Part shown: in pieces, positions 1 through 27,962 of the stretch | Layout of the letters: every line of letters begins with the position of its first letter | Numbering within the stretch: the first letter of the stretch is position 1 | Origin: a virus | Lineage: Duplodnaviria; Heunggongvirae; Uroviricota; Caudoviricetes | IMG/VR virus record: IMGVR_UViG_2627853678_000006 | Span: 1 to 27,962 of that record | Reading direction: 5' to 3' (one strand) | Length of the DNA: 27,962 nucleotides | The notes under the pieces: model-generated | Databases searched by the model: none | The model's input: the letters and a program-made list of their open reading frames with translations, nothing else | What the model was told of the DNA's origin: nothing | Program-made: the position numbers and the translations under genes

Positions 1-1278
1 TTGAATAACCGCCTGTGTACTTGCTTTATCCAGAATATTCCGTCCAACGTTAGTCAGGGTTGTCAGGCTGGCTGTATCATTCCCCGTAAAATACGGAAGT
101 TTGTCTGCCGCAGTGGCAAGGCCTGCCAGTGCGGTCAGTGTGGCGTCGGCAGGTTGTTTTCCATTGGCAAGGTCATATACAGCCTTCACAGCTTTTGGTG
201 TGGCAGCCTGCGTTTCTGACGTGCTGTTAGTGGCGCTGCTGAGTTGCACGGTGCCTTTTACCGTCAGTGAAGCTGCAGGCACATCCGTTATCTGGCTCCA
301 CGGGTGCGTGTGACTGACAGGTGCCTTACCTGCTGCAAGGTCATATGCCGCCTTCACTGCCTTTGGTGTGGCAGCCTGCGTTTCTGACGTGCTGTTAGTG
401 GCACTGCTGAGTTGCACGGTGCCTTTTACCGTCAGTGAAGCTGCAGGCACATCCGTTATCTGATTCCACGGGTGTGTGTGACTGACAGGTGCCTTACCTG
501 CTGCAAGGTCATATGCCGCCTTCACTGCCTTTGGAGTGGCGGCCTGCGTTTCTGATGTGCTGTTAGTGGCGCTGCTGAGTTGCACAGTGCCTTTTACCGT
601 CAGCGAGGCTGCAGGTACACCTGTTATCTGATTCCACGGGTGTGTGTGACTGGCGGATGCTTTACCTGCTGCAAGATCATATGCAGCCTTCACAGCCTTC
701 GGTGTTGCGGCCAGTATTTCGGATTCACTGTTGGTCGCACTGCTTAACTGAGTAAAACCTTTTGCGGTCAGCGAGGCGTCCGGGTGACGTCGTGACTGTT
801 CGTGCTCTGATATTTTGTCATCCACATACTTGCGAGTTGCCAGTACTACAGCAGGGTCGATTTTCAGGGTGATATTGTCCGTACTGCTGGTAATCAGCAC
901 CATGCGCACGGTCTGGGTGCGCCCGCTGCCTTCAGCCAGTTGCGGTTTATAACTTTCCGGGCAGTTCCCCACGGCAATCAATGCCCCTGACTCATCAAAC
1001 AGGCCCACTTCACGTATCCACCAACCGCCCTCGTTTTCAGGGATCACCTGTTCAGCAATAATCTGGCTGCTGTTCTGCGGGTCGATATAGAGCATATTCA
1101 GCGCAGCCCGGCGTTTCTCATTTACCAGTGCAGTCTGCTTTGCGTCCGGCGTCGGCAATGCTCCGCCGCCATCGCCCACCGCCATATGGGTTATTTTTAG
1201 CGGCACACCAAGCGCGGCGGCGCTGGCAAGTTTCGCCGCGCCAATATCCGTCAGCAGGGTATAAAATTTTGTGCTCAT
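1..1278 (-). CDS. H: Tail fiber protein H, N-terminal part; gene runs off the left edge of the window
   Basis: Manual minus-strand translation from ATG at 1278 gives MSTKFYTLLTDIGAAKLA...MAVGDGGG...YVDDKISEHEQSRRHPDASLTAKGFTQLSSATNS...ATLTALAGLATAADKLPYFTGND, closely matching P2 gpH as I recall it. Frame is open to position 1. Start overlaps the stop of gene I (ATGA). Not in the ORF track because there is no stop inside the window. Confidence 0.85.
   Translation of the reverse strand, partial: MSTKFYTLLTDIGAAKLASAAALGVPLKITHMAVGDGGGALPTPDAKQTALVNEKRRAALNMLYIDPQNSSQIIAEQVIPENEGGWWIREVGLFDESGALIAVGNCPESYKPQLAEGSGRTQTVRMVLITSSTDNITLKIDPAVVLATRKYVDDKISEHEQSRRHPDASLTAKGFTQLSSATNSESEILAATPKAVKAAYDLAAGKASASHTHPWNQITGVPAASLTVKGTVQLSSATNSTSETQAATPKAVKAAYDLAAGKAPVSHTHPWNQITDVPAASLTVKGTVQLSSATNSTSETQAATPKAVKAAYDLAAGKAPVSHTHPWSQITDVPAASLTVKGTVQLSSATNSTSETQAATPKAVKAVYDLANGKQPADATLTALAGLATAADKLPYFTGNDTASLTTLTNVGRNILDKASTQAVIQ
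169..840. repeat. 168-bp tandem repeat inside tail fiber gene H: three near-identical copies (169-336, 337-504, 505-672) plus a diverged fourth (673-~840), in frame (56 aa per unit)
   Basis: Direct reading: the unit beginning aaggtcatat recurs at 169, 337, 505 and 673 with only a few mismatches between the first three copies. Each encodes the phage tail-fibre repeat (SLTVKGTVQLSSATNSTSETQAATPKAVKAAYDLAAGK...SHTHPW). Confidence 0.8.
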
Positions 1279-1880
1279 GGATTCACTCTCATTGTGTCAA
1301 TAACATGGACCGCCCCGCCTTCATGCGCGGTGCCGCCGGAAATAATTGTTTCGTTGATATACGGATAGATCGTGATTTCTTCGCCAAGATAGCTGGCGGC
1401 TCCCACCCAATGCGGGCCGCTGGTCTGCAGGTTGATGGACATGCCGCTCATGTGACGGCTACATGGTTTGGCATCGCTTATCAGTCGCTCAAGTTCCAGA
1501 TAGGTATCTTCAGTGATGCCCTGGTCCTGCACGCCGATATCCAGACGAAACGTGCCCGGTGCCTCTCCGGTCTGCCACCACTCAATAATGCGGATCAGAA
1601 AGCCGAACGGCTCCACCACCCGCCGCACGGCACTGGTGGTCCCTTTATGCTGATGAATATAAAAAGCATCCTTCACTACCTGGCGTTTGACGCTTTCTGT
1701 CCAGCCCTCGTCCCAGCGATCCACAGAGAACGCCCAGGCGAGATAAGGCAGGAAGCTGACCGGACAGGTAGCCGGATTCCACAAGTCACGCAGCAGCACC
1801 TGCAGATCAGAAATCCCACTGCAGGTTTGCGCCAGTCGTCGCTCCAGTGAAGTTGAACCCGGTGGTAGCAGACTATTCAT
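1275..1880 (-). CDS. I: Baseplate assembly protein I
   Basis: 201-aa ORF with the P2 gpI-like motif LWNPATCPVSFLPYLAWAFSVDRWDEGW. Lies between J and H with overlapping stop/start codons. Confidence 0.8.
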   Translation of the reverse strand: MNSLLPPGSTSLERRLAQTCSGISDLQVLLRDLWNPATCPVSFLPYLAWAFSVDRWDEGWTESVKRQVVKDAFYIHQHKGTTSAVRRVVEPFGFLIRIIEWWQTGEAPGTFRLDIGVQDQGITEDTYLELERLISDAKPCSRHMSGMSINLQTSGPHWVGAASYLGEEITIYPYINETIISGGTAHEGGAVHVIDTMRVNP

Positions 1881-2780
1881 CCGTTCCTCCGTTGGTCACG
1901 CTCCACTGCGAACATGATGCCGCCTGCGTTTTGTTCAGAACCACATCCGCCAGCGGAGAAGCCAGTTCCACACGTTGAACACCCTCAACATGCAGCGCGG
2001 CAAAGATGGCACTACGGCGAATATCCCGACCGAGCCGCGTCTGACTGGCGATGTACCTCTGCAGGCTGACTTTTGCCGCTGCCATTACCGGCTCTGCTTC
2101 CGGTCCCGGATAAAGAAAAATGGTGGCTTCCACACGGTACGGGATGATTTCTGCGCTGCGAACCGTCAGACGGTCAGCCACTGGGCGGACGTTCTCACTG
2201 TTCAGGCTTTCTCCACCACATCCAGCAAATCTTTTTCTGCTGTTCCGTCGCCTTCACGGCTCAGGATAGTCAGTACCACCTCTGCAGGTGCCGGACTGGT
2301 TGCACTGGCATCCGCCACCCGACCGTCGGCGCTTCGGGCATGAAATTCATAAGCGGCAGTTGGTCCCGCAACTGAAAGCCCCTCAAAGGCTGCAGGCACA
2401 CGCAGGCGTAACGCTTCATCGCTTTCCATCACTGCTGCAACGGGCGGCACAGCGTTATTATCAGCAGGCGTCACCGTCAGGCGTTTCACGTTGTAGTTGG
2501 CAGCGATCTGGTCAAGATCGCCGCCCATCGCGTAAGCCACCATTACCGCCTGCGCGGCTTCGTTAATGCGCTGGCGCAGAAGCAACTCACGGTAAGCGTT
2601 CTCCTGCAACAATTTGGTGACGGGTTCAGATTCCAGTTCCAGCGTGCGGATCACTGCTTCCTGCTCATCTTTCGGATGAAGCGCCACAAATTCTGCCTTG
2701 CGTTCGGCAAGCAGCGTCTCAAAGTCCGGCACATCCACAATCTGCGGTGCAGGCAACTGCGAAAGGTCAATCACTGCCAT
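1873..2780 (-). pseudogene. J: Baseplate assembly protein J, interrupted as sequenced by a -1 frameshift near 2202-2207
   Basis: ORFs 2202..2819 (true start MAVIDLSQLPAP at 2780) and 1873..2181 are the N- and C-terminal parts of one gpJ-like protein in different frames. Minus-strand junction reads gag aaa gcc tga; adding one base (e.g. gcc ctg) gives continuous ...LLDVVEKALNSENVRPVADRLTV... Combined length is about 302 aa, matching P2 gpJ. Confidence 0.8.
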
Positions 2781-3126
2781 TCTCTGCTCCTGTTGATACT
2801 GAAAGGGACACAGGCACACCGTTATTCCGCCGCCCGGTCAGCTCCACCACCATTGAACCGTCAAAATTGCTGTTAATAGTGATGGAATCCAGCGTCAGCC
2901 GTGGCTCCCAGCGACTCAGTGCCACATACACAGCCGACATAACCTGCAGGCGTAACGCCGGATTTTGTGGCTGATCTATCAGTGCCGACAGCAGGGAACC
3001 ATATTCCCGACGGGCAATGCGGCTACCCTGCGGCGTCAGCAGAATGTCCCGCACCGACTGGCGCAGGTGGTCAATATCAGTAATGGCTTTACCGCTGGTA
3101 TTGTTCATCCCGCTATAAAGCGTCAT
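2767..3126 (-). CDS. W: Baseplate protein W (gp25/GPW family)
   Basis: 119-aa ORF, size and position between V and J as in P2; sequence typical of GPW family (…ILLTPQGSRIARREYGS…). Confidence 0.8.
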   Translation of the reverse strand: MTLYSGMNNTSGKAITDIDHLRQSVRDILLTPQGSRIARREYGSLLSALIDQPQNPALRLQVMSAVYVALSRWEPRLTLDSITINSNFDGSMVVELTGRRNNGVPVSLSVSTGAENGSD

Positions 3127-3701
3127 ACCGGGCCTCCGGTTGTGTCGCCGCCTTTCAGGACGCCAGTATGCTGATGCGCATCAACCACGATCCCGTTAGA
3201 ACTCATCGCTCCGCCGCCCTGGGTAACGCCACCATTGATCACCACTTCGCTGTTAATGCGCGTGCGGTCAGCCTCCAGAACAAACTCACTGGTTTTCAGG
3301 GTGATGTTGCCAGCGGCCTCAATGACCATTGATTTGATGCCCCTGACATACCAGCGCCCGGTGGCGGGTTCGTATTCAAACCAGCCACCGTCAGGATGTT
3401 CTGTCACGCAGGCGTCCGCCGACGTCGACGGTGGCGCGAACTGATTCGAATAGATAGCGGGTAACGCAAAGGCTGTTTCCAGATTGCCGCCCAGACTAAG
3501 CAGCACCACCTGCTCACCTTCCGATGGTCGCCACCATGTGCGGGCATTCCCGGCACGCAGCGTCAGCCAGCTGATCCAGTTGGTTTCAAGCTCGCCCGTT
3601 TTCACCCGGCAAAGCCAGTTCTCCCGGTCCACTTCGGTGACTACCCCAGTGCGGATCAGGTTGGTGATAAGGCGCATGATTTCGGTTAGTTGTGCGTTCA
3701 T
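3123..3701 (-). CDS. V: Baseplate spike / central tail protein V
   Basis: ORF 3123..3809; chosen start is the internal ATG at 3699-3701 (MNAQLTEIMRLITNLIRTGVVTEVD), which aligns with the P2 gpV N-terminus. The 36-codon upstream extension looks non-native. No obvious Shine-Dalgarno at either start. Confidence 0.7.
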   Translation of the reverse strand: MNAQLTEIMRLITNLIRTGVVTEVDRENWLCRVKTGELETNWISWLTLRAGNARTWWRPSEGEQVVLLSLGGNLETAFALPAIYSNQFAPPSTSADACVTEHPDGGWFEYEPATGRWYVRGIKSMVIEAAGNITLKTSEFVLEADRTRINSEVVINGGVTQGGGAMSSNGIVVDAHQHTGVLKGGDTTGGPV

Positions 3702-3747
3702 AGGGTTAGGTTGCACGGACCTTGAATCTATGGCATCAATACGTCCT

Positions 3748-3765
3748 TGTGTGGTAAATGACACA
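3748..3765 (-). promoter_or_regulatory. TGT-N12-ACA dyad, candidate Ogr/Delta-type late-promoter activator site for the V-W-J-I-H operon
   Basis: tgt gtggtaaatgac aca read directly, centred about 55 bp upstream of the V ATG. P2-family late promoters carry this dyad upstream of the start site. Confidence 0.4.
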
Positions 3766-3796
3766 AATACAATTCCAATCGAAGAAAGGTAAAAGA

Positions 3797-4327
3797 ATGA
3801 GCCATCCAATTGATTATTACGCTATAGAAGAACACGCAAGAATAATTGAGCAATTATGCTGTTCATCTGAATTTTATTTACAGCGTATATATTCCACACA
3901 GAAAGTATATGATGGTTCTATAGTAACTGAATTTGAAATGGAGGAGTTATCGTACAACGGATGGTTGGAATATACCATTAGCAACAATCTTATTAGCCTT
4001 TGTACAAAACTACGAATTCTCCAAGACACTAATGAACATGAGTGGAACCCAGATTACTCACCTGAGAAAGAAGCATTTGAAGAACATGAAAATATACTTT
4101 TTGTTATAGATGGTCATGTTAAAGGTTCTATACGCGAATGCTGCAATAAAATTATTCACGCATTAAGTTTTGAGTTAACAAAAAAGACCGGCAAAAATGG
4201 AATAAAATATTGGGATGGTTCTATTATTGCTTCTGGGGTTCAAAACAAAAAAAACTGGAAAATTAAAATAGACCTTTTCCCTTTTTGCCAAAGCATAAAA
4301 AGTTATTTAAGTTTATTAAGTGCGTAA
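3797..4327 (+). CDS. Hypothetical protein, AT-rich moron antisense to the late tail operon
   Basis: ORF 3758..4327; preferred start ATG 3797 preceded by aaaggt. Visibly AT-rich versus flanking genes. No recognisable motif. Sits between S and the V late-promoter dyad, where I recall P2 orf30. Confidence 0.55.
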   Translation: MSHPIDYYAIEEHARIIEQLCCSSEFYLQRIYSTQKVYDGSIVTEFEMEELSYNGWLEYTISNNLISLCTKLRILQDTNEHEWNPDYSPEKEAFEEHENILFVIDGHVKGSIRECCNKIIHALSFELTKKTGKNGIKYWDGSIIASGVQNKKNWKIKIDLFPFCQSIKSYLSLLSA

Positions 4328-4332
4328 ACATT

Positions 4333-4785
4333 CTAATTTTTCATCAAAAAATACTTTAAAAGTAAATCTCTTACTTCATTTTCAGTATGTTCATTTAAAC
4401 CCAGCAATTTTCGGGATGGATACTTAATGACTCCCCCCTTTGGACTGACGCGATCGCGCAGGCCGTAATGATGAACGCGGGCAATGCGCTGCACCTTACC
4501 TTCAAACTGTACGCTGGCAGAATCCGCGCTGGCGGCGGTTTTCAGGTATTTTGTGGTGCGCAGCTTTGCAAACATCTGACGTTTGATGCGCCCTTTTTTA
4601 CTTCGTGCTGTTACCCGTCGCGGTTCATAGCTGCTGCCGTCAGGGTTGCGCTGCATCCTGATATTCTGCTGCTGTGTCCGGCGCAGTTCCTGCGCCAGCT
4701 GGCGCATCATGCGGCTTCTGGCGGCTGGTTCCAGATTCGCCAGCAAGGCACTCAGCCAGTCGTCCACTTTCTGCAGTTCAGCCAC
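4333..4785 (-). CDS. S: Tail completion protein S
   Basis: 150-aa ORF matching the size of P2 gpS, downstream of R with overlapping codons. Confidence 0.8.
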   Translation of the reverse strand: MAELQKVDDWLSALLANLEPAARSRMMRQLAQELRRTQQQNIRMQRNPDGSSYEPRRVTARSKKGRIKRQMFAKLRTTKYLKTAASADSASVQFEGKVQRIARVHHYGLRDRVSPKGGVIKYPSRKLLGLNEHTENEVRDLLLKYFLMKN

Positions 4786-5230
4786 GTTTCACCGTCCACA
4801 TTTCTTCAGGTTCATCGGGTTCCGCTACAGCTTCAACGCTCGACACACTGCCGTCAGTGCTGACCAGCACACGTTCCGTCAGTTGCAGGTTAAGGCTGAT
4901 ATCACAGACATCGTTGCGCAGAATATCCACCTCAAAGGTGAATAGTTTTTCCCGTAACGCCGGGTTATTGATGGCATCGGGCTGGTTATCCCTCAGCCAC
5001 AGCAAAACCGGGGCCATCAGCAGATTCTGGTCGCCGCTGAAATCCTCAATCACCGCGTTCAGTGTGTAACGGTACTCCCACGACATGGAGCTGGCCCCCG
5101 TGGCAACCAGCGAACCGTTATCCACAAACAGATGCAGTTTGTCCGGGTTATTGCGGACATAAGGCACCGCTTTATTGAGGGCGTGGCGCAGGGATTGTGG
5201 TTTGTTCACTGTTTCGCTCCTGACACGCAA
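4778..5230 (-). CDS. R: Tail completion protein R
   Basis: 150-aa ORF; motif FVDNGSL...YRYTLNAVIEDFSGD...LLWLRDNQPD resembles P2 gpR. Confidence 0.8.
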   Translation of the reverse strand: MRVRSETVNKPQSLRHALNKAVPYVRNNPDKLHLFVDNGSLVATGASSMSWEYRYTLNAVIEDFSGDQNLLMAPVLLWLRDNQPDAINNPALREKLFTFEVDILRNDVCDISLNLQLTERVLVSTDGSVSSVEAVAEPDEPEEMWTVKRG

Positions 5231-5462
5231 TAATCATGTCCACTTTGTCTGCACAGACCGCCCAGGCGGCCTCCGTTTCATCCAGCAACGCATTCAGATC
5301 ACCGTTAGTGCGTGGTGCTGCCTGCTCCAGCCGACACGGCGTCACTCGCGGACAACCACTGACGGTAAGCTGCACCTCCGGTGAGTGCCGGACGTTCCCG
5401 CAGCCGGATAATGTCAGCAGGCAAAGGAGTATCAGCCCAGTGGCGTAAATCCTCGTTCTCAC
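5172..5462 (-). CDS. lysC: o-spanin (LysC/Rz1-like outer-membrane lipoprotein)
   Basis: Signal peptide with lipobox (LLCLLTLSGC), Pro-rich. Begins inside lysB in another frame and extends past it, the P2 lysB/lysC arrangement. Confidence 0.6.
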   Translation of the reverse strand: MRTRIYATGLILLCLLTLSGCGNVRHSPEVQLTVSGCPRVTPCRLEQAAPRTNGDLNALLDETEAAWAVCADKVDMIIACQERNSEQTTIPAPRPQ

Positions 5463-5733
5463 GTTTCAGTTCCTCGATCCGGCGTTGTCGTTGTCTCAGC
5501 TGTACGCTGGTCTGTTCTGCTTCGGCATAGAGCCGCGCCTGCTCCCGGTTATTGGTTTCAGTCAGAATGGACAGGCTGATAAGCTGGCTGTTGCTCTTTG
5601 CCAGTGCCTGGCTTTTGCTCTGCAGCTTGTTTGCCTGCGTGCTGATGGTCTGGCTGGCATCAGCCAGCCGCCACGTCTGCCAGCCCAGCGCCGCCAGTAA
5701 TAACGCCAGCACAACCAGCAGCAACCGGTTCAT
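5305..5733 (-). CDS. lysB: i-spanin (LysB/Rz-like)
   Basis: N-terminal transmembrane helix (LLLVVLALLLAALGW) followed by a charged coiled-coil region (QRQRRIEELKRENEDLRHW); 142 aa. Confidence 0.7.
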   Translation of the reverse strand: MNRLLLVVLALLLAALGWQTWRLADASQTISTQANKLQSKSQALAKSNSQLISLSILTETNNREQARLYAEAEQTSVQLRQRQRRIEELKRENEDLRHWADTPLPADIIRLRERPALTGGAAYRQWLSASDAVSAGAGSTTH

Positions 5734-6107
5734 GCTGATACCTGTTGCGCCATCTGATTACGGGTCATCCAGAAGGCAATAACGGTCAGCAGATAAAAGA
5801 CCAGGGTAATAGCCCACCCCGTCCAGGCGAGACTTACAACAATCAGCAATCGCATCACCCAACTGGTAAATACATTTTCTTTTCGGGTAATTGTCTTCAG
5901 CAAAGATGCCCTTAACTCCTGCCAGAGCGGGCCATTCTTAATTAACGCAGCCAGTGCTACCGGAATTACCGCCCATGTCAGCAAACAGGCTACCCAAACG
6001 CCGGACGCTGACAGTACCGGAAAAATCCCCTGCGGATACACCATTGCTGCGATTAACAGCGCCATCCATAACATCAGAAATAGTCCGCTGATTAATTTCT
6101 TTTTCAT
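5730..6107 (-). CDS. lysA: LysA-like membrane protein (lysis timing)
   Basis: Multi-TM protein starting MKKKLISGLFLMLW at ATG 6105-6107. The longer ORF to 6179 adds 24 non-hydrophobic codons. Confidence 0.6.
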   Translation of the reverse strand: MKKKLISGLFLMLWMALLIAAMVYPQGIFPVLSASGVWVACLLTWAVIPVALAALIKNGPLWQELRASLLKTITRKENVFTSWVMRLLIVVSLAWTGWAITLVFYLLTVIAFWMTRNQMAQQVSA

Positions 6108-6108
6108 T

Positions 6109-6619
6109 TCAGTTTGCTCCCTGTAAACACCAGGCCATCTCCCGCGCACGGCGGTTATCCAGCCCCTGATTAAACACACCTTTTACATAAACCCAGCGCG
6201 GCAACTGTCGGCACGCATCCGCCCAGCGCCGCTGATTGAGCAATTTCACCAGCGTGGAACTACAGGCATTGCCCGTCCCCACGTTGAAGGCAAACGACAC
6301 CGTAGCGTCATACACCTTCTGTGGTGGCTGTTGCTTCACACACCTTTCCAGTGCCCGCTCCACACGCAGCACGTTGGAGATCAGCCTTCTGCTGCCTGTC
6401 GTTCCGTGATTGTTTTGCCGGGAATGACGCCCGATGTATTACCAATGCCGTCGGTCCAGACACCCGCGCTGCACTGATACGGCTGCAGACGACAGCCTCG
6501 TAATCGGCAATCAGTTTCAGCCCCTCCACGGAGGTGTGAAGCTGCTGAAAACCCGGCAGCGTGGCAGCAATAGCCAGCACGGCCCCGACAAGGCAGCGTT
6601 TAACGATTGATGGATTCAT
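6109..6619 (-). pseudogene. K: Endolysin (GH24 T4-type lysozyme with signal-anchor N-terminus), interrupted as sequenced by two -1 frameshifts
   Basis: Manual three-frame translation. Frame A from ATG 6619 gives MNPSIVKRCLVGAVLAIAATLPGF...LKLIADYE. The conserved core GCRLQPYQCSAGVWTDGIGNTSGVIPGKTITERQAAEG is in a second frame (about 6386-6496). LISNVLRVERALERCV...YDATVSFAFNVGTGNACSSTLVKLLNQ is in a third (ORF 6109..6372). Junctions at about 6493-6499 and 6382-6386 each lack one base in a short G/C run. Confidence 0.8.
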
Positions 6620-6815
6620 AGCCCTCCCGCGAGATCTGCCCGTCGCGCAGAAGCTGGTAGGCTTTGTGCTTGTAGTACCAGTTGATAGCCAGCATCAGCA
6701 CACCAATCATCAGGCCGCCCAGCGTTGAGGCATCCTTGATGGACAAATCGCCCAGCCAGGCCAGCACGACGGCGATGCAATACGTGATAAAGGTGCTGAT
6801 TCGCTCAAGCGTCAT
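6600..6815 (-). CDS. Y: Holin
   Basis: 71-aa ORF with two hydrophobic segments and a charged C-terminus, immediately upstream of the endolysin and downstream of X. Confidence 0.65.
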   Translation of the reverse strand: MTLERISTFITYCIAVVLAWLGDLSIKDASTLGGLMIGVLMLAINWYYKHKAYQLLRDGQISREGYESINR

Positions 6816-6818
6816 AAT

Positions 6819-7022
6819 TCAGTCCCATAGCTGGACGGTCTGCACGGTGGTGGTGGTCGGAATGTCCGGCAGCTCCACCTGCAGCCCGTGAGGTAAAAAG
6901 GGGCCGTATTCGGCAAGCCCCGGATTTGCCTTCAGTACCTGCTCCGTGACACCCTGCGTGCGCCCGTAATGACGCCAGCAAAGCGCGTCCACCGTGTCAT
7001 ACTGATGCGCACGCACTTTCAT
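6819..7022 (-). CDS. X: Tail protein X
   Basis: 67-aa ORF, same length as P2 gpX, between L and the holin. Confidence 0.8.
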   Translation of the reverse strand: MKVRAHQYDTVDALCWRHYGRTQGVTEQVLKANPGLAEYGPFLPHGLQVELPDIPTTTTVQTVQLWD

Positions 7023-7486
7023 CAGATAAGCTCCACTGTGCAGTGCGGCGCATCCTGTACCCGGCTGATGGCCCAGCGTGCGTCACGCCACAAATCACCG
7101 CTGGATTCCGCCAGTTCCTCGCCTCGCTTCACACCGGATGCCGTGGCGTCATAGTCCTGGTATCGTTCGTTGAGCATGGCGCGTGCCCAGCAGTAAACCG
7201 CGTTGAAATAGTGCTGAATGCGCTCACTTTTGCCGTCCAACTGTTCCGCCGGAACCTCAGCCAGCGACACATACCCCAGCATCTGCTGACGTCTGCGGAA
7301 CTCATACAGCTCTGCGTTGACCTCCGAAATTGCCGACAGCGCAACCTGCTTTAAACGCGGCTGCGTCACCGTGCCGTCAGTGCGCATGACACTGCGAAAC
7401 TCCGACAGGTCCACATCAGGCCAGAACGGCGTATTTCTGATGATTTCCGCCTGTTCCGGTGCCTGTTCTGGCGCAACAAACTTCAT
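7022..7486 (-). CDS. L: Head completion/stabilisation protein L
   Basis: Start taken at ATG 7484-7486 (MKFVAPEQ) with GGAG Shine-Dalgarno; the track ORF extends to 7549. Confidence 0.75.
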   Translation of the reverse strand: MKFVAPEQAPEQAEIIRNTPFWPDVDLSEFRSVMRTDGTVTQPRLKQVALSAISEVNAELYEFRRRQQMLGYVSLAEVPAEQLDGKSERIQHYFNAVYCWARAMLNERYQDYDATASGVKRGEELAESSGDLWRDARWAISRVQDAPHCTVELI

Positions 7487-7581
7487 GCTGCTTTCTCCTG
7501 AAATAGAGGGCGGTGGACGGGGTTTTGATGTGGCAGTGCCTTTCGCCACCCCGTGCCGCCCGTGCGCGGGGGCACGTTCTG

Positions 7582-8232
7582 TCAGCGGCTGTCATTGCGC
7601 AGTCTGCGCTCCAGCTGCTGTTTGTCTTTTTTCACGCCACAGCGGGGATCGAGCTGTAACGCATGGTTGAGATGATTAAGGGCGGAAGCCGGATTGCTTT
7701 CACTCAGGACAGCGCCAATCGCTTTATGCAGACGCGCCCGTGACTGGTCCGGCATATCCAGACCGTCTATCAGCTCCAGCGTCTGCAACAACAGATCGGC
7801 ATCAAAGCCGGTGGCGGCAAGCATTGCGCTCTGCGCGGCGTCTGCCATTTCCTCTGCCAGCACGGTCTGCACATTGCGGTTACCCAGTGGCATCACCCAG
7901 CCATGACGCAGGGCATGACGCCCGATCTCCAGCGCCCCGGCATAATCTCCGGCATCAATGCGCCACAGCATCACGTACATCAGTACGTCATCCTGTTGAG
8001 TGCCTCCGGCAGCCAGGACGCCCTCTGCCCAAGCGGCGTACTTCGGCAGCAGCTCCACCTTTATTTCCGCTTTTTTCACCGTGGACTGAACGCCCTTGAG
8101 ACGGCGGCGGTCTTCCGCCAGTTGCAGCAGCATCAGGTCATAGCCCGACGCGTGGCGAACACTGCCGCCCTCGCGGGCGGCCTGTTCAGCCTGAACGCGC
8201 AGGCGATGCTGCCGTGCGGGACTCAGGCTCAT
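7582..8232 (-). CDS. M: Terminase endonuclease (small) subunit M
   Basis: 216-aa ORF directly after capsid gene N, P2 gpM position. Confidence 0.75.
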   Translation of the reverse strand: MSLSPARQHRLRVQAEQAAREGGSVRHASGYDLMLLQLAEDRRRLKGVQSTVKKAEIKVELLPKYAAWAEGVLAAGGTQQDDVLMYVMLWRIDAGDYAGALEIGRHALRHGWVMPLGNRNVQTVLAEEMADAAQSAMLAATGFDADLLLQTLELIDGLDMPDQSRARLHKAIGAVLSESNPASALNHLNHALQLDPRCGVKKDKQQLERRLRNDSR

Positions 8233-8235
8233 GGG

Positions 8236-9294
8236 TTACGCTCCGGCTTCTGCTGCAGCGGCGCTGAAATCGCCAATCTGGATGTTTTCCACCAGTGCGG
8301 CGCAGCGGTAGTCCTCAACCACATAGGCTTCATTAACGGATTCAAAGTTTTCAATCCGGTCACGTTTCGGGTTGTCGATAACTGAGCGGCGGCGGGTGTC
8401 TTCCTGCCAGTAGATGGACAGGTTATCCAGACGGGTGATCAGCAGTGCATTCGGCGGGAAGAACGGCGCACGCACGGCCTGCAGGCCACCCATGCGTTTC
8501 TGACTGATGATCATATCGGCAGCCAGTTTTTCACTGTTTTCCTGCTCTTTGTTGACCAGCGGGAAATACTTGTCAGACAGCAGTTCACGACCGCAAATCA
8601 CCACCAGATCGTCATCGTCCTGGTAGACCACGTCGATAAGCTCATTGACGGCATCCATCACCACGGCGTCCAGGTTGGCATATTCGCCACCTTTCCCGAC
8701 TTTCACCGCACCCGGTGTGGTTTCACCGCCCGTGGTGGTGCTACCCATGACGTGATCCGGTGCATCTTCACGGATTTTCTGCAGCCAGCCTTTGTTCACA
8801 TCTTGCAACAGCGGGTTTTCGCTACGGTTGGAGGTTTTCGCACGCTTCACGCCGTTAAAGCCGATCATGATGCGGTCCAGTGCCTGACGTTTCACGATGG
8901 CGTCACGGATACGCACCTGGAAATCCTGAAACTTCGCCCACAGGTCCAGCTTCGCGTAGGTCAGTACCGTGTCAAAGTTGGTCTGCTCGCATTTGTATTC
9001 CACATCGACCATCAGCGTCGGATCGACAGGTTCACGCTCTTTCGCGGTGGTATCAGTGGTTCCGGCAATGGTGCTGCCAACTCCCAACCCCAGCAGCTGA
9101 CCGGACTGCTCAGTCACTGGCGCGACGTTAATCAGCGTCAGGAAAGCGGCGGACTGCTGGATCTGGTCTTCCAGCGTCTGCTGTACAGACGGCTCCACGG
9201 TGAACTTGCTGGACAGTTCTTCAACTGCCACACCGTTCAGACGCGCCAGCTGCTGCAGGTAAGCGTTAAAAGCAAAGCGGGTATTCTTCTTCAT
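8236..9294 (-). CDS. N: Major capsid protein N
   Basis: 352-aa ORF (P2 gpN about 357 aa) following scaffold gene O. Confidence 0.85.
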   Translation of the reverse strand: MKKNTRFAFNAYLQQLARLNGVAVEELSSKFTVEPSVQQTLEDQIQQSAAFLTLINVAPVTEQSGQLLGLGVGSTIAGTTDTTAKEREPVDPTLMVDVEYKCEQTNFDTVLTYAKLDLWAKFQDFQVRIRDAIVKRQALDRIMIGFNGVKRAKTSNRSENPLLQDVNKGWLQKIREDAPDHVMGSTTTGGETTPGAVKVGKGGEYANLDAVVMDAVNELIDVVYQDDDDLVVICGRELLSDKYFPLVNKEQENSEKLAADMIISQKRMGGLQAVRAPFFPPNALLITRLDNLSIYWQEDTRRRSVIDNPKRDRIENFESVNEAYVVEDYRCAALVENIQIGDFSAAAAEAGA

Positions 9295-9310
9295 CAGGTT
9301 TTGTGCTCCA

Positions 9311-10144
9311 TCAGCAATTGGTCAGAGTGTCAGCGGGGGCGTTGCCGCCTGTTGCACGCTGGCGGTAGTCCTGGCGCCTGTCTTCATGGCTCAGCTTGTC
9401 CACCAGTTCATTAAAGGCGGTCTGCTGTGCCTGCAGGGCAGTCTCCAGCTCAGACAGGCGTTCTTCCTGCTCAGACAGGGATTTTTCGGTGCGCGTACTC
9501 AGGTTCTGCTGCTCGGTAGCGACCAGTTCCACGGCCTTATGCACATCAGAGAACCGGGCATCATCGGACTGCTCTTTTTTGGTGAACAGCGCCGTGACAC
9601 GGGCAAACAGGGACGGTTTGTCATCCTGGATTTCTTCCAGTTCGATCACCGTTTCCTCTGCAGCGGTAAAGAGATTGGCAGGATTCTGCTTGCGGTTTGC
9701 CAGCGGGTTATGGGCTGCACTGGCGCTGAATGTCAGCATTTCCGTACCCAGACTGGCTGGATCATCAGTGGCAGCCAGGCCGACCAGGTAGGCTTTGCCC
9801 GTATCAGCAAACTTCGGGCTGACTTCCATAGAGGTGAATAATTTCTGGCCTTTTTTCACCAGTTCCACCAGGGACTCCGTTGGCTCAACGTCGGCATACA
9901 ATGCCATCTTGCCTGCCAGCGAACCTTCCGTAATTTCTTCAGCAAACAGCGCCGTCACCTTGCCGTAGCGGTTAAAGGTGCTGTCCGGCAGATAAGACTT
10001 GATGTGCTCAAGGTTAATCAGCGCGGTATACACCGCCGGGTTGTAGCTGGCTGCCATCTGTTCCAGCCATTCACGCTGGATTTCGCGTCCATCGGTGGTG
10101 GCACCTTCCACCCCGATGCGAAAACGCTTTGCTTTCACTGTCAT
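9311..10144 (-). CDS. O: Capsid scaffolding protein O
   Basis: 277-aa ORF with acidic coiled-coil C-terminus; divergent from terminase P as in P2. Confidence 0.85.
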   Translation of the reverse strand: MTVKAKRFRIGVEGATTDGREIQREWLEQMAASYNPAVYTALINLEHIKSYLPDSTFNRYGKVTALFAEEITEGSLAGKMALYADVEPTESLVELVKKGQKLFTSMEVSPKFADTGKAYLVGLAATDDPASLGTEMLTFSASAAHNPLANRKQNPANLFTAAEETVIELEEIQDDKPSLFARVTALFTKKEQSDDARFSDVHKAVELVATEQQNLSTRTEKSLSEQEERLSELETALQAQQTAFNELVDKLSHEDRRQDYRQRATGGNAPADTLTNC

Positions 10145-10222
10145 GAGCCGTGCTCCGTTAGAAAAAACTTACTGGAGCCTTATGGTTGCGGTGATGGGGG
10201 CAGTGAAACAATGCGCGGTATT

Positions 10223-10240
10223 TGTACCGACAACCACACA
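10223..10240. promoter_or_regulatory. TGT-N12-ACA dyad in the O/P divergent region, candidate late-promoter activator site
   Basis: tgt accgacaaccac aca read directly, between the O start (10144) and P start (10287). Confidence 0.35.
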
Positions 10241-10286
10241 AACCGCAGGCGGGGAAAGCCTTCATTCAAGGCTGTAGGTTTGTGCC

Positions 10287-12051
10287 ATGAACACCACACT
10301 GACACCCGCAGATCTCGATCCCCGTCGGCAGGCCATGCTGCTGTACTTTCAGGGATACCGCGTCGCCCGCATTGCTGAAATGCTGGGCGAGAAAGTTGCA
10401 ACCGTTCATAGCTGGAAAAAACGCGACAAGTGGGGTGACTATGGGCCGCTGGATCAGATGCAGCTCACCACCGCCGCACGCTACTGCCAGCTCATTATGA
10501 AGGAGCACAAAGAAGGGAAAGATTTCAAAGAGATTGACCTGCTGGCGCGCCAGTCGGAGCGCCACGCGCGCATCGGCAAGTTTAACAATGGCGGCAACGA
10601 AGCCGACTTAAACCCTAACGTCGCCAACCGCAACAAAGGCCCGCGCCGTCAGCCGGAAAAGAATGTTTTCACCGATGAACAGATTGAGAAGCTGGAAGAA
10701 ATCTTCCATTCCTCCATGTTCAACTACCAGCGCCACTGGTGGGAAGCCGGAAAAACCAACCGCATCCGCAACCTGCTGAAATCACGCCAGATCGGCGCGA
10801 CCTTTTACTTTGCCCGTGAAGCCCTGATTGACGCTCTGCTTACCGGACGTAACCAGATTTTCCTTTCCGCCAGTAAGGCACAGGCCCACGTCTTTAAGCA
10901 GTACATCATCGACTTCGCCAAAGAAGTCGAGGTGGAGCTGAAAGGCGATCCGATGGTGCTTCCTAACGGGGCCACGCTTTACTTCCTCGGCACCAATGCC
11001 CGCACGGCCCAGAGTTACCACGGCAACCTGTATCTGGATGAATATTTCTGGATACCGAAATTCCAGGAGCTGCGCAAAGTGGCTTCCGGTATGGCTATTC
11101 ACAAAAAATGGCGACAAACCTATTTTTCCACGCCATCCAGTCTGACACACAGTGCTTATCCGTTCTGGTCCGGTGCGCTGTTCAACCGTGGGCGCAACAA
11201 AGCCGATAAGGTGGACATCGACCTGTCCCACAGAAATCTGGCCCCCGGCCTGCTGTGCGCAGACGGGCAATACCGCCAGATAGTCACCGTGGAAGATGCG
11301 GTGCGCGGCGGCTGTAACCTGTTCGACCTTGACCAGTTGCGCATGGAGTACAGCCCGGACGAATACCAGAACCTGCTGATGTGCGAGTTTGTGGACGATC
11401 TCGCGTCCGTGTTCCCTCTCAGCGAGCTGCAGGCGTGCATGGTAGACAGCTGGGAAATCTGGACCGACTTTCATGCACTGGCGCTGCGCCCGTTTGGCTG
11501 GCGCGAAGTGTGGATCGGTTATGACCCGGCAAAAGGTACGCAAAACGGCGACAGCGCCGGATGCGTGGTGGTGGCACCGCCAGCCGTGCCGGGTGGTAAG
11601 TTCCGCATTCTTGAGCGTCACCAGTGGCGCGGGATGGACTTCCGCGCCCAGCTGACGCCATCAAAAAACTTACCGAGCAGTACAACGTGACTTATATCGG
11701 TATCGACTCAACCGGCGTTGGTCACGGGGTTTACGAGAACGTGAAAGCGTTCTTTCCTGCCGTCAGGGAGTTTGTCTACAACCCCAACGTTAAAAACGCC
11801 TGGTACTCAAGGCCTACGACATTATCAGCCACCGCCGTCTGGAGTTTGACGCCGGGCACACCGACATTGCGCAGTCATTTATGGCAATCCGTCGCGCAAC
11901 CACCGCCAGTGGCAACCGCCCAACCTATGAAGCCAGCCGCAGCGAAGAAGCCAGCCACGCCGATCTGGCCTGGGCAACGATGCACGCACTGTTTAACGAA
12001 CCGCTGCAGGGCGAGTCCGCCAATACCAGCAATATTGTGGAGATTTTTTGA
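10287..12051 (+). pseudogene. P: Terminase large subunit (ATPase) P, interrupted as sequenced by two -1 frameshifts
   Basis: Frame 1 (10287..~11650) ends ...RILERHQWRGMDFRAQ. Frame 2 continues ADAIKKLTEQYNVTYIGIDSTGVGHGVYENVKAFFPAVREFVYNPNVK (ORF 11624..). Frame 3 continues RLVLKAYDIISHRRLEFDAGHTDIAQSFMAIRR...NEPLQGESANTSNIVEIF to the stop at 12049-12051. Junctions near 11648-11652 and 11796-11798 each lack one base. Restored length is about 588 aa (P2 gpP about 590). Confidence 0.85.
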
Positions 12052-13079
12052 TGGGAAAGAGTAAGAAAAACCGCACTGCGGCGACGAATCAGATCCAGCA
12101 TAAAAACCAGACTACAGCCGAAGCATTCAGCTTCGGCGATCCCGTTCCTATTCTGGACCGCCGAGAATTACTGGACTATGTGGAATGCGTACAGATGGAC
12201 CGTTGGTATGAGCCGCCCGTCAGCTTTGACGGACTGGCGCGCACCTTCCGCGCTGCCGTGCATCACAGTTCCCCGATTGCAGTAAAGTGCAACATTCTGA
12301 CCAGTACCTATATCCCTCATCCTCTGCTCAGCCAGCAAGCTTTTTCGCGTTTTGTGCAGGACTATCTGGTATTTGGCAACGCCTATCTGGAGAAACGCAC
12401 GAACCGCTTCGGTGAAGTGATCGCCCTTGAACCTGCGCTGGCAAAATACACCCGACGCGGATTAGACCTGGATACCTACTGGTTTGTGCAATACGGTATG
12501 ACAACCCAGCCGTATCAGTTCACGAAAGGCAGCATTTTTCATCTGATGGAACCGGATATTAATCAGGAGATCTACGGCCTGCCCGGTTATCTTTCTGCCA
12601 TTCCGTCAGCCCTGCTCAACGAGTCCGCCACGCTGTTCCGTCGCAAGTATTACATTAACGGCAGTCATGCGGGCTTTATCATGTACATGACCGATGCCGC
12701 GCAAAACCAGGAGGATGTGAACAACCTCCGCAATGCGATGAAAAGCGCCAAAGGGCCGGGCAACTTCCGCAACCTGTTTATGTACTCACCTAACGGCAAA
12801 AAGGACGGGCTTCAGATTATCCCGTTATCAGAAGTCGCAGCGAAGGATGAGTTTCTGAATATCAAAAATGTTAGTCGCGATGACATGATGGCGGCACACC
12901 GCGTTCCACCGCAAATGATGGGGATTATGCCTAATAATGTCGGGGGATTTGGGGATGTGGAGAAGGCTAGTAAGGTTTTTGTGATAAATGAATTAATTCC
13001 TTTGCAAAAACGATTTAGAGAAATTAATGCATGGCTCGGGGAAAAACTTATAGAATTTTCTCCATATGAGCTTAACTAA
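12048..13079 (+). CDS. Q: Portal protein Q
   Basis: 343-aa ORF (P2 gpQ about 344 aa) overlapping the terminase stop (ATGA). Confidence 0.85.
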   Translation: MMGKSKKNRTAATNQIQHKNQTTAEAFSFGDPVPILDRRELLDYVECVQMDRWYEPPVSFDGLARTFRAAVHHSSPIAVKCNILTSTYIPHPLLSQQAFSRFVQDYLVFGNAYLEKRTNRFGEVIALEPALAKYTRRGLDLDTYWFVQYGMTTQPYQFTKGSIFHLMEPDINQEIYGLPGYLSAIPSALLNESATLFRRKYYINGSHAGFIMYMTDAAQNQEDVNNLRNAMKSAKGPGNFRNLFMYSPNGKKDGLQIIPLSEVAAKDEFLNIKNVSRDDMMAAHRVPPQMMGIMPNNVGGFGDVEKASKVFVINELIPLQKRFREINAWLGEKLIEFSPYELN

Positions 13080-13086
13080 AATATTA

Positions 13087-13118
13087 GTTGCCAGTACCGT
13101 ATTGTTGCTACTGGCAAT
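13087..13118. terminator. Inverted repeat between convergent Q and the RloC-like gene, possible bidirectional terminator
   Basis: ttgccagta ... tactggcaa (9-bp arms) in the 49-bp gap between the two stop codons, followed by A/T-rich sequence. The loop is long, so weak. Confidence 0.25.
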
Positions 13119-13128
13119 TGTAATAAAA

Positions 13129-15465
13129 TTACAAATATGTGTTGCTATGTAGAGATGTGTTTATTCCATCTTTTATCTCAATTTTTGACGAAGCATACTC
13201 ATCATTCGCACTATCATCTATATCAAACTCATCTTGTAGATGAAGTGACTCATTTAACGGTTTATAAAACTCACCCATCATCATTTTGTAATGGGCAGTA
13301 TGCTCACTACATTCAAATATCTTCTGAAAAACAATTAAATATTTTTGCACAGACTCCGTATCTAAATTCATATAAAGATCATCACCTGCAAAATGGGAAC
13401 CATCATTAATCCATGACACTAAAGATTTAAATATGATTTTTTCATCACCATAAAAATGACACTCAAGCTTCCTAATATCCATCCCACCTAATATCTTAAA
13501 GTAATTCTCCAAAATCCTTCGCATTGTATTTTGTATAGTATTATTATTAATGTCTGTTCTTCTCAATTCGCACCAGAGCAAATCATAAGACGTTTTTATT
13601 GGGTTTGATTCGCACTTTTCAAGATATGAAACCTTCCCTTTTTTCCTTACAATCCAAAAAGTCTCCTCTTTCATTGCTTGATTACCGGATCTTTTGGTAT
13701 TAAAAGTCAACTCTTTATGAAAATAAATATTATGAGTAAGGAATATAATTTGCTTAATATTTCCTTCATCCTTACGAACATCCTCCATTAAATCTTTAAT
13801 CAACGAACTTACAATAAACAGAATATCACTATCTAAACTTGAAATTGGATCATCAAATACTACAACACGATCATCTAAAACACCTGATGCATTATCACTC
13901 CCTCTAACAAGGCTATAAAAGTACAAAAAAGTGATAAATGTCTTTTCTCCCTCACTAAGGGTTGTACGAGCATTATCTCCACTATCTCTTACTATCATAT
14001 AATGCTTTTTATCTTCGGAGGGTTTTAAGTAAAAATTTTTGAAGCCATAAGAGTCCAGAATCTTGTTAATTTTTGTAATAGTTGGAAGAGTACTGGTTTT
14101 ATTAGACTCAATTGCCTCAATAGCCGAAGTATTTAACATTAACTTCTTTTTGTCTTCTTCTATCCCAGATTTAAGTCCTTGTAACGTCCTATTAAATTTA
14201 TCAGATTTGCTACGGTAAGAAGTTATTTCAGACTTTAACTCCACCTTTACGATATATGCCCATATCTGCTTAGAAAGATTACTAGCCTCTACCTTTCTAT
14301 TACTATATATTTTGTTATTATTATCTATCAATAGATTTGAATCATTCAAAAAAGAAATAAAATCATCAACAACTTCACTTAAGTCACTAAAATGAACTGA
14401 TTCACTTAAAAAATTGCGTTTATTTTTTGCCAATTCAAAATTCTTGTTTAATTCAGATAATACTATCTTAGCCTTATCCTCAAACACTTCATAATTTATG
14501 AATGGAGATTTAATCGCCCTTATATCATCTATCGCCTTCAAGATATTATTAAGTTGATATTCATATTGTAAAACCAATGCATCGATTTCTCTTTTTTTTA
14601 ACTCATATGTTTTATCAAAATATGATGAAAGATTATCAAATATATTATCATTTACATCCTGCTGGCAGAATGGGCACTTGGGATTAGATTTGCTGAAATA
14701 TGTTAAACCCTCCTTAACCCAATCACTGTTATTGAGCATTGTAATTAAGTCTGAAACACTAACGTCTTTTTTCCCTAGAATACGCTCACTCCAAATTTCC
14801 CTACTTAAAATATCATCTATCCCATTGAAGGATGGAATTGTAATTGATACATGTGATGTCAATTCAGTAGAAAAAACAATTTTTGCTTTCTCAATTAACT
14901 CTGCTATTGAGCAAACTTCTGATGTATTATTTTCATACTCAGCCAACACTCTGGCTTTAAATTTTTCACTACTATTCCTTAATCCCTCAAAAGCCTTTGA
15001 GAACACATTGTCATGTTTTACTTTTTGCTTCCAACATGAATCTTTAAAAGATTTTTCATGGTCTTCGATTTTTTTAATAACGCCTAATTCATTATCACCA
15101 CCATCTATTAACTTTCCCTTTGCTATAATAGATTCCATTAGCTTATTTTTTTCTTCTTTAAGAGATATTAGTTTCTCTTCATCCTCCTTAAGATCGCTAC
15201 CAAGGGTAAATACACCTTTAATTTTATCTTGACTAAAATTTCTTTCAACAAAATCTTTATTATATACGTAGCTTATTAAAGATATATTATTTTTCCATTT
15301 AATCGGACATGTTGGATATTGTTCAGGGTCATTAATAATTTTACTTATAGTTGTTTTACCTGCACCATTAGCTCCATATAAATAGTTAAATTTAGAAAGT
15401 CCATGTAAAAGCTGCGTAGGGCCATTATATGAGCCTACCTTGTCAATAACTACCTCTTCAATCAT
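13129..15465 (-). CDS. RloC/PrrC-like anticodon-nuclease-type protein: ABC ATPase with coiled-coil zinc hook and C-terminal nuclease-like domain (function inferred)
   Basis: 778-aa AT-rich ORF with GAGG Shine-Dalgarno. Walker A GANGAGKTT at the N-terminus, CPFC zinc-hook motif in a long Lys/Glu-rich predicted coiled coil, LSEGEK signature, Walker B VVVFDDPISSLD, H-loop FLTHN, then about 200 aa containing R-x3-E (RRILENYF) and downstream His residues reminiscent of the PrrC catalytic triad. Confidence 0.55.
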   Translation of the reverse strand: MIEEVVIDKVGSYNGPTQLLHGLSKFNYLYGANGAGKTTISKIINDPEQYPTCPIKWKNNISLISYVYNKDFVERNFSQDKIKGVFTLGSDLKEDEEKLISLKEEKNKLMESIIAKGKLIDGGDNELGVIKKIEDHEKSFKDSCWKQKVKHDNVFSKAFEGLRNSSEKFKARVLAEYENNTSEVCSIAELIEKAKIVFSTELTSHVSITIPSFNGIDDILSREIWSERILGKKDVSVSDLITMLNNSDWVKEGLTYFSKSNPKCPFCQQDVNDNIFDNLSSYFDKTYELKKREIDALVLQYEYQLNNILKAIDDIRAIKSPFINYEVFEDKAKIVLSELNKNFELAKNKRNFLSESVHFSDLSEVVDDFISFLNDSNLLIDNNNKIYSNRKVEASNLSKQIWAYIVKVELKSEITSYRSKSDKFNRTLQGLKSGIEEDKKKLMLNTSAIEAIESNKTSTLPTITKINKILDSYGFKNFYLKPSEDKKHYMIVRDSGDNARTTLSEGEKTFITFLYFYSLVRGSDNASGVLDDRVVVFDDPISSLDSDILFIVSSLIKDLMEDVRKDEGNIKQIIFLTHNIYFHKELTFNTKRSGNQAMKEETFWIVRKKGKVSYLEKCESNPIKTSYDLLWCELRRTDINNNTIQNTMRRILENYFKILGGMDIRKLECHFYGDEKIIFKSLVSWINDGSHFAGDDLYMNLDTESVQKYLIVFQKIFECSEHTAHYKMMMGEFYKPLNESLHLQDEFDIDDSANDEYASSKIEIKDGINTSLHSNTYL

Positions 15466-15597
15466 CCTCTAATCCTCAAAAAACAGATTAATCCTATCAA
15501 ATCAATGATAATAGAAGACATTACTTACCTAATTACAAGGTGATCATTTATACAGCTGTAAATAAATCAGGCTAATCATCTATTTGTCATAACGCGC

Positions 15598-15626
15598 GCT
15601 CGTATCCCCGCCACGCCTGCCCGCTT
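15598..15626. other. Putative cos (cohesive end) site
   Basis: Reverse complement of 15601-15625 reads agcgggcaggcGTGGCGGGGAtacg, resembling the G-rich P2/186 cohesive-end sequence as I recall it (GGCGxGGCGGGGAAAGCA). Located between Q and gene A as expected. Confidence 0.4.
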
Positions 15627-15705
15627 TGTGTAGTGGTTTTCATGCACCTGCATGACATAAGTAAAAGCCCGCCAGAACTGGCGGGACTGAGCAAAAACGA
15701 TCCTT

Positions 15706-15735
15706 TTGCGATCATTCATTTTCATGCGCTATAGT
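15706..15735 (+). promoter_or_regulatory. Candidate sigma70 promoter for the three-gene operon
   Basis: TTGCGA (15706-15711), 18-bp spacer, TATAGT (15730-15735); about 100 bp upstream of an AGGAG Shine-Dalgarno and ATG at 15836. Confidence 0.35.
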
Positions 15736-15835
15736 CATGCAACAAACGCATACGAACCATATGGTTAGATTACTCATCAAGTCAGATGGATTTTCAGGCA
15801 GATTGCCACAGCAATTGTAAAGGAGCGAGATTGAA

Positions 15836-16837
15836 ATGGGTGGAGAGACTTCGGCTATACAACGAGTCGCGGGTAAGATTTCTGATGATATTTTCTCAGT
15901 GTTCAAATGGGATCGTGCCGCTAGAGCGGACATGAATTGGGATTGTTGCCAAGAGGCTCATTCCAAGAAAACACATCCAAGCGATGTTGTATTTTTCTAC
16001 ATAGATCCATATGAGGAGGAAATGGTCTATCTCAACACAGACCTCAAAAGCTATGCAGAAGGTACTATTGGGAAAAAAATAGTCGAGGGAGCTTTAACAT
16101 CGCTTGCTTTAGCTACCGAATGTGCAAATGTCAGTGAAGAATGGCGATTGAAATATGTTCATGATGATTCTTTAGGTTATAACGTAAGAGGGTTATTATT
16201 CTTATATAACCATGATAATTTATATGATAAAGACTTCTATGAGAATATTACAAAAAAATTAGATCACTCATCTATAAATTGCCCTCCAAACATCAAACTA
16301 CATTTGCTTGACCCTTATAAAATATCAGATTTGATAAACATATCTTCTGACATAACTAAGTTAATTGGTTCAGGAAAACTTCCTCAACCTGATAAGTTCA
16401 CATATTATTATCCAGATCTTTCCCTAACAAGAATAAAGCACCCTATTAATCAGACAACACCTGCAACAATTGAATTATTAACATCACCATACATTATAAT
16501 AAAGCATGAGGCTTTCAGTTGGCTCAGGGATAAAAACCCTGAGGGATATGTTGTTTATTACAATCAACCGGGGGATTCAGTAGACGAATTCGTTTACTTC
16601 TTTGATATGTTATCAACTTATCAGATATTAACCGAAGGTAAACCAATCGTATTACGCCATTGTCACATTCACCCAAATGAAAATGCCATTCATCATTTTG
16701 AAAGAGCGAAAAAGAAATACAGCACAGACTGGCTCTTAGGCGAGGATGAAAGACTTTTTCTTAAAATTGACTTCGACAAGACAGACAAAATTGTTGTTGA
16801 ATATAATCTTGAACAAATCGGCATGGAGCAACGATAA
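15836..16837 (+). CDS. Hypothetical protein, first gene of three-gene operon; possible PD-(D/E)xK-like motif
   Basis: 333-aa AT-rich ORF with AGGAG Shine-Dalgarno. Contains VVFFYID-x11-TDLK and a His-rich stretch RHCHIHPNENAIHH. Stop overlaps the next start (TAATG). Confidence 0.75.
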   Translation: MGGETSAIQRVAGKISDDIFSVFKWDRAARADMNWDCCQEAHSKKTHPSDVVFFYIDPYEEEMVYLNTDLKSYAEGTIGKKIVEGALTSLALATECANVSEEWRLKYVHDDSLGYNVRGLLFLYNHDNLYDKDFYENITKKLDHSSINCPPNIKLHLLDPYKISDLINISSDITKLIGSGKLPQPDKFTYYYPDLSLTRIKHPINQTTPATIELLTSPYIIIKHEAFSWLRDKNPEGYVVYYNQPGDSVDEFVYFFDMLSTYQILTEGKPIVLRHCHIHPNENAIHHFERAKKKYSTDWLLGEDERLFLKIDFDKTDKIVVEYNLEQIGMEQR

Positions 16838-17916
16838 TGGCTAAAAAACTATATTTCGCAACTGATAAAAATATTTATGATGCATTACATCATAAAAGGA
16901 TAACCGCTGCAAAGTTGCATGAATTATTGTTGAATCGAGGTGTGTTTTTATCACCAGAACTCGACAAGGAAATACTAATCGAGGAAATATCCAAACTTCC
17001 TCACGGATTTAATGAATTAGAACACATAAAAAAACTGGTCAAAACATATGACCCAAGGGAAAGCACTACTAGTGTGAGCTTCCAAACCTCAACAAATCAG
17101 GCCGAATTAAAAAGTGCTGCTGAAGCACTAAAAAAAACATGCTCCCCTAGTAAAGGTCAAAGCCTGAATATTGTAGCTAAAAAAGATGGCTCGCTTACAG
17201 TAGAATACAAATATGAAGAAATAGACCTGTCTAAAACTGCATTACGTCAGATCGACAAGCGGAATGTTATAATAGAACTTCGCCCTGGAGCTGACAAAGT
17301 TGAAGTACGTATGCCTCAAAACCCCGAGGCAAAAAAAGTTATTGAGAGCTTGCAAAACGAGCTATCTAAAATCAAGTCCGAACCTATCGAGCGCTTCGAA
17401 ATATCATTACTAGCAATAACTGATCCTACATTGCGAAGTCAGTTTTTTCAGGAATTAATGAATGGTCTACGCGGTTATGAGACTGATGACGTAACAAAAG
17501 TCGAATTAAATCGCAGTACTGATGCTAGTGAGGATGAAGACAAGGAAGAAACTATTGATACCGGATTTGTTAAGAAAGCCGTCCTTAATGGTGAAGGGGT
17601 AAATAGTTCAGCTATATTTTCTCAACTACATGAGAAAGGTTATTATATCGGGCGTATTGCATGGTCTTCAAAGCCGACAAGTGGAATTGGAGACAGAATC
17701 AACGTCGAAGCATTTTTCAAAGACTCAGAAAAATGCTGTGACTTTGCCTATCAAATTAAAGGTATAAACAATCAAAAAGAAGACGGTTTCAATGTAACCA
17801 TTCGCGCGGCAACAGCACAAGAGAAAAAACATATTAGTGAATTAATTGAGTCCGCCGCTGAAAATGCCTATAATATAATAATAGGATCAGAGGTGAACGA
17901 AGATGAAAAAGGTTAA
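16837..17916 (+). CDS. Hypothetical protein, second gene of three-gene operon
   Basis: 359-aa ORF, translationally coupled on both sides; acidic central linker (STDASEDEDKEE). No motif I can name. Confidence 0.75.
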   Translation: MAKKLYFATDKNIYDALHHKRITAAKLHELLLNRGVFLSPELDKEILIEEISKLPHGFNELEHIKKLVKTYDPRESTTSVSFQTSTNQAELKSAAEALKKTCSPSKGQSLNIVAKKDGSLTVEYKYEEIDLSKTALRQIDKRNVIIELRPGADKVEVRMPQNPEAKKVIESLQNELSKIKSEPIERFEISLLAITDPTLRSQFFQELMNGLRGYETDDVTKVELNRSTDASEDEDKEETIDTGFVKKAVLNGEGVNSSAIFSQLHEKGYYIGRIAWSSKPTSGIGDRINVEAFFKDSEKCCDFAYQIKGINNQKEDGFNVTIRAATAQEKKHISELIESAAENAYNIIIGSEVNEDEKG

Positions 17917-18586
17917 ATGGCTTAAGTTAAACATACGGCTTGAGTTTGAAACAGCCGTTAGACGTCTTTCTCTTGATTCTTTTACAGAGGATAAAGGGAA
18001 AGGGTTCATTTTTGATAAAATACGCCATGATTTTGCAAATGGTCGCTTTGTCGAGCGTATTGTTTATCATGATAAAATATTAAGCTTTGACGGAAGCGAA
18101 ACTACCGTTGAAAGAATCGAATATCGCACCACAAATTTTAGCGTGGCTTTAGACTCTCTTCCTGTAATGCAGATTACTAACCCACCCAGAACTTTAAAGC
18201 CTTTTTCGCAGGCTTTGGTAAAAAATCTTGGCTTAGGTGTTAGTTTGGAAGAAATTGACATAAACCCTATAGACTGGCTTAATGAAATATCTTCAAGTGT
18301 AAATATCAATTTAACACAACTTGATATTTCAAGGGTTAGAGTTTCTGATTACGCCACAGCTAAAATGCAAATAATTGGCAGCAATGATCTTAGGAAGTAT
18401 TATAAAGAAGAATTAGAGGGTAAAAAAATAAGAATTGACAGGCTTGTTTGCTCTGTTAATTCATTAGAATATTCCGGTAAGCTCAAGATCACCAATAGCG
18501 GCCTTGCTTATATTGATGTTAGAAATGAGAATGAGTTTACGAAAATCGTTTTTGATACGTTAAAAAAAGTCACCCTTCAATCATAG
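17903..18586 (+). CDS. Hypothetical protein, third gene of three-gene operon
   Basis: 227-aa ORF overlapping the previous gene by 14 nt; followed by a strong hairpin. Confidence 0.75.
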   Translation: MKKVKWLKLNIRLEFETAVRRLSLDSFTEDKGKGFIFDKIRHDFANGRFVERIVYHDKILSFDGSETTVERIEYRTTNFSVALDSLPVMQITNPPRTLKPFSQALVKNLGLGVSLEEIDINPIDWLNEISSSVNINLTQLDISRVRVSDYATAKMQIIGSNDLRKYYKEELEGKKIRIDRLVCSVNSLEYSGKLKITNSGLAYIDVRNENEFTKIVFDTLKKVTLQS

Positions 18587-18642
18587 ATGGCTTATAAGGA
18601 GTTACTTCACCTAACGCCTCGCCTTACTCGTTGTTCAACCTC

Positions 18643-18673
18643 GTAGGCGTCAGAATCAAGTTCTGACGCCTAC
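18643..18673 (+). terminator. Stem-loop terminator after the three-gene operon
   Basis: Perfect 13-bp inverted repeat gtaggcgtcagaa / ttctgacgcctac with 5-nt loop, followed by aatgtttctt. Lies between the convergent ends of the operon and the DinI-like gene. Confidence 0.55.
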
Positions 18674-18681
18674 AATGTTTC

Positions 18682-18915
18682 TTAATGCAGCCAGCTATCG
18701 TCCTCCCACACCTTCTGCATAATTTTCATCACTTGTTTTCTTTCTTCGTCCAGTTGCAGTCCGGTCAGTTCCACACCGTTAGAGCTACCTTTGCGGATAC
18801 GAATTACCGTTTTGGGATACAGGGGGCGCAGATTGCGGTAAAGCTCGGATTCAAGGGCGTCCAGGGTAGACTGGCTAATTTTCTGCTCTTTATCGATCAT
18901 TATTTCAATGCGCAT
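18682..18915 (-). CDS. DinI-family protein
   Basis: Start MRIEIMIDKEQ... at ATG 18913-18915 with GAGGTGA Shine-Dalgarno; about 77 aa. Resembles E. coli DinI (MRIEVTIAK...) in length and sequence. Confidence 0.7.
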   Translation of the reverse strand: MRIEIMIDKEQKISQSTLDALESELYRNLRPLYPKTVIRIRKGSSNGVELTGLQLDEERKQVMKIMQKVWEDDSWLH

Positions 18916-18925
18916 AAAAGTCACC

Positions 18926-19114
18926 TCAGCTGATGACATCCATTGAGCGGTTGTATTCGTGGCTTCTGATTTTTGCCATGAGTTCATCAGTCAATTCAGA
19001 AACCCACTGCAGAGCCAGCCCCTTCTCTTCATCACTACACTCACTAGCCGCTACAAGCTTAAGAAAAAAATCAATGCGCTGGAGCTTCAAAGACTCCAAA
19101 AAATAGTCCTGCAT
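18926..19114 (-). CDS. Small hypothetical protein, first gene of SOS-regulated pair; possibly a Tum-like antirepressor module
   Basis: 62-aa ORF from ATG 19112-19114 with AGGAGG Shine-Dalgarno. Its stop overlaps the Shine-Dalgarno of the DinI-like gene. LexA box lies just upstream. Confidence 0.5.
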   Translation of the reverse strand: MQDYFLESLKLQRIDFFLKLVAASECSDEEKGLALQWVSELTDELMAKIRSHEYNRSMDVIS

Positions 19115-19157
19115 TTTTCCTCCTATGACACCACAAGCAATACTGTACACATAACCA

Positions 19158-19173
19158 CTGTTTATATTTACAG
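19158..19173. promoter_or_regulatory. LexA (SOS) box overlapping the promoter of the small-ORF/DinI-like operon
   Basis: CTGTTTATATTTACAG read directly; fits CTGT-N8-ACAG with an AT-rich spacer. About 45-60 bp upstream of the 19114 start, overlapping candidate TTTACA / TATACT elements on the minus strand. Confidence 0.6.
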
Positions 19174-19267
19174 TATATAATAATCTTACTGATGTAAAAC
19201 GTTTTTTTACGTTCATCAGCCTGATATGCCTGGTATTATTAAGAGCACGAATTGTTAACCCGCGTAA

Positions 19268-21682
19268 TTAATACAGATCCCGCCACTTATCATCTTCCTG
19301 CAAACGCTGGTTCCGATAGAAGATACGCAGGCCTGCTCCTGACGGAATACTGCCGCCGCGAAGGAGTAAATCGACCTCTTTCTCGCTGCCATCAAATCCT
19401 CTGGACTTCAGTTCATAGACGAGCTGCTGTCGTTGATGGTCTGTAATTCGCTGTTTGTAGTCTCTACGCCGTTTCGGTTTCACCAGGCGTAACCTTGCAG
19501 CCAGTTCCCGGCGTTCTTTTTTGTTCATACTGTGCAGGTAATCGTGCAACTCCTTGTCATCCATACGGGTGATATCCGTTCTGGTATCCCCATCAGCTGA
19601 TTTGTCTTTCCCTTGTTGGTACAAATTTTCAGCAAGGGGACAGTTATTGCCACGAGTCCAAGGGGCGCAAGCGCCCTGGTCGGCTGCCGCCTCCTGAACG
19701 TCAACGGCCTTACGAACCATTTTCCATTTCATTGCATGAGTGCAGATCTTGCCCTGTACAATGGGTGACCAGATGCCATAAATACGAATACCGTGATCGC
19801 CATAAGCGGTCGGCTCTTCGTTAATTTCATAAGCTGTTCTGATAAGGTGATATTTGCGGGGAACCAGTACGCCGCCCTGCTTCATGATGTAGGTGGCAAA
19901 ACAGCCAGCATCAGCGGCAGCCAGGATGGCATCAAGGCGCGGGTTATCCAGTACCGGCGCACCTGCTTTTTTGTCACCCTGTTGCCTTGCCGCCTGACCA
20001 GCCAGCAATCGCAGTTCACGGTAAGCCTGACGCCCCGGAATGCCAAAGAAGCGGAATTGCTGAACACGATGCAGAGACGCCCAGGCATTAACGTATTCAG
20101 CGTTATCACGCAGAGATTTACCCGTTTCCTTGCTGATCTCGCCAGCCAGACCACGCCCGTCAATGTTCTTACTGATGTATTTCGCGATGTAGCTAGTCGG
20201 CGTTCCTTTGCGCGGGTTTATCAGCTCAGACTTAAAGCGTGGCCCCGTGTTATTACCCAGCTCCTCGCGGTCTTCACGGATAGCAAACTTACGCAACAAT
20301 GCAGTAATGGCGCGGCGGTCTTTTTTGCGCATGAAACACAACAGGTGCCAGTGAACTGTGCCGTCATGATGCGGCTCAGCCACCCGCACGCCATACCAGC
20401 GCAACCCGGCTTTGTGCATCGCCTTACGAAATGCAGCAAACATGCCGACCAGATAATCACTGCTTTGTCTTACCGTCGCATTTGTCCAGGTCGGGTTGGG
20501 CCTGCCGTTATTTAGCGTGGAATGGAAACGTGACGGACAGGTGATGGTGTAGAAAACGGCGCAGTCACCGCGCATTTCCGCGATAAGCTCCAGACCTTTA
20601 ACACAGGCCATCATCTCATTGCGGCGATGCGCAGGGTTGCTGCTGCTGGCGTTTACCACATCCTCCATGTCCAGCGTGTCGCCGTCTTCGTTCACCAGTT
20701 CATGAGAACGGAAAAACTCCAGCGACTTACGGCGCTGCTCACGTTTATGCATCACGGCTTCATAGCTGACATAGGGAGATGCTTTTTTGCTGACCAGGCA
20801 AACAGCACGCAACTGCTCTTCCCGCCATTCGCAACGCATCTTCCACAATTTCCGATACCACCAGTCGGCGCACAGCATACGCGCCAGCGACCCCGGAATG
20901 AGTTCATAGGGCACGGGTTTACGGCGGTTTCTTTTCCGGCGGAGTTGCTCAAACGCAGGCGGTATGACATCCAGTCGCAGGGTTTCCGCCGCCACCTTTT
21001 CCCATGTCTTGCGGATTTCTTCTGGCTTAACGTCATCGGTGGCATACAAATCGCCACAAGCGGCATCAAGGCACATGCTCATATGCGCAGCTACCAGGGT
21101 GGACAGGCGTTTCACCTGATCCTGACTCATTTCAGGCAGGATCAGCAGACCGTCCAGCCCTTCATGGCTTGCCATAAAGCGAAAAGAAGTGGATAGCTGA
21201 CTGTCGCGTACATGCTCCAGTCGTTCCAGACATGGCTTAATCGTCTCACGCAAATAGCGGGAATAAGCCTTTGGCCTGCCCAGGCTGCTGAAGTATTCAA
21301 TACGTTGCATCAGCGGCTTGCTGATATGGGAAGGCTGGGCGTTGACGTCCGCCAGAATGACCATATCCGGATTAAAACGCTGCTGCTCATGCGCCAGCTT
21401 TGCCCAACTAATGAGCTTATCCTGTTCCATTTCGCGCTGGACAGGATCACGGGATTCATTAAAGAAATAACGCTCCCAGACCTGATCACTCAGCGCCTCA
21501 CGGCGCAGCTGTTCCTGCTCGTTATCGGCAGCGTACAGAGTGATCAGGTTTGAAAGCGCAGAAACCGGCGCAACTTCCGCCGGGTCCAGATAAGGGTTAA
21601 TGGCCTTTTTCGGGCTGTTCCATGAGAATGCTGCGGCGACCTCGTTAAAGCCGCTGCAGTTGTTCATATCAGCATGGCTCAT
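19268..21682 (-). CDS. A: Replication initiation protein A (rolling-circle replication endonuclease)
   Basis: 804-aa ORF (P2 gpA about 761 aa), last gene of the early operon. Confidence 0.85.
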
Positions 21683-22536
21683 GCACGCACTCCGTACACG
21701 GCAGAACTATCCACGCCACGCAAAGGATCAAATCCCACCCAGCAGCGCGGCCCGGAAACAGCGATGATTTCTGTTGCAGATTTACTCTCACCAGCTGCCA
21801 CACCGATGCTGCGTTTTGCCTTGATGTAGTGGTGAGTAAAATTGCGATACAGCGAACGGATCAGGGATGTGTCACTGTTAGAAACAATGACCGGATGTCC
21901 TTCTGATGACCGATGTTCAAGAACGGATGCCAGGTGATACTGGTCATCTTCAGTGAAACCATCAGTGTGATAGCCGGAAAACGTACCGTCATACGGCGGA
22001 TCGCAATACACCACATCCCCCACCTGCAGCATCGCCAGCGTTTCATCAAAGCTTGCACAGATAAACGTTGCCCGCTGGGCTTTCTCTGCAAATGCGCGAA
22101 TTTCTTTTTCAGGGAAATACGGATTTTTATAATTACCGTACGGAATGTTGAAATGCCCGCTCTTGTTATAGCGACATAAACCACGGTAACCGTGACGATT
22201 GAGATACAGGAAATATACCGCTTTCATGAAATCAGTAATTTCAGTTGAGTAATTAAACTCCTGCCTTATGTTGTAATAAGCCACCTCCCTGTTTGCTTCC
22301 TTAAATAAAACTCTGGCGCGAGATATAAACGATTCACAATCAGCGGCAACCTTTTTATAGAGGTTGATTAAATCAGGATTAATATCCGCAACCAGATAGC
22401 TTGGATAATCCGTCGCCATCATCACAGCACAGGAACCCGCGAAAGGTTCAACCAGTCGCGGGCCAGCAGGAAGGTGTTTTTTCAGTTCGGACATAATTGC
22501 GGTTTTATTTCCCGCCCATTTCAGGATGGTGCTCAT
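21679..22536 (-). CDS. dam: DNA adenine methyltransferase (Dam-like)
   Basis: Start [11 protein letters not shown] at ATG 22534-22536. Motifs [24 protein letters not shown] and DPPY closely parallel E. coli Dam as I recall it. Confidence 0.8.
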
Positions 22537-22760
22537 ACAGCACCTCCGTTGTAATGTTTGCCTTTCAGCTCTGCGATTTCCTGACAGGTAATGCAAAGCT
22601 GCACACCTGGAATGGCGCGGCGGCGTGCTGGCGGAATTGGCGCTTCACACTCAATGCAAAGCACGCGGGACACGCCCGGCATTTTGGCACGGGCAGCACG
22701 GATATGGCGCTGGCGTTCTTCTTCAACGCGCTGCTGTACGAGATCCATTGCATCAGCCAT
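22533..22760 (-). CDS. TraR/DksA-family C4 zinc-finger protein
   Basis: 75 aa with CIECEAPIP...CITCQE (four-Cys finger); typical small gene upstream of A in P2-like early operons. Confidence 0.65.
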   Translation of the reverse strand: MADAMDLVQQRVEEERQRHIRAARAKMPGVSRVLCIECEAPIPPARRRAIPGVQLCITCQEIAELKGKHYNGGAV

Positions 22761-22999
22761 TAGTGGATCTCCTGCGCTTCGTTCTGGATTGCTTCAGCAG
22801 TTACACGCAGTAGTTCTGCTGCTTCGACGTGGTTTAGCTGGCGGGATGTGATATGACACGCCAGGCTATCAAGGCGAGCTGCCATTGCTTCAGCCCTTGC
22901 CCGGCGTTCTTCCAGACGAGCCTCTGTCAGTAAAATATTAAGCCCTGCATCATCCGGTCCGGTTTTAGTCGTGAGGGTTTCAATATTACGCATAATCAA
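22760..22999 (-). CDS. Hypothetical early protein
   Basis: 79-aa ORF in the early operon with coupled stop/start; no recognised motif. Confidence 0.5.
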   Translation of the reverse strand: MIMRNIETLTTKTGPDDAGLNILLTEARLEERRARAEAMAARLDSLACHITSRQLNHVEAAELLRVTAEAIQNEAQEIH

Positions 23000-23060
23000 T
23001 TCTCCTGAATTTAGATAAAGGGATGCCCGGCGGGTTTACGCCATTAATTTCATTAGTTGG

Positions 23061-23402
23061 TTAATTCGGCATGGTTAGCCGTCTGGGAAATAAGCTCACC
23101 ACTGCACGAAAATGATTCATTGCTTTAATCAACTCCCGCTTTTCGTCAGTGGTCAGCTCATTAATGCTGATGCTATGACGTTCAGCTGGAATTTTTGCCA
23201 TAAAGAATATGGCAGCCAGTGCTCGTTTATTTTGTTCATTATTGATATCCCGTGGATCACGCATATCTTTAATAAACCGCTCAAGCTCTGACTCAATATT
23301 CAGGCCAAATACTTTCGCCCTTAACTCCGCAATGTGATTAAGTCCATTCAGGCGTTCACCGGGGCTTAATGGAACAGTCGCCGCAGCGCCATTAATTGCC
23401 AT
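23061..23402 (-). CDS. Hypothetical early protein
   Basis: 113-aa ORF in the early operon; no recognised motif. Confidence 0.5.
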   Translation of the reverse strand: MAINGAAATVPLSPGERLNGLNHIAELRAKVFGLNIESELERFIKDMRDPRDINNEQNKRALAAIFFMAKIPAERHSISINELTTDEKRELIKAMNHFRAVVSLFPRRLTMPN

Positions 23403-23424
23403 AATTCATATCCCCAAAACGCAA

Positions 23425-23649
23425 CTATCGTTCTTTGTTCTTACGGTAACGCTCAAGGGGAGATACATTTTTTCGTACCGTCTCTTTAACCTGCTCTCCC
23501 CGTAAAAACGTCCCATCCTTTAGCGTGAAAAAGTAACTGCCATCGCCCGACAACGACGGATAACAACAGAGCAAATCATCTTCAGGTACTGAATAACTCT
23601 CCCCTCTGTAACGAAACTGATAAACCACTTCACTTTCCGCTGCATACAT
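23425..23649 (-). CDS. Hypothetical small protein overlapping the 3' end of the CII-like ORF
   Basis: 74-aa ORF with GGAG Shine-Dalgarno 9 nt upstream of ATG 23649; overlaps the CII-like ORF by about 130 nt. Confidence 0.3.
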   Translation of the reverse strand: MYAAESEVVYQFRYRGESYSVPEDDLLCCYPSLSGDGSYFFTLKDGTFLRGEQVKETVRKNVSPLERYRKNKER

Positions 23650-24332
23650 TTTGACTTTCTCCGTTTCCTCGTGGTCAATTCAGACAGCAATTCATCTTGT
23701 GAATGACATGGATGCCAGCGTTTACCATCCTCACCCATGATCCAGCCGTGACCGTAGTGCATTGCCGGGCTTTGTTTTACCAGCAGCGATGCAAATGATG
23801 GTTCTTTCGTCAGCATAAGCACCTCACAGCAAACCGAATGAAGCACCGAGCCAGTCACGGTATCAACTGCACTCGCCATCGCAGGATTAGCCTGTAAACG
23901 GGCCTGCAATGAAACAGCCGCCAGCGCCATCAGTCGTGTTACAGAATTAATGCTGCTGATCGCATCGCGACGGCCTGCACTGGTTTTTACATCGCCAGAA
24001 ACCGCACCTGCAGCAACACGCCCGATCTCTGCGGTTGCACTCATGACGTAATGTGGCAGTCTCTCTTTTGCCACCTCATTTACCGGTATACATGGCAGGC
24101 AGTGAATCTGAGCCAGAAATCCATCAACCAGTGTTGGGTCTTCAGTGAGATCGGTTAACTGCCAGATATCTGACGCAGTAAGTTGGTGTGGTTGTTCCGG
24201 GTTGAGCTTGTTACGCAAGGTTTGAACGTTCATACCTGCGCGCTCTGCCAGCTTCGCCATGTTGTGTCGTAGGGCGAAGGCCCGGCAGGCTTCATTGAAA
24301 TGGGGATGTTTTGAAATGCGATAGTCAAACAT
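23520..24332 (-). CDS. cII: CII-like transcriptional regulator (186 CII family); C-terminal about 60 aa questionable
   Basis: N-terminal region (MFDYRISKHPHFNEACRAFALRHNMAKLAERAGMNVQTLRNKLNP...) resembles 186-type CII with HTH. At 270 aa the ORF is longer than I expect for this family and its tail is Cys/Arg-rich. Confidence 0.55.
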   Translation of the reverse strand: MFDYRISKHPHFNEACRAFALRHNMAKLAERAGMNVQTLRNKLNPEQPHQLTASDIWQLTDLTEDPTLVDGFLAQIHCLPCIPVNEVAKERLPHYVMSATAEIGRVAAGAVSGDVKTSAGRRDAISSINSVTRLMALAAVSLQARLQANPAMASAVDTVTGSVLHSVCCEVLMLTKEPSFASLLVKQSPAMHYGHGWIMGEDGKRWHPCHSQDELLSELTTRKRRKSKCMQRKVKWFISFVTEGRVIQYLKMICSVVIRRCRAMAVTFSR

Positions 24333-24364
24333 AGTCAGTTGCTCCGTGAAGTCTCAAAATGGAA

Positions 24365-24586
24365 CTAGTTGATAGTCACGTTGCAATCAGAGAGGGCATC
24401 GATCGTCATCGCAGCAATGTTAATCATCACTTTTTCACGCTTTTTATCCTTACGTAGGCGATGACGAGGCAAACGCCCATCTGCAAGCATGTCGTTAATT
24501 GTGTCGATAGATAAGCCAGTGAGTTCACTATATCTTTCTATAGTAACGTGGGGGGTGATGAGAGTGATTGAAATGTTAGGTCTCAT
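24365..24586 (-). CDS. apl: Apl/Cox-like excisionase-repressor (HTH)
   Basis: Start MRPNISITLITPHVTIERYSELTGLSIDT at ATG 24584-24586; divergent from cI, the 186 switch arrangement. Confidence 0.65.
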   Translation of the reverse strand: MRPNISITLITPHVTIERYSELTGLSIDTINDMLADGRLPRHRLRKDKKREKVMINIAAMTIDALSDCNVTIN

Positions 24587-24658
24587 GATGCAACATTCCT
24601 CTTTTAGCAATGATTAATCAGGATGAATACTGATCGTTTGTATTATGTGAACACTGCA

Positions 24659-24687
24659 AACATACGATCACATCATGAAATCGTCAA
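24659..24687 (-). promoter_or_regulatory. Candidate lytic promoter (pR-like) for the apl-cII operon
   Basis: On the minus strand TTGACG (24682-24687), 17-bp spacer, TATGTT (24659-24664). Reads leftward toward apl from a position close to the cI start, consistent with face-to-face 186-type switch promoters. Confidence 0.35.
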
Positions 24688-24705
24688 GGTAAAAGTTCAC
24701 TTGGA

Positions 24706-25275
24706 GTGACCATGAATTTGGAAAAAGGCGGTCGTGGGGCCATAGAGCGCATGGTTGAAGCCTATGGTTTCAAGACAAGACAAGCTTTGTGTGATCATTT
24801 GGGCATTTCTAAAAGCACCTTAGCCACGCGCTATATGCGTGATTCATTCCCGGCAGAATGGGTAATCCAATGTGCACTTGAAACCGGCACGTCGCTAGAG
24901 TGGCTAACTACTGGGCAAGGTTCAAAAGAAAGTTCACAAAAAGAAAACACAAAAGAGATCGAAAGGAAGATTTTATCAAGCGGAAAACTACTTCCTGATG
25001 GTTACTACATTTTCGACAACAACTTTTTGCCTGAAAAACTAAAAAAACCTTTTGTTGTGATCGATGGCGCATCAGAGTTTATCTGTGATTCGGATTATGA
25101 GGATGTACGTGATGGTAAGTGGATCGTTGATATTGATGGCGAGGTTGCTATCAGGAATCTGACAAGACTGCCGGGACGTCGTCTAAATGTCGATGGTGGC
25201 AGCAGTTCCTTTGAATGCAAAATAGATGAAATTGATATCATAGGAAAAATTAGAAGCGCGATCGTCAATTATTAA
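24706..25275 (+). CDS. cI: CI immunity repressor (186-type)
   Basis: 189-aa ORF (186 CI about 192 aa) with N-terminal HTH-like region (...[43 protein letters not shown]); divergent from apl and upstream of int. Confidence 0.75.
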
Positions 25276-25298
25276 AATTAATGTATAAGGAAATAAAT

Positions 25299-25484
25299 AT
25301 GTTTTATAAATCTATACATATCCTACTTATTTGTTTATTTATTACTTTACCTATTACAAGTTTTGCAAAAAATTATCCATGTTCTGGTAAGAAAGGGGGA
25401 GTTTCACATTGTACATCTGATGGGAAGTTCGTTTGCAATGATGGAACGCAAAGCAAGTCAAAGAAAATATGTTCTAAAAACTAA
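25299..25484 (+). CDS. Small secreted Cys-rich peptide (hypothetical)
   Basis: Preferred start ATG 25299 with AAGGAA Shine-Dalgarno. Signal peptide [23 protein letters not shown], then a 38-aa Lys-rich mature part with four Cys. AT-rich. Confidence 0.5.
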
Positions 25485-25486
25485 GG

Positions 25487-26827
25487 TTGCTTCATATGAA
25501 TAATGATATGACTTTTGAAAACAGAGATGAGTATAATAGAAAAATCATTGCTGAAAAAATAATAAGCTTACTCGAGTCCCCCTTAAAAATATCCCCTATT
25601 GTTATCGATGGGGACTGGGGTACCGGTAAAACCGAATTTTCAAAAAAATTAGCGGCATTGATTGAAAAAAATGAATCTGGGCATAAAGTAGTATATATTG
25701 ATGCATTTACTGAAGATCATAATGATGCTCCCATACTTACTATAATGGCTGCAATAGTTGCATTATATCCAGAGAGTGAAAAGAAGGAATTAATATCAAA
25801 GGCATTACCAGCATTGAGATTTGGACTTAAAACTGTACTCAAAGCTGGCGCTGGGTGGATTTTAAAACAAAATGCAGATGATATTGCGGATGAATTCGAA
25901 GATGCTATTAAAGATGCGGCTAACTCAGCTATAGATGGTACTGTAGAAGCACTGCTTGATGATCATATTGAAGCAAAGAAACATTTGCTTGCTCTCAAGG
26001 AAGTACTTGCTGAACTAACTAGCGAAAATAAAATAACAATTATCATTGACGAACTTGACCGTTGTAAACCAAGCTTTGCCATCTCTATCATCGAAAATAT
26101 AAAACATGTTTTTGACACTGAAAATCTTAACTTCTTGTTAGTTGCTAACATCTCACAATTGAAAGCATCAATAAATCATATTTACGGTGCAGGTGTTGAC
26201 TCAGAAAGATATCTTGATAAATTTATAAAATTCACTTACAGCCTGCCAGTGACTTTCACTGAAAACAATTACGATAAAATTTTGGCTTCGAACTCTCATT
26301 TTAGAATGCTATGTAACGAGTCTGAAAGACTAAAAGAAATTGGAGAAAGTAGTATTCATATAGTTCAAAAATTTATCGAACTAAAAGGCTTGTCGCTACG
26401 GGAAGTTGAAACCTTATCAAGATATCTAGAAATTTATCAAATTTTATCTCAAAATGAAATCAGCAATAAATTTATACCAGGCTATTGCTGTTATCGAACC
26501 CTTGCAGTAATTCTTTATTCGTTTGGTCGTGAACTGGCCCTTAACTACGTAGAAGATAAAATAGATGCACAATTAATAATTAATTTCTTCGGTGTTAATA
26601 GACTCCCATATCAGACAGATCAATATAACATCAACATCTACTATTATGCATTATTTGGTATAACTTATAAATATATGCCAGAAGGTTCTCCTTTACTTCC
26701 TTCTGAAAACGATGAAAAAAACAGATGGGCTGAAATAAGTGATTATCATATTTTAAAAGGAAATGCAGGTGTAGAAGACCCTGTTAGAATATTCAAAAAC
26801 ACCTTAAAAGTTTTCTTGCTCCAATGA
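25487..26827 (+). CDS. KAP-family P-loop NTPase
   Basis: 446-aa AT-rich ORF. Walker A in KAP form (IVIDGDWGTGKTEFSKKLA) and Walker B IIIDELDRCKP, the DELDRC hallmark of KAP NTPases. Starts 2 nt after the small peptide gene. Confidence 0.7.
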   Translation: MLHMNNDMTFENRDEYNRKIIAEKIISLLESPLKISPIVIDGDWGTGKTEFSKKLAALIEKNESGHKVVYIDAFTEDHNDAPILTIMAAIVALYPESEKKELISKALPALRFGLKTVLKAGAGWILKQNADDIADEFEDAIKDAANSAIDGTVEALLDDHIEAKKHLLALKEVLAELTSENKITIIIDELDRCKPSFAISIIENIKHVFDTENLNFLLVANISQLKASINHIYGAGVDSERYLDKFIKFTYSLPVTFTENNYDKILASNSHFRMLCNESERLKEIGESSIHIVQKFIELKGLSLREVETLSRYLEIYQILSQNEISNKFIPGYCCYRTLAVILYSFGRELALNYVEDKIDAQLIINFFGVNRLPYQTDQYNINIYYYALFGITYKYMPEGSPLLPSENDEKNRWAEISDYHILKGNAGVEDPVRIFKNTLKVFLLQ

Positions 26828-26860
26828 AATGTTTGATTGAAGATCTTTAAACATTGACCA

Positions 26861-26876
26861 CTGTTCAAACATACAG
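26861..26876. promoter_or_regulatory. LexA-like box (CTGT-N8-ACAG) upstream of int; may be chance
   Basis: CTGTTCAAACATACAG read directly. Spacer is less AT-rich than consensus, and about 0.4 chance matches to the bare pattern are expected in 28 kb. Confidence 0.25.
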
Positions 26877-26884
26877 TTAAATTT

Positions 26885-26909
26885 AGTCCTCAGACATGAG
26901 GACTTTTTT
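26885..26909 (+). terminator. Stem-loop plus T-run immediately upstream of int; the 3' arm contains the int Shine-Dalgarno
   Basis: agtcctc (26885-26891) pairs with gaggact (26898-26904), 6-nt loop, then ttttt and ATG at 26910. GAGGA at 26898-26902 is the only Shine-Dalgarno for int. Confidence 0.5.
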
Positions 26910-27962
26910 ATGGCAGTACGAAAACTCACCACAGGAAAATGGCTGTGCGAATGTTATCCCGCCGGACGTAGTGGACGTCGTGTGCGTAAACAATTCGCCA
27001 CCAAAGGCGAAGCTCTGGCTTTTGAGCGTCACACGATGGAAGAAACCGAAGCAAAGCCTTGGCTAGGTGAATCAGTGGATCGTCGAACACTGAAAGACGT
27101 GGTTGAGCTATGGTTCAAATTACATGGTAAATCTCTGACTGCTGGGCAGCATGTCTATGACAAATTGCTGCTGATGGTTAACGCTCTGGGCAATCCTCTT
27201 GCAACCGATCTCACCTCTAAAATGTTTGCCCACTATCGAGATAAACGCCTGACAGGTGAGATCTACTTCAGCGAGAAATGGAAGAAAGGAGCCAGCCCGG
27301 TCACCATTAACCTGGAGCAAAGCTATCTAAGTAGTGTTTTTAGCGAACTATCCCGCCTGGGCGAATGGTCGTATCCAAACCCACTGGAGAACATGCGAAA
27401 ATTCACCATCGCAGAAAAAGAGATGGCATGGCTTACCCATGAGCAGATTGTTGAACTGCTGGCTGATTGCAAACGTCAGGACCCAATTCTGGCACTGGTA
27501 GTCAAGATATGCTTAAGCACAGGCGCACGCTGGCGAGAAGCAATAAACCTTACCCGATCACAGGTGACTAAATACCGAATTACCTTTGTAAGAACGAAGG
27601 GGAAGAAAAACAGAAGCATCCCTATCAGTAAAGAGCTTTATGAAGAGATCATGGCGCTTGATGGGTTCAATTTCTTCACAGACTGCTATTTTCAATTTTT
27701 ATCCGTGATGGAAAAAACGTCAATCGTGCTCCCTCGCGGTCAACTGACACACGTTCTGCGCCATACGTTTGCGGCACATTTCATGATGTCGGGTGGAAAT
27801 ATCCTTGCTTTGCAAAAAATCCTCGGACATCACGATATAAAAATGACTATGCGTTACGCTCATCTGGCACCGGATCATCTGGAAACGGCGCTCCGTTTCA
27901 ATCCTCTGGCAACGCTGCCAAGTGGCGACAAAGTGGCGGCAGCGGTTGGCATTACCCCGTAA
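26910..27962 (+). CDS. int: Tyrosine integrase (P2/186 family)
   Basis: 350-aa ORF with tyrosine-recombinase motifs (ARWREAINL, HVLRHTFA, MRYAHL). Stop codon is the last three bases of the window, so any att site lies outside. Confidence 0.85.
   Translation: MAVRKLTTGKWLCECYPAGRSGRRVRKQFATKGEALAFERHTMEETEAKPWLGESVDRRTLKDVVELWFKLHGKSLTAGQHVYDKLLLMVNALGNPLATDLTSKMFAHYRDKRLTGEIYFSEKWKKGASPVTINLEQSYLSSVFSELSRLGEWSYPNPLENMRKFTIAEKEMAWLTHEQIVELLADCKRQDPILALVVKICLSTGARWREAINLTRSQVTKYRITFVRTKGKKNRSIPISKELYEEIMALDGFNFFTDCYFQFLSVMEKTSIVLPRGQLTHVLRHTFAAHFMMSGGNILALQKILGHHDIKMTMRYAHLAPDHLETALRFNPLATLPSGDKVAAAVGITP

What the first reader, a model, noticed from the sequence alone, without database searches (positions are those of the whole stretch)
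1873..2780. Baseplate gene J interrupted by a single-base deletion
gpJ N-terminal 192 codons end at TGA 2202-2204; the remaining about 110 codons continue in the next frame. Restoring one base at the gcc|ctg junction yields an uninterrupted protein of about 302 aa. This is the fifth -1 event in the backbone; all five are deletions and none are insertions.
Basis: seen in the sequence. Interest (0 to 1): 0.45.

Follow-up and report, generated by a model that had tools for sequence, protein, structure and literature searches.

The report
Sequencing-error frameshift in phage baseplate gene
The baseplate gene J of this P2-like prophage does lack one base, but the gap is almost certainly an Ion Proton sequencing error in a short C run rather than a biological mutation, so it is ordinary.

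Summary
On the minus strand, gene J (1873-2780) reads 192 codons and stops at TGA 2202-2204. A CCC run present in every homologue is CC here (window 2205-2206). Adding one C gives a 302-aa Baseplate_J protein identical to that of the nearest relative.

The cause is almost certainly technical. The window is 100% identical to GenBank contig JXRF01000055.1, an E. coli draft made from single Ion Proton reads. Against a near-identical prophage in GCA_013024345.1, 22.9 kb show 1 substitution, six one-base deletions and no insertions. The deletions lie in J, lysozyme K (two), terminase P (two) and CII. All are in runs of 2-3 bases, and five are C/G. That is the published signature of Ion Torrent high-frequency indel errors.

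A separate assembly of run SRR1765575, evidently the same isolate, restores two of the six sites and drops a different base at a third. It keeps the J deletion, so a genuine mutation in J is not excluded (about 10%).

No other record carries the deleted junction: about 1,000 complete E. coli genomes, GTDB representatives, IMG/VR and JGI metagenomes. There is no slippery site for programmed frameshifting. Interest is low.

The parts
2205..2780 (-). gpJ codons 1-192 (N-terminal part, Baseplate_J_N and the start of the middle domain), reading frame 0
   Evidence: ORF list and translation. Pfam Baseplate_J matches residues 118-191 only, cut off at the break.
2202..2204 (-). Premature TGA created directly after the missing base (GCC CTG AAC becomes GCC TGA)
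   Evidence: Sequence, alignment, translation.
2205..2206 (-). Site of the missing base: a CC run on the coding strand where all homologues have CCC (codons 192/193)
   Evidence: The deleted junction has 0 hits in complete E. coli genomes, GTDB representatives, IMG/VR and JGI metagenomes. The intact junction has 55 hits in IMG/VR.
1873..2205 (-). gpJ codons 193-302 plus stop (rest of the middle domain and Baseplate_J_C) in the -1 frame; overlaps the start of gene I by 8 bases as in intact relatives
   Evidence: Pfam Baseplate_J on the 102-aa fragment. PF26079 Baseplate_J_C on the same fragment in the Logan contig. The repaired protein is identical to J of GCA_013024345.1.
6385..6386 (-). Same class of event: CC for CCC in lysozyme K (codon 79). 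Absent from the independent assembly of SRR1765575.
6496..6498 (-). Same class of event in lysozyme K (codon 41). The reference has GCCTTC, the window GCCTC (a T lost) and the Logan assembly GCTTC (a C lost).
11650..11651 (+). Same class of event: G for GG in terminase P (codon 455). Absent from the independent assembly of SRR1765575.
11799..11800 (+). Same class of event: CC for CCC in terminase P (codon 505). Shared with the Logan assembly.
23849..23850 (-). Same class of event: G for GG in the CII gene, which fuses CII and Fil into a 270-aa ORF (23520-24332). Shared with the Logan assembly.

Best explanation
The gene is an ordinary P2-type baseplate wedge gene J, in the usual V-W-J-I-H order of a P2-like prophage. 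The missing C is most likely not in the bacterium's DNA. It is a systematic under-call of a short C/G homopolymer by Ion Proton semiconductor sequencing, carried into the CLC de novo consensus that was deposited as JXRF01000055.1. Shown here: the window is that contig; the contig comes from Ion Proton single reads; the deletion and five others of the same kind exist; a near-identical prophage lacks all six while differing by one substitution; and two to three of the six change with the assembler. Inferred: that the J deletion itself is an error. It could not be checked at read level.
For: (1) Source. The window is 100% identical to GCA_000832005.1 JXRF01000055.1 over 1-11880 and 3129-25465. 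The genome announcement states Ion Proton sequencing, about 3 million single reads, 101x coverage, CLC de novo assembly and 453 contigs (PMC4384488). (2) Mutation spectrum. Against contig DABGJF010000029.1 of GCA_013024345.1, window 20-11875 shows 1 substitution and 5 one-base deletions, and window 16911-27962 shows 0 substitutions and 1 one-base deletion. There are no insertions. If natural indels run at about a tenth of the substitution rate (my recollection of E. coli mutation-accumulation studies, not checked here), six or more indels beside one substitution has P below 1e-4. (3) Context. All six lie in runs of 2-3 bases, and five are C/G. Bragg et al. 2013 report Ion Torrent high-frequency indel errors about once per 1-2 kb. 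The strand-asymmetric ones sit 82% in homopolymers of length 2-3, are dominated by C and G deletions, and cause frameshifts in assemblies (PMC3623719). Another Ion Torrent genome had more than 400 apparent pseudogenes, many of them false frameshifts at homopolymers; 64 remained after manual curation (PMC3917457). (4) Instability. The Logan assembly of SRR1765575 shares the otherwise unique J, P-505 and CII deletions, so it is evidently the same isolate. It has intact runs at 6386 and 11651 and loses a different base at 6497/8. (5) The repaired J is 100% identical in protein to the relative's J, and the J DNA has no other difference. (6) The truncated 192-aa and 102-aa products are on record only in SRR1765575. 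The same gpI protein occurs on at least 24 contigs, and the eight of the ten places shown that come from other samples all carry a 302-aa J.
Against: The J deletion, unlike those at 6386 and 11651, is reproduced in the k-mer based Logan assembly. It is therefore the majority state in that read set, which is also what a real mutation would give. No second, independent sequencing run of the isolate is available. I could not inspect reads, flow values or strand asymmetry. That SRR1765575 is the run behind JXRF01 is inferred from sequence identity and shared unique deletions, not from metadata. Long homopolymers (at least 5 bases; 155 in the window) carry no errors, which fits motif-specific high-frequency indels but not simple length-dependent under-calling.
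Confidence: 0.88

Rival explanations
1. The deletion is a genuine frameshift mutation. The prophage is defective, J is a pseudogene that makes a 192-aa fragment without the C-terminal domain, and no functional baseplate or virion can form. The host keeps the element, perhaps for its intact defence cargo.
For: The deletion is present in both available assemblies of the isolate. NCBI calls no protein product for J in this contig, which suggests it is treated as a pseudogene. Prophage decay by frameshift is common (general knowledge). The defence-type cargo genes are all intact.
Against: The spectrum is 1 substitution against 6 one-base deletions and 0 insertions relative to a near-identical prophage. 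Natural decay gives far more substitutions than indels, a mix of sizes and directions, and IS insertions. At least two of the sister events are assembler-dependent. The platform is known to produce exactly this error. No other record among thousands shares the junction.
Confidence: 0.1
2. The break is functional. Either J is expressed by programmed -1 ribosomal frameshifting at the junction, or it is made as two separate polypeptides that assemble into the wedge.
For: The two halves correspond roughly to separable domains. The C-terminal domain 209-302 of the homologue PA0618 was solved on its own (5ces). The downstream frame is the -1 frame.
Against: There is no in-frame X_XXY_YYZ heptamer near the junction. 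The break falls inside the Pfam Baseplate_J match at residue 192, not at a domain border. No relative has the interruption; all are uninterrupted 302-aa genes. The first start codon of the 102-aa ORF, GTG at 2181, lies 8 codons past the break. Whether it has a ribosome-binding site was not examined.
Confidence: 0.02

Closest known systems
Bacteriophage P2 gpJ / Baseplate_J family (Pfam PF04865; PF26776/PF26078/PF26079); structural homologue PA0618 of the Pseudomonas R-type pyocin baseplate (PDB 6u5b, 5ces)
   Same: Once one base is restored the protein is 302 aa long. It has a Baseplate_J match (E 2e-23) and the gene order V-W-J-I-H. It is 97-99.7% identical in DNA to J genes annotated as 'baseplate assembly protein' in about 1,000 complete E. 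coli genomes, and matches PA0618 at E 2.6e-105 over residues 3-302.
   Different: As deposited, the reading frame is broken at codon 192/193 by one missing C.
Ion Torrent/Proton high-frequency indel (HFI) errors, and false frameshift pseudogenes in Ion Torrent assemblies (Bragg et al. 2013, PMC3623719; Ramos et al. 2012, PMC3917457)
   Same: Single-base deletions, mainly of C/G, in homopolymers of 2-3 bases. The density is one per few kb (here 6 in 28 kb). They cause frameshifts in the consensus and are not reproduced consistently, as two to three of the six sites here show.
   Different: The published description is for the PGM, whereas this genome was run on the Ion Proton. Strand asymmetry and run-specificity could not be tested for the J site, which is stable between the two assemblies.
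Frameshifted genes in cryptic or defective prophages
   Same: A late structural gene is interrupted by a 1-nt deletion, and several other essential phage genes are hit as well.
   Different: There is no accompanying substitution load, no insertions, no larger deletions and no IS elements. The rest of the prophage is base-for-base identical to an intact relative.

Membership tests
P2 gpJ / Baseplate_J | Significant match to the Baseplate_J profile | tested here: met
   PF04865 scores 83.4 bits (cut-off 21.1) on the intact relative. The two window fragments score 35.2 and 23.5 bits and cover profile positions 112-185 and 196-254.
P2 gpJ / Baseplate_J | Position in the P2 late operon between W (gp25-like) and I, upstream of tail fibre H | tested here: met
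   ORFs V 3123-3809, W 2767-3126, J 1873-2780, I 1275-1880 and H up to 1278, all on the minus strand. Annotated relatives have the same order.
P2 gpJ / Baseplate_J | One uninterrupted ORF of about 302 codons | tested here: not met
   The gene is broken at codon 192 in the deposited sequence. The feature is met only after restoring one C, which gives a protein identical to J of GCA_013024345.1.
Ion Torrent high-frequency indel error | Sequence produced on an Ion semiconductor platform | tested here: met
   The window is JXRF01000055.1. The genome announcement reports Ion Proton single reads and CLC assembly (PMC4384488).
Ion Torrent high-frequency indel error | Single-base deletion of C or G in a homopolymer of 2-3 bases | tested here: met
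   CCC becomes CC at 2205-2206. Five of the six events in the window are C/G, and all are in runs of 2-3 bases.
Ion Torrent high-frequency indel error | Not reproducible between runs or analyses of the same template | tested here: inconclusive
   Sites 6386 and 11651 revert and site 6497/8 changes in the Logan assembly of SRR1765575, but the J site stays deleted. No second run exists.
Ion Torrent high-frequency indel error | Strand-asymmetric support in the reads | not testable with these tools
Genuine prophage pseudogene (decay) | Indels accompanied by a larger number of substitutions and a mixed indel spectrum relative to intact relatives | tested here: not met
   1 substitution, 6 one-base deletions and 0 insertions over 22.9 kb against GCA_013024345.1.
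Programmed -1 ribosomal frameshift | Slippery X_XXY_YYZ heptamer at the frame junction | tested here: not met
   No in-frame heptamer in gene positions 541-600.
Programmed -1 ribosomal frameshift | Frame junction conserved in related phages | tested here: not met
   The deleted junction has 0 matches anywhere else. The intact junction has 55 matches in IMG/VR, and relatives carry a 302-aa J.

The most novel reading that the evidence does not exclude
The J deletion (perhaps with the P-505 and CII deletions that also survive re-assembly) is real. In that case this isolate carries a freshly inactivated P2-like prophage that can no longer build a baseplate but keeps three intact defence-type cargo loci, a snapshot of prophage domestication at its first step.
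Probability: 0.08. Interest if true: 0.2.

Novelty: not a real feature. Interest (0 to 1): 0.05.

Why it matters
It matters mainly as a data-quality flag. The contig comes from an uncorrected Ion Proton draft, so every apparent frameshift or split gene in this window (J, K, P, CII-Fil) should be treated as suspect. The same probably applies to the whole JXRF01 assembly. None of them should be counted as pseudogenes, gene fusions or recoding sites. If the deletion were real, it would only mean one more defective P2-like prophage, which is commonplace.

Tried and rejected
(1) I searched for the deleted junction as an exact 28-mer in GTDB representative genomes, IMG/VR and JGI metagenomes, and as an 80-mer in complete E. 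coli genomes. There were no matches, so no independent occurrence supports a real allele.

(2) I first judged the spectrum against the closest complete genomes, ECamp52 and 23CRST022. That gave 20 substitutions, 16 apparently private with 9 synonymous and 7 non-synonymous, and left decay and error undecided. Those 'private' substitutions turned out to be shared with closer draft genomes, so that analysis was superseded.

(3) I looked for Dam/Dcm methylation motifs, as in nanopore-type errors. Two of the six deletions lie at CCWGG sites (my reading of the flanking sequence), and none of the substitutions lie in such a motif. I dropped this once the platform proved to be Ion Proton.

(4) Programmed frameshifting was rejected: no heptamer and no conservation.

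(5) I tried to retrieve the host flank of JXRF01000055.1 to count frameshifts in core genes. The integrase look-up showed only a relative's contig, and the JXRF01 place was collapsed among similar places.

(6) A look-up of the window's 467-aa truncated terminase found nothing on record. That fits the absence of called proteins for J, K, P and CII/Fil on the JXRF01 contig, which I read as pseudogene annotation, and the Logan assembly lacking that deletion.

Full report
**What is in the sequence**

The window is a P2-like prophage with its late genes on the minus strand. The order is H (partial, up to 1278), I (1275-1880), J (1873-2780), W (2767-3126), V (3123-3809), then S, R, the lysis genes, X, L, M, N and O. 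P and Q lie on the plus strand. Cargo genes, the early genes and the integrase follow, and the integrase stop codon ends the window.

Gene J starts at ATG 2780. It reads 192 codons (MAVIDL...DVVEKA) and meets TGA at 2202-2204. The remaining 110 codons run in the -1 frame down to 1873. Pfam Baseplate_J covers residues 118-261 of an intact homologue, and the break cuts that match in two.

Alignment with the two closest complete E. coli genomes shows a single gap. They read GAG AAA GCC CTG AAC, and the window reads GAG AAA GCC TGA. Restoring one C gives a 302-aa protein.

**Is the deletion seen anywhere else?**

About 1,030 complete E. coli genome records carry a near full-length homologue. Every hit listed spans 909 bases against the window's 908.

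- An 80-base probe across the junction found 34 records. None falls in the 99%-or-higher identity band, and the ten listed each span 81 bases against the probe's 80.
- The deleted junction, as an exact 28-mer, is absent from the GTDB representative genomes, IMG/VR and the JGI metagenomes.
- The intact junction occurs 55 times in IMG/VR.
- The exact 192-aa and 102-aa fragments are on record only on one contig, the Logan assembly of run SRR1765575.

**Where the window comes from**

Look-ups with the window's AAA-ATPase and gpI proteins returned NCBI contig JXRF01000055.1 of assembly GCA_000832005.1. It is 100% identical to the window over 1-11880 and 3129-25465. On that contig no protein is called for J, lysozyme, terminase or CII/Fil, which suggests NCBI treats them as pseudogenes.

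[quoted passage not shown] It was sequenced on an Ion Proton: about 3 million single reads, 101x coverage, assembled de novo with CLC into 453 contigs (PMC4384488).

**The pattern of differences**

The closest complete genomes, ECamp52 and 23CRST022, are 99.7% identical over window 1-15741. They differ by 20 substitutions and five one-base deletions in the window.

Better relatives exist among draft genomes. Contig DABGJF010000029.1 of GCA_013024345.1 matches as follows:

| Window range | Substitutions | One-base deletions in the window | Insertions |
|---|---|---|---|
| 20-11875 | 1 (position 5874) | 5 | 0 |
| 16911-27962 | 0 | 1 | 0 |

Over 22.9 kb the whole difference is one substitution, six single-base deletions and no insertions. 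The six sites are:

| Window position | Gene and codon | Change |
|---|---|---|
| 2205/6 | J, codon 193 | CCC to CC |
| 6385/6 | lysozyme K, codon 79 | CCC to CC |
| 6498 | lysozyme K, codon 41 | TT to T |
| 11651 | terminase P, codon 455 | GG to G |
| 11799/800 | terminase P, codon 505 | CCC to CC |
| 23849/50 | CII | GG to G, fusing CII to Fil |

All six are in runs of 2-3 bases, and five are C/G. Given the window's composition, the chance values are about 0.01 and 0.0014. I find six.

**Why this is an artefact rather than decay**

Natural prophage decay produces many more substitutions than indels, a mixture of insertions and deletions of various sizes, and often IS insertions. None of that is present here.

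The pattern does match a described instrument error. Bragg et al. 2013 report Ion Torrent 'high-frequency indel' errors about once per 1-2 kb of reference. The strand-asymmetric ones lie 82% in homopolymers of length two to three and are dominated by deletions of C and G. The authors note that they cause frameshifts in assemblies and are hard to tell from polymorphisms without replicate runs (PMC3623719). Another Ion Torrent genome project reported more than 400 apparent pseudogenes, many of them false frameshifts at homopolymers; 64 remained after manual curation (PMC3917457).

The sites are also unstable. The Logan assembly of SRR1765575 shares the otherwise unique J, P-505 and CII deletions and is 99.97-100% identical to the window, so it is evidently the same isolate. 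Yet it has intact CCC at 6386 and intact GG at 11651. At 6496-6498 it reads GCTTC where the window reads GCCTC and all relatives read GCCTTC. Two assemblers resolving these sites differently is what noisy homopolymer calls produce, not what fixed mutations produce.

**What remains open**

The J deletion itself survives in both assemblies, so in that run the majority of reads lack the base. That is expected for a high-frequency indel error, but it is also what a real mutation would give. I could not inspect reads.

I put the artefact at about 0.88, a real inactivating mutation at about 0.10, and a functional split or programmed frameshift at about 0.02. For the last reading there is no in-frame slippery heptamer, the break is inside a domain, and there is no conservation.

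**Comparison with what is known**

With the base restored, the gene is a routine member of the P2 gpJ / Baseplate_J family.

- Its protein is identical to J of GCA_013024345.1.
- It differs from J of ECamp52 and 23CRST022 by one residue, T291S.
- It matches the R-type pyocin baseplate protein PA0618 (PDB 6u5b) at E 2.6e-105. That protein's C-terminal domain (5ces) corresponds to residues 209-302, which would be lost from the 192-aa fragment.

Nothing about the gene is new. The only notable point is the error source.

**Verdict**

The feature is most likely not biological, and interest is very low. The practical consequence is that all split genes in this contig should be treated as suspect until they are resequenced.

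Noticed in passing
window 6385-6386, 6496-6498, 11650-11651, 11799-11800, 23849-23850: Five more single-base deletions of the same kind break lysozyme K (twice) and terminase P (twice), and fuse CII to Fil (270-aa ORF 23520-24332). Two of them (6386, 11651) are absent from the Logan assembly of SRR1765575, and at 6497/8 the two assemblies drop different bases.
   Followed up: yes
window 15836-18586 (+): A three-gene cargo block sits between the AAA ATPase and the DinI-like gene. It gives full-length PADLOC matches to Hp1/Hp2/Hp3, and Pfam hits PDDEXK_GAPS4 and GAPS4b_N on the first two genes. This is a defence-type island in a variable region, since other relatives carry different genes at the same place. 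It is intact and differs from E. coli FDAARGOS_433 at only 2 bases.
   Followed up: partly
window 13129-15465 (-): A 778-aa AAA_13 ATPase next to the portal gene matches the PADLOC candidate defence family PDC-S06 (E 1e-266), with weaker similarity to PrrC and LmuB. It is intact and is found with an identical sequence on 22 contigs.
   Followed up: partly
window 25487-26827 (+): A KAP-family P-loop NTPase lies between the CI repressor and the integrase and matches PADLOC PDC-S20 (E 1e-171). Relatives such as 23CRST022 carry a SNIPE-associated domain gene at the same position, so this is another swap site.
   Followed up: partly
window 3758-4327 (+): An opposite-strand ORF is inserted between V and S (189 aa here; annotated as a 176-aa hypothetical protein in relatives). 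It has no PADLOC match and is absent from some relatives (Z226-7, D7), so it behaves like a moron of unknown function.
   Followed up: no
window 1-777 (-), tail fibre gene H: The tail fibre gene contains internal repeats with a period of about 168 bases (self-offset BLAST hits at 85-91% identity). The JXRF01 contig begins within or next to them, and the window starts at about contig base 3. The draft assembly probably broke in this repeat.
   Followed up: partly
whole window against relatives: The prophage is a mosaic. Window 1-15741 is 99.7% identical to ECamp52 and 23CRST022, whose early region is only 94% identical. Window 18611-27962 is 99.4-99.5% identical to LFB1-1-1R and MFDS1001074. 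Only GCA_013024345.1 matches at near identity on both sides of the cargo block: window 20-11875 and 16911-27962; 11876-16910 was not retrieved for it.
   Followed up: partly

What the first reader, a model, noticed from the sequence alone, without database searches (positions are those of the whole stretch)
3758..4327. Antisense AT-rich moron wedged between tail gene S and the V late promoter
A 176-aa ORF of foreign composition lies on the opposite strand inside the late morphogenetic gene block, convergent with S (ends 6 nt apart) and starting beside the TGT-N12-ACA dyad of the V promoter. It would be expressed independently of the late operon and against its transcription. I recall P2 carrying a nonessential orf30 at this S/V position, so this may be a second exchangeable cargo site. 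Function is unknown.
Basis: partly seen in the sequence, partly recalled or inferred. Interest (0 to 1): 0.5.

Follow-up and report, generated by a model that had tools for sequence, protein, structure and literature searches.

The report
Orphan cargo gene in P2 tail-gene hotspot
A small AT-rich gene of unknown function sits backwards between two tail genes of a P2-like E. coli prophage, at a swap site where related phages carry anti-phage defence genes, so it is a reasonable but unproven candidate for a new single-gene defence protein.

Summary
A 176-aa ORF (window 3797-4327, +) of about 32% G+C lies antisense between gpV (3123-3701, -) and gpS (4333-4785, -). Its stop codon is 5 nt from the S stop, and its start is 32 nt beyond the TGT-N12-ACA dyad of the V promoter (3748-3765).

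It is a real gene:
- dN/dS is 0.10 against the Salmonella orthologue.
- The family has at least 482 clusters.
- The AlphaFold model is confident (pLDDT 90).
- Published LF82 RNA-seq shows the 98%-identical orthologue transcribed in the lysogen while the flanking late genes are silent.

It is cargo at the classical P2 orf30 site. Close relatives have an empty junction, or carry AbiU-like, SIR2, TIR, GmrSD, AriA/GajA-like ATPase, FRG or DUF6216 genes, or P2 orf30. The junctions are the same in every case. The swapped 734-bp module also carries the V promoter region and the last ~34 codons of S.

The protein matches nothing in Pfam, NCBIfam, PADLOC or PDB sequences. It has a near-invariant R-E-x-C-N-K-I-I-H-A motif. 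Distant homologues are single-ORF integron cassettes in Vibrionales.

Best guess: a stand-alone prophage defence effector, possibly a divergent HEPN-like RNase. Function is inferred, not shown. The site is known; the gene family is uncharacterised.

The parts
3123..3701 (-). gpV baseplate spike gene (192 aa), conserved left flank of the swap site
   Evidence: Pfam Phage_base_V plus Apex. Matches Cartapus gp15. Homology with empty-site and other-cargo relatives runs up to 3701-3714.
3702..4435 (.). Exchangeable AT-rich module (734 bp): V promoter region, cargo gene and 3' end of S
   Evidence: blastn against 8 loci with an empty site or other cargo loses homology at 3701-3714 and regains it at 4436-4463. 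G+C is 0.30-0.40 inside and about 0.58 outside.
3748..3765 (.). TGT-N12-ACA dyad, presumed Ogr/Delta-type activator site of the late V promoter
   Evidence: Exact match. Position relative to the V ATG is invariant in 9 cassette types. Its centre is 55.5 nt from the V ATG, the same distance as from the centre of the annotated P2 pV activator-binding site to the P2 V start. Binding was not tested.
3768..3773 (+). Candidate -10 hexamer TACAAT for the cargo gene; its -35 would overlap the dyad
   Evidence: Read by eye. The consensus scan found no + strand promoter. Inference only.
3784..3789 (+). Shine-Dalgarno-like GAAAGG, 7 nt before the ATG at 3797
   Evidence: Sequence.
3797..4327 (+). Cargo gene: 176-aa soluble acidic protein, uncharacterised family with an R-E-x-C-N-K-I-I-H-A motif (R113...H121)
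   Evidence: dN/dS 0.10. AF2 pLDDT 90.2. Orthologue transcribed in the LF82 lysogen.
4333..4435 (-). Last ~34 codons of gpS, carried by the module (G+C 0.305); the sequence differs with every cargo type
4436..4785 (-). Conserved N-terminal ~116 codons of gpS (tail completion / virion morphogenesis), right flank of the swap site
   Evidence: Pfam Phage_tail_S, E 6.8e-42. About 95% DNA identity to relatives with other cargo.

Best explanation
The ORF is a horizontally exchanged accessory gene (moron) at the orf30 site of a P2-like prophage. This site is the gap between the operon that ends with S and the V operon.

How it moves. It travels as a 734-bp module that also brings a V promoter region (keeping the activator dyad) and a replacement C-terminus for gpS. 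The module is swapped by recombination in the conserved V gene and the conserved 5' two-thirds of S.

Expression. The gene is transcribed on its own at a low level in the lysogen, against the direction of the silent late genes.

Likely function. It acts alone, without a partner gene, most probably as a prophage-encoded anti-phage defence effector. The conserved polar cluster (R73, D77, R113, E114, N117, K118, H121) suggests an enzyme. The best single guess is a divergent HEPN-like, metal-independent RNase that is activated on infection and aborts it.

Self-protection. When the prophage itself goes lytic, two things would turn the gene off: activator binding to the dyad that overlaps its putative promoter, and convergent read-through from the upstream late operon.

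Shown: gene reality, optional and exchangeable status, module boundaries, independent transcription of the orthologue, and stand-alone occurrence elsewhere.

Inferred: the defence role, the RNase chemistry and the shut-off logic.
For: Real gene:
- dN/dS 0.10 against the Salmonella orthologue at the same site.
- 482 family clusters at E<=1e-3.
- AF2 pLDDT 90.2, pTM 0.87.

Exchangeable:
- Empty site in phage 500465-1 and Klebsiella 4LV2017-type phages.
- In a spread sample of 1,069 matching E. coli records, about half the informative rows are empty. The rest carry AAA ATPase, AIPR, TIR, SIR2, P-loop NTPase, GmrSD, DUF6216, FRG or assorted hypotheticals.
- Six of these were verified to lie exactly between V and S.
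- The junctions recur.

Defence context:
- 6 of 8 alternative cargos hit PADLOC models: AbiU, PDC-S25/ThsA-like, NsnA/PD-T4-2_A, AriA/GajA-like, PDC-S15 and PDC-S66.
- The window's other variable sites hold PDC-S06 plus Hp1-3, and PDC-S20.

Transcription: LF82 RNA-seq.

Stand-alone unit:
- All 17 IMG/VR homologues sit beside gpV; gpS was detected convergent in 15, one contig is cut short, and in one divergent phage gpS was not detected. No second inserted gene was seen where this was checked.
- The Aliivibrio and Pseudoalteromonas homologues are single-ORF cassettes flanked by attC-like repeats.
- Integron cassettes are reported to encode phage defence (abstracts listed).

Enzyme and HEPN hint:
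- R73, R113, N117, K118 and H121 are at least 95% conserved over 129 sequences.
- In the model H121 ends a short helix, which is where the HEPN histidine sits (PMC3710099).
Against: - No defence phenotype has been measured.
- No member of the family matches any PADLOC, Pfam or NCBIfam model.
- Foldseek finds nothing in the PDB or BFVD libraries (E >= 0.1).
- The R-to-H spacing is 7, outside the Rx4-6H definition. Cys occupies the canonical Arg position.
- hhalign against a DUF4145 (HEPN clan) alignment gives 0.6% probability.
- Location in a hotspot is only association. Two cargos at this site (P2 orf30, DUF6216) have no defence link, and P2 hotspots also hold non-defence genes (PMC9122126).
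- No consensus promoter or terminator was detected.
- The LF82 authors did not call the orthologue a moron, because it was near background in overnight LB culture.
Confidence: 0.5

Rival explanations
1. It is a defence or exclusion protein that works through a mechanism unrelated to HEPN RNases. Examples are a nucleotide- or NAD-directed enzyme, a sensor or decoy that binds an incoming phage protein, or an inhibitor of a host factor that other phages need.
For: The hotspot and integron context is the same as for the best explanation. There is no sequence-level HEPN signal. Foldseek finds no fold match. The C-terminal half is a beta-meander plus helix that is not part of a HEPN core.
Confidence: 0.2
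2. It is a lysogenic-conversion or stress-response gene that benefits host physiology rather than blocking phages. One possibility is a dormancy-inducing RNase, as was proposed for integron-cassette HEPN proteins.
For: In LF82 the orthologue is higher in the DMEM and macrophage samples than in overnight LB. Anantharaman et al. proposed a stress and dormancy role for integron HEPN cassettes (PMC3710099). Distant homologues lie in chromosomal islets with no obvious defence neighbours.
Against: Most identifiable cargo at the same phage site is defence-type. One distant homologue has a SIR2_2 gene nearby. No physiological phenotype is known.
Confidence: 0.12
3. It is a counter-defence gene or a gene that benefits the phage, for example an inhibitor of a host immune system or of the P4 satellite, used by the P2-like phage during its own infection.
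For: Phage variable regions also hold anti-defence genes (PMC9122126 introduction). The protein is small, acidic (pI 5.4) and soluble, as many anti-defence proteins are. It sits beside a late promoter.
Against: It is transcribed in the lysogen while the lytic genes are silent. Late transcription runs against it. Homologues occur as bacterial integron cassettes and chromosomal genes outside phages. The near-invariant catalytic-type motif is unusual for stoichiometric inhibitors. Anti-defence genes were found to be rare in P2-like phages (28 of 1,511; PMC13586616).
Confidence: 0.08
4. It is the toxin of an addiction (toxin-antitoxin) module that stabilises the prophage or the integron array.
Against: No partner ORF exists. 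The cassette between attC sites holds this ORF only. The phage module has 5 nt after the gene and about 95 nt before it. Neighbours differ in every context. No Rfam RNA was found in the module.
Confidence: 0.05
5. It is not a functional gene, but a chance ORF or a decaying remnant in AT-rich junk DNA.
For: There is no functional annotation anywhere; all 193 cluster members are 'hypothetical'. No consensus promoter or terminator was found.
Against: dN/dS is 0.10 with near-saturated synonymous sites. The probability of the open frame is about 3e-7. There are 482 homologous clusters across phyla sharing an invariant motif. The AF2 model is confident. The orthologue is transcribed.
Confidence: 0.01

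Closest known systems
P2 orf30 and the 'orf30 region' of P2-like phages (Nilsson and Haggard-Ljungquist; cited in PMC3091744 and PMC6823313)
   Same: The position is the same: between S and the pV activator site. The orientation is antisense, the content is a single gene, and the gene is nonessential and variable between relatives.
   Different: The protein is unrelated (BLASTP E 0.24) and shorter (176 aa against 261 aa). P2 has an annotated 37-nt terminator between S and orf30, whereas here only 5 nt separate the two stop codons.
P2-like prophage defence hotspots: the TO region (old/tin; gpA-gpQ) and Z/fun (Rousset 2022, PMC9122126; Vassallo 2022, PMC9519451; Moura de Sousa 2026, PMC13586616)
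   Same: A small locus between two conserved phage genes, AT-rich, with rapid turnover and cargo dominated by known or candidate defence genes. The 2026 study mentions defence loci 'within the tail genes' and 'downstream of GpL'.
   Different: This is a different locus, not adjacent to cos. Every example seen holds a single gene. The swapped unit includes part of an essential gene (the S 3' end) and an essential promoter. The papers read here did not resolve or analyse this site on its own.
HEPN superfamily, especially the integron-cassette HEPN (PDB 3jrt) and stand-alone Abi HEPN proteins (Anantharaman 2013, PMC3710099)
   Different: The Arg is 7 residues before the His and Cys occupies the canonical Arg position. 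A three-stranded beta-meander is inserted before the last helix. There is no Pfam HEPN hit in 129 members, no profile match to DUF4145 and no Foldseek hit.
Integron gene cassettes that encode phage defence (bioRxiv 10.1101/2024.07.02.601719; PMC12614218)
   Same: Distant homologues (39-45% identity) in Aliivibrio and Pseudoalteromonas are single promoterless ORFs bounded by attC-like repeats.
   Different: The window copy is not in an integron and has no attC. It moves by homologous exchange within a phage genome. No member of this family is known to have been tested.

Membership tests
Accessory (moron) cassette at the P2-like S-V / orf30 site | Lies between the tail-completion gene S and the baseplate gene V, outside both late transcription units | tested here: met
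   gpS is at 4333-4785 (PF05069) and gpV at 3123-3701 (PF04717). The layout is the same as P2 S / terminator / orf30 / activator site / V.
Accessory (moron) cassette at the P2-like S-V / orf30 site | Absent from, or replaced in, close relatives (not part of the core genome) | tested here: met
   Empty junction in phage 500465-1 and many Klebsiella phages. The gene is present in 22 of 5,426 E. coli genomes, while related prophage DNA is present in 1,063. Other cargos were verified at the same site.
Accessory (moron) cassette at the P2-like S-V / orf30 site | Base composition deviates from the phage backbone | tested here: met
   G+C is 0.32 against 0.58.
Accessory (moron) cassette at the P2-like S-V / orf30 site | Transcribed autonomously in the lysogen | tested here: met
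   Published strand-specific RNA-seq of the 98%-identical LF82 orthologue CARTA_14 gives 4.4-6.0 log2(fpkm+5), against mostly 2.3-3.6 for its neighbours. It was near background in overnight LB. This strain itself was not measured, and the promoter is not mapped.
HEPN superfamily | Four-helix up-down bundle core | tested here: inconclusive
HEPN superfamily | Rx4-6H motif at the end of helix 3, with a polar residue after the R (PMC3710099) | tested here: not met
   The motif is R113-E-C-C-N117-K-I-I-H121, which is Rx7H. N-x3-H fits the distal half, and H121 does end the helix. However, the canonical Arg position is Cys in 108 of 129 sequences.
HEPN superfamily | Detectable sequence or profile relationship to an established HEPN family | tested here: not met
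   No HEPN Pfam model is hit by any of the 129 members at E<=1. hhalign against a 44-sequence DUF4145 alignment gives probability 0.6%. The profile finds no PDB chain. Only one HEPN family was tested by profile-profile comparison.
HEPN superfamily | Metal-independent RNase activity that depends on the motif His | not testable with these tools
   Needs biochemistry.
Known or candidate anti-phage defence systems (PADLOC-DB 2.0) | Match to a curated defence protein model | tested here: not met
   No hits for the protein. Across 129 family members there are only scattered single weak hits.
Known or candidate anti-phage defence systems (PADLOC-DB 2.0) | Located in a locus enriched for defence genes | tested here: met
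   6 of 8 alternative cargos at this site hit PADLOC models. The other variable loci of the same prophage carry PDC-S06, Hp1-3 and PDC-S20.
Known or candidate anti-phage defence systems (PADLOC-DB 2.0) | Protects cells or populations from phage infection | not testable with these tools
   Needs plaque and liquid-infection assays.
Type II toxin-antitoxin module | Conserved adjacent partner gene | tested here: not met
   The gene is a single ORF in the phage module, in the integron cassette and in varied chromosomal contexts.

The most novel reading that the evidence does not exclude
The 176-aa protein founds a new family of stand-alone, single-gene anti-phage effectors. It would be a HEPN-derived RNase whose catalytic arginine has moved one helical turn (R-x3-N-x3-H) and which carries a beta-meander insert. 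The family would be shared between two unrelated gene-shuffling platforms: the S-V hotspot of P2-like phages and Vibrionales chromosomal integrons. In addition, the S-V hotspot would swap cargo together with an essential promoter and the tail of an essential gene, and the cargo's antisense placement over the activator site would give built-in shut-off during the phage's own lytic cycle.
Probability: 0.25. Interest if true: 0.6.

Novelty: new member of a known kind. Interest (0 to 1): 0.45.

Why it matters
The TO and Z/fun hotspots of P2-like prophages have already yielded many new immune systems. The S-V (orf30) site has been known as variable since the 2000s, but the defence literature read here does not analyse it on its own.

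This work shows four things about the site:
- In E. coli it holds a series of single-gene cargos, most of them defence-type.
- The cassette junctions recur at the same positions.
- Each cassette brings its own V promoter region.
- Each cassette brings its own gpS C-terminus.

The gene in this window belongs to a family of several hundred sequence clusters with no annotation in any library searched. It has a strikingly invariant motif and also occurs as an integron cassette. That makes it a cheap, well-defined candidate for a defence screen: one 531-bp gene and three obvious point mutants. If it is active, it adds a compact effector and possibly a new HEPN variant. If it is not, the site is still a ready-made list of candidates.

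Tried and rejected
Searches that found nothing:
- Pfam, NCBIfam and PADLOC scans of the protein and of 129 family members gave nothing consistent.
- PHROGs gave only phrog_18838, of unknown function.
- PDB sequence searches with the single protein and with the profile gave nothing.
- Foldseek against the PDB and BFVD libraries gave nothing below E 0.1.
- The afdb50 library was unavailable.
- An Rfam scan of 3500-4700 found nothing.
- The promoter and terminator scan found no + strand promoter and no terminator.

Tests that came out negative:
- Profile-profile comparison with DUF4145 (HEPN clan). I tried this because the Cartapus DUF4145 protein shows a similarly spaced K-x3-N-x3-H. Probability was 0.6%, so a specific DUF4145 relationship is rejected.
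- Homology to P2 Orf30 is rejected.
- I asked whether the LF82 'moron' LF82_789 was this gene. It is not; it lies in the TO region. The orthologue is LF82_787/CARTA_14, which the authors did not call a moron.
- TGT-N12-ACA as a statistically enriched motif in the window is rejected (5 found, 7.4 expected). Only its conserved position carries weight.
- An Ogr-activated divergent promoter for the cargo gene is unlikely. A start 55 nt from the dyad centre on the + strand would fall at about 3812, downstream of the ATG.

Technical dead ends:
- The search for related loci with the 129-sequence alignment failed because no stretch was conserved enough. It was repeated with the 17-sequence alignment.

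Full report
**1. What is there**

The window is a P2-like (Peduoviridae) prophage of E. coli, read with its late genes on the minus strand. It is 100% identical over the region to E. coli ECamp52 and 97% identical to phage Cartapus of strain LF82.

- gpV (baseplate spike; PF04717 plus Apex) occupies 3123-3701.
- gpS (tail completion; PF05069) occupies 4333-4785.
- Between them, on the plus strand, is an ORF that ends at 4327.

The first ATG of the ORF, at 3758, gives 189 aa, but it lies inside the V-promoter dyad. The ATG at 3797 gives 176 aa and is the real start. It is preceded by GAAAGG. It is the start shared by nearly all homologues (M-S-H-P...). The Salmonella orthologue has a TTG start at the same position. 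The finding's coordinates therefore describe the 189-aa reading and its text describes the 176-aa gene.

G+C is 0.32 in the gene and 0.58 in V and in most of S. Five nucleotides separate the two convergent stop codons. The dyad TGTGTGGTAAATGACACA lies at 3748-3765.

**2. Is it more than chance, and is it a gene?**

- With the local base composition, an open frame of 176 codons has a probability of about 3e-7.
- Against the Salmonella orthologue at the same site (74% aa identity), dN/dS is 0.10 with synonymous sites near saturation.
- A word-indexed search found 17 relatives. An exhaustive profile search found 482 clusters at E<=1e-3, nearly all single-domain proteins of 170-200 aa.
- AlphaFold2 with the 17-sequence alignment gave pLDDT 90.2 and pTM 0.87.
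- Published strand-specific RNA-seq of LF82 (PMC9928086, S1 Table) lists the 98%-identical orthologue CARTA_14/LF82_787. Its log2(fpkm+5) values are 5.1-6.0 in the B1 and B6 samples, 4.4-5.3 in the MB1 and MB6 (macrophage) samples, and 3.5 and 2.7 in overnight LB.
- In the same table V, W, J, S and R stay at 2.3-3.6, apart from V in MB6 (4.3 and 4.1). The CI repressor is at 8.0-9.3 outside LB. The table legend says the data cover LB, DMEM and macrophage conditions. That B1 and B6 are the DMEM samples is my reading.

So the gene is transcribed weakly but independently of the late genes. The authors' moron threshold (five-fold over background in LB) was not reached.

The TGT-N12-ACA pattern by itself is not enriched in the window (5 found, 7.4 expected). 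Its meaning comes from position. It is at the same distance from the V ATG in nine different cassette types. Its centre is 55.5 nt from the V ATG, the same distance as from the centre of the annotated 28-nt pV activator-binding site to the V start in P2.

**3. The site**

- Phage 500465-1, about 30 Klebsiella phages and many E. coli prophages have S and V 68 nt apart with no gene between them.
- Salmonella phage SEN8 has an antisense 311-aa FRG-domain gene there.
- P2 has the antisense, nonessential orf30. It is unrelated to the present protein.

A 3.5-kb query found related DNA in 1,063 of 5,426 complete E. coli genomes. In an evenly spaced sample of 60 records, about half of the informative ones are empty and two carry this gene. 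The rest carry an AAA ATPase, an AIPR protein, TIR, SIR2, a P-loop NTPase, GmrSD, DUF6216, FRG or hypotheticals of several sizes.

I checked six of these loci. The cargo is always a single gene exactly between V and S. It is antisense in five and co-oriented in one, the TIR gene. Of eight alternative cargos, six hit PADLOC models: AbiU, PDC-S25/ThsA-like, NsnA/PD-T4-2_A, AriA/GajA-like, PDC-S15 and, weakly, PDC-S66.

The present gene occurs in 22 E. coli genomes. All 17 IMG/VR contigs that encode a relative (57-99% identity) have it beside gpV. In 15 of them gpS was detected convergent with it. The same holds for the Enterobacter and Salmonella orthologues.

**4. The swapped unit**

blastn of window 3000-5000 against eight loci with an empty site or other cargo loses homology at 3701-3714, the V start codon. 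It regains homology at 4436-4463, inside S at about codon 113-116 (alignment). The exchangeable module is therefore 3702-4435 and contains three things.

- The V promoter region. The spacer between the V ATG and the dyad differs with each cassette, while the dyad is kept.
- The cargo gene.
- The last ~34 codons of S. These are AT-rich here (0.305). They encode a different gpS C-terminus for every cargo type while keeping a loose pattern (...YP/A-x-R-x-LLG...).

Recurrent junctions in conserved flanks point to homologous recombination between co-resident P2-like genomes as the exchange route. That is an inference. No intrinsic terminator lies between S and the cargo gene, unlike in P2.

**5. 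The protein**

It is soluble and acidic (pI 5.4, no hydrophobic segment).

Over 129 family members the nearly invariant residues are R73, R113, N117, K118, H121, G147 and W154. D77, E114, C116 and H3 are also strongly conserved. The signature is R-E-x-C-N-K-I-I-H-A.

The model has two long helices (7-34, 45-78), an insert with a short helix and a strand, a short helix (112-120) that carries the motif and ends at H121, a three-stranded beta-meander (124-159) and a C-terminal helix (160-175).

No library recognises the family. This covers Pfam, NCBIfam and PADLOC for all 129 members, PDB sequences and Foldseek on the PDB and BFVD libraries. All source names are 'hypothetical protein'.

- 1jog, 1wwp, 8xdj, 6nlt, 4ebj and 9dun_D lower down (PMC3710099).

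Some features fit the published description of HEPN. The His is at the end of helix 3, there is an insert between helices 2 and 3, and a conserved polar residue lies four residues before the His. The Rx4-6H definition is not met, because the spacing is 7 and Cys sits at the canonical Arg position. A profile-profile test against DUF4145 was negative. I treat 'HEPN-like' as a lead, not a classification.

**6. Context outside phages**

Relatives at 39-45% identity occur in Aliivibrio, Vibrio, Pseudoalteromonas, a Chloroflexia MAG and a Dokdonia MAG.

- In Aliivibrio the gene is one cassette of an integron array. It is a single ORF with its own GGAG, bounded by ~130-nt attC-type repeats (...TAACAAA...GCGTTAT...) that recur ten times in 10 kb.
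- In Pseudoalteromonas it is flanked by a shorter attC-like repeat pair.
- Other homologues sit alone among unrelated genes, in an AlpA-containing islet, or next to the capsid gene of a small capsid/portal/primase element.

No partner gene is conserved. The protein must work alone and cannot be constitutively toxic.

**7. Mechanism, with status**

Shown:
- The gene is an optional, exchangeable single-gene module at an operon boundary.
- Its orthologue is transcribed in the lysogen.
- The protein has a conserved, enzyme-like motif.
- The gene is mobile as a solitary unit on two different platforms.

Inferred, at about 0.5-0.6: it is an anti-phage defence gene, on the basis of what else occupies this site and the other variable sites of the same prophage.

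Inferred, at about 0.3: it is a HEPN-derived RNase acting by abortive infection.

Speculative: its promoter (candidate -10 TACAAT at 3768-3773) overlaps the activator dyad. Binding of the Ogr-type activator, together with read-through from the operon that ends in S, would then silence it when the prophage itself enters late development.

**8. Comparison with the literature**

The orf30 position was listed with the TO and Z regions as a place where P2-like phages carry horizontally acquired genes (PMC3091744). Variation there was also noted for phage R18C (PMC6823313).

The defence-hotspot papers analysed gpA-gpQ (PMC9122126) and Z/fun (PMC9519451; bioRxiv 10.1101/2024.10.15.618418). The 2026 survey mentions defence loci 'within the tail genes' and 'downstream of GpL' without finer resolution (PMC13586616).

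The site is therefore known. Three points did not appear in the papers read: its defence-rich single-gene cargo series in E. coli, the co-transfer of the gpS tail and the V promoter, and this protein family.

**9. Verdict**

The gene is a new, uncharacterised member of the cargo set at a known variable site. It is a plausible but untested single-gene defence candidate. Interest is moderate.

Noticed in passing
window 13129-18586: The classical TO hotspot between portal and gpA is AT-rich (G+C 0.29-0.39). It holds a 778-aa AAA_13 ATPase that matches PADLOC PDC-S06 (13129..15465, -). It also holds three + strand genes that match Hp1, Hp2 and Hp3 end to end (15836..18586).
   Followed up: partly
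window 25487-26827: An AT-rich 446-aa KAP-family P-loop NTPase (PADLOC PDC-S20) lies between the CI repressor (24706..25275) and the integrase (26910..). This is a further cargo site in the same prophage.
   Followed up: partly
window 4333-4435 (gpS 3' end) and loci L002, L003, L014-L019: The last ~34 codons of the essential gene S belong to the swapped module. They have G+C 0.305, against 0.578 for the rest of S, and encode a different C-terminal tail for every cargo type. The first ~113 residues are nearly identical. Whether the tail is functionally neutral is unknown.
   Followed up: partly
window 3699-3765; P2 record 10239-10308 (L020): The V ATG is 55.5 nt from the dyad centre, both here and in P2. 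The P2 record places the V transcription start at the V start codon. No Shine-Dalgarno sequence precedes the V ATG (CCTAACCCTATG on the coding strand). This hints at a leaderless or very short-leader V mRNA.
   Followed up: no
L025 (Aliivibrio sp. S4MY1) 1-10534: This is a chromosomal integron array with ten attC-type repeats of about 130 nt and several duplicated ~300-nt cassettes. The homologue of the window protein is one cassette (5001-5546).
   Followed up: partly
L014 (E. coli GN02461) 1479-2279: The TIR-domain cargo at the S-V site is co-oriented with the late genes. All other cargos examined are antisense.
   Followed up: no
L018 (E. coli ECONIH1) 2254-2312: The annotated DUF6216 cargo gene overlaps the 3' end of gpS by 59 nt on the opposite strand.
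   Followed up: no
window 23520-24332 (-): One 270-aa ORF matches both the CII/CP76 regulator (residues 10-145) and the phage 186 Fil protein (residues 177-230) in a single frame. This could be a fusion, or two genes merged by the mechanical ORF call.
   Followed up: no
window 21679-22596 (-): A D12-class N6-adenine DNA methyltransferase (Dam-like; PF02086, E 8.6e-77) lies just after the replication gene gpA.
   Followed up: no
L013 (LF82 Cartapus) 17983-18596 and the LF82 RNA-seq table: Cartapus differs from the window in its TO region. It carries a DUF4145 (HEPN-clan) protein with the sequence K-D-D-G-N-D-G-A-H, followed by LF82_789. Both rise strongly in macrophage samples (log2 values up to 9.6 and 10.5).
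   Followed up: partly

What the first reader, a model, noticed from the sequence alone, without database searches (positions are those of the whole stretch)
10287..12051. Terminase ATPase P is split into three frames by two single-base deletions
The conserved protein continues perfectly across both junctions if one base is restored at each (...GMDFRAQ|ADAIKK... near 11650 and ...NPNVK(N/K)|RLVLKAYD... near 11797). Restored length matches P2 gpP. As given the terminase cannot be made, so the prophage could not package DNA. The second site lies directly 5' of a CCTGG (Dcm) motif, and the first would contain CCAGG if the missing base is G; this hints at a methylation-context basecalling error but does not prove it.
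Basis: seen in the sequence. Interest (0 to 1): 0.55.

Follow-up and report, generated by a model that had tools for sequence, protein, structure and literature searches.

The report
Terminase frameshifts are Ion Proton sequencing errors
The phage DNA-packaging (terminase) gene is broken into three reading frames in this sequence, but the two missing bases are almost certainly errors of the Ion Proton sequencing run behind the assembly, so the finding is ordinary.

Summary
The terminase large-subunit gene (10287-12051) lacks one G at 11651 and one C at 11799-11800 and reads in three frames. Restoring both bases gives a 588-aa gene identical at all 1767 nt to a near-identical prophage from another read set.

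The breaks are very probably not biological. The window is contig JXRF01000055.1 of GCA_000832005.1, an Ion Proton, single-read, CLC de novo draft. It carries six one-base deletions and no insertion; four further genes' worth of damage lies in baseplate J, lysozyme (two) and CII. Five of the six sit in G/C runs of 2-3 bases, all in the context A-G(2-3)-C. None of 155 runs of 5 or more bases is affected. This is the published profile of Ion high-frequency indel errors.

An independent re-assembly of the same reads (Logan SRR1765575) has the intact base at terminase site 1 and at one lysozyme site, and a different deletion at the other lysozyme site. No deletion occurs in near-identical prophages or in about 850-1170 complete E. 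coli genomes.

The Dcm-methylation idea fails: Ion templates are PCR-amplified. Terminase site 2 is reproduced by both assemblies, so a small chance remains that it is real.

The parts
10287..11651 (+). Terminase large subunit (gpP-type), part 1 in the native frame (aa 1-455). It holds the gpP-like N-terminal domain, the ATPase domain and the first about 42 positions of the nuclease domain. As deposited, the ORF runs on out of frame to the stop at 11688-11690.
   Evidence: Pfam Terminase_5, Terminase_6N and Terminase_6C positions 1-42.
11651..11651 (+). Site 1: a single G where all relatives have GG (CCCAGGCTGAC). The Logan re-assembly of the same reads has GG here.
   Evidence: No complete E. 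coli genome has this allele. In IMG/VR, 1 error-ridden contig has it against at least 120 with the intact allele.
11654..11797 (+). Terminase part 2 (48 aa, DAIKK...NPNVKN), shifted by one base relative to part 1.
   Evidence: Pfam Terminase_6C positions 44-93.
11799..11800 (+). Site 2: CC where relatives have CCC (ACGCCCTGGTA). The deletion is also present in the Logan re-assembly of the same reads.
   Evidence: No complete E. coli genome has it. In IMG/VR, 1 contig (L006) has it against at least 120 with the intact allele.
11800..12051 (+). Terminase part 3 (83 aa, LVLKAYD...NIVEIF, stop at 12049-12051), in the third frame.
   Evidence: Pfam Terminase_6C positions 97-154.
2205..2206 (-). Same kind of deletion in baseplate gene J (1873-2780): GG where relatives have GGG (TTCAGGGCTT).
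6385..6386 (-). Same kind of deletion in the lysozyme gene (6109-6619): CC where relatives have CCC. The Logan re-assembly of the same reads has CCC.
6496..6498 (-). Second deletion in the lysozyme gene. The window has GCCTCG and relatives have GCCTTCG. The Logan re-assembly of the same reads has GCTTCG, a different one-base loss.
23850..23850 (-). Same kind of deletion 26 nt before the stop of the CII-like gene (23824-24332): G where relatives have GG. It produces an artificial 270-aa CII-Fil fusion ORF at 23520-24332.
   Evidence: L007 is identical over 11,052 nt except for this base; also present in Logan contig L029.

Best explanation
The two frameshifts in the terminase gene are sequencing errors, not mutations.

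The window comes from an Ion Proton (semiconductor, flow-based) single-read draft assembly. On this platform some short G/C homopolymers are under-called by one base in most reads of a run. These are called high-frequency indel errors. A consensus assembler then writes a one-base deletion, which splits the gene.

The real prophage most likely carries an intact 588-aa gpP-type terminase, made of an N-terminal gpP-like domain, an ATPase domain and an RNaseH-like nuclease domain. This terminase is identical to that of sister prophages.

What is shown:
- the platform;
- the identity of the window with the deposited contig;
- the pattern and context of six deletions;
- their absence from relatives;
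- disagreement between two assemblies of the same reads at three of the five sites compared, including terminase site 1.

What is inferred: that site 2 (11799-11800) and the sites at 23850 and 2205-2206 are errors of the same kind.
For: 1. Source. L023 and L206 (GCA_000832005.1, JXRF01000055.1) are 100% identical to the window, including every deletion. The genome announcement states an Ion Xpress library, Ion Proton, about 3 M single reads, 101x coverage, CLC de novo assembly and 453 contigs.

2. Same reads, other assembler. The portal protein with a strain-specific substitution is on record only in JXRF01000055.1 and in Logan SRR1765575_182. That Logan contig has the intact base at 11650 and at 6384, and a different one-base loss at 6496-6498.

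3. Relatives.
- L020 and L024 differ from the window by 5 substitutions in 22 kb and have none of the five deletions that fall in their span. L007 has 0 substitutions in 11 kb and lacks the sixth.
- The restored terminase gene is 1767/1767 identical to L020.
- None of about 850 (site 1) or about 1170 (site 2) complete E. coli genomes has either allele.

4. Pattern.
- There are six deletions and no insertion.
- Five lie in G/C runs of 2-3 bases (P = 0.001).
- All five lie in the context A-G(2-3)-C (P = 1e-5, about 1e-4 corrected for the nine flank combinations).
- The sixth directly abuts such a context.
- None of 155 runs of 5 or more bases is affected.
- Six indels among about 11 differences is far above a natural indel share of roughly 10% (P = 3e-4; the 10% figure is from general knowledge of E. 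coli mutation-accumulation studies).

5. Literature. Bragg et al. 2013 describe Ion high-frequency indels. The strand-asymmetric ones are dominated by deletions of C and G, and 82% of them lie in homopolymers of length two to three. Such errors occur about once per 1-2 kb of reference, are mostly not reproduced between runs, and cause frameshifts in assemblies.
Against: - Site 2 (11799-11800) and 23850 are reproduced in the Logan re-assembly. For these two sites there is no direct contradiction from the reads.
- The same site-2 allele occurs in one unrelated IMG/VR contig (L006, 95.6% identical) that shows no other single-base indels against the window in the 3.3 kb compared. That could mean a recurrent real mutation rather than a recurrent error.
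- Real one-base deletions in such prophages do exist. L211 has one in gene J, at a non-homopolymer T.
- I could not inspect reads or flow signals.
- I could not fetch the chromosomal flank of the contig to count indels in core genes.
Confidence: 0.9

Rival explanations
1. Genuine pseudogenisation. The prophage in this strain has really lost one base at one or both terminase sites, and in J, the lysozyme gene and CII. It is a recently inactivated, decaying prophage that cannot cut or package DNA because the nuclease domain is disrupted.
For: - The deletions are in the deposited record.
- Two of them (11799-11800 and 23850) are reproduced by an independent assembler on the same reads.
- L006 carries the same site-2 allele.
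- Single-base frameshifts occur in other prophage copies, for example L211.
Against: - Site 1, one lysozyme site and the form of the other lysozyme deletion are contradicted by the re-assembly of the same reads.
- There are six one-base deletions against 0-5 substitutions relative to sister prophages.
- The context is strictly A-G(2-3)-C and long homopolymers are spared. This is the opposite of slippage or mismatch-repair-deficient mutation.
- There is no IS element, large deletion or insertion in the prophage.
- The platform is known for exactly this artefact.
Confidence: 0.06
2. Methylation-context basecalling error. Dcm-methylated CCWGG sites disturb the signal of a native-DNA long-read platform, and bases are dropped next to them.
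For: - Both terminase sites overlap CCWGG in the intact allele.
- 2 of 5 G/C-run deletions lie at CCWGG, against 3.6% of such runs (P = 0.012).
Against: - The data are Ion Proton reads from an amplified library, which carries no methylation (that amplification erases methylation is established knowledge of the platform).
- The other four deletions are not at CCWGG.
- Given the A-G(2-3)-C context, the overlap is not significant (P = 0.07).
Confidence: 0.01
3. Programmed recoding. The terminase would be made by two ribosomal frameshifts or by transcriptional slippage at these sites.
For: None beyond the fact that the three pieces are contiguous.
Against: - More than 1100 homologous genes are single 1767-nt ORFs.
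- The sites are not slippery sequences.
- The same sort of deletion hits four other positions in three unrelated genes.
Confidence: 0.005

Closest known systems
Ion Torrent / Ion Proton high-frequency indel (HFI) errors (Bragg et al. 2013, PLoS Comput Biol 9:e1003031; PMC3623719)
   Same: - Single-base deletions of C or G in homopolymers of two to three bases.
- High enough in frequency to enter the consensus.
- Not consistently reproduced (here, between two assemblies of the same reads).
- They produce frameshifts in assemblies.
- The density is of the same order: 1 per 4.7 kb here, against 1 per 1-2 kb of raw high-frequency sites in the paper.
   Different: - The paper studied the PGM, not the Proton.
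- Strand asymmetry could not be tested here.
- One of the six deletions is a T.
- The specific A-G(2-3)-C context seen here is my own observation. I did not find it stated in the paper.
P2 gpP / phage 186-type terminase large (ATPase) subunit
   Same: - Terminase_5 + Terminase_6N + Terminase_6C architecture.
- 63% identity to P2 gpP over the full length.
- Followed by the portal gene Q and divergent from scaffold gene O.
   Different: - As deposited, the nuclease domain is split over three frames.
- The restored protein is 588 aa, not 590 aa.
- The prophage regulatory region is 186-like (CI, CII, Fil) rather than P2-like.
Nanopore consensus errors at Dcm (CCWGG) motifs
   Same: Both terminase sites overlap CCWGG. 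The outcome, a one-base consensus error, is the same.
   Different: The platform is wrong: these are amplified Ion Proton templates. Four of the six sites have no CCWGG.
Cryptic (decaying) prophages with inactivated morphogenesis genes
   Same: On paper, several lytic-cycle genes carry frameshifts.
   Different: - No other sign of decay is present.
- The ratio of indels to substitutions and the sequence context are unnatural.
- The read set does not consistently support the deletions.

Membership tests
gpP-type terminase large subunit (Peduoviridae) | N-terminal gpP-like domain (Pfam Terminase_5) plus ATPase domain (Terminase_6N) | tested here: met
   Terminase_5 E = 2.4e-27 (aa 11-68) and Terminase_6N E = 3e-65 (aa 162-382) in the 467-aa first piece.
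gpP-type terminase large subunit (Peduoviridae) | Complete RNaseH-like nuclease domain (Terminase_6C) in one reading frame | tested here: not met
   as deposited, profile positions 1-42, 44-93 and 97-154 lie in three frames. The feature is met (positions 1-154, E = 1.7e-49) once the two bases are restored, as in L020.
gpP-type terminase large subunit (Peduoviridae) | Synteny: P followed by portal gene Q, divergent from scaffold O and capsid N; full-length similarity to P2 gpP | tested here: met
   (gene order). (63% identity over 588/590 aa).
Ion semiconductor high-frequency indel error | Data produced on an Ion Torrent or Ion Proton instrument | tested here: met
   The window is JXRF01000055.1. 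The genome announcement names the Ion Proton.
Ion semiconductor high-frequency indel error | Single-base deletions, mainly of C/G, in homopolymers of length 2-3 | tested here: met
   six of six are one-base deletions and five of six lie in G/C runs of 2-3 bases (P = 0.001). No run of 5 or more bases is affected.
Ion semiconductor high-frequency indel error | Not reproduced consistently; absent when the same or identical DNA is sequenced or assembled independently | tested here: met
   the Logan assembly of the same reads differs from the window at 3 of the 5 deletion sites it covers (the fifth via L029); sister prophages lack all six. For site 2 and 23850 alone, the two assemblies of the same reads agree, so for those the result is inconclusive.
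Ion semiconductor high-frequency indel error | Strand asymmetry or mixed support among the reads | not testable with these tools
Dcm-motif basecalling error of native-DNA sequencing | Reads taken from unamplified, methylated DNA | tested here: not met
   Ion Xpress fragment library and Ion Proton.
Dcm-motif basecalling error of native-DNA sequencing | Errors concentrated at CCWGG | tested here: inconclusive
   2 of 6 sites. P = 0.012 among G/C runs, but P = 0.07 once the A-G(2-3)-C context is conditioned on.
Genuine prophage pseudogene | The lesion is reproducible in independent data from the same strain | tested here: inconclusive
   site 1 is not reproduced and site 2 is, but both assemblies use the same Ion run.

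The most novel reading that the evidence does not exclude
The site-2 deletion (GCCCTGG to GCCTGG at 11799-11800) is real. Both assemblers reproduce it, and it is shared by an unrelated IMG/VR prophage (L006). The sequence just 5' of this Dcm site would then be a recurrent natural deletion hotspot that inactivates the terminase nuclease domain, giving a prophage that is locked in.
Probability: 0.05. Interest if true: 0.25.

Novelty: not a real feature. Interest (0 to 1): 0.05.

Why it matters
It matters mainly as a caution. The apparent inactivation of the terminase, and of J, the lysozyme gene and CII, should not be read as biology. This prophage should not be scored as defective on the basis of this record. 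Extrapolated from six errors in 28 kb, the draft genome may hold on the order of a thousand such frameshifts. If the deletions were real, the finding would still be an ordinary case of prophage decay.

Tried and rejected
- Exact look-ups of the 467-aa terminase fragment and the 103-aa lysozyme fragment found nothing. This was explained later: the Logan assembly differs at those sites, and NCBI annotates pseudogenes without products.
- Two look-ups used wrong minus-strand coordinates and were repeated correctly.
- A scan of GTDB species-representative genomes for the site-1 allele gave 0 hits.
- IMG/VR scans for the other four deletion alleles gave 0 hits.
- The look-up by gpV, meant to reach the Logan contig over site 2205, did not reach it. 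Only the 24 blocks with the longest contigs were read. Whether the re-assembly reproduces the J deletion is therefore unknown.
- I could not fetch the chromosomal part of JXRF01000055.1 to count indels in core genes. The integrase look-up collapsed that contig into similar places.
- Programmed frameshifting was considered and rejected, because sister genes are intact and otherwise identical.
- The Dcm or nanopore explanation was rejected on the platform.

Full report
**What is in the sequence**

- An ORF starts at 10287 and runs to a stop at 11688-11690 (467 aa). It loses similarity to terminases after ...RGMDFRAQ.
- The protein continues in a second frame as ADAIKK...NPNVKN.
- It continues again in a third frame as LVLKAYD...NIVEIF, ending at the stop 12049-12051.
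- Pfam places the gpP-like N-terminal domain and the ATPase domain in piece 1.
- Pfam splits the RNaseH-like nuclease domain (Terminase_6C) over the three pieces, at profile positions 1-42, 44-93 and 97-154.

**Comparison with relatives**

- The 1765-nt stretch matches 1767 nt in 1177 E. coli genomes and in many Klebsiella, Escherichia and Salmonella phages. The gene is annotated there as a single terminase ATPase subunit.
- Relatives have CCCAGGCTGAC where the window has CCCAGCTGAC (G at 11651). They have ACGCCCTGGTA where the window has ACGCCTGGTA (CC at 11799-11800).
- Inserting these two bases gives a 588-aa protein. The restored gene is identical at all 1767 nt to the gene in L020, a Logan assembly of run ERR6576407.
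- P2 gpP is 590 aa and 63% identical. The prophage is of the P2/186 family, with a 186-like regulatory region (CI, CII, Fil).
- Sixty-base queries centred on each deletion found no complete E. coli genome with either allele among about 850 and about 1170 genomes that carry the segment. The best matches are 60 of 61 with a gap.

**The terminase is not alone**

Whole-window alignments to the nearest relatives show six single-base deletions in the window and no insertion:

| Window position | Window | Relatives | Gene |
|---|---|---|---|
| 2205-2206 | GG | GGG | baseplate J |
| 6385-6386 | CC | CCC | lysozyme |
| 6498 | T | TT | lysozyme |
| 11651 | G | GG | terminase |
| 11799-11800 | CC | CCC | terminase |
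| 23850 | G | GG | CII-like gene |

- The deletion at 23850 creates a false 270-aa CII-Fil fusion ORF.
- L020 and L024 differ from the window by only five substitutions over 22 kb and have none of the five deletions in their span.
- L007 (GCA_013024345.1) is identical over 11,052 nt except for the base at 23850.

**Source of the window**

- A look-up by the AAA ATPase of the window returned contig JXRF01000055.1 of GCA_000832005.1. It is 100% identical to the window, deletions included. NCBI calls no product for the terminase, lysozyme or CII/Fil genes there.
- It was sequenced from an Ion Xpress fragment library on an Ion Proton, with about 3 million single reads at 101-fold coverage.
- It was assembled de novo with CLC into 453 contigs.

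**Same reads, second assembler**

- The window's portal protein carries a strain-specific substitution. It is on record in only two places: JXRF01000055.1 and contig 182 of the Logan assembly of run SRR1765575. That run is therefore this strain's read set.
- Against the window, the Logan contig has the intact GG at terminase site 1 and the intact CCC at 6385.
- At the second lysozyme site it has GCTTCG. The window has GCCTCG and all relatives have GCCTTCG.
- It keeps the deletion at terminase site 2, giving a 592-aa gene call.
- Another Logan contig (L029) keeps the deletion at 23850.
- In total, two assemblers given the same reads disagree at three of the five sites that could be compared. 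Where they disagree, one shows the intact allele or a different error.

**Pattern**

- In the restored window, G/C runs of two or three bases hold 18.5% of the bases, yet five of the six deletions fall in them (P = 0.001).
- All five lie in the oriented context A-G(2-3)-C, which applies to 10% of such runs (P = 1e-5, about 1e-4 after allowing for nine flank combinations).
- The sixth deletion abuts such a context (GAAGGCT).
- None of the 155 runs of five or more bases is affected.
- Six indels among roughly eleven differences from sister prophages is far above a natural indel share of about one in ten (P = 3e-4; the one-in-ten figure rests on general knowledge of E. coli mutation-accumulation work).
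- Bragg et al. 2013 (PMC3623719) describe this class of Ion error. High-frequency indels occur about once per 1-2 kb of reference. The strand-asymmetric ones are dominated by deletions of C and G, and 82% of them lie in homopolymers of two to three bases. Most are not reproduced between runs, and they cause frameshifts in assemblies.

**The Dcm idea**

- Both terminase sites do overlap CCWGG in the intact allele. Two of five is more than the 3.6% expected among G/C runs (P = 0.012).
- However, CCAGGC and its complement contain the A-GG-C context. Conditioning on that context gives P = 0.07.
- The other four sites have no CCWGG.
- Ion templates are amplified copies without methylation (platform; the consequence is established knowledge).

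**Recurrence elsewhere**

- In IMG/VR, each deletion allele of the terminase occurs once, against at least 120 contigs with each intact allele.
- The contig sharing site 1 (L005) has about thirty homopolymer deletions in 8 kb and is plainly error-ridden.
- The contig sharing site 2 (L006, 95.6% identical) shows no other single-base indels in the 3.3 kb compared.
- This fits site-specific systematic error. For site 2 it also leaves room for a recurrent real mutation.
- The other four alleles were not found in IMG/VR.

**Verdict**

The best explanation is Ion Proton homopolymer under-calling carried into a consensus assembly.

- Confidence is about 0.9 overall.
- It is higher for site 1, which the re-assembly contradicts directly.
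- It is lower for site 2, which both assemblies share.

The real prophage very probably has an intact terminase. Decisive tests are read-level counts per strand at the six sites, and Sanger or Illumina resequencing of the strain. Interest is low and nothing here is new biology.

Noticed in passing
window 13129-15465 (-): A 778-aa AAA_13-family ATPase sits between the portal gene and the replication region, the position of the variable P2 hotspot next to cos. It matches the PADLOC candidate defence family PDC-S06 over its full length (E = 1e-266), with weaker matches to LmuB and PrrC.
   Followed up: partly
window 15836-18586 (+): Three genes (333, 359 and 227 aa) match PADLOC Hp1, Hp2 and Hp3 end to end, and Pfam PDDEXK_GAPS4 and GAPS4b_N. 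This is a GAPS4-type anti-phage system directly beside the PDC-S06 gene. The pairing of both systems in one hotspot appears in only some relatives (L020, L022, L024, L025); others carry one or the other.
   Followed up: partly
window 25496-26827 (+): A KAP-family P-loop NTPase (443 aa) lies between the CI repressor and the integrase. It matches the PADLOC candidate PDC-S20 (E = 1e-171) and, weakly, PifA and QatA. This is a second defence-cargo position in the prophage.
   Followed up: partly
window 23520-24332 (-): An apparent 270-aa CII-Fil fusion ORF is created by the one-base deletion at 23850. The Logan assembly of the same reads also calls it as a gene, so it has entered protein collections as a spurious fusion protein.
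   Followed up: yes
window 167-744: The tail-fibre gene holds 168-nt tandem-like repeats. Relatives L001 and L002 differ by one 168-nt unit, and other relatives have fibres of 583, 639 and 695 aa. The window, and the source contig, begin inside this repeat region, which probably explains why the assembly broke there.
   Followed up: no
L211 (GCA_012868495.1) about 5109, equivalent to window 2593: A sister prophage from another assembly lacks a non-homopolymer T in gene J, and J is not called there. This may be a genuine frameshift, and it contrasts with the homopolymer-context deletions of the window.
   Followed up: partly
L005 (IMGVR_UViG_2744054627_000009): This IMG/VR contig has about thirty one-base homopolymer deletions in 8 kb relative to the window, nearly all in runs of 4-6 bases. 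It is a heavily error-laden public viral contig.
   Followed up: partly
whole window / source record: The source strain is published under the name E24377A, although it was isolated from a well in India. The closest complete-genome matches to this prophage are other strains (ECamp52, 23CRST022), and the reference E24377A is not among the top 30. The strain name may reflect a best database match rather than identity.
   Followed up: no

What the first reader, a model, noticed from the sequence alone, without database searches (positions are those of the whole stretch)
13129..15465. RloC/PrrC-like zinc-hook ABC ATPase inserted between portal gene Q and cos
The 778-aa AT-rich protein has Walker A, a long coiled coil carrying a CPFC hook, LSEGE signature, Walker B, H-loop, and a C-terminal R-x3-E...H region. 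That architecture fits RloC-type anticodon nucleases, which act as suicidal tRNases in phage defence. It is transcribed divergently from the three-gene operon across cos, so the two could be independent cargo or one module. The GC drop begins inside the last ~120 bp of Q, suggesting the recombination junction lies within the portal 3' end.
Basis: partly seen in the sequence, partly recalled or inferred. Interest (0 to 1): 0.7.

Follow-up and report, generated by a model that had tools for sequence, protein, structure and literature searches.

The report
RloC-like defence gene beside P2 cos
This is a real, intact gene for an RloC-type "suicide" tRNA-cutting enzyme, carried as swappable anti-phage cargo next to the packaging site of a P2-like prophage, but this gene family at this prophage hotspot has already been catalogued, so it is an ordinary find.

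Summary
Window 13129-15465 (-) is an intact 778-aa ORF with 30.5% GC. It lies between portal gene Q and the cos site (about 15599-17) of a P2-like prophage.

It matches Pfam AAA_13 end to end (E=1e-163) and PADLOC candidate PDC-S06 (E=1e-266). In 119 homologues these are invariant: Walker A, the CPFC hook, LSEGE, Walker B and the H-loop. So is R649-x3-E653-x37-S690-H691, which fits the published RloC definition (R-x3-E-x36-52-H, Ser before His).

The AlphaFold model has a Rad50-like head with a long helical insert. The C-terminal domain has no significant structural neighbour.

The gene is stand-alone cargo. Twenty-one complete E. coli genomes carry it with different or no cargo across cos, and the neighbouring 3HP system occurs without it. 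Relatives sit in the same slot in Enterobacter, in a P4-satellite hotspot and inside type I R-M loci.

It is already known. A 99%-identical protein is listed in Rousset 2022 Table S5A. A P2-borne E. coli RloC orthologue (APEC O1, 27% identical) was listed in 2008.

Most likely it is a DNA-break-gated anticodon nuclease causing abortive infection. That is inferred, not shown. Interest is low.

The parts
12961..13079 (+). AT-rich 3' end of portal gene Q (last 119 bp). It is co-inherited with the cargo and marks the left recombination junction of the cassette.
   Evidence: GC is 31% against 52% for the rest of Q. Identity to relatives with other cargo drops from 12966-12996 onward. ATPase-sharing relatives (L003, L004) stay at or near 1.0.
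13085..13120 (.). 12-bp-stem hairpin in the 49-bp gap between the convergent Q and ATPase genes. It is a candidate bidirectional terminator and takes the place of P2 tQ.
   Evidence: MFE is -16.3 and -16.2 kcal/mol on the two strands, z = -4.2, and 0 of 200 shuffles fold as well. P2 has terminator tQ at the equivalent place. Function is inferred.
13129..15465 (-). RloC-like ABC-ATPase / putative anticodon-nuclease gene (778 aa plus stop codon).
   Evidence: ORF. Pfam AAA_13 E=9.9e-164, aa 10-718 on profile positions 2-713 of 713. PADLOC PDC-S06 E=1.1e-266. 99% identical to E. coli 'AAA family ATPase' WP_001741452.
15352..15375 (-). Walker A / P-loop, GANGAGKT (aa 31-38).
   Evidence: G31, N33, G36, K37 and T38 are invariant in 71-119 homologues. 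It corresponds to GkaRloC K44, which is essential for ACNase activation.
14104..15189 (-). Long helical insert (aa 93-454) that splits the ABC head. This is the predicted coiled-coil arm.
   Evidence: AF2 model with mean pLDDT 80.7. Helices run 93-121, 129-155, 166-197, then 285-318, 325-351, 363-409 and 411-454. The best PDB neighbours are Rad50 (7zr1, 5da9; E=1e-7 to 3e-6), AriA and LmuB.
14665..14676 (-). CPFC zinc-hook motif (aa 264-267), near the midpoint of the insert, preceded by the invariant NSDWV.EG.
   Evidence: C264, P265 and C267 are invariant and F266 is at least 90% conserved. It aligns in register with the hook region of GkaRloC, taken from an OCR-derived fragment (E=0.001, weak).
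13945..13959 (-). ABC signature LSEGE (aa 503-507).
   Evidence: Invariant.
13849..13866 (-). Walker B / D-loop, VVVFDD followed by PISSLD (aa 534-539 onward).
   Evidence: D538, D539, P540, S542, S543 and D545 are invariant. It corresponds to GkaRloC D572.
13732..13737 (-). H-loop / switch histidine, T577-H578.
   Evidence: Invariant.
13261..13608 (-). C-terminal all-helical domain (aa 620-735), the putative HEPN-type anticodon-nuclease domain. It carries R649 (13519-13521), E653 (13507-13509), S690-H691 (13393-13398) and the terminal HYKMMMG motif.
   Evidence: R649, R650, E653, S690, H691, H725 and M728-730 are invariant. The spacing R-x3-E-x37-H fits the published RloC motif. The domain model has pLDDT 80. 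No significant structural neighbour was found.
13132..13263 (-). Acidic, disordered C-terminal tail (aa 735-778; 10 D/E against 3 K/R) with a SAND motif (aa 752-755).
   Evidence: pLDDT is below 35. The [SG]AND motif is found in 18 of the 70 homologues scanned, all enterobacterial-type at 48% identity or more. It is absent from the relatives of about 41-45% identity.
15466..15590 (-). AT-rich leader / presumed promoter region of the ATPase gene. It includes the SD sequence GAGGA (15473-15477) and a 20-nt element CAAGGTGATCATTTATACAG (15536-15555).
   Evidence: GC is 29%. The 20-nt element is shared with the Enterobacter cassette, whose protein is only 63% identical, while the flanking sequence differs. 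The consensus scan found no sigma-70 promoter here, so promoter function is inferred.
15599..15617 (.). cos: the 19-nt cohesive-end equivalent. It forms the right boundary of the cassette, and cargo similarity stops at about 15590.
   Evidence: It aligns to P2 cosL/cosR. The block 15591-15750 is conserved in all P2-like and P4-like loci compared, and the sequence to its left is cargo-specific. The cleavage positions were not tested.

Best explanation
The gene encodes a member of the RloC family. RloC proteins are single-polypeptide abortive-infection effectors carried as exchangeable cargo.

Here the gene sits in the Q-side half of the cos-adjacent defence hotspot of a P2-like prophage.

The proposed mechanism is inferred from work on Geobacillus and Acinetobacter RloC and was not shown here:
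1. The N-terminal Rad50-like ABC head, split by a coiled coil with a Zn-binding CPFC hook, keeps the C-terminal nuclease silent.
2. DNA ends or double-strand breaks produced during infection by another phage trigger ATP hydrolysis (K37, D538/D539, H578).
3. This switches on the C-terminal metal-independent RNase (R649, E653, H691).
4. The RNase cuts tRNA anticodon loops. In RloC this excises the wobble nucleotide, which resists phage tRNA repair.
5. Translation stops, and the infected lysogen is sacrificed or arrested, which protects the prophage-bearing population.

The gene works alone. It is not part of the 3HP operon across cos.
For: **Shown here**
- Full-length AAA_13 and PDC-S06 profile matches.
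- All ATPase motifs, the CxxC hook and R-x3-E-x37-SH are invariant in 119 homologues.
- The motif spacing, the Ser before His and the size fit the published RloC definition.
- Key residues are collinear with those mutated in GkaRloC: K44, C291, D572, R692, E696 and H737 correspond to K37, C264/C267, D538, R649, E653 and H691.
- The protein is 27% identical over its full length (E=4e-45) to E. coli APEC O1 YP_852004. That protein is listed as an RloC orthologue and named 'APECO1 RloC' in the RloC papers, and it also lies in a P2 prophage next to cos.
- The PrrC HMM aligns family members through the C-terminal domain, to profile position about 350 of 372.
- The model has a Rad50-like fold.
- Homologues of 42-45% identity are named 'wobble nucleotide-excising tRNase' by NCBI and JGI.
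- In 67 loci across phyla no neighbour is conserved. The commonest neighbour family occurs in 8 of 67 loci.
- About four of those loci have type I R-M subunit genes among the neighbours. One is L044, arranged hsdM-hsdS-[gene]-hsdR. This mirrors the published rate of 8 of 72 RloC genes linked to R-M loci.
- The cassette occurs with different or no cargo across cos, and 3HP occurs without it.

**From the literature**
- ATP- and DNA-dependent activation, hyperactivity of zinc-hook mutants and activation by double-strand-break inducers are reported in PMC2610378, PMC3458546 and PMC3874168.
- Prophage-borne ABC-HEPN proteins were proposed to exclude superinfecting phages (PMC3710099).
Against: - No biochemical or phage-challenge data exist for this subfamily. 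PADLOC lists it only as a candidate (PDC-S06).
- A 2025 preprint treats an E. coli PDC-S06 ATPase as not called by DefenseFinder.
- The isolated C-terminal domain is not hit by the PrrC HMM.
- I could not retrieve the GkaRloC sequence for a direct full-length comparison.
- A native antiviral role for RloC rests on heterologous experiments and inference.
- This clade has an extra acidic tail of unknown role.
Confidence: 0.7

Rival explanations
1. It has the same ABC-plus-C-terminal-RNase architecture but a different specificity or trigger. It would cut other RNAs (mRNA, rRNA, or tRNA outside the wobble position). Or it would be switched on by a phage protein or by replication intermediates rather than by DNA ends, possibly through the clade-specific acidic tail.
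For: - It is only 27% identical to the APEC O1 RloC.
- The C-terminal domain is related to PrrC and RloC only at motif level.
- The tail with an invariant SAND motif is absent from the relatives of about 41-45% identity, which include the R-M-linked L044 gene. Sister proteins end in an SSB-like ..DDAPF or ..NDIPF tip.
- Other ABC-coupled tRNases from the same P2 hotspot use other sites and triggers: OLD, per PMC12445682 and the 2026 preprint.
Against: - The catalytic triad, the hook and all ATPase motifs are exactly those of RloC and are invariant.
- No partner or sensor gene is conserved nearby.
Confidence: 0.2
2. It is a Rad50/SMC/Lamassu-LmuB-like DNA-binding ATPase with no nuclease activity of its own. 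It would act on DNA, for example in plasmid or phage DNA restriction or in prophage maintenance, through a partner encoded elsewhere.
For: - Rad50, LmuB and AriA are the best structural neighbours.
- There are weak LmuB (4e-13) and AriA HMM hits.
Against: - These hits cover only the ABC head and coiled coil.
- The 115-residue C-terminal domain with invariant R/E/H is unexplained by this reading.
- No conserved partner gene is found in 67 loci.
- No LmuA-like effector or other gene lies in the slot.
Confidence: 0.06
3. The ATPase and the divergently transcribed three-gene operon across cos form one four-gene defence module.
For: They are adjacent, divergently arranged and both AT-rich.
Against: - The three genes are PADLOC Hp1, Hp2 and Hp3 (E=1e-157 to 1e-248). 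Rousset 2022 cloned a three-gene system with no clear domains from this hotspot and showed it alone protects against P1. Equating that system with Hp1-3 rests on the names and my recollection.
- The three genes occur without the ATPase in Klebsiella phage ST437-OXA245phi4.1.
- The ATPase occurs with two unrelated ORFs (PSJ-07) or nothing (MINF_1D) across cos.
- In all 21 E. coli genomes the match stops at window 15741.
Confidence: 0.03

Closest known systems
[quoted passage not shown] 2012 and 2014)
   Same: - The domain order is the same: an ABC head split by a coiled coil with a CxxC hook, then a C-terminal R-x3-E-x36-52-(S)H domain.
- The size class matches (778 aa against 804 and 826 aa).
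- It is a stand-alone gene that is only occasionally embedded in type I R-M loci.
- It spreads by lateral transfer.
   Different: - Sequence identity to GkaRloC could not be measured here. Only a 52-residue hook fragment aligned, at 29% identity.
- This clade adds an acidic tail with a SAND motif.
- Activity, substrates and trigger are untested.
E. coli APEC O1 RloC (YP_852004 / WP_000423308 / APECO1_4465), the prophage ABC-HEPN group of Anantharaman et al. 2013, and 'RloC-like' system #5 (AAA_13, 420 occurrences) of Rousset et al. 2022
   Same: - Both sit in the cos-adjacent hotspot of a P2-like prophage with the gene start next to cos.
- They are collinear over the full length, including the hook and the triad.
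- Both match PADLOC PDC-S06.
   Different: - They are only 27% identical and match different PDC-S06 sub-models (PDLC04886 against PDLC04890).
- The APEC O1 gene lies on the A/old side of cos, and the window gene lies on the Q side.
- The APEC O1 protein has no SAND tail.
PrrC anticodon nuclease (EcoPrrC)
   Same: - It shares the ABC ATPase motifs and the R-x3-E...H triad.
- The profile match is E=5.5e-11.
- Both follow an abortive-infection logic.
   Different: - PrrC is about 400 aa and has no coiled-coil or hook insert.
- PrrC is always embedded in a type Ic hsd locus that silences it.
- PrrC is activated by T4 Stp, GTP and dTTP.
- PrrC nicks the anticodon loop rather than excising the wobble nucleotide.
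P2 Old (ABC ATPase plus Toprim), in the same hotspot
   Same: - It is cos-adjacent P2 cargo.
- Its ABC ATPase sensor is coupled to a nuclease now reported to cut tRNA (PMC12445682; 2026 bioRxiv preprint).
- It causes an abortive outcome.
   Different: - Its effector is Toprim rather than the RloC/PrrC-type domain.
- It has no zinc hook.
- It lies on the other side of cos.
- There is no sequence relationship beyond the ABC fold.
Rad50 / SbcC
   Same: It is the best structural match: an ABC head, an antiparallel coiled coil and an apical CxxC hook.
   Different: - Rad50 has no C-terminal RNase domain.
- It works with the Mre11/SbcD nuclease in DNA repair.
- Its coiled coil is much longer.

Membership tests
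RloC (as defined by Davidov & Kaufmann 2008) | [quoted passage not shown] | tested here: met
   GANGAGKT at aa 31-38, LSEGE at 503-507, VVVFDDPISSLD at 534-545 and TH at 577-578. All are invariant in 71-119 homologues.
RloC (as defined by Davidov & Kaufmann 2008) | A coiled-coil insert with a central CxxC zinc hook that splits the ATPase domain. | tested here: met
   CPFC at aa 264-267 is invariant. It is flanked by about 170 and 187 residues of predicted helices (aa 93-260 and 273-454) at pLDDT mostly above 85. Rad50 gives the top PDB hits. Zinc binding was not tested.
RloC (as defined by Davidov & Kaufmann 2008) | C-proximal Arg-x3-Glu-x36-52-His motif, with Ser often preceding His. | tested here: met
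   R649-x3-E653-x37-S690-H691 is invariant in all homologues examined and is present in APEC O1 RloC.
RloC (as defined by Davidov & Kaufmann 2008) | Size of 658-897 aa, encoded as a single polypeptide. | tested here: met
   778 aa.
RloC (as defined by Davidov & Kaufmann 2008) | Sequence homology to an accepted RloC orthologue. | tested here: met
   27% identity over 761 columns, E=4e-45, to E. coli APEC O1 YP_852004, which is Table S1 entry 51. A direct comparison with GkaRloC failed for lack of its sequence. Only a hook fragment aligned.
RloC (as defined by Davidov & Kaufmann 2008) | Usually a stand-alone gene, with a minority embedded in type I or III R-M loci ('restriction-linked ORF'). | tested here: met
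   No neighbour is conserved in 67 loci. About 4 of the 67 have type I hsd genes among the neighbours, for example L044 with hsdM-hsdS-[gene]-hsdR. The window copy itself is not R-M-linked.
RloC (as defined by Davidov & Kaufmann 2008) | Anticodon-nuclease activity with wobble-nucleotide excision, activated by ATP hydrolysis plus DNA. | not testable with these tools
   This needs biochemistry or tRNA sequencing.
HEPN superfamily (the PrrC/RloC/APECO1_4465 group of Anantharaman 2013) | A HEPN-type helical fold in the C-terminal domain. | tested here: inconclusive
PrrC | Embedded in, and silenced by, a type Ic hsd (R-M) locus. | tested here: not met
   The flanks are portal gene Q and cos. There is no hsd gene in the window.
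PrrC | A compact protein of about 400 aa with no coiled-coil or hook insert. | tested here: not met
   The protein is 778 aa with a 360-residue insert. The PrrC HMM matches only aa 460-704 and does not hit the isolated C-terminal domain.
OLD / Gabija GajA / PARIS (ABC ATPase plus Toprim) | A Toprim nuclease domain or partner (DUF4435 / AriB). | tested here: not met
   No Toprim or DUF4435 hit appears in Pfam, PADLOC or NCBIfam. AriA is hit at only 1e-6, on the P-loop region. No partner gene is present.
Lamassu (LmuB SMC-like ATPase) | An operon with the LmuA effector (and LmuC). | tested here: not met
   The LmuB HMM scores only 4e-13, against 1e-266 for PDC-S06. The cassette holds a single gene.
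PADLOC PDC-S06 (candidate single-gene defence system) | A full-length match to a PDC-S06 HMM. | tested here: met
   PDLC04890, E=1.1e-266, aa 1-734 on profile positions 1-726 of 732. The APEC O1 RloC, the P4-borne paralogue and the R-M-linked L044 homologue are also PDC-S06.

The most novel reading that the evidence does not exclude
The enterobacterial, cos-adjacent clade to which this protein belongs has gained an extra regulatory module. This is a disordered acidic C-terminal tail with an invariant SAND motif. In sister proteins the tail ends in an SSB-like ..DDAPF or ..NDIPF tip.

If the tail mimics the C-terminal tails of single-strand-binding proteins, or DNA itself, it could tether or gate the nuclease through replication or repair proteins. 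The trigger would then be phage replication intermediates or SSB-partner hijacking, rather than plain DNA ends. That would be an input not described for RloC.
Probability: 0.12. Interest if true: 0.5.

Novelty: already known. Interest (0 to 1): 0.2.

Why it matters
The practical value is modest.

- **A natural system for testing RloC.** This is an intact, naturally E. coli-adapted RloC-type gene in its native P2 prophage context. RloC's antiviral role has so far rested mainly on a thermophile enzyme expressed in E. coli and on DNA-damage experiments in Acinetobacter. A P2-type lysogen with and without this gene would therefore be a clean natural system for testing whether RloC really is an abortive-infection defence and what triggers it.
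- **How the hotspot is organised.** The locus shows that the P2 cos hotspot has two independently exchangeable halves. The conserved cos core, about 160 bp, acts as the joint on one side and the 3' end of Q on the other.
- **Different tRNases in equivalent positions.** ABC-ATPase-coupled tRNases of different effector types occupy equivalent positions: Old with Toprim, and RloC-like with a HEPN-type domain.

None of this changes current understanding.

Tried and rejected
1. **Retrieving GkaRloC for a direct comparison.**
   - I rebuilt about 200 residues from the OCR text of the 2008 supplement.
   - A protein search with that fragment found nothing at E of 1e-10 or below.
   - A back-translated pattern (EWVREGLGLHKG) scanned against species-representative genomes gave 0 hits.
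   - The OCR is evidently faulty. Only a 52-residue hook alignment was obtained (E=0.001).
2. **AFDB Foldseek search.** It was meant to find PrrC and RloC models by name, but the library was not available.
4. **PrrC HMM on the isolated C-terminal domain.** No hit at E of 10 or below. The full-length PrrC hit is therefore driven mainly by the ABC part.
5. **PDB sequence search.** No relative has a solved structure.
6. **tblastn against plasmids, hoping to find an annotated PrrC.** Every hit is named 'AAA family ATPase'. The short Yersinia hit (H95) is a TraG-fused conjugation ATPase, not PrrC.
7. **Flanking direct or inverted repeats that would indicate transposition of the cassette.** None at the junctions. 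Exchange by recombination in the Q 3' end and at cos fits better.
8. **Non-coding RNA or tRNA genes in the window**, such as a retron ncRNA or a self-protecting tRNA. None found.
9. **Consensus sigma-70 promoter upstream of the gene.** None at the scan threshold.
10. **One four-gene module with 3HP.** Rejected.
Full report
**What is there**

The window is a P2-like (Peduoviridae) prophage. Running left to right it holds scaffold gene O (-), terminase P (+), portal Q (+, 12048-13079) and the ORF in question (13129-15465, -). Next come cos, a three-gene operon (+, 15836-18586), dinI-like and small ORFs, replication gene A (-), dam, cII/fil, a CI repressor, a KAP NTPase and the integrase.

The ORF is intact, starts with ATG and encodes 778 aa. 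GAGGA lies 7 nt upstream of the start. Its GC content is 30.5%, against 52-56% for the phage backbone.

**Position relative to cos**

Aligning the circularised P2 ends to the window places the 19-nt cohesive-end equivalent at 15599-15617. Its reverse complement is GGCGTGGCGGGGATACGAG, against GGCGAGGCGGGGAAAGCAC in P2. The P2 left arm faces Q.

In P2 the stop codon of Q is only about 167 bp from cos, with terminator tQ between them. Here that interval is 2.5 kb and holds the ATPase gene.

A multiple alignment of seven P2- and P4-type loci shows a conserved cos core at about 15591-15750. Similarity between loci that carry different cargo stops abruptly at about 15590.

On the other side, the last 119 bp of Q are 31% GC. 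From 12966-12996 onward they diverge from relatives that carry other cargo. They stay at or near 100% identical in relatives that carry the same ATPase.

No flanking repeats suggest transposition. A 12-bp-stem hairpin (13085-13120, z = -4.2) sits between the convergent genes where P2 has tQ.

**The protein**

- Pfam AAA_13 matches end to end (E=9.9e-164; aa 10-718 on profile positions 2-713 of 713).
- PADLOC's candidate system PDC-S06 matches at E=1.1e-266.
- PrrC (5.5e-11) and LmuB (4e-13) are only weak, partial hits.
- No Toprim, OLD or Gabija model matches.

A database search returned 591 relatives at E of 1e-5 or below. Several of those at 42-45% identity are named "wobble nucleotide-excising tRNase" by NCBI or JGI.

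In alignments of 119 and 71 sequences the following are invariant:
- G31, N33, G36, K37, T38 (Walker A)
- C264, P265, C267 (hook)
- L503-S-E-G-E507 (signature)
- D538, D539, P540 (Walker B / D-loop)
- T577, H578 (H-loop)
- R649, R650, E653, S690, H691, H725 and M728-730

The AlphaFold2 model (mean pLDDT 80.7) shows an ABC head interrupted by about 360 residues of long helices, with the hook near their midpoint. After the head come a helical C-terminal domain and a disordered tail. Its best PDB neighbours are Rad50 in Mre11-Rad50 complexes, then AriA, LmuB and SMC heads.

**Is it an RloC?**

The founding paper defines RloC by four features (PMC2610378):
- PrrC-like ABC motifs
- a coiled-coil / CxxC zinc-hook insert
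- a C-proximal Arg-x3-Glu-x36-52-His motif, often with Ser before His
- a size of 658-897 aa

The window protein meets all four. Its motif is R649-x3-E653-x37-S690-H691.

The residues mutated in GkaRloC are K44, C291, D572, R692, E696 and H737. They are collinear with K37, C264/C267, D538, R649, E653 and H691.

Table S1 of that paper lists as orthologue 51 [quoted passage not shown]. I located this gene in a P2-like prophage of APEC O1, between gpA and cos. It aligns with the window protein over the full length (27% identity, E=4e-45), including the hook, LSEGEKT, DDPISSL, LTHN, MR.ILE.YF and IN.GSH.

The same APEC O1 protein prototypes the prophage-borne ABC-HEPN group of Anantharaman et al. 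2013. Klaiman et al. 2012 call it "E. coli APECO1 RloC".

The APEC O1 protein, a P4-satellite paralogue and an R-M-embedded homologue all match PDC-S06. The PrrC profile aligns them through the C-terminal domain.

**Context across bacteria**

A scan of species-representative genomes found at least 586 relatives, from Proteobacteria to Planctomycetota and even a methanogen MAG.

In 67 loci with flanks no neighbour is conserved. The commonest neighbour family, DUF2130, occurs in 8 loci. About four loci have type I R-M subunit genes among the neighbours. In Pseudoalteromonas pernae the order is hsdM-hsdS-[gene]-hsdR, the classical "restriction-linked ORF" arrangement. This parallels the published figure of 8 of 72.

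Closer relatives occupy three kinds of site:
- the same Q-cos slot in Enterobacter hormaechei (63% identity)
- the integrase-psu hotspot of a P4-like satellite in E. coli
- a defence-island-like region in Duganella

**One module or two?**

The three-gene operon across cos is PADLOC Hp1, Hp2 and Hp3 (E down to 1e-248). Rousset et al. 2022 cloned a three-gene system with no clear predicted domains from this hotspot and showed it protects against P1. Equating that system with Hp1-3 (the "3HP" label) rests on the names and my recollection.

It occurs without the ATPase in Klebsiella phage ST437-OXA245phi4.1. The ATPase cassette occurs in 21 of 5,426 complete E. coli genomes (96-99% nucleotide identity). 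In all of them the match stops at window 15741. Across cos these genomes have two unrelated ORFs (PSJ-07) or nothing (MINF_1D). The two are independent cargo in the two halves of the cos hotspot.

**What remains weak**

The nuclease assignment rests on the conserved triad and on profile collinearity.
- The isolated C-terminal domain is not hit by the PrrC HMM.
- No RloC or PrrC structure exists in the PDB copy by sequence.
- I failed to obtain the GkaRloC sequence.
- The AFDB library was unavailable.
- No experiment has tested this subfamily. PADLOC treats it as a candidate, and a 2025 preprint implies DefenseFinder does not call an E. coli PDC-S06 ATPase.

**Mechanism (inferred)**

By analogy with GkaRloC and AbaRloC, the Rad50-like head and zinc hook form an internal switch. 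ATP hydrolysis stimulated by DNA ends activates the C-terminal RNase. The RNase excises the wobble nucleotide of tRNAs and stops translation (PMC2610378, PMC3458546, PMC3874168).

In a P2 lysogen this would act as abortive-infection or superinfection exclusion against phages that break host DNA or expose DNA ends. That role was proposed for prophage ABC-HEPN proteins in 2013. From reference lists and memory, a 2015 Mol Microbiol paper from Kaufmann's group reported activation of RloC by T4-induced DNA breaks. I could not read it.

**Novelty**

- The gpA-gpQ hotspot is published (Rousset 2022; Vassallo 2022).
- Rousset's Table S5A lists WP_001741452, the 99%-identical protein, as "AAA_13" at this hotspot. 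Table S5B calls the sibling AAA_13 system (420 occurrences) "RloC-like". Neither was cloned there.
- I therefore rate the finding as already known, with low interest.
- The only unreported-looking feature is the clade-specific acidic tail with an invariant SAND motif. Nine sister proteins end in an SSB-like ..DDAPF or ..NDIPF tip. The window protein itself lacks the PF tip.

Noticed in passing
window 15836-18586 (+): The three-gene operon matches PADLOC Hp1, Hp2 and Hp3 end to end (E=1e-239, 3e-248, 2e-157). Rousset 2022 showed a three-gene no-domain system from this hotspot protects against P1; I take this to be '3HP' from memory. It occurs without the ATPase in Klebsiella phage ST437-OXA245phi4.1. 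Hp2 has a weak NCBIfam hit to GapS4b (2e-5).
   Followed up: partly
window 13132-13263 (aa 735-778) and homologues P0002-P0022: The enterobacterial clade has an acidic, disordered C-terminal tail with an invariant [SG]AND motif. Nine sister proteins end in ..D(D/E)(A/V/I)PF, resembling the E. coli SSB C-terminal tip DDDIPF (from memory). The window protein ends in ..HSNTYL. Relatives of about 41-45% identity lack the tail.
   Followed up: partly
window about 11650 and about 11798 (terminase gene P, 10287-12064): Relative to the intact P gene of E. coli PSJ-07, the window has two single-base deletions in short G and C runs. They split P into ORFs of 467 and 146 aa. This is either a defective prophage or homopolymer sequencing errors.
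   Followed up: partly
window 25487-26827 (+): An AT-rich (about 33% GC) 446-aa KAP-family P-loop NTPase (Pfam E=4e-51) lies between the CI repressor and the integrase. This is probably another defence-cargo slot of the prophage. Rousset's table also pairs KAP_NTPase with this AAA_13 protein in one genome.
   Followed up: no
window 3500-4500 (ORF 3758-4327, +): Another AT-rich island (35-45% GC) sits inside the late-gene region, with a 189-aa ORF that has no Pfam hit. It may be the Z/fun-type second P2 hotspot.
   Followed up: no
L005 (E. coli WL164) 6922-9207: A 761-aa paralogue sits in the integrase-psu hotspot of a P4-like satellite, again with its start next to cos. By size, E. coli source and shared C-terminal tail sequence it corresponds to cluster P0017, which is 52% identical to the window protein. 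The family is therefore shared between helper-phage and satellite hotspots.
   Followed up: partly
L012 (E. coli APEC O1) 45933-48149 compared with the window: The APEC O1 RloC lies on the A/old side of cos, while the window gene lies on the Q side. In both, and in the P4 locus, the gene start abuts cos and transcription runs away from it.
   Followed up: partly
window 15536-15555: The 20-nt element CAAGGTGATCATTTATACAG lies upstream of the ATPase gene. It is conserved in the Enterobacter cassette, whose protein is only 63% identical, while the surrounding leader differs. It may be a promoter or operator and contains a GATC site.
   Followed up: no
E. coli C21 (hits H47 and H48): In this strain the same ATPase gene is interrupted by an IS5-like ISKpn26 element, so the gene is occasionally inactivated.
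   Followed up: no
window 12800-15850 against 5,426 complete E. coli genomes: None of the 21 genomes carrying the ATPase cassette has the three-gene operon across cos, because every match ends at window 15741. The window's cargo combination is therefore absent from that collection, which is consistent with independent shuffling of the two half-slots.
   Followed up: partly
window 23520-24332 (-): A single 270-aa ORF combines the Phage_CP76 (CII) and 186-Fil domains. These are separate genes in related prophages (L004), so this may be another frameshift or fusion.
   Followed up: no

What the first reader, a model, noticed from the sequence alone, without database searches (positions are those of the whole stretch)
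15836..18586. Translationally coupled three-gene operon of unrecognised proteins in the cos-to-A defence hotspot
Three AT-rich ORFs (333, 359 and 227 aa) overlap by 1 nt (TAATG) and 14 nt. They have their own promoter-like element, a strong Shine-Dalgarno and a dedicated 13-bp-stem terminator. They sit between cos and the SOS/DinI module next to gene A, where P2 carries tin/old and where P2-like prophages are known to swap anti-phage systems. I cannot assign any of the three to a family I know; the first has a tentative PD-(D/E)xK-like pattern (VVFFYID-x11-TDLK) and a His cluster. Tight coupling implies a multi-subunit unit. This is my best candidate for an undescribed defence or abortive-infection system.
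Basis: partly seen in the sequence, partly recalled or inferred. Interest (0 to 1): 0.85.

Follow-up and report, generated by a model that had tools for sequence, protein, structure and literature searches.

The report
Known 3HP anti-phage system in P2-like prophage
The three overlapping genes are real, but they are the already published and tested "3HP" anti-phage system of P2-like prophages; its mechanism is unpublished, and my analysis suggests a DNA-cutting enzyme teamed with two DNA-encircling, RdgC-like proteins, distantly related to the GAPS4 system.

Summary
Three co-directional ORFs (333, 359 and 227 aa) overlap by 1 nt and 14 nt. They have Shine-Dalgarno sites and end at a 14-bp hairpin, in an AT-rich island between portal/cos and DinI/gpA.

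The cassette is not undescribed. All three proteins are 100% identical to construct pFR109 ("hp + hp + hp", E. coli E1114) of Rousset et al. 2022, which protected against phage P1. PADLOC models Hp1, Hp2 and Hp3 match end to end. This is the 3HP system (called Rst_3HP in survey papers).

New inferences about mechanism:
- Hp1 is a remote homologue of GAPS4a, a PD-(D/E)xK nuclease (hhalign 96%). The catalytic Asp is in register (D50), and D69-x-K71 is invariant.
- Hp2 is a probable, weakly supported relative of GAPS4b.
- The three genes co-occur in order in 77 of 77 complete loci across several phyla. Two-gene GAPS4 loci have no Hp3.

Likely mechanism (inferred): an Hp2/Hp3 RdgC-like DNA-binding module licenses the Hp1 nuclease. 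No paper I could search links 3HP to GAPS4 or RdgC.

Verdict: already known system, with a modestly interesting mechanistic lead.

The parts
15706..15735 (+). Promoter-like element TTGCGA-18-TATAGT (weak; not shown to be functional)
   Evidence: It matches 9 of 12 positions, and such sites are no more frequent than in shuffles. It lies in cos-proximal backbone shared with prophages that carry other cargo; that match ends at about window 15741. The region was included in the native-promoter clone pFR109.
15820..15825 (+). Shine-Dalgarno AAGGAG for Hp1, 10 nt before the ATG
   Evidence: Read directly from the sequence.
15836..16837 (+). Hp1, 333 aa (38.7 kDa, pI 5.4): PD-(D/E)xK nuclease, the predicted effector; remote homologue of GAPS4a
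   Evidence: PADLOC Hp1 at 1e-239, full length. 100% identical to the first protein of pFR109. Homologues carry Pfam PF26115 PDDEXK_GAPS4. PGAP names WP_000508501.1 a 'PD-(D/E)XK nuclease domain-containing protein'. hhalign against GAPS4a gives 96.4%, E = 1.4e-9, 248 columns.
15974..16048 (+). Codons for the catalytic motif H47-P48-S49-D50 ... D69-L70-K71 of Hp1
   Evidence: E4, H42, H47, P48, D50, D69 and K71 are invariant in 47 sequences and at least 90% conserved in 197. D50 aligns with the D49 (RiKo) and D59 (MAVP-R) residues of GAPS4a, whose Ala substitutions abolish defence.
16837..17916 (+). Hp2, 359 aa (40.4 kDa, pI 5.5): N-terminal helical domain (about aa 10-68, Pfam GAPS4b_N in homologues) plus an RdgC-like body (about aa 77-349)
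17890..17896 (+). Shine-Dalgarno GAGGTGA for Hp3, inside the 3' end of Hp2 (14-nt gene overlap)
   Evidence: Read directly from the sequence.
17903..18586 (+). Hp3, 227 aa (26.1 kDa, pI 9.0): stand-alone RdgC-like fold; the component that two-gene GAPS4 lacks
18643..18673 (+). Intrinsic-terminator-like hairpin (14-bp stem, 3-nt loop) followed by AATGTTTCTT
   Evidence: z = -4.1. It lies between the Hp3 stop and the convergent dinI stop at 18682. The pFR109 reverse primer anneals just beyond it, at 18674-18693.

Best explanation
**Identity (shown).** This is the 3HP anti-phage system (called Rst_3HP in survey papers; PADLOC Hp1/Hp2/Hp3). It is a cargo module of the gpQ/cos-to-gpA hotspot of P2/186-like prophages. 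It has already been cloned and shown to protect E. coli against phage P1.

**Mechanism (inferred, not shown).** 3HP is a three-component, distant sister of the GAPS4 system.
- Hp1 is the effector, a PD-(D/E)xK DNase with catalytic residues D50, D69 and K71.
- Hp2 carries an N-terminal helical domain. In GAPS4b that domain is the docking site for the nuclease. The rest of Hp2 is an RdgC-like body.
- Hp3 is a second, basic, RdgC-like protein.
- RdgC-fold proteins dimerise side by side into rings or horseshoes that bind dsDNA through a basic pore. I therefore propose that Hp2 and Hp3 form a heteromeric RdgC-like DNA-binding module. It would be the counterpart of the GAPS4b homodimer ring and analogous to the Chl4-Iml3 heterodimer.
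- This module would detect an abnormal DNA state during infection, such as free ends or breaks. It would then license Hp1 to degrade DNA, stopping phage replication, probably at the cost of the infected cell.

The three subunits are made in fixed proportion through translational coupling.
For: **Identity**
- PADLOC gives full-length hits at 1e-239, 3e-248 and 2e-157.
- The proteins are 100% identical to pFR109 'hp + hp + hp' from E. coli E1114.
- The paper states that this system protects against P1.
- Table S5A lists WP_000508501 + WP_001085272 + WP_000756244 at a P2 hotspot.
- The hotspot is defined as lying between gpA and gpQ, next to cos. In the window, portal (12048-13079), DinI (18682-18987) and gpA (19268-21682) flank the cassette.

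**Hp1 as nuclease and GAPS4a relative**
- PF26115 is recorded on the homologues, and PGAP names the protein accordingly.
- The Hp1-family HMM scores 43 bits against RiKo GAPS4a. hhalign gives 96.4%, E = 1.4e-9, 248 columns.
- The invariant motif is in register with the mutagenised Asp.

**GAPS4 properties (from the paper)**
- GAPS4 is a 2:2 complex in which GAPS4b forms a ring and GAPS4a docks on its helical domain. [quoted passage not shown]

**Hp2 and Hp3 as RdgC-like**
- Phage RdgC-like proteins appear in BFVD.
- RdgC ring dimers bind DNA in a basic pore, and Iml3-Chl4 is a DNA-contacting heterodimer of the same fold.
- Hp3 has pI 9.0.

**Obligate three-gene unit**
- 77 of 77 loci with enough downstream sequence keep the order Hp1-Hp2-Hp3 across several phyla. 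Median gaps are -4 nt.
- All three genes are homologous in Vibrio and Delftia.
Against: - The mechanism is entirely inferred. There is no biochemical or genetic dissection of 3HP in anything I could find.
- Sequence support for Hp2 and GAPS4b is weak: NCBIfam 23.5 bits against a cutoff of 300, hhalign probability only 35%, and the Hp2-family HMM against RiKo GAPS4b is not significant.
- Hp1 does not hit the NCBIfam GapS4a model at all.
- I could not model Hp1 or any complex, so the Hp2-Hp3 heterodimer and the Hp1 docking site are conjecture.
- No natural Hp1-Hp2 or Hp2-Hp3 fusions were found to support contact.
- Phenotype differs. 3HP protected only against P1 out of 8 phages, and not against lambda or T7. 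GAPS4 blocks lambda-vir and reduces plating of many of 73 coliphages. The trigger may therefore be narrower, or different, from generic DNA breaks.
- The RdgC-like fold is also related to TBP-like and KA1 modules that do not bind DNA.
Confidence: 0.55

Rival explanations
1. Same parts, different trigger. The Hp1 nuclease is held inactive by Hp2/Hp3 and is released by a specific phage protein or a P1-specific process. The system would be a protein-sensing abortive-infection module rather than a GAPS4-type sensor of DNA breaks.
For: - The protection range is narrow, with only P1 of eight phages blocked. GAPS4 has a broad range.
- Hp3 evolves fast: only 4 positions are at least 90% conserved in 255 sequences, while Hp1 has dozens. 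That pattern is expected for a component that contacts variable phage factors.
- Lambda RexA also has the RdgC fold, and its DNA binding is not strictly required for exclusion.
Against: - Both accessory proteins have a DNA-binding fold, and Hp3 is basic.
- The closest characterised relative senses DNA damage, and no escape mutants could be isolated for it.
- No trigger is known for 3HP.
Confidence: 0.25
2. Recombination or circularisation block. Hp2/Hp3 act like RdgC itself. They coat or cap incoming linear phage DNA and antagonise RecA-type recombination, so the terminally redundant P1 genome cannot circularise. Hp1 then degrades the exposed linear DNA. Defence would be direct, not abortive.
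For: - RdgC is the top structural match for both proteins.
- RdgC inhibits RecA strand exchange and binds DNA non-specifically.
- The P1-only phenotype fits a phage that must recombine its ends after injection. That property of P1 is from my own knowledge, not a tool result.
Against: - There is no sequence membership in the RdgC family; the Pfam scans gave no RdgC hit.
- Lambda also enters as linear DNA and is not blocked.
- The GAPS4 relative degrades host DNA as well and is abortive.
Confidence: 0.12
3. The 778-aa AAA_13 ATPase gene on the opposite strand (13129-15465) is part of one larger four-gene system with the cassette.
For: - The gene lies adjacent to the cassette in the same AT-rich hotspot.
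- It matches a PADLOC candidate defence family, PDC-S06, at 1e-266.
Against: - The two modules assort independently. 3HP occurs with other left neighbours in L001 and L002.
- The AAA_13 gene occurs in 21 E. coli genomes; in the one inspected, other cargo follows it instead of 3HP.
- The conserved cos-proximal backbone separates the two modules.
- pFR109, from a strain whose upstream sequence is different, was active on its own.
- None of the 77 diverse loci needed such a gene to keep the three-gene unit.
Confidence: 0.03

Closest known systems
3HP system (Rst_3HP in survey papers; PADLOC Hp1/Hp2/Hp3), Rousset et al. 2022, Cell Host Microbe, PMC9122126
   Same: It is the same thing. The three proteins are 100% identical to construct pFR109. 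The locus is the same hotspot (gpQ/cos to gpA of P2-like prophages). The gene order and the downstream end of the cloned fragment also match.
   Different: Nothing differs in the cassette itself. In this window the slot on the other side of cos carries an AAA_13/PDC-S06 gene, which the source strain of pFR109 does not have at that place.
GAPS4 (GAPS4a + GAPS4b), Mahata et al., bioRxiv 10.1101/2025.09.07.674715
   Same: - The first gene encodes a homologous PD-(D/E)xK nuclease with the catalytic Asp in register.
- The second gene is similar in size, overlaps the first, and has the GAPS4b_N helical domain.
- Both systems are found on mobile elements.
- A ring-forming second subunit is predicted for GAPS4, and an RdgC ring fold is found for Hp2.
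   Different: - 3HP always has a third gene, Hp3 (77 of 77 loci). Two RiKo-type GAPS4 loci have only two genes and no Hp3-like ORF.
- The motif is HPxD...DxK rather than HGxD...SxK.
- Hp1 and Hp2 fall far below the curated NCBIfam GapS4a and GapS4b cutoffs, which the validated GAPS4 proteins pass.
- The known protection range is P1 only, against a broad range for GAPS4.
RdgC (E. coli recombination-associated protein, PDB 2OWL)
   Different: - Sequence identity is 9-10% and there is no Pfam RdgC hit.
- RdgC is a homodimeric housekeeping modulator of RecA, not a nuclease partner.
- Hp3 (227 aa) is shorter than RdgC (about 300 aa).
Lambda RexA (Rex exclusion system) and the Iml3-Chl4 / CENP-L-CENP-N kinetochore heterodimer
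   Same: - They share the RdgC-type fold.
- RexA shows that this fold is already used in a prophage-encoded exclusion system.
- Iml3-Chl4 shows that two different RdgC-fold proteins, one with extra N-terminal domains, can pair into a DNA-contacting horseshoe. That arrangement resembles the one proposed for Hp3-Hp2.
   Different: - RexA works with the membrane protein RexB, not with a nuclease.
- The kinetochore proteins are eukaryotic and functionally unrelated.
Shedu and Hachiman (PD-(D/E)xK effectors activated by DNA ends or aberrant DNA)
   Same: The logic is the same as cited by the GAPS4 authors: a PD-(D/E)xK nuclease is licensed by sensing DNA ends or damage.
   Different: Their sensor modules are unrelated. 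No homology was detected here, since PADLOC gave only the Hp1, Hp2 and Hp3 hits.

Membership tests
3HP / Rst_3HP (PADLOC Hp1, Hp2, Hp3) | Each of the three proteins matches its dedicated model over the full length | tested here: met
   PDLC03004 at 1e-239 (1-333 of 333), PDLC03005 at 3e-248 (1-359 of 359), PDLC03006 at 2e-157 (1-227 of 227).
3HP / Rst_3HP (PADLOC Hp1, Hp2, Hp3) | The three genes are adjacent, co-directional and in the order Hp1-Hp2-Hp3 | tested here: met
   The same order holds in 77 of 77 diverse loci.
3HP / Rst_3HP (PADLOC Hp1, Hp2, Hp3) | Identity with the experimentally validated construct | tested here: met
   An exact string comparison with the Table S2 sequences of pFR109 gave 333/333, 359/359 and 227/227 residues identical.
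3HP / Rst_3HP (PADLOC Hp1, Hp2, Hp3) | Confers phage resistance (P1) | not testable with these tools
   Reported for the identical proteins in PMC9122126. Not re-tested here.
GAPS4 | GAPS4a: a protein passing the curated NCBIfam antiphage_GapS4a model (NF047933, cutoff 270 bits) | tested here: not met
   Hp1 and the Vibrio homologue (L003 gene 1) gave no hit even at E <= 10. The validated RiKo and MAVP-R GAPS4a proteins score 291 and 279 bits.
GAPS4 | GAPS4a-type PD-(D/E)xK domain with the catalytic Asp of the HGxD...SxK motif | tested here: met
   Remote homology: hhalign 96.4%, E = 1.4e-9, HMM 43 bits, and PF26115 on the homologues. D50 aligns with D49/D59. The motif variant is HPSD...DLK.
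GAPS4 | GAPS4b: a protein passing NCBIfam antiphage_GapS4b (NF047934, cutoff 300 bits) | tested here: not met
   Hp2 scores 23.5 bits (E = 2e-5) and L003 gene 2 scores 24.7 bits. RiKo GAPS4b scores 324 bits. hhalign gives only 35% probability, although the alignment is co-linear over 254 columns.
GAPS4 | Two-gene (or fused a-b) architecture | tested here: not met
   There are three genes in 77 of 77 loci. The RiKo-type loci L088 and L089 have two genes and no Hp3-like ORF.
GAPS4 | 2:2 heterotetramer; DNase activated by DNA breaks; abortive outcome | not testable with these tools
   Known only for GAPS4 itself.
PD-(D/E)xK nuclease superfamily | Conserved D ... (D/E)xK catalytic residues | tested here: met
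   D50, D69 and K71 (plus E4, H42 and H47) are invariant in 47 sequences of 35-75% identity, and at least 90% conserved in 197.
PD-(D/E)xK nuclease superfamily | Restriction-endonuclease-like alpha-beta-beta-beta-alpha-beta core fold | not tested
The fold of Hp1 is inferred through its homology with GAPS4a.
RdgC family | RdgC three-dimensional fold | tested here: met
RdgC family | Sequence membership (Pfam RdgC model) | tested here: not met
   The Pfam scan of Hp2 and Hp3 gave no RdgC hit at E <= 0.1. A profile search of PDB sequences found no RdgC.
RdgC family | Ring-shaped dimer that binds dsDNA in a basic pore | not testable with these tools
   No multimer prediction was available. The only indirect support is the pI of 9.0 for Hp3.

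The most novel reading that the evidence does not exclude
3HP is a widespread three-subunit offshoot of GAPS4. The homodimeric GAPS4b ring has been replaced by a heterodimer of two unrelated-in-sequence RdgC-fold proteins: Hp2, which carries the nuclease-docking domain, and Hp3, which is basic and fast-evolving. The resulting asymmetric ring or horseshoe would load on DNA ends or breaks and switch on one PD-(D/E)xK nuclease. Together with lambda RexA, this would make the RdgC fold a recurrent DNA-state sensor of prophage-encoded exclusion systems. No paper I could search links 3HP to GAPS4 or to RdgC. A 2024 survey still lists Rst_3HP as unclassifiable.
Probability: 0.4. Interest if true: 0.55.

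Novelty: already known. Interest (0 to 1): 0.3.

Why it matters
As a discovery, the cassette adds nothing, because it is a catalogued and validated defence system. The useful outcome is a concrete and testable mechanism for a system that the literature still treats as three hypothetical proteins. It names specific catalytic residues to mutate (D50, D69, K71). It links 3HP to the DNA-break-sensing GAPS4 nuclease. It assigns a fold (RdgC-like) to both accessory subunits, including the extra subunit Hp3 that separates the two systems. If confirmed, this would join two separately named defence families. It would also add a second case, after RexA, of RdgC-fold proteins used by prophages to exclude other phages.

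Tried and rejected
- **Direct family hits.** The local Pfam copy gave none for Hp1 or Hp3 and only sub-threshold noise for Hp2. NCBIfam gave none for Hp1 or Hp3. The local Pfam copy evidently lacks PF26115 and PF26110, which appear only as precomputed annotations.
- **Solved structures by sequence.** Profile searches of PDB sequences with all three families found no relative.
- **Hp3 as a duplicate of the Hp2 body.** Rejected at sequence level: hhalign probability is 0.3% with both shallow and enriched profiles. The likeness is structural only.
- **Hp3 as a piece of GAPS4b.** No similarity was found.
- **A hidden third gene beside two-gene GAPS4.** None was found. Downstream genes are convergent and unrelated, and the Hp3 HMM finds nothing.
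- **The AAA_13 neighbour as part of the system.** Rejected because the two modules assort independently.
- **Natural fusions of Hp1-Hp2 or Hp2-Hp3.** None were found among the 77 loci, and the 150 best Hp3 relatives are no longer than 236 aa.
- **3HP-type loci in the GAPS4 paper's homologue list.** No hit was found for the three WP accessions or for six pre-2020 assemblies. The stored files are truncated, so this is inconclusive.
- **A dedicated promoter.** Not supported above chance.
- **AFDB fold search.** The library was unavailable.
- **Literature link between 3HP and GAPS4 or RdgC.** None was found.
Full report
**1. The observation**

The first junction is TAATG, a 1-nt overlap, with GGAG 8 nt upstream. 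The second junction is a 14-nt overlap, with GAGGTGA 6 nt before the ATG. AAGGAG lies 10 nt before the first ATG.

The cassette is AT-rich, with GC 0.32-0.39 against about 0.55 for the phage backbone. It ends at a hairpin with a 14-bp stem (18643-18673). The hairpin folds far better than shuffled sequence: -33.4 kcal/mol, z = -4.1.

The claimed promoter (TTGCGA-18-TATAGT, 15706-15735) matches 9 of 12 positions. Such matches are no more frequent in this region than in shuffles.

**2. Context**

The window is a P2/186-like prophage. Its identifiable genes are:
- terminase (10287-12064)
- portal (12048-13079)
- DinI (18682-18987, minus strand)
- replication protein gpA (19268-21682, minus strand)
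- CII/Fil, a 186-type CI repressor, and an integrase

The cassette therefore lies between gpQ/cos and gpA. Rousset et al. define this as the P2 defence hotspot.

Two cargo slots flank a conserved cos-proximal segment. The left slot holds a 778-aa AAA_13 ATPase gene (13129-15465, minus strand; PADLOC candidate PDC-S06, 1e-266). The right slot holds the cassette.

The two modules assort independently. The cassette occurs with other left neighbours in L001 and L002. The AAA_13 gene occurs beside portal in 21 E. coli genomes. In the one I inspected (L007), other cargo follows it instead of 3HP. That match ends at about window 15741.

**3. What it is**

PADLOC has dedicated models named Hp1, Hp2 and Hp3, and they match the three proteins end to end (1e-239, 3e-248, 2e-157).

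Rousset et al. [quoted passage not shown] Their Table S2 gives the construct as pFR109, 'hp + hp + hp', from E. coli E1114 (GCA_002109705), with its protein sequences.

An exact string comparison shows all three window proteins are 100% identical to it. The construct's reverse primer anneals at window 18674-18693, just past the hairpin. Their Table S5A lists the same RefSeq proteins (WP_000508501, WP_001085272, WP_000756244) at a P2 locus. These accessions also annotate the 99.9%-identical E. coli loci.

This is the 3HP system, which survey papers call Rst_3HP. The claim that it is a defence system is correct.

**4. What the literature says about mechanism**

I found no mechanistic information on 3HP. 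The ten papers that mention Rst_3HP appear to be genomic surveys. [quoted passage not shown]

**5. Hp1**

The word-index search found 185 relatives. The closest are from Enterobacterales. Beyond them is a large set of about 40%-identical proteins from Vibrio, Pseudoalteromonas, Delftia, Ralstonia and cyanobacteria. All carry the precomputed Pfam family PF26115 (PDDEXK_GAPS4). Recent PGAP annotation calls Hp1 a PD-(D/E)XK nuclease domain-containing protein.

GAPS4 is a two-gene system, GAPS4a plus GAPS4b. A 2025 preprint (10.1101/2025.09.07.674715) reports the following:
- It forms a 2:2 complex.
- GAPS4b is predicted to form a ring, and GAPS4a docks on the helical domain of GAPS4b.
- Its outcome is abortive.
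- Defence is lost on mutating the Asp of the HGxD...SxK motif.
- It is attenuated by phage HNH homing endonucleases.

I extracted the four validated protein sequences from the preprint's model files. The comparisons with Hp1 gave:
- BLASTP against RiKo GAPS4a aligns only the N-terminal 55 residues (E = 3e-7).
- An HMM of the Hp1 family scores 43 bits on RiKo GAPS4a. It aligns MAVP-R GAPS4a with the motifs in register.
- Profile-profile comparison gives 96.4% probability, E = 1.4e-9, over 248 columns. That covers most of the protein.

Hp1 D50 corresponds to the mutagenised D49 and D59. D69-L-K71 replaces the S-x-K of GAPS4a, so Hp1 has the canonical (D/E)xK. E4, H42, H47, P48, D50, D69 and K71 are invariant or nearly so across the family.

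**6. Hp2**

Sequence evidence for a relationship to GAPS4b is weak but consistent:
- NCBIfam antiphage_GapS4b scores 23.5 bits (E = 2e-5) over nearly the full length. The Vibrio homologue scores 24.7 bits.
- Pfam GAPS4b_N (PF26110) is recorded on several homologues.
- hhalign gives a co-linear 254-column alignment starting at residue 1, but only 35% probability.

**7. Hp3**

Hp3 has no Pfam, NCBIfam or PDB sequence match. An exhaustive profile search found 703 representatives at the 50% clustering level. The 150 best are nearly all 200-236 aa, so these are stand-alone proteins.

Hp3 is basic (pI 9.0), whereas Hp1 and Hp2 are acidic. Hp2 and Hp3 share no detectable sequence similarity.

According to the RexA structure paper:
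- RdgC homologues form ring-shaped dimers that bind DNA non-specifically in a basic central pore.
- Iml3-Chl4 is a heterodimer of two RdgC-fold proteins that contacts DNA.
- RexA, a prophage exclusion protein, shares the fold.

**8. The unit is three genes, and it is old**

In Vibrio fluvialis and Delftia the same three genes occur in the same order next to recombinase or integrase genes. All three are homologous to those in the window: Hp2 at 29-32% identity, and Hp3 at 24% identity with E = 3e-18.

A scan of one genome per species found 244 relatives of Hp1. The 80 loci returned span Proteobacteria, Cyanobacteria, Verrucomicrobiota, Bacteroidota, Desulfobacterota, Clostridia and a CPR lineage. 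Of those 80 loci, 77 have enough downstream sequence, and all 77 carry Hp2-like and Hp3-like genes in order.

The median gap is -4 nt at both junctions. No fusions were seen.

Two plasmid-borne RiKo-type GAPS4 loci, by contrast, have two overlapping genes followed by convergent unrelated genes, and no Hp3-like ORF.

**9. Membership against likeness**

The validated GAPS4 proteins pass the curated NCBIfam models: GapS4a at 279-291 bits (cutoff 270) and GapS4b at 324 bits (cutoff 300). Hp1 gives no hit, and Hp2 scores 23.5 bits. 3HP also fails the two-gene criterion.

I therefore do not file 3HP as a GAPS4 member. It is a distant sister lineage with an additional obligatory subunit. It is likely to work in a related way.

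**10. Proposed mechanism (inferred)**

Hp1 is the DNase effector. Hp2 offers the docking domain and one RdgC-like half. Hp3 supplies a second RdgC-like half. Together they would form a DNA-encircling or DNA-cradling sensor whose engagement with an abnormal DNA state licenses Hp1.

The main caveat concerns the phenotype. 3HP blocked only P1 of eight phages, and not lambda or T7, whereas GAPS4 has a broad range. The trigger may therefore be narrower. Hp3 evolves fast while Hp1 is highly conserved. That fits a sensor or a subunit that contacts phage factors.

I rate the identity as essentially certain. I rate the general architecture (nuclease plus RdgC-like DNA binders) at about 0.7, and the specific Hp2-Hp3 heteromer with break sensing at about 0.4.

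**11. Verdict**

This is an already known system. What remains of interest is the unpublished link between 3HP, GAPS4 and the RdgC fold. That link gives specific experiments to run.

Noticed in passing
window 13129-15465 (- strand): A 778-aa AAA_13 (PF13166) ATPase matches the PADLOC candidate defence family PDC-S06 (1e-266). It has weak similarity to PrrC, LmuB and AriA models. It occupies a second cargo slot on the portal side of cos, and it occurs in 21 complete E. coli genomes without 3HP.
   Followed up: partly
window 25487-26827 (+ strand): A 446-aa KAP-family P-loop NTPase (PF07693, 4e-51) sits in an AT-rich island (GC 0.31-0.35). It lies between the 186-type CI repressor (24706-25275) and the integrase (26910-27962). 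It may be another cargo or defence gene.
   Followed up: no
window about 3500-4500: A third AT-rich island (GC 0.35-0.45) lies within the late-gene region. It contains a 189-aa ORF (3758-4327) with no Pfam hit.
   Followed up: no
window 10287-12064: The terminase ATPase reading frame is split into two ORFs (10287-11690 and 11624-12064). Related prophages have a single 1767-nt gene (L001 2590-4356). This is either a frameshift, which would make the prophage defective, or a sequencing error.
   Followed up: no
window 23520-24332 (- strand): The CII (Phage_CP76) and Fil (Phage_186_Fil) domains lie in one 270-aa ORF. In related prophages they are two separate genes (L001 14124-14633 and 13820-14116).
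   Followed up: no
window about 15585-15741: The conserved cos-proximal backbone separates the two cargo slots. The only promoter-like element upstream of the cassette (15706-15735) lies in this shared segment. Whatever cargo occupies the slot may therefore be transcribed from backbone signals.
   Followed up: partly
NZ_CP024275.1 (hit H11); NZ_CP148585.1 and NZ_CP148400.1 (hits H4, H5): In one E. coli O6:H16 genome the 3HP cassette is interrupted by IS1. This could be a natural knockout, consistent with a cost of carriage. Two copies of the cassette lie on plasmid records of about 55 kb.
   Followed up: no
L088 (Ewingella plasmid pB61b) and L089 (Pantoea plasmid p5_CQ10), 4001-6077: RiKo-type two-gene GAPS4 is carried on plasmids. 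It sits directly downstream of recombinase or IS110 genes and near an ArdA anti-restriction gene.
   Followed up: partly
Hp3 family alignment (window 17903-18586 and 254 relatives): Evolutionary rates differ sharply within one operon. Hp1 keeps dozens of positions at least 90% conserved, while Hp3 keeps only G34, F35, G64 and F79. Within Enterobacterales, however, the Hp3 motif N93-PPRTLKPF-101 is invariant.
   Followed up: partly

What the first reader, a model, noticed from the sequence alone, without database searches (positions are those of the whole stretch)
18682..19173. SOS-controlled two-gene module (small ORF plus DinI-like) with a near-consensus LexA box
CTGTTTATATTTACAG overlaps the promoter of a coupled pair: a 62-aa protein and a DinI-family protein. 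In phage 186 the LexA-controlled tum antirepressor, which I recall as having a DinI-related region, sits at the equivalent position. With a 186-type CI/Apl switch present, this pair is the likely SOS-induction pathway of the prophage. The two ORFs are in frames that cannot be joined by a single deletion and the second has its own Shine-Dalgarno, so I read them as separate genes.
Basis: partly seen in the sequence, partly recalled or inferred. Interest (0 to 1): 0.5.

Follow-up and report, generated by a model that had tools for sequence, protein, structure and literature searches.

The report
Split tum SOS-induction module of prophage
This is the known LexA-controlled "tumA-tumB" pair (a small antirepressor plus a DinI-like protein) that lets P2/186-type prophages such as Fels-2 and E. 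coli HS DuoHS wake up after DNA damage, so it is real but ordinary.

Summary
On the minus strand, just downstream of the P2-type replicase gene, a LexA box (19158-19173) overlaps a weak promoter. The promoter drives a 62-aa gene (19114-18926) and a 77-aa DinI-family gene (18915-18682).

The 62-aa protein is 100% identical to E. coli HS ECHS_RS04495. That gene is the "tum" whose in-frame deletion abolishes mitomycin C induction of prophage DuoHS (PMC12055606). It is 97% identical to Fels-2 STM2728. Profile comparison shows it is homologous to the N-terminal half of phage 186 Tum (hhalign 96.5%, E 9e-10). The 77-aa protein matches the DinI-like C-terminal half of Tum (41% identity). PSP3 annotates the same split as tumA/tumB. 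The module occurs in 1125 of 5426 complete E. coli genomes.

One correction: a single-base deletion could fuse the two frames. The genes are nonetheless separate, because spacer and frame relation vary among relatives.

Two additions. The operator is a colicin-type double overlapping LexA box (31 nt). TumA identity does not covary with CI identity across 33 prophages.

Novelty: already known. Interest: low.

The parts
19187..19225 (-). Hairpin after the stop codon of the replicase gene A (stop at 19268). It probably insulates the SOS promoter from read-through. Its 3' arm contains the -35 hexamer.
   Evidence: RNA fold gives -12.6 kcal/mol, z -3.96, with 0 of 200 shuffles folding as well. Lemire et al. 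(PMC3121763) describe terminator-like palindromes ahead of LexA boxes in Gifsy SOS loci.
19170..19198 (-). Promoter-like hexamers of the tumA-tumB operon: TTTACA (19198-19193), then 15 nt and TATACT (19177-19172), or 17 nt and TACTGT (19175-19170).
   Evidence: Relaxed hexamer enumeration. This is analogous to 186 p95, whose annotated -10 is the first six bases of the 20-mer LexA site. It falls below the strict scanner threshold. The transcription start was not determined.
19158..19173 (-). LexA box 1, CTGTAAATATAAACAG. All 8 core positions match, and 17 of 20 positions match the 20-mer consensus.
   Evidence: Conserved in 46 of 50 related loci.
19143..19158 (-). LexA box 2, GTGGTTATGTGTACAG. 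It overlaps box 1 by one base. Together the two form a 31-nt colicin-type double SOS box.
   Evidence: The alignment to the colicin N and cloacin operators is almost base-for-base. A 66-nt query hits 838 plasmid records, and the listed top partial matches are 5-9 kb mobilizable plasmids. The double form is present in 21 of 50 tumA loci. The single box of 186 and PSP3 aligns with box 2.
18926..19114 (-). tumA: a 62-aa antirepressor, homologous to the N-terminal half of 186 Tum. SD AGGAGG at 19124-19119.
   Evidence: 100% identical to E. coli HS ECHS_RS04495, the 'tum' of DuoHS. 97% identical to Fels-2 STM2728. phrog_698, E 5.9e-38. hhalign to the 186 Tum N-terminal family gives 96.5% probability. 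The AF2 model is a helical hairpin, pLDDT 88.
18682..18915 (-). tumB: a 77-aa DinI-family protein. Its SD (GAGGTG) overlaps the tumA stop codon, and the spacer is 10 nt.
   Evidence: PF06183, E 6.6e-23. 41% identity to 186 Tum residues 71-145. Full-length match to E. coli DinI 1GHH, E 2.7e-6. 78% identity to PSP3 TumB and 100% to the Fels-2 protein.
18643..18673 (.). A 14-15 bp GC-rich hairpin between the convergent tumB gene and the 3HP cargo genes. It is the likely end of the two-gene SOS transcript. The T-run lies on the + strand only.
   Evidence: Terminator scan. RNA fold of the minus strand gives -26.4 kcal/mol, z -8.2.
24706..25275 (+). cI: the 186-type immunity repressor and presumed target of TumA.
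   Evidence: PF07022, E 3e-33, and PF16452, E 6e-29. 37% identity to 186 CI. 71% identity to E. coli HS CI, with residues 3-62 identical.

Best explanation
This is the SOS-induction operon of a Fels-2/186-type (Peduoviridae) prophage, in its split tumA-tumB form.

In an undamaged lysogen, LexA occupies a double overlapping operator that covers the -10 region and the start of a weak promoter just downstream of gene A. This keeps the operon silent. DNA damage activates RecA, LexA cleaves itself, and the two genes are transcribed.

TumA is a 62-aa helical hairpin homologous to the N-terminal half of 186 Tum. It binds the CI repressor non-covalently and stops it from occupying its operators. That derepresses the early lytic promoter (Apl, CII, replication genes) and flips the switch.

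TumB is a stand-alone DinI homologue. Its translation is probably coupled to that of tumA. It is not the inducer. It probably modulates RecA filament or co-protease activity, and so tunes the strength or duration of the SOS signal.

Shown here: the anatomy, the homologies, the conservation of the operator, and identity to a genetically tested gene. Inferred: LexA binding, the physical TumA-CI contact, and the role of TumB.
For: - **Anatomy and LexA boxes:**
- **Same position as 186 p95-tum, with an annotated LexA site:**
- **Same split annotated in PSP3:** tumA 'similar to 5' end 186 tum; UV induction of prophage', and tumB 'similar to dinI and 3' end of 186 tum'. Fels-2 has the same split.
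- **TumA homology to the Tum N-terminal half:**
- **TumB is DinI family:**
- **Identity to a tested gene:** TumA is identical to ECHS_RS04495, the tum gene deleted in PMC12055606. The tum deletion and lexA(Ind-) both block MMC induction of DuoHS.
- **Literature on the split:** PMC3121763 states that Fels-2 and PSP3 have tum split by a stop codon. [quoted passage not shown] Non-polar dinI deletions in Gifsy phages did not change induction.
- **Mode of action in 186:** Tum acts by sequestering CI (PMC7708051).
- **Operator conservation:** a LexA box lies upstream of tumA in 46 of 50 loci.
- **tumB is dispensable for the layout:** tumA occurs without a detectable adjacent tumB in 23 of the 45 genomic loci.
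Against: - No direct test of LexA binding or of TumA-CI interaction exists for this exact prophage. Its CI C-terminal domain differs from that of DuoHS (71% overall identity).
- TumA identity does not covary with CI identity across 33 prophages (Spearman 0.06; Mantel r 0.09, p 0.07). A specific binding pair would not obviously behave this way, unless TumA recognises the conserved CI N-terminal domain.
- The promoter hexamers are weak or oddly spaced, and the strict scan did not find them.
- The tum deletion in HS removes the upstream gene of a probably coupled pair, so a contribution from reduced tumB translation is not formally excluded.
Confidence: 0.9

Rival explanations
1. The pair is a single 186-type tum gene broken by a frameshift, making it a decaying pseudogene in a defective prophage.
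For: The two frames differ by +1. The DinI frame is open for 24 codons upstream of its ATG, so one deleted base would rebuild a protein of about 140 aa, close to the 146 aa of Tum. The same prophage carries a 1-nt deletion that fuses cII to fil.
Against: - The 62-aa ORF has the same length and stop position in most loci of the close (>= 80% identity) clade, which spans many genera.
- Spacers of 9-12 nt and frame relations of 0, 1 and 2 all occur.
- tumB has its own SD.
- None of the 67 family representatives at 50% clustering carries a C-terminal DinI extension.
- The identical split gene is functional in E. coli HS.
- Stand-alone 63-78 aa 'Tum protein' forms are also common in the 186-type lineage.
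Confidence: 0.03
2. The DinI-like TumB is the effector of induction, for example by acting on RecA or CI. The 62-aa protein would then be an accessory or chaperone.
For: In 186 the two parts are one polypeptide, and shorter C-terminal products are annotated as modulating SOS induction. Database annotations name only the DinI part.
Against: - An in-frame deletion of the 62-aa gene alone abolishes induction in HS.
- PSP3 antirepressor activity maps to the upstream gene, and Gifsy dinI deletions have no effect on induction (PMC3121763).
- tblastn finds no adjacent tumB in 23 of 45 tumA loci, including the whole clade that is about 45% identical.
Confidence: 0.04
3. TumA induces the prophage indirectly, through a host or phage factor other than CI. 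This would explain why it does not co-evolve with CI.
For: There is no TumA-CI covariation. Pairs with TumA at least 85% identical have a median CI identity of 44% (range 30-99%). Pairs with TumA below 60% identical have a median of 43%. Mantel r is 0.09.
Against: - 186 Tum, whose N-terminal half is homologous, is described as inhibiting CI DNA binding and sequestering CI.
- The CI N-terminal domain is well conserved across these phages: mean 64% identity against 33% for the C-terminal domain, with many invariant positions. This offers a common target surface.
- Modular recombination among P2-like phages also explains the lack of covariation.
Confidence: 0.05

Closest known systems
E. coli HS prophage DuoHS tum (ECHS_RS04495) with the DinI-like gene ECHS_RS04500
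   Same: - The TumA protein is identical (62/62).
- The gene order is the same: gpA, tumA, tumB.
- The promoter/operator region is 97% identical, including box 1.
- The CI N-terminal domain is identical.
- The tum deletion and lexA(Ind-) block MMC induction (PMC12055606).
   Different: - The CI C-terminal domain has diverged (71% overall identity).
- Three central bases of box 2 differ.
- The cargo downstream of tumB differs. HS has a same-strand hypothetical gene, whereas this window has convergent 3HP defence genes.
Salmonella phages Fels-2 (STM2728 and STM2726.1) and PSP3 (tumA/tumB)
   Same: All three have tum split into an upstream small gene and a downstream DinI-like gene after gene A.

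- Fels-2: TumA is 97% identical and TumB 100% identical, with the same double LexA box.
- PSP3: the genes are explicitly annotated tumA ('UV induction of prophage') and tumB.
   Different: - PSP3 TumA is too diverged for pairwise detection (hhalign 8% probability but in the same register). Its genes are in the same frame separated by one stop codon, and it has a single LexA box.
- Fels-2 CI is only 41-43% identical to this CI.
Coliphage 186 Tum (146 aa) and the p95 SOS operon
   Same: - It has the same position and a LexA-repressed promoter whose -10 overlaps the LexA site.
- The N-terminal half is homologous to TumA.
- The C-terminal half is homologous to TumB.
- It acts with a 186-type CI switch.
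   Different: - In 186 the two halves are one polypeptide, with internal starts that also yield the DinI-like part alone.
- It has a single LexA box.
- Its operon continues into orf97.
Double overlapping SOS boxes of colicin and cloacin operons (ColN, cloacin and related plasmids)
   Same: - Both are 31-nt operators made of two 16-mers that share one base.
- The second box begins with the non-consensus GTGG.
- The sequence is 88-90% identical over about 42 nt.
- The literature describes such operators as binding two LexA dimers and preventing untimely expression of a lethal function (PMC2994835).
   Different: Here the operator controls a prophage antirepressor rather than a bacteriocin. The -35 region and the leader are unrelated. 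Binding of two LexA dimers was not tested for this operator.
Gifsy prophage SOS loci (dinI, then gfoA/gftA antirepressor, then irsA)
   Same: Each is a LexA-controlled operon that pairs a small non-cleaving antirepressor with a DinI homologue, and each is preceded by a terminator-like palindrome (PMC3121763).
   Different: The gene order is reversed, with dinI first. No relationship between those antirepressors and TumA was tested here. The repressors belong to a different family.

Membership tests
Tum / TumA antirepressor of 186-type phages | Sequence homology to the N-terminal (non-DinI) half of 186 Tum | tested here: met
   Pairwise BLASTP is negative. The family HMM scores 23.4 bits against 186 Tum, E 2.6e-9 for a single comparison. 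hhalign gives 96.5% probability, E 8.9e-10, over 45 columns.
Tum / TumA antirepressor of 186-type phages | Location downstream of replicase gene A, under its own promoter that carries a LexA box | tested here: met
   gpA ends at 19268, the boxes lie at 19143-19173, and the ATG is at 19114. The layout is the same in 186, PSP3, Fels-2 and HS.
Tum / TumA antirepressor of 186-type phages | Required for SOS (UV or MMC) induction of the prophage | not testable with these tools
   This was not tested for the window's prophage. The 100% identical gene in E. coli HS is required (PMC12055606).
Tum / TumA antirepressor of 186-type phages | Binds CI and blocks its DNA binding without cleaving it | not testable with these tools
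   Known for 186 Tum (annotation; PMC7708051). The lack of TumA-CI covariation neither proves nor disproves it.
186 Tum proper (fused 146-aa protein) | Antirepressor and DinI-like parts in one polypeptide | tested here: not met
   Here there are two ORFs with a stop codon, a 10-nt spacer and a +1 frame offset. This is the PSP3/Fels-2 split form, not the 186 fused form.
DinI family (PF06183) | Pfam match above the gathering score, over the full length | tested here: met
   81.3 bits against a cut-off of 24.2, covering profile positions 1-63 of 63. Residues 1-75 align to residues 1-77 of E. coli DinI 1GHH, E 2.7e-6.
DinI family (PF06183) | Binding to RecA filaments or modulation of co-protease activity | not testable with these tools
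   Inferred from family membership only.
LexA (SOS) regulon operator | CTGT-N8-ACAG palindrome with an AT-rich centre, overlapping the promoter | tested here: met
   Box 1 matches 8 of 8 core positions and 17 of 20 overall. It is conserved in 46 of 50 loci, with variable centres.
LexA (SOS) regulon operator | LexA binding and damage-inducible transcription | not testable with these tools
   In HS, lexA(Ind-) blocks induction of the sister prophage, whose box 1 is identical.
Colicin-type double SOS box | Two 16-bp boxes overlapping by one base, the second starting GTGG | tested here: met
   The 31-mer CTGTAAATATAAACAGTGGTTATGTGTACAG aligns to the colicin N and cloacin operators. The double form is present in 21 of 50 tumA loci.
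186-type CI/CII lysis-lysogeny switch | CI with Phage_CI_repr and Phage_CI_C domains, a divergent Apl/Cox-like gene, and CII (CP76) | tested here: met
   PF07022, PF16452 and PF06892 all hit. The small divergent ORF at 24365-24610 has no Pfam hit, so calling it Apl rests on position only.

The most novel reading that the evidence does not exclude
This reading has two linked parts.

1. TumA of the Fels-2/DuoHS type may be a generic antirepressor that recognises the conserved N-terminal domain of 186-type CI repressors, whatever their immunity type. One SOS-induced prophage could then cross-induce heteroimmune P2-like prophages or satellites in the same cell.
2. Its promoter may carry a double LexA operator shared with Col plasmids. 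That would give colicin-like, high-threshold, late and heterogeneous induction, unlike the single-box p95 of 186.
Probability: 0.3. Interest if true: 0.4.

Novelty: already known. Interest (0 to 1): 0.15.

Why it matters
It confirms that this prophage has a complete SOS-induction pathway of the antirepressor type, which works without repressor cleavage. Two practical points follow.

- **Annotation gap.** The 62-aa inducer is labelled "hypothetical protein" in the RefSeq records listed from 1125 complete E. coli genomes that carry the module. It has no Pfam family, although it has been genetically validated. Annotation pipelines therefore miss the key induction gene of a very common prophage family.
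- **Leads for follow-up.** The colicin-type double LexA box, and the uncoupling of TumA type from CI type, are cheap and testable leads on induction threshold and on cross-talk between co-resident P2-like prophages.

Tried and rejected
- **Pairwise BLASTP.** The 62-aa protein gave no alignment against 186 Tum or PSP3 TumA, and neither did PSP3 TumA against 186 Tum. Homology only appears with profiles. PSP3 TumA as a single sequence stays unconvincing, at 8% probability.
- **Pfam on the 62-aa protein.** Nothing was found.
- **Strict sigma-70 scan.** It found no promoter. The hexamers reported come from a relaxed enumeration.
- **Literature access.** Bunny, Liu and Roth 2002 (J Bacteriol 184:6235), the primary Fels-2 lexA paper, is not held. 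Its content is cited only through PMC3121763.
- **The search for related loci.** The run with the 28-sequence alignment failed for lack of a conserved stretch. A 7-sequence alignment worked.
- **DinI detection by regular expression.** My first attempt was unreliable, so I replaced it with tblastn.
- **Fold search.** The TumA model gave only generic helical hairpins, with best E 0.42.
- **Programmed-frameshift idea.** I rejected it because the frame relation between tumA and tumB is 0, 1 or 2 in different relatives. The hairpin at the junction is also not significant (z -1.0).
- **Covariation test.** I ran it expecting a positive result if TumA were immunity-specific. It was negative.

Full report
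**Context.** The window is a P2/186-like (Peduoviridae) prophage. The stretch around the finding is 100% identical to several E. coli chromosomes. On the minus strand, the 804-aa replicase gene A (21682-19268) is followed by the feature in question. Further upstream lie a Dam-like methylase, CII/Fil, an Apl-like ORF and a divergent 186-type cI at 24706-25275.

**Observation.**
- CTGTTTATATTTACAG is at 19158-19173. Only two CTGT-N8-ACAG sites occur in the window, against 0.27 expected.
- Read on the coding strand with its flanks, it is TACTGTAAATATAAACAGTG. This matches 17 of 20 positions of the LexA consensus as I recall it, TACTGTATATATATACAGTA.
- It overlaps the only plausible promoter hexamers: TTTACA, then 15 nt and TATACT, or 17 nt and TACTGT. 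The second arrangement mirrors 186 p95, whose annotated -10 is the start of the LexA 20-mer. The strict promoter scan found nothing here, so the promoter assignment rests on position and analogy.
- A hairpin (-12.6 kcal/mol, z -4.0) separates the gene A stop from the promoter.
- Downstream come AGGAGG, then a 62-aa ORF (19114-18926). After a 10-nt spacer whose SD (GAGGTG) overlaps the first stop codon, a 77-aa ORF follows (18915-18682).
- A strong hairpin at 18643-18673 (-26.4 kcal/mol, z -8.2) lies between this operon and convergent cargo genes.

**Identity of the two proteins.**
- The 77-aa protein is a DinI-family member: PF06183, 81 bits against a cut-off of 24. It aligns over its full length to E. 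coli DinI 1GHH, E 2.7e-6. It is 41% identical to residues 71-145 of 186 Tum.
- The 62-aa protein has no Pfam family. It belongs to phrog_698, of unknown function.
- It gives no pairwise BLASTP hit to 186 Tum.
- I collected its family with two searches: 484 word-index hits and an exhaustive HMMER search with 67 representatives. I also collected the family of the 186 Tum N-terminal 70 residues.
- The family HMM then matches 186 Tum residues 7-48 at 23.4 bits, E 2.6e-9 for a single comparison.
- hhalign of the two alignments gives 96.5% probability and E 8.9e-10, with residues 2-46 aligned to residues 2-46.
- The shared pattern is roughly (Q/E)R(I/V)(D/E)...(K/R)L(V/T)A...C....(K/R)E(L/I)AL..(V/I)(S/A)E(L/I).
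- An AlphaFold2 model is a confident helical hairpin: H2-23 and H28-61, pLDDT 88. It has no informative PDB neighbour.
- The two window genes therefore correspond to the two halves of 186 Tum.

**This arrangement is already known.**
- GenBank annotates PSP3 tumA ('similar to 5' end 186 tum; UV induction of prophage') and tumB ('similar to dinI and 3' end of 186 tum').
- Fels-2 has STM2728 (62 aa, 97% identical to the window protein) followed by a DinI-family gene annotated as similar to PSP3 TumB.
- Lemire et al. (PMC3121763) state that Fels-2 and PSP3 have tum split by a stop codon. In PSP3 the upstream gene carries the antirepressor activity.
- The window's 62-aa protein is 62/62 identical to E. 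coli HS ECHS_RS04495 (gene map).
- That locus tag is the 'tum' gene removed by in-frame deletion in the Phollow study (PMC12055606; supplement). Both the tum deletion and lexA(Ind-) abolish mitomycin C-induced lysis of prophage DuoHS.
- The HS promoter region is 97% identical to the window's, with an identical box 1. The N-terminal domain of its CI is identical.
- The module is present in 1125 of 5426 complete E. coli genomes. In the listed records it is annotated 'DinI-like family protein | hypothetical protein | replication endonuclease'.

- The frames can be joined by one deletion. The DinI frame is +1 relative to the tumA frame and stays open 24 codons upstream of its ATG.
- The conclusion that these are two genes still stands, for better reasons:
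  - In 45 loci from species-representative genomes plus reference phages, the spacer is 9-12 nt and the frame relation is 0, 1 or 2.
  - In PSP3 the two genes are in the same frame with one stop codon between them.
  - tblastn (E <= 1e-3) finds no adjacent tumB in 23 of the 45 genomic loci.
  - None of the family representatives has a C-terminal DinI extension.
- Stand-alone 63-78 aa 'Tum protein' forms are also frequent in the 186-type lineage. The fused 186 protein is therefore the less common state.

**Addition 1: the operator is double.**
- Box 1 (19173-19158) shares its last base with a second box, GTGGTTATGTGTACAG (19158-19143).
- The 31-mer aligns almost base for base with the operators of colicin N and cloacin genes.
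- A 66-nt query finds 838 plasmid records, and the listed top partial matches are 5-9 kb mobilizable plasmids, at 83-90% identity over about 42 nt.
- Among 50 tumA loci, 21 have the double box (the clade at least about 82% identical to the window protein), 25 have a single box, and 4 have none detectable. Of those four, one is a truncated contig and one a truncated ORF.
- The CTGT/ACAG positions are kept while the centres vary, as expected for a functional LexA site.
- The single box of 186 and PSP3 aligns with box 2.
- I found no paper in the held library that notes the double box at tum. The primary Fels-2 paper is not held.

**Addition 2: TumA does not track immunity type.**
- Across 33 loci with full-length TumA and CI, pairwise identities are uncorrelated: Spearman 0.06; Mantel r 0.09, p 0.07.
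- For example, Fels-2 TumA is 97% identical to the window protein, while its CI is 43% identical.
- The CI N-terminal domain is much better conserved (mean 64%) than the C-terminal domain (33%).
- The simplest reading is that TumA contacts a conserved surface, plausibly on the DNA-binding domain, and that modules recombine freely. This is inference.

**Mechanism.** LexA represses the operon. DNA damage relieves that repression. TumA then sequesters CI, as described for 186 Tum. The early lytic promoter fires as a result. TumB, a DinI homologue, probably tunes RecA activity and is dispensable for induction, by analogy with the Gifsy dinI deletions and given its absence from many loci. I put confidence in this overall picture at 0.9.

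**Verdict.** The module is already known and has been tested genetically in a sister prophage that encodes the identical protein. Interest is low. The residual value lies in the annotation gap and in the two small additions above.

Noticed in passing
window 26855-26909 (upstream of int, which starts at 26910): The second CTGT-N8-ACAG site in the window, CTGTTCAAACATACAG at 26861-26876, sits in the 17-nt spacer of a promoter-like TTGACC...TTAAAT just upstream of the integrase gene.

- **Where it occurs.** It is conserved in E. coli HS as TTGACA-CTGGTTATACATACAG, and exactly in loci L036, L046 and L051. In the window and in HS, cargo genes separate int from cI.
- **Where it is absent.** It is absent in 186 and Fels-2, where cI abuts int.
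- **Other feature.** The int SD lies inside the hairpin CCTCAGACATGAGG, which is followed by T6.

This could be a LexA-controlled int promoter.
   Followed up: partly
window 23520-24332 (-), indel between 23851 and 23850: The cII ORF is 270 aa instead of 169 aa. It carries both the CII domain (PF06892, residues 10-145) and the Fil domain (PF10893, residues 177-230). Compared with E. coli HS, one base is missing (GACTGG-CTCGG). This shifts the end of cII into the fil frame. It is either a real frameshift that alters the CII C-terminus or a sequencing error.
   Followed up: partly
window 15836-18586 (+): Three co-oriented genes of 333, 359 and 227 aa have no Pfam hits. They match PADLOC Hp1, Hp2 and Hp3 over their full length (E 1e-240, 3e-248, 2e-157). 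From memory I take this to be the '3HP' candidate defence system. They occupy the variable slot between the portal gene and tumB.
   Followed up: partly
window 13129-15465 (-): A 778-aa AAA_13 ATPase (PF13166, E 1e-163) matches the PADLOC candidate system PDC-S06 (E 1e-266). It also has weaker LmuB and PrrC-like hits. It lies in the same cargo slot.
   Followed up: no
window 25281-26827 (+): Two genes are inserted between cI and int. One is a 446-aa KAP-family P-loop NTPase (PF07693, E 4e-51) that matches PADLOC PDC-S20 (E 1e-171). It is preceded by a 67-aa ORF with a hydrophobic, signal-peptide-like N-terminus.
   Followed up: no
window 19125-19190, compared with loci L005 (colicin N plasmid) and L006 (cloacin plasmid): The tumA operator shares 88-90% identity over about 42 nt with bacteriocin promoters on Col-type plasmids. 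The 66-nt query matched 838 plasmid records in all. The shared bases include non-consensus positions and the box centres. This is more than LexA binding alone would require and suggests a shared or exchanged regulatory cassette.
   Followed up: partly

Follow-up and report, generated by a model that had tools for sequence, protein, structure and literature searches.

Background

PifA of the F plasmid is responsible for the exclusion of phage T7, which is triggered by gene 1.2 or gene 10 products. In the Vibrio phage K139 the glo gene is said to have been described by Nesper in 1999 as coding for a periplasmic protein with an immunity or exclusion function. PifA is one of the members of the KAP superfamily of P-loop NTPases (Pfam PF07693; Aravind et al. 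2004), in which transmembrane helices placed between Walker A and Walker B are typical of many proteins and are not obligatory. Anti-phage defence has been reported for the KAP-domain proteins Tmn and Reve, and the anti-phage action of EF_KAP depends on its Walker B motif (PMC12632615). Reve is a single-gene KAP system of the P4 hotspot and of satellites (de Sousa et al. 2026) and, as the one P4-borne KAP system which has been tested (plasmid pFD425), it gave no protection against T7. Fixed cargo positions are also described for P2-related phages. A hotspot between cI and int was reported for K139-like phages by Rousset 2022 (PMC9122126), and 8% of the P2 defence systems sit between integrase and primase (de Sousa 2026, PMC13586616).

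Here we analyzed two genes which a 186-like E. coli prophage of the P2 family carries in its cI-to-int interval, within a stretch of 27,962 nucleotides (the window), and we document their family membership, anatomy, modularity and genomic associations. The profile matches for the two genes together are to KAP_NTPase, PDC-S20, YdcA/PRK10040 and two PHROG families. The distribution of the genes was surveyed in 81 genome loci, 79 viral contigs with a KAP gene and 80 viral contigs with the peptide gene.

Position and composition of the insert

The AT-rich cargo insert occupies positions 25276 to 26909 of the + strand. It has a length of 1.6 kb and no counterpart in phage 186, and its GC content is 31–35%, against 42–53% in the directly adjacent early region and 52–61% in most of the phage backbone. 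Upstream of it lies the cI repressor gene of 186 type (24712–25275, + strand), the first gene of the lysogenic operon, whose start in the RefSeq annotation corresponds to 24712 and whose product matched Phage_CI_repr and Phage_CI_C in the Pfam profile search (PF07022, 3.1e-33; PF16452, 6.2e-29). Downstream of it the tyrosine integrase gene (26910–27962, + strand; Int_N and Phage_integrase, PF24624 at 2.1e-32 and PF00589 at 6.8e-22) forms the prophage end, which has rcdA/ybjJ as its neighbour in the host chromosome. The cI and int genes of phage 186 share one base and leave the slot empty, so the 1.6 kb represents a real insertion. The DNA is 100% identical to that of three complete E. coli genomes, and at least 80% of the insert is present in 43 of 5426 complete E. 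coli genomes.

Two co-directional, AT-rich ORFs had been placed between cI and int in the first-pass annotation, and both of them are present on the + strand. Their starts, which were taken from the longest ORFs (25281 and 25487), probably do not hold; the RefSeq annotation of identical DNA starts at 25299 and 25496, the family profiles begin aligning there too, and these positions are likely the true starts. The ATG at 25299 has AAGGA 7 nt upstream, and the ATG at 25496 has TAAGG 9 nt upstream. The gap between cI and the smaller gene, which codes for a peptide, is 23 nt, and that between the peptide gene and the NTPase gene is 11 nt.

Besides the empty state of 186, the slot of different relatives contains ydcA only, KAP only, ydcA with KAP, a 160-aa protein with KAP, or ydcA with the secreted orf1(S) as in HP2. 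Cargo which is variable or absent at the same backbone position and has an atypical composition marks the cI-int slot as a moron hotspot.

Regulatory signals

The sole terminator-like site of the cI-ydcA-KAP stretch in the terminator scan comes after the KAP gene. It is a hairpin, AGTCCTCA-GACA-TGAGGACT and then T5 (26885–26909, + strand), which was recognised by the terminator scan along with RNA folding, stands directly 5′ of the int ATG and is terminator-like for the cI-ydcA-KAP transcript. The ribosome-binding site of int is located inside its 3′ arm, and compensatory base changes are found in E. coli W and in the BL21/L002 lineages. Because the intergenic gaps are so short and this hairpin appears only after the NTPase gene, it is reasonable to expect that both genes are expressed from the cI promoter in the lysogen.

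A promoter-like site (TTGACC, 18 nt, TAAATT; 26854–26883, + strand) was found upstream of int by promoter scan. It contains an exact LexA-box motif, CTGT-N8-ACAG, at 26861–26876, of which the window has two copies where 0.27 would be expected. The site is kept in E. coli, Serratia and Yersinia relatives regardless of the upstream cargo, and it is a part of the phage backbone and not of the cargo.

Anatomy and family of the KAP NTPase

The larger gene (25496–26827, + strand) encodes a soluble KAP-family P-loop NTPase of 443 aa. Its assignment to this family, first made from the motifs, is borne out by the match to Pfam KAP_NTPase (PF07693), which has 174.5 bits against a cutoff of 20 (E 3.8e-51) and covers the whole profile (positions 2–290 of 293). 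The two motifs are also as first described. Walker A is GDWGTGKT at residues 39–46 (25610–25633, + strand) with the catalytic Lys K45, and Walker B is DELDRC at residues 185–190 (26048–26065, + strand), contained in IIIDELDRC (182–190). Residues G39, W41, G42, G44 and K45 of Walker A and all the six residues of DELDRC are invariant in 32 homologues. In total the searches yielded more than 1700 homologues, which range from Enterobacterales to distant phyla. In PADLOC the PDC-S20 model PDLC04956 was matched at 1.1e-171 over 1–447 of 450, and the three other PDC-S20 models also match the protein; a PDC entry is a candidate called from genomic association and not a validated system.

Between Walker A and Walker B there is a conserved helical insert (residues 110–154; 25823–25957, + strand), at the site where many KAP proteins carry transmembrane helices. 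A transmembrane insert was rejected here, as no window of 19 residues exceeds a hydropathy of 1.6 and the maximum is 1.1. The segment is amphipathic and not hydrophobic, its pLDDT is below 50, and its identity to homologues is 44–91%, which for most of them equals or exceeds that of the rest of the NTPase core. The C-terminal domain (residues 321–443; 26456–26824, + strand) is hypervariable, having 11–31% identity to homologues versus 43–82% for the N-terminal 320 residues. In the predicted structure it is all helical with pLDDT of 77–96, and it is presumed to be the specificity or recognition part. No effector domain could be recognised in the NTPase. Among solved structures the KAP profile had no sequence match at E up to 0.01, and the fold comparison alone was informative. 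In the searchable literature no paper naming ‘PDC-S20’ and no experiment on the family was found, and a search for KAP and prophage since 2023 gave no functional data.

Anatomy and relatives of the YdcA-like peptide

The smaller gene (25299–25484, + strand) encodes a putative secreted mini-protein, probably of the YdcA family, with a precursor of 61 aa. It had been described earlier as a secreted-type, Lys-rich peptide with four Cys, and hydropathy and composition agree with this description. The putative signal peptide (25299–25367, + strand) has a Lys at position 4 and a hydrophobic core with a Kyte-Doolittle value of 2.5 over 15 residues, and it ends in SFA before a K. The mature part (25368–25481, + strand) is 38 aa long; four of its residues are Cys, eight are Lys and two are acidic. 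The RefSeq name of the identical protein is ‘YdcA family protein’; phrog_6000 is matched at 4.5e-26 and NCBIfam PRK10040.1-2 (NF007463) at 4.8e-25 with 87.1 bits, which is just under the equivalog cutoff of 93 bits.

Across the homologues in phages of Haemophilus, Moraxella and E. coli, 25 alignment columns are invariant (23 of the 38 mature residues), and the four Cys are invariant among homologues; the peptide also occurs in phages of Moraxella, Acinetobacter and Pseudomonas. The YdcA-type small protein is found in a sizeable minority of E. coli genomes. The family annotation gives E. coli K-12 a chromosomal paralogue, ydcA, outside any prophage, and a literature search on YdcA function, even in E. 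coli K-12, gave nothing functional. Both lobes of Legionella Dis2 (PDB 7muc_AN) were matched by a YdcA family profile at 2.3e-7, and the peptide is homologous to these lobes.

Distribution of the two genes

The two genes had been treated as a pair in the first-pass annotation. The pair does recur, in 9 of the 28 KAP-bearing cI-int viral contigs, but a functional pairing is not supported by the surveys. The arrangement cI-ydcA-int without NTPase accounts for 73 of the 80 peptide-bearing viral contigs, so that the peptide is the usual occupant of the slot. The peptide is absent from the other 19 KAP contigs of the cI-int type and from all ~48 lambdoid contigs, and within 6 kb of the KAP gene no YdcA-like ORF was found in any of the 81 genome loci. 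An obligate pairing is rejected by these three surveys.

The individual arrangements show the same modularity. The BL21/C43 prophage is cI-ydcA-int without KAP, and Haemophilus HP2 is cI-ydcA-orf1(S)-int. The order cI-KAP-int without any partner is found in Serratia, in E. coli W (where KAP is 28% identical) and in 9 viral contigs, and in Yersinia-type prophages (7 viral contigs) KAP stands with a different, cytoplasmic partner of 160 aa which has no match in Pfam. In lambdoid prophages (~48 of the 79 viral contigs) KAP has no partner and lies antisense in the interval from Q to the lysis genes, and in a P4-like satellite it likewise stands alone, after the primase. At 21 of 80 species-level loci it belongs to a Type I restriction operon, where it is flanked by hsdS and hsdR or adjoins one of the two.

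In the BL21-type slot the KAP cassette has 121 nt of unrelated DNA in its place, with the junctions at the ends of the KAP ORF. A deletion leaving remnants of the KAP gene in this peptide-only prophage was rejected; the two have no more than the final ~8 nt of the ORF in common, and therefore it is a cassette swap, which may have gone either way. The mature peptide stays nearly constant while the adjacent KAP drops to 71% and 56% identity. Since the peptide is upstream in each of three diverged KAP lineages in E. coli (100/88%, 71% and 56% identity), a lineage-specific partnership may still exist. As a whole, the peptide and the NTPase are separate and interchangeable cargo modules and not a two-gene system.

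Functional interpretation

The best explanation, to which we give a rough probability of 0.6 as a whole, is that the slot acts as a modular accessory-gene hotspot with two independent cargo genes (morons), and that the NTPase is most likely a soluble, stand-alone, single-protein anti-phage sensor. Its conserved N-terminal NTPase part, whose fold is closest to that of RdrA, would be a nucleotide-driven switch that works as an oligomer, a phage component or a change caused by the phage would be recognised by the hypervariable C-terminal helical domain, and the activated NTPase would then stop the infection. As this domain is hypervariable, the targets probably differ between NTPase variants. The peptide would be exported via its Sec-type signal peptide and would fold in the periplasm; the folded form would be a cationic domain of 38 residues with two disulfides, alike in kind to each Dis2 lobe, and the peptide would most likely act alone at the cell envelope as a lysogenic-conversion or superinfection-exclusion factor.

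For the peptide there is a serious competitor, whose chances we put somewhat below even: the YdcA-like protein may be a conversion factor of the host-fitness or virulence type (envelope stress, serum or antimicrobial tolerance, surface machines) with no part in phage exclusion. The chromosomal paralogue in E. coli K-12 and the occurrence of the same domain in the Legionella secretion-machine cap speak for it. The mature sequence is also highly conserved across Haemophilus, Moraxella and E. coli phages, because of which a conserved host target fits better than a phage arms race. The position of the gene argues the other way, as it follows cI directly in P2-family phages of different genera, which is the same place as that of glo in K139, a gene for a periplasmic protein to which immunity/exclusion is ascribed (PMC4870250).

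It is rather unlikely that the NTPase is not anti-phage at all and serves in modulation of integration and excision, as a restriction-system guard, as an addiction module or in host physiology. This would agree with the lack of a visible effector domain, with the position next to int and with the embedding in Type I restriction operons elsewhere, which could mean a regulatory role towards those enzymes. However, such embedding is a defence association in itself, as with PrrC, the family occupies three unrelated cargo slots known for defence genes (cI-int, Q-lysis and P4 satellite), and a hypervariable C-terminus is typical of arms-race proteins. The gene is also absent from phage 186 and many relatives, and hence the phage can complete its life cycle without it.

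Still less probable is a functional analogue of PifA, that is a membrane-associated abortive infection protein which excludes T7-like phages. The link with PifA drawn in the first-pass annotation is valid at the level of the KAP superfamily, to which both proteins belong, since the PADLOC PifA profile is matched at E 2e-15 by residues 8–255. Orthology was rejected, as this match is to profile positions 11–255 of ~720 alone (~245 positions, about one third of the length, the NTPase core alone) and the 443-aa protein has no transmembrane or strongly hydrophobic segment. Reve, though of a different family, gave no protection against T7, and the hypervariable C-terminal domain again points to targets which probably differ. 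A two-component system, in which the periplasmic peptide senses or blocks the phage at the envelope and signals to or is controlled by the cytoplasmic NTPase, is very improbable, for although the genes are co-directional and closely spaced and the pair recurs with KAP of 100, 88, 71 and 56% identity in E. coli-type 186-like prophages, each gene mostly occurs without the other, the peptide does not co-vary with KAP, KAP is exchanged as a cassette of its own and the NTPase has no membrane segment for meeting a periplasmic partner.

Two wider readings can be added, which jointly we hold to be unlikely: that YdcA-like mini-proteins are widespread, unrecognised periplasmic factors of prophages, and that PDC-S20 NTPases are PrrC-like ‘second-line’ guards. 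In the first, YdcA-like proteins, whose genes immediately follow that of the repressor in P2-family phages from several genera, may use a Dis2-type, disulfide-pinned domain to dock beneath the outer membrane, where they would keep out competing phages or other DNA-transfer machines. In the second, PDC-S20 guards may have arisen as parts of Type I restriction operons, and their capture by prophages would have turned them into free-standing sensors.

Significance

If the defence function of the NTPase is true, a large catalogued candidate family would be validated, and a minimal soluble KAP protein without an effector domain would join the class, which would make it a convenient model for phage sensing by KAP NTPases. 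The variants of the slot (peptide only, NTPase only, both or neither) are natural experimental controls. The link between YdcA and Dis2 gives the first structural handle on this small protein. Current concepts are unchanged by these results, as prophage defence hotspots and KAP-domain defence proteins are already known.

Comparison with known systems

PifA, QatA, Tmn, EF_KAP and Reve all have, like the present NTPase, the KAP P-loop core with the motifs G-x-W-G-x-GKT and D-E/D-L-D/E-R, and the P-loop region alone is common to it and the validated KAP proteins (PifA 2e-15, QatA 2e-10, Reve E 0.003). The QatA value is from PADLOC; in NCBIfam QatA has 42.9 bits against a 600-bit cutoff. QatA needs QatBCD, and the locus is not a QatABCD system, as the neighbours here are cI, ydcA and int. 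Tmn and EF_KAP possess transmembrane helices (two after Walker A in Tmn), which this NTPase does not have, and it was not assigned to Tmn, there being no PADLOC tmn match at E up to 1. Identity with Reve was rejected too; blastp of its sequence, taken from the supplementary dataset of the de Sousa et al. 2026 preprint, gave E 0.003 for a 14-residue match at Walker A alone, and the Reve ORF has 586 aa. An exact-string search of the supplements of that preprint with back-translated DELDR gave nothing.

In the fold comparison the N-terminal part of the NTPase is closest to the ring-forming RdrA of RADAR. RdrA is a KAP-type ATPase of ~800–850 aa which forms heptameric rings and works with the deaminase RdrB, whereas the NTPase has 443 aa and a sequence identity to RdrA of 11–16%; no gene for an RdrB-like adenosine deaminase is adjacent, and the locus is not a RADAR system. 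PrrC of the prr (EcoprrI) Type I restriction locus has the same hsdS-hsdR position as the NTPase homologues of the 21 restriction loci, and both are P-loop proteins with a variable C-terminal part. The anticodon-nuclease domain of PrrC is not detectable in the NTPase, as the PrrC profile matches the P-loop alone (E 0.003), and the restriction genes of the PrrC locus have no equivalent beside the NTPase in the window.

The phage protein shares with the YdcA family (E. coli ydcA, PRK10040) and with Dis2/Lpg0823 a putative signal peptide followed by a motif ending in G-K-F-V-C-N-D-G. Dis2 is an outer-membrane-proximal component of the Legionella Dot/Icm secretion machine, in whose cap it takes part with two lobes and five disulfides, whereas the phage protein has one lobe and four Cys.

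K139-like Vibrio phages have, as here, a P2-related genome with variable cargo downstream of cI and upstream of int. Their cargo includes defence systems and a periplasmic protein (glo), and they differ from the present prophage in phage lineage, host and cargo genes. In PADLOC the NTPase is a full-length member of the single-gene ‘phage defence candidate’ PDC-S20, from which it differs in nothing structural; the ‘S’ class implies a stand-alone gene, and homologues stand alone in lambdoid, P4 and 186-like slots.

Cargo insert between cI and int

The prophage belongs to the 186 / P2 family of E. coli, and its integration site adjoins rcdA and ybjJ. The first-pass annotation had placed two genes in the cI-to-int interval, which was confirmed by the ORFs, the profile matches and the flanking genes. 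On the plus strand, cI (24712-25275; matches to both Pfam CI domains) is followed by a 61-aa ydcA-like gene (25299-25484), a 443-aa KAP NTPase gene (25496-26827), a hairpin with a T-run (T5) which ends at the int ATG (26885-26909) and int (26910-27962); the apl/cox-like gene, cII, fil and the replication genes lie on the opposite strand. Both ORFs of the annotation are real, but the starts it gave are those of the longest ORFs; the true starts are likely 25299 and 25496, to which the ribosome-binding sites point, and at which RefSeq starts the genes and the profile alignments begin. The GC content is 31-35% in the two cargo genes, 52-61% in most of the phage backbone and 42-53% in the neighbouring early region. 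In phage 186 itself a one-base overlap joins cI and int, and the 1.6 kb is thus an insertion into the lysogenic operon. The DNA of 24600-27100 is found at 100% identity in three complete E. coli genomes and at about 99% in six more. The pair of peptide and NTPase genes is present in 43 of 5426 complete E. coli genomes, and 791 E. coli genomes have a match to the insert, the majority of them to the peptide gene alone.

Two modules rather than one unit

The two genes had been read as a pair, and the survey of their co-occurrence showed that they do not form a unit. The arrangement cI-ydcA-int was found in 73 of the 80 viral contigs having the peptide, and only five of the 80 have the NTPase; conversely, no YdcA-like ORF was found within 6 kb of the NTPase in 81 genome loci. 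The peptide-only form occurs in BL21/C43(DE3), at the chromosomal site that the pair occupies. Its comparison with the pair form shows a cassette swap: 121 nt of unrelated DNA stand in for the NTPase ORF, and the two junctions fall in the final bases of ydcA and of the NTPase gene. The mature peptide is nearly constant beside NTPases of 100, 71 and 56% identity, and hence does not co-vary with them.

KAP NTPase: family and anatomy

The assignment to the KAP family was borne out by the Pfam KAP_NTPase profile (E 3.8e-51, across essentially the whole profile). In PADLOC the protein is a full-length member of the single-gene candidate family PDC-S20 (E 1.1e-171), of which no mention was found in the searchable literature. 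The KAP family and the secreted-type peptide of the first-pass interpretation stood and the two-gene unit did not; the proposed relation to PifA has a PADLOC match (2e-15) which is confined to the NTPase core, as is the match to QatA (2e-10).

Walker A (GDWGTGKT) and Walker B (DELDRC) are invariant across 32 homologues. A search for transmembrane segments in the 443 residues found none; where many KAP proteins have membrane helices, residues 110-154 form a conserved amphipathic insert which is left unresolved in the structure model. Within the family the first 320 residues are 43-82% identical and the last 123 only 11-31%, a pattern which would be expected for a recognition domain under diversifying pressure.

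Genomic settings of the NTPase

The context was surveyed in 79 viral contigs having NTPase homologues. The most frequent layout (about 48 contigs) is that of lambdoid prophages, where a solitary KAP gene runs antisense in the interval from antiterminator Q to the lysis genes. The order cI-ydcA-KAP-int was found in nine contigs, cI-KAP-int with the partner absent in nine, and cI, an unrelated cytoplasmic 160-aa protein, KAP and int in seven; two more have the cI-int slot with other spacing, and one has an int-cI slot with KAP reversed in orientation. These layouts are confirmed by annotated examples from Serratia, Yersinia, Citrobacter and E. coli lambdoid prophages, a P4-like satellite of Salmonella houtenae and E. 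coli W (cI-int slot, KAP 28% identical). The 160-aa protein, which replaces the YdcA-like gene in those seven contigs, is also seen in a Yersinia rohdei prophage (locus L087, 6494-6976); this conserved Yersinia-type partner has no Pfam match.

Among the genes immediately adjoining the homologues, HsdS and HsdR domains occur more often than any other family; one or both of them neighbour the homologue, in Type I restriction operons, at 21 of 80 species-level loci. The homologue lies between hsdS and hsdR in L007, L010, L015, L021, L026, L027, L042 and other genome loci; in the clearest (such as L007, L010, L021 and L042) hsdS ends 9-24 nt upstream and hsdR starts directly after. This is the position which the PrrC anticodon nuclease occupies in the prr locus. 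The distribution is that of a stand-alone mobile gene associated with restriction operons and with three cargo slots of mobile elements (cI-int, Q-lysis and P4 satellite).

YdcA-family peptide

The upstream Cys-rich peptide was recovered as described, with features of a secreted precursor. Its N-terminus is basic and is followed by a hydrophobic core and the cleavage-type site SFA|K; the predicted mature part has 38 aa, among them 4 Cys and 8 Lys. In RefSeq it is annotated as a YdcA family protein, and it has matches to NCBIfam PRK10040 (YdcA; E 4.8e-25, slightly below the equivalog cutoff) and phrog_6000. Phages of E. coli, Haemophilus and Moraxella share the invariant motif [12 protein letters not shown]...GKFxCxDG...S.SK..C. 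In Haemophilus phage HP2 an unannotated 60-aa YdcA-like ORF (L003 3420-3602; NC_003315 2489-2671, minus strand) has its ATG overlapping the cI stop codon, and is followed by orf1(S) (254 aa, signal peptide and tRNA_anti-like (OB-fold) domain) and then int.

A search of solved proteins with the YdcA-family profile gave one match, Legionella Dis2 / Lpg0823 (PDB 7muc chain AN; E 2.3e-7, both lobes), and each lobe is, by sequence comparison, a YdcA-family homologue; no statement of this relationship was found in the literature searched. Dis2 consists of two disulfide-pinned lobes and belongs to the Dot/Icm cap, close to the outer membrane, and its structure paper reported neither structural relatives nor a function (PMC8486379). 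The peptide would be exported, form disulfides and act beneath the outer membrane; phage exclusion and host fitness are about equally likely as its role.

Promoter-like region before int and other cargo

Two exact LexA-box motifs (CTGT-N8-ACAG) occur in the window, where 0.27 would be expected by chance. One (26861-26876) is enclosed by a conserved promoter-like site just before int (TTGACC, 18 nt, TAAATT; 26854-26883, plus strand). Relatives in E. coli, Serratia and Yersinia retain both the box and the hexamers regardless of the upstream cargo, and the hairpin before int has compensatory changes among relatives. These features suggest that the cI transcript is kept out of int, which would have an SOS-controlled promoter to itself, whereas in phage 186 the two genes overlap. 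Transcription of the cargo genes would start together with cI at pL and stop at the hairpin downstream of the NTPase gene. A second conserved inverted repeat (26828-26855, ATGTTTG...CAAACAT) directly follows the NTPase stop codon, reads ATGTATG...CATACAT in other lineages by compensatory change and overlaps the -35-like hexamer with its 3' arm; it may be bound by a protein or form a stem in the RNA.

The other LexA-box motif (19158-19173) lies downstream of the 3' end of gpA (19268-21682, minus strand), before tum/DinI-like genes. Two small genes are called here on the minus strand, 18926-19216 and 18682-18987, which correspond to a hypothetical and a DinI-like gene in the identical prophage of RefSeq; the longest ORF of the first contains the motif in its 5' portion. 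The layout is reminiscent of the tum promoter in phage 186, which LexA controls.

Between portal (12048-13079) and gpA lies the classical P2 hotspot (13129-18586, GC 29-43%), which contains a 778-aa AAA_13 ATPase matching PADLOC PDC-S06 (1e-266) and a three-gene set matching Hp1, Hp2 and Hp3 (1e-157 to 1e-248), so that the prophage carries at least three defence or candidate-defence loci. An AT-rich 189-aa ORF in the tail-gene region (3758-4327, plus strand; local GC 35-45%), without a match in Pfam or PADLOC, may be a further cargo gene in a tail-gene hotspot.

Probable defence role and comparison with known systems

Judged from its sequence and setting, the NTPase is likely a defence gene. 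It would oligomerise like RdrA, recognise its target through the C-terminal domain and block infection in a nucleotide-dependent manner; no effector domain is visible in it. Among KAP-type proteins, defence was shown for Tmn, and that of EF_KAP and three metagenomic KAP proteins depended on Walker B (PMC12632615). Reve, a single gene of P4 hotspots, gave strong protection against Drexlerviridae and none against T7 or lambda (PMC13586616 and preprint data). Identity with Reve was rejected, the extracted Reve sequence having only the Walker A motif in common with the NTPase, and direct transfer of the EF_KAP, Tmn and Reve results is not warranted. The find itself is unsurprising; what makes it worthwhile is that PDC-S20 is a large family still at candidate status. 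The cI-int position has precedent in P2-related phages: Rousset et al. described this hotspot in K139-like Vibrio phages (PMC9122126), and De Sousa et al. located 8% of P2 defence systems between integrase and primase (PMC13586616). The NTPase belongs to a candidate family that is already in the catalogues; the small secreted protein next to it is far more common and independent of it, and slots of this kind have been described before.
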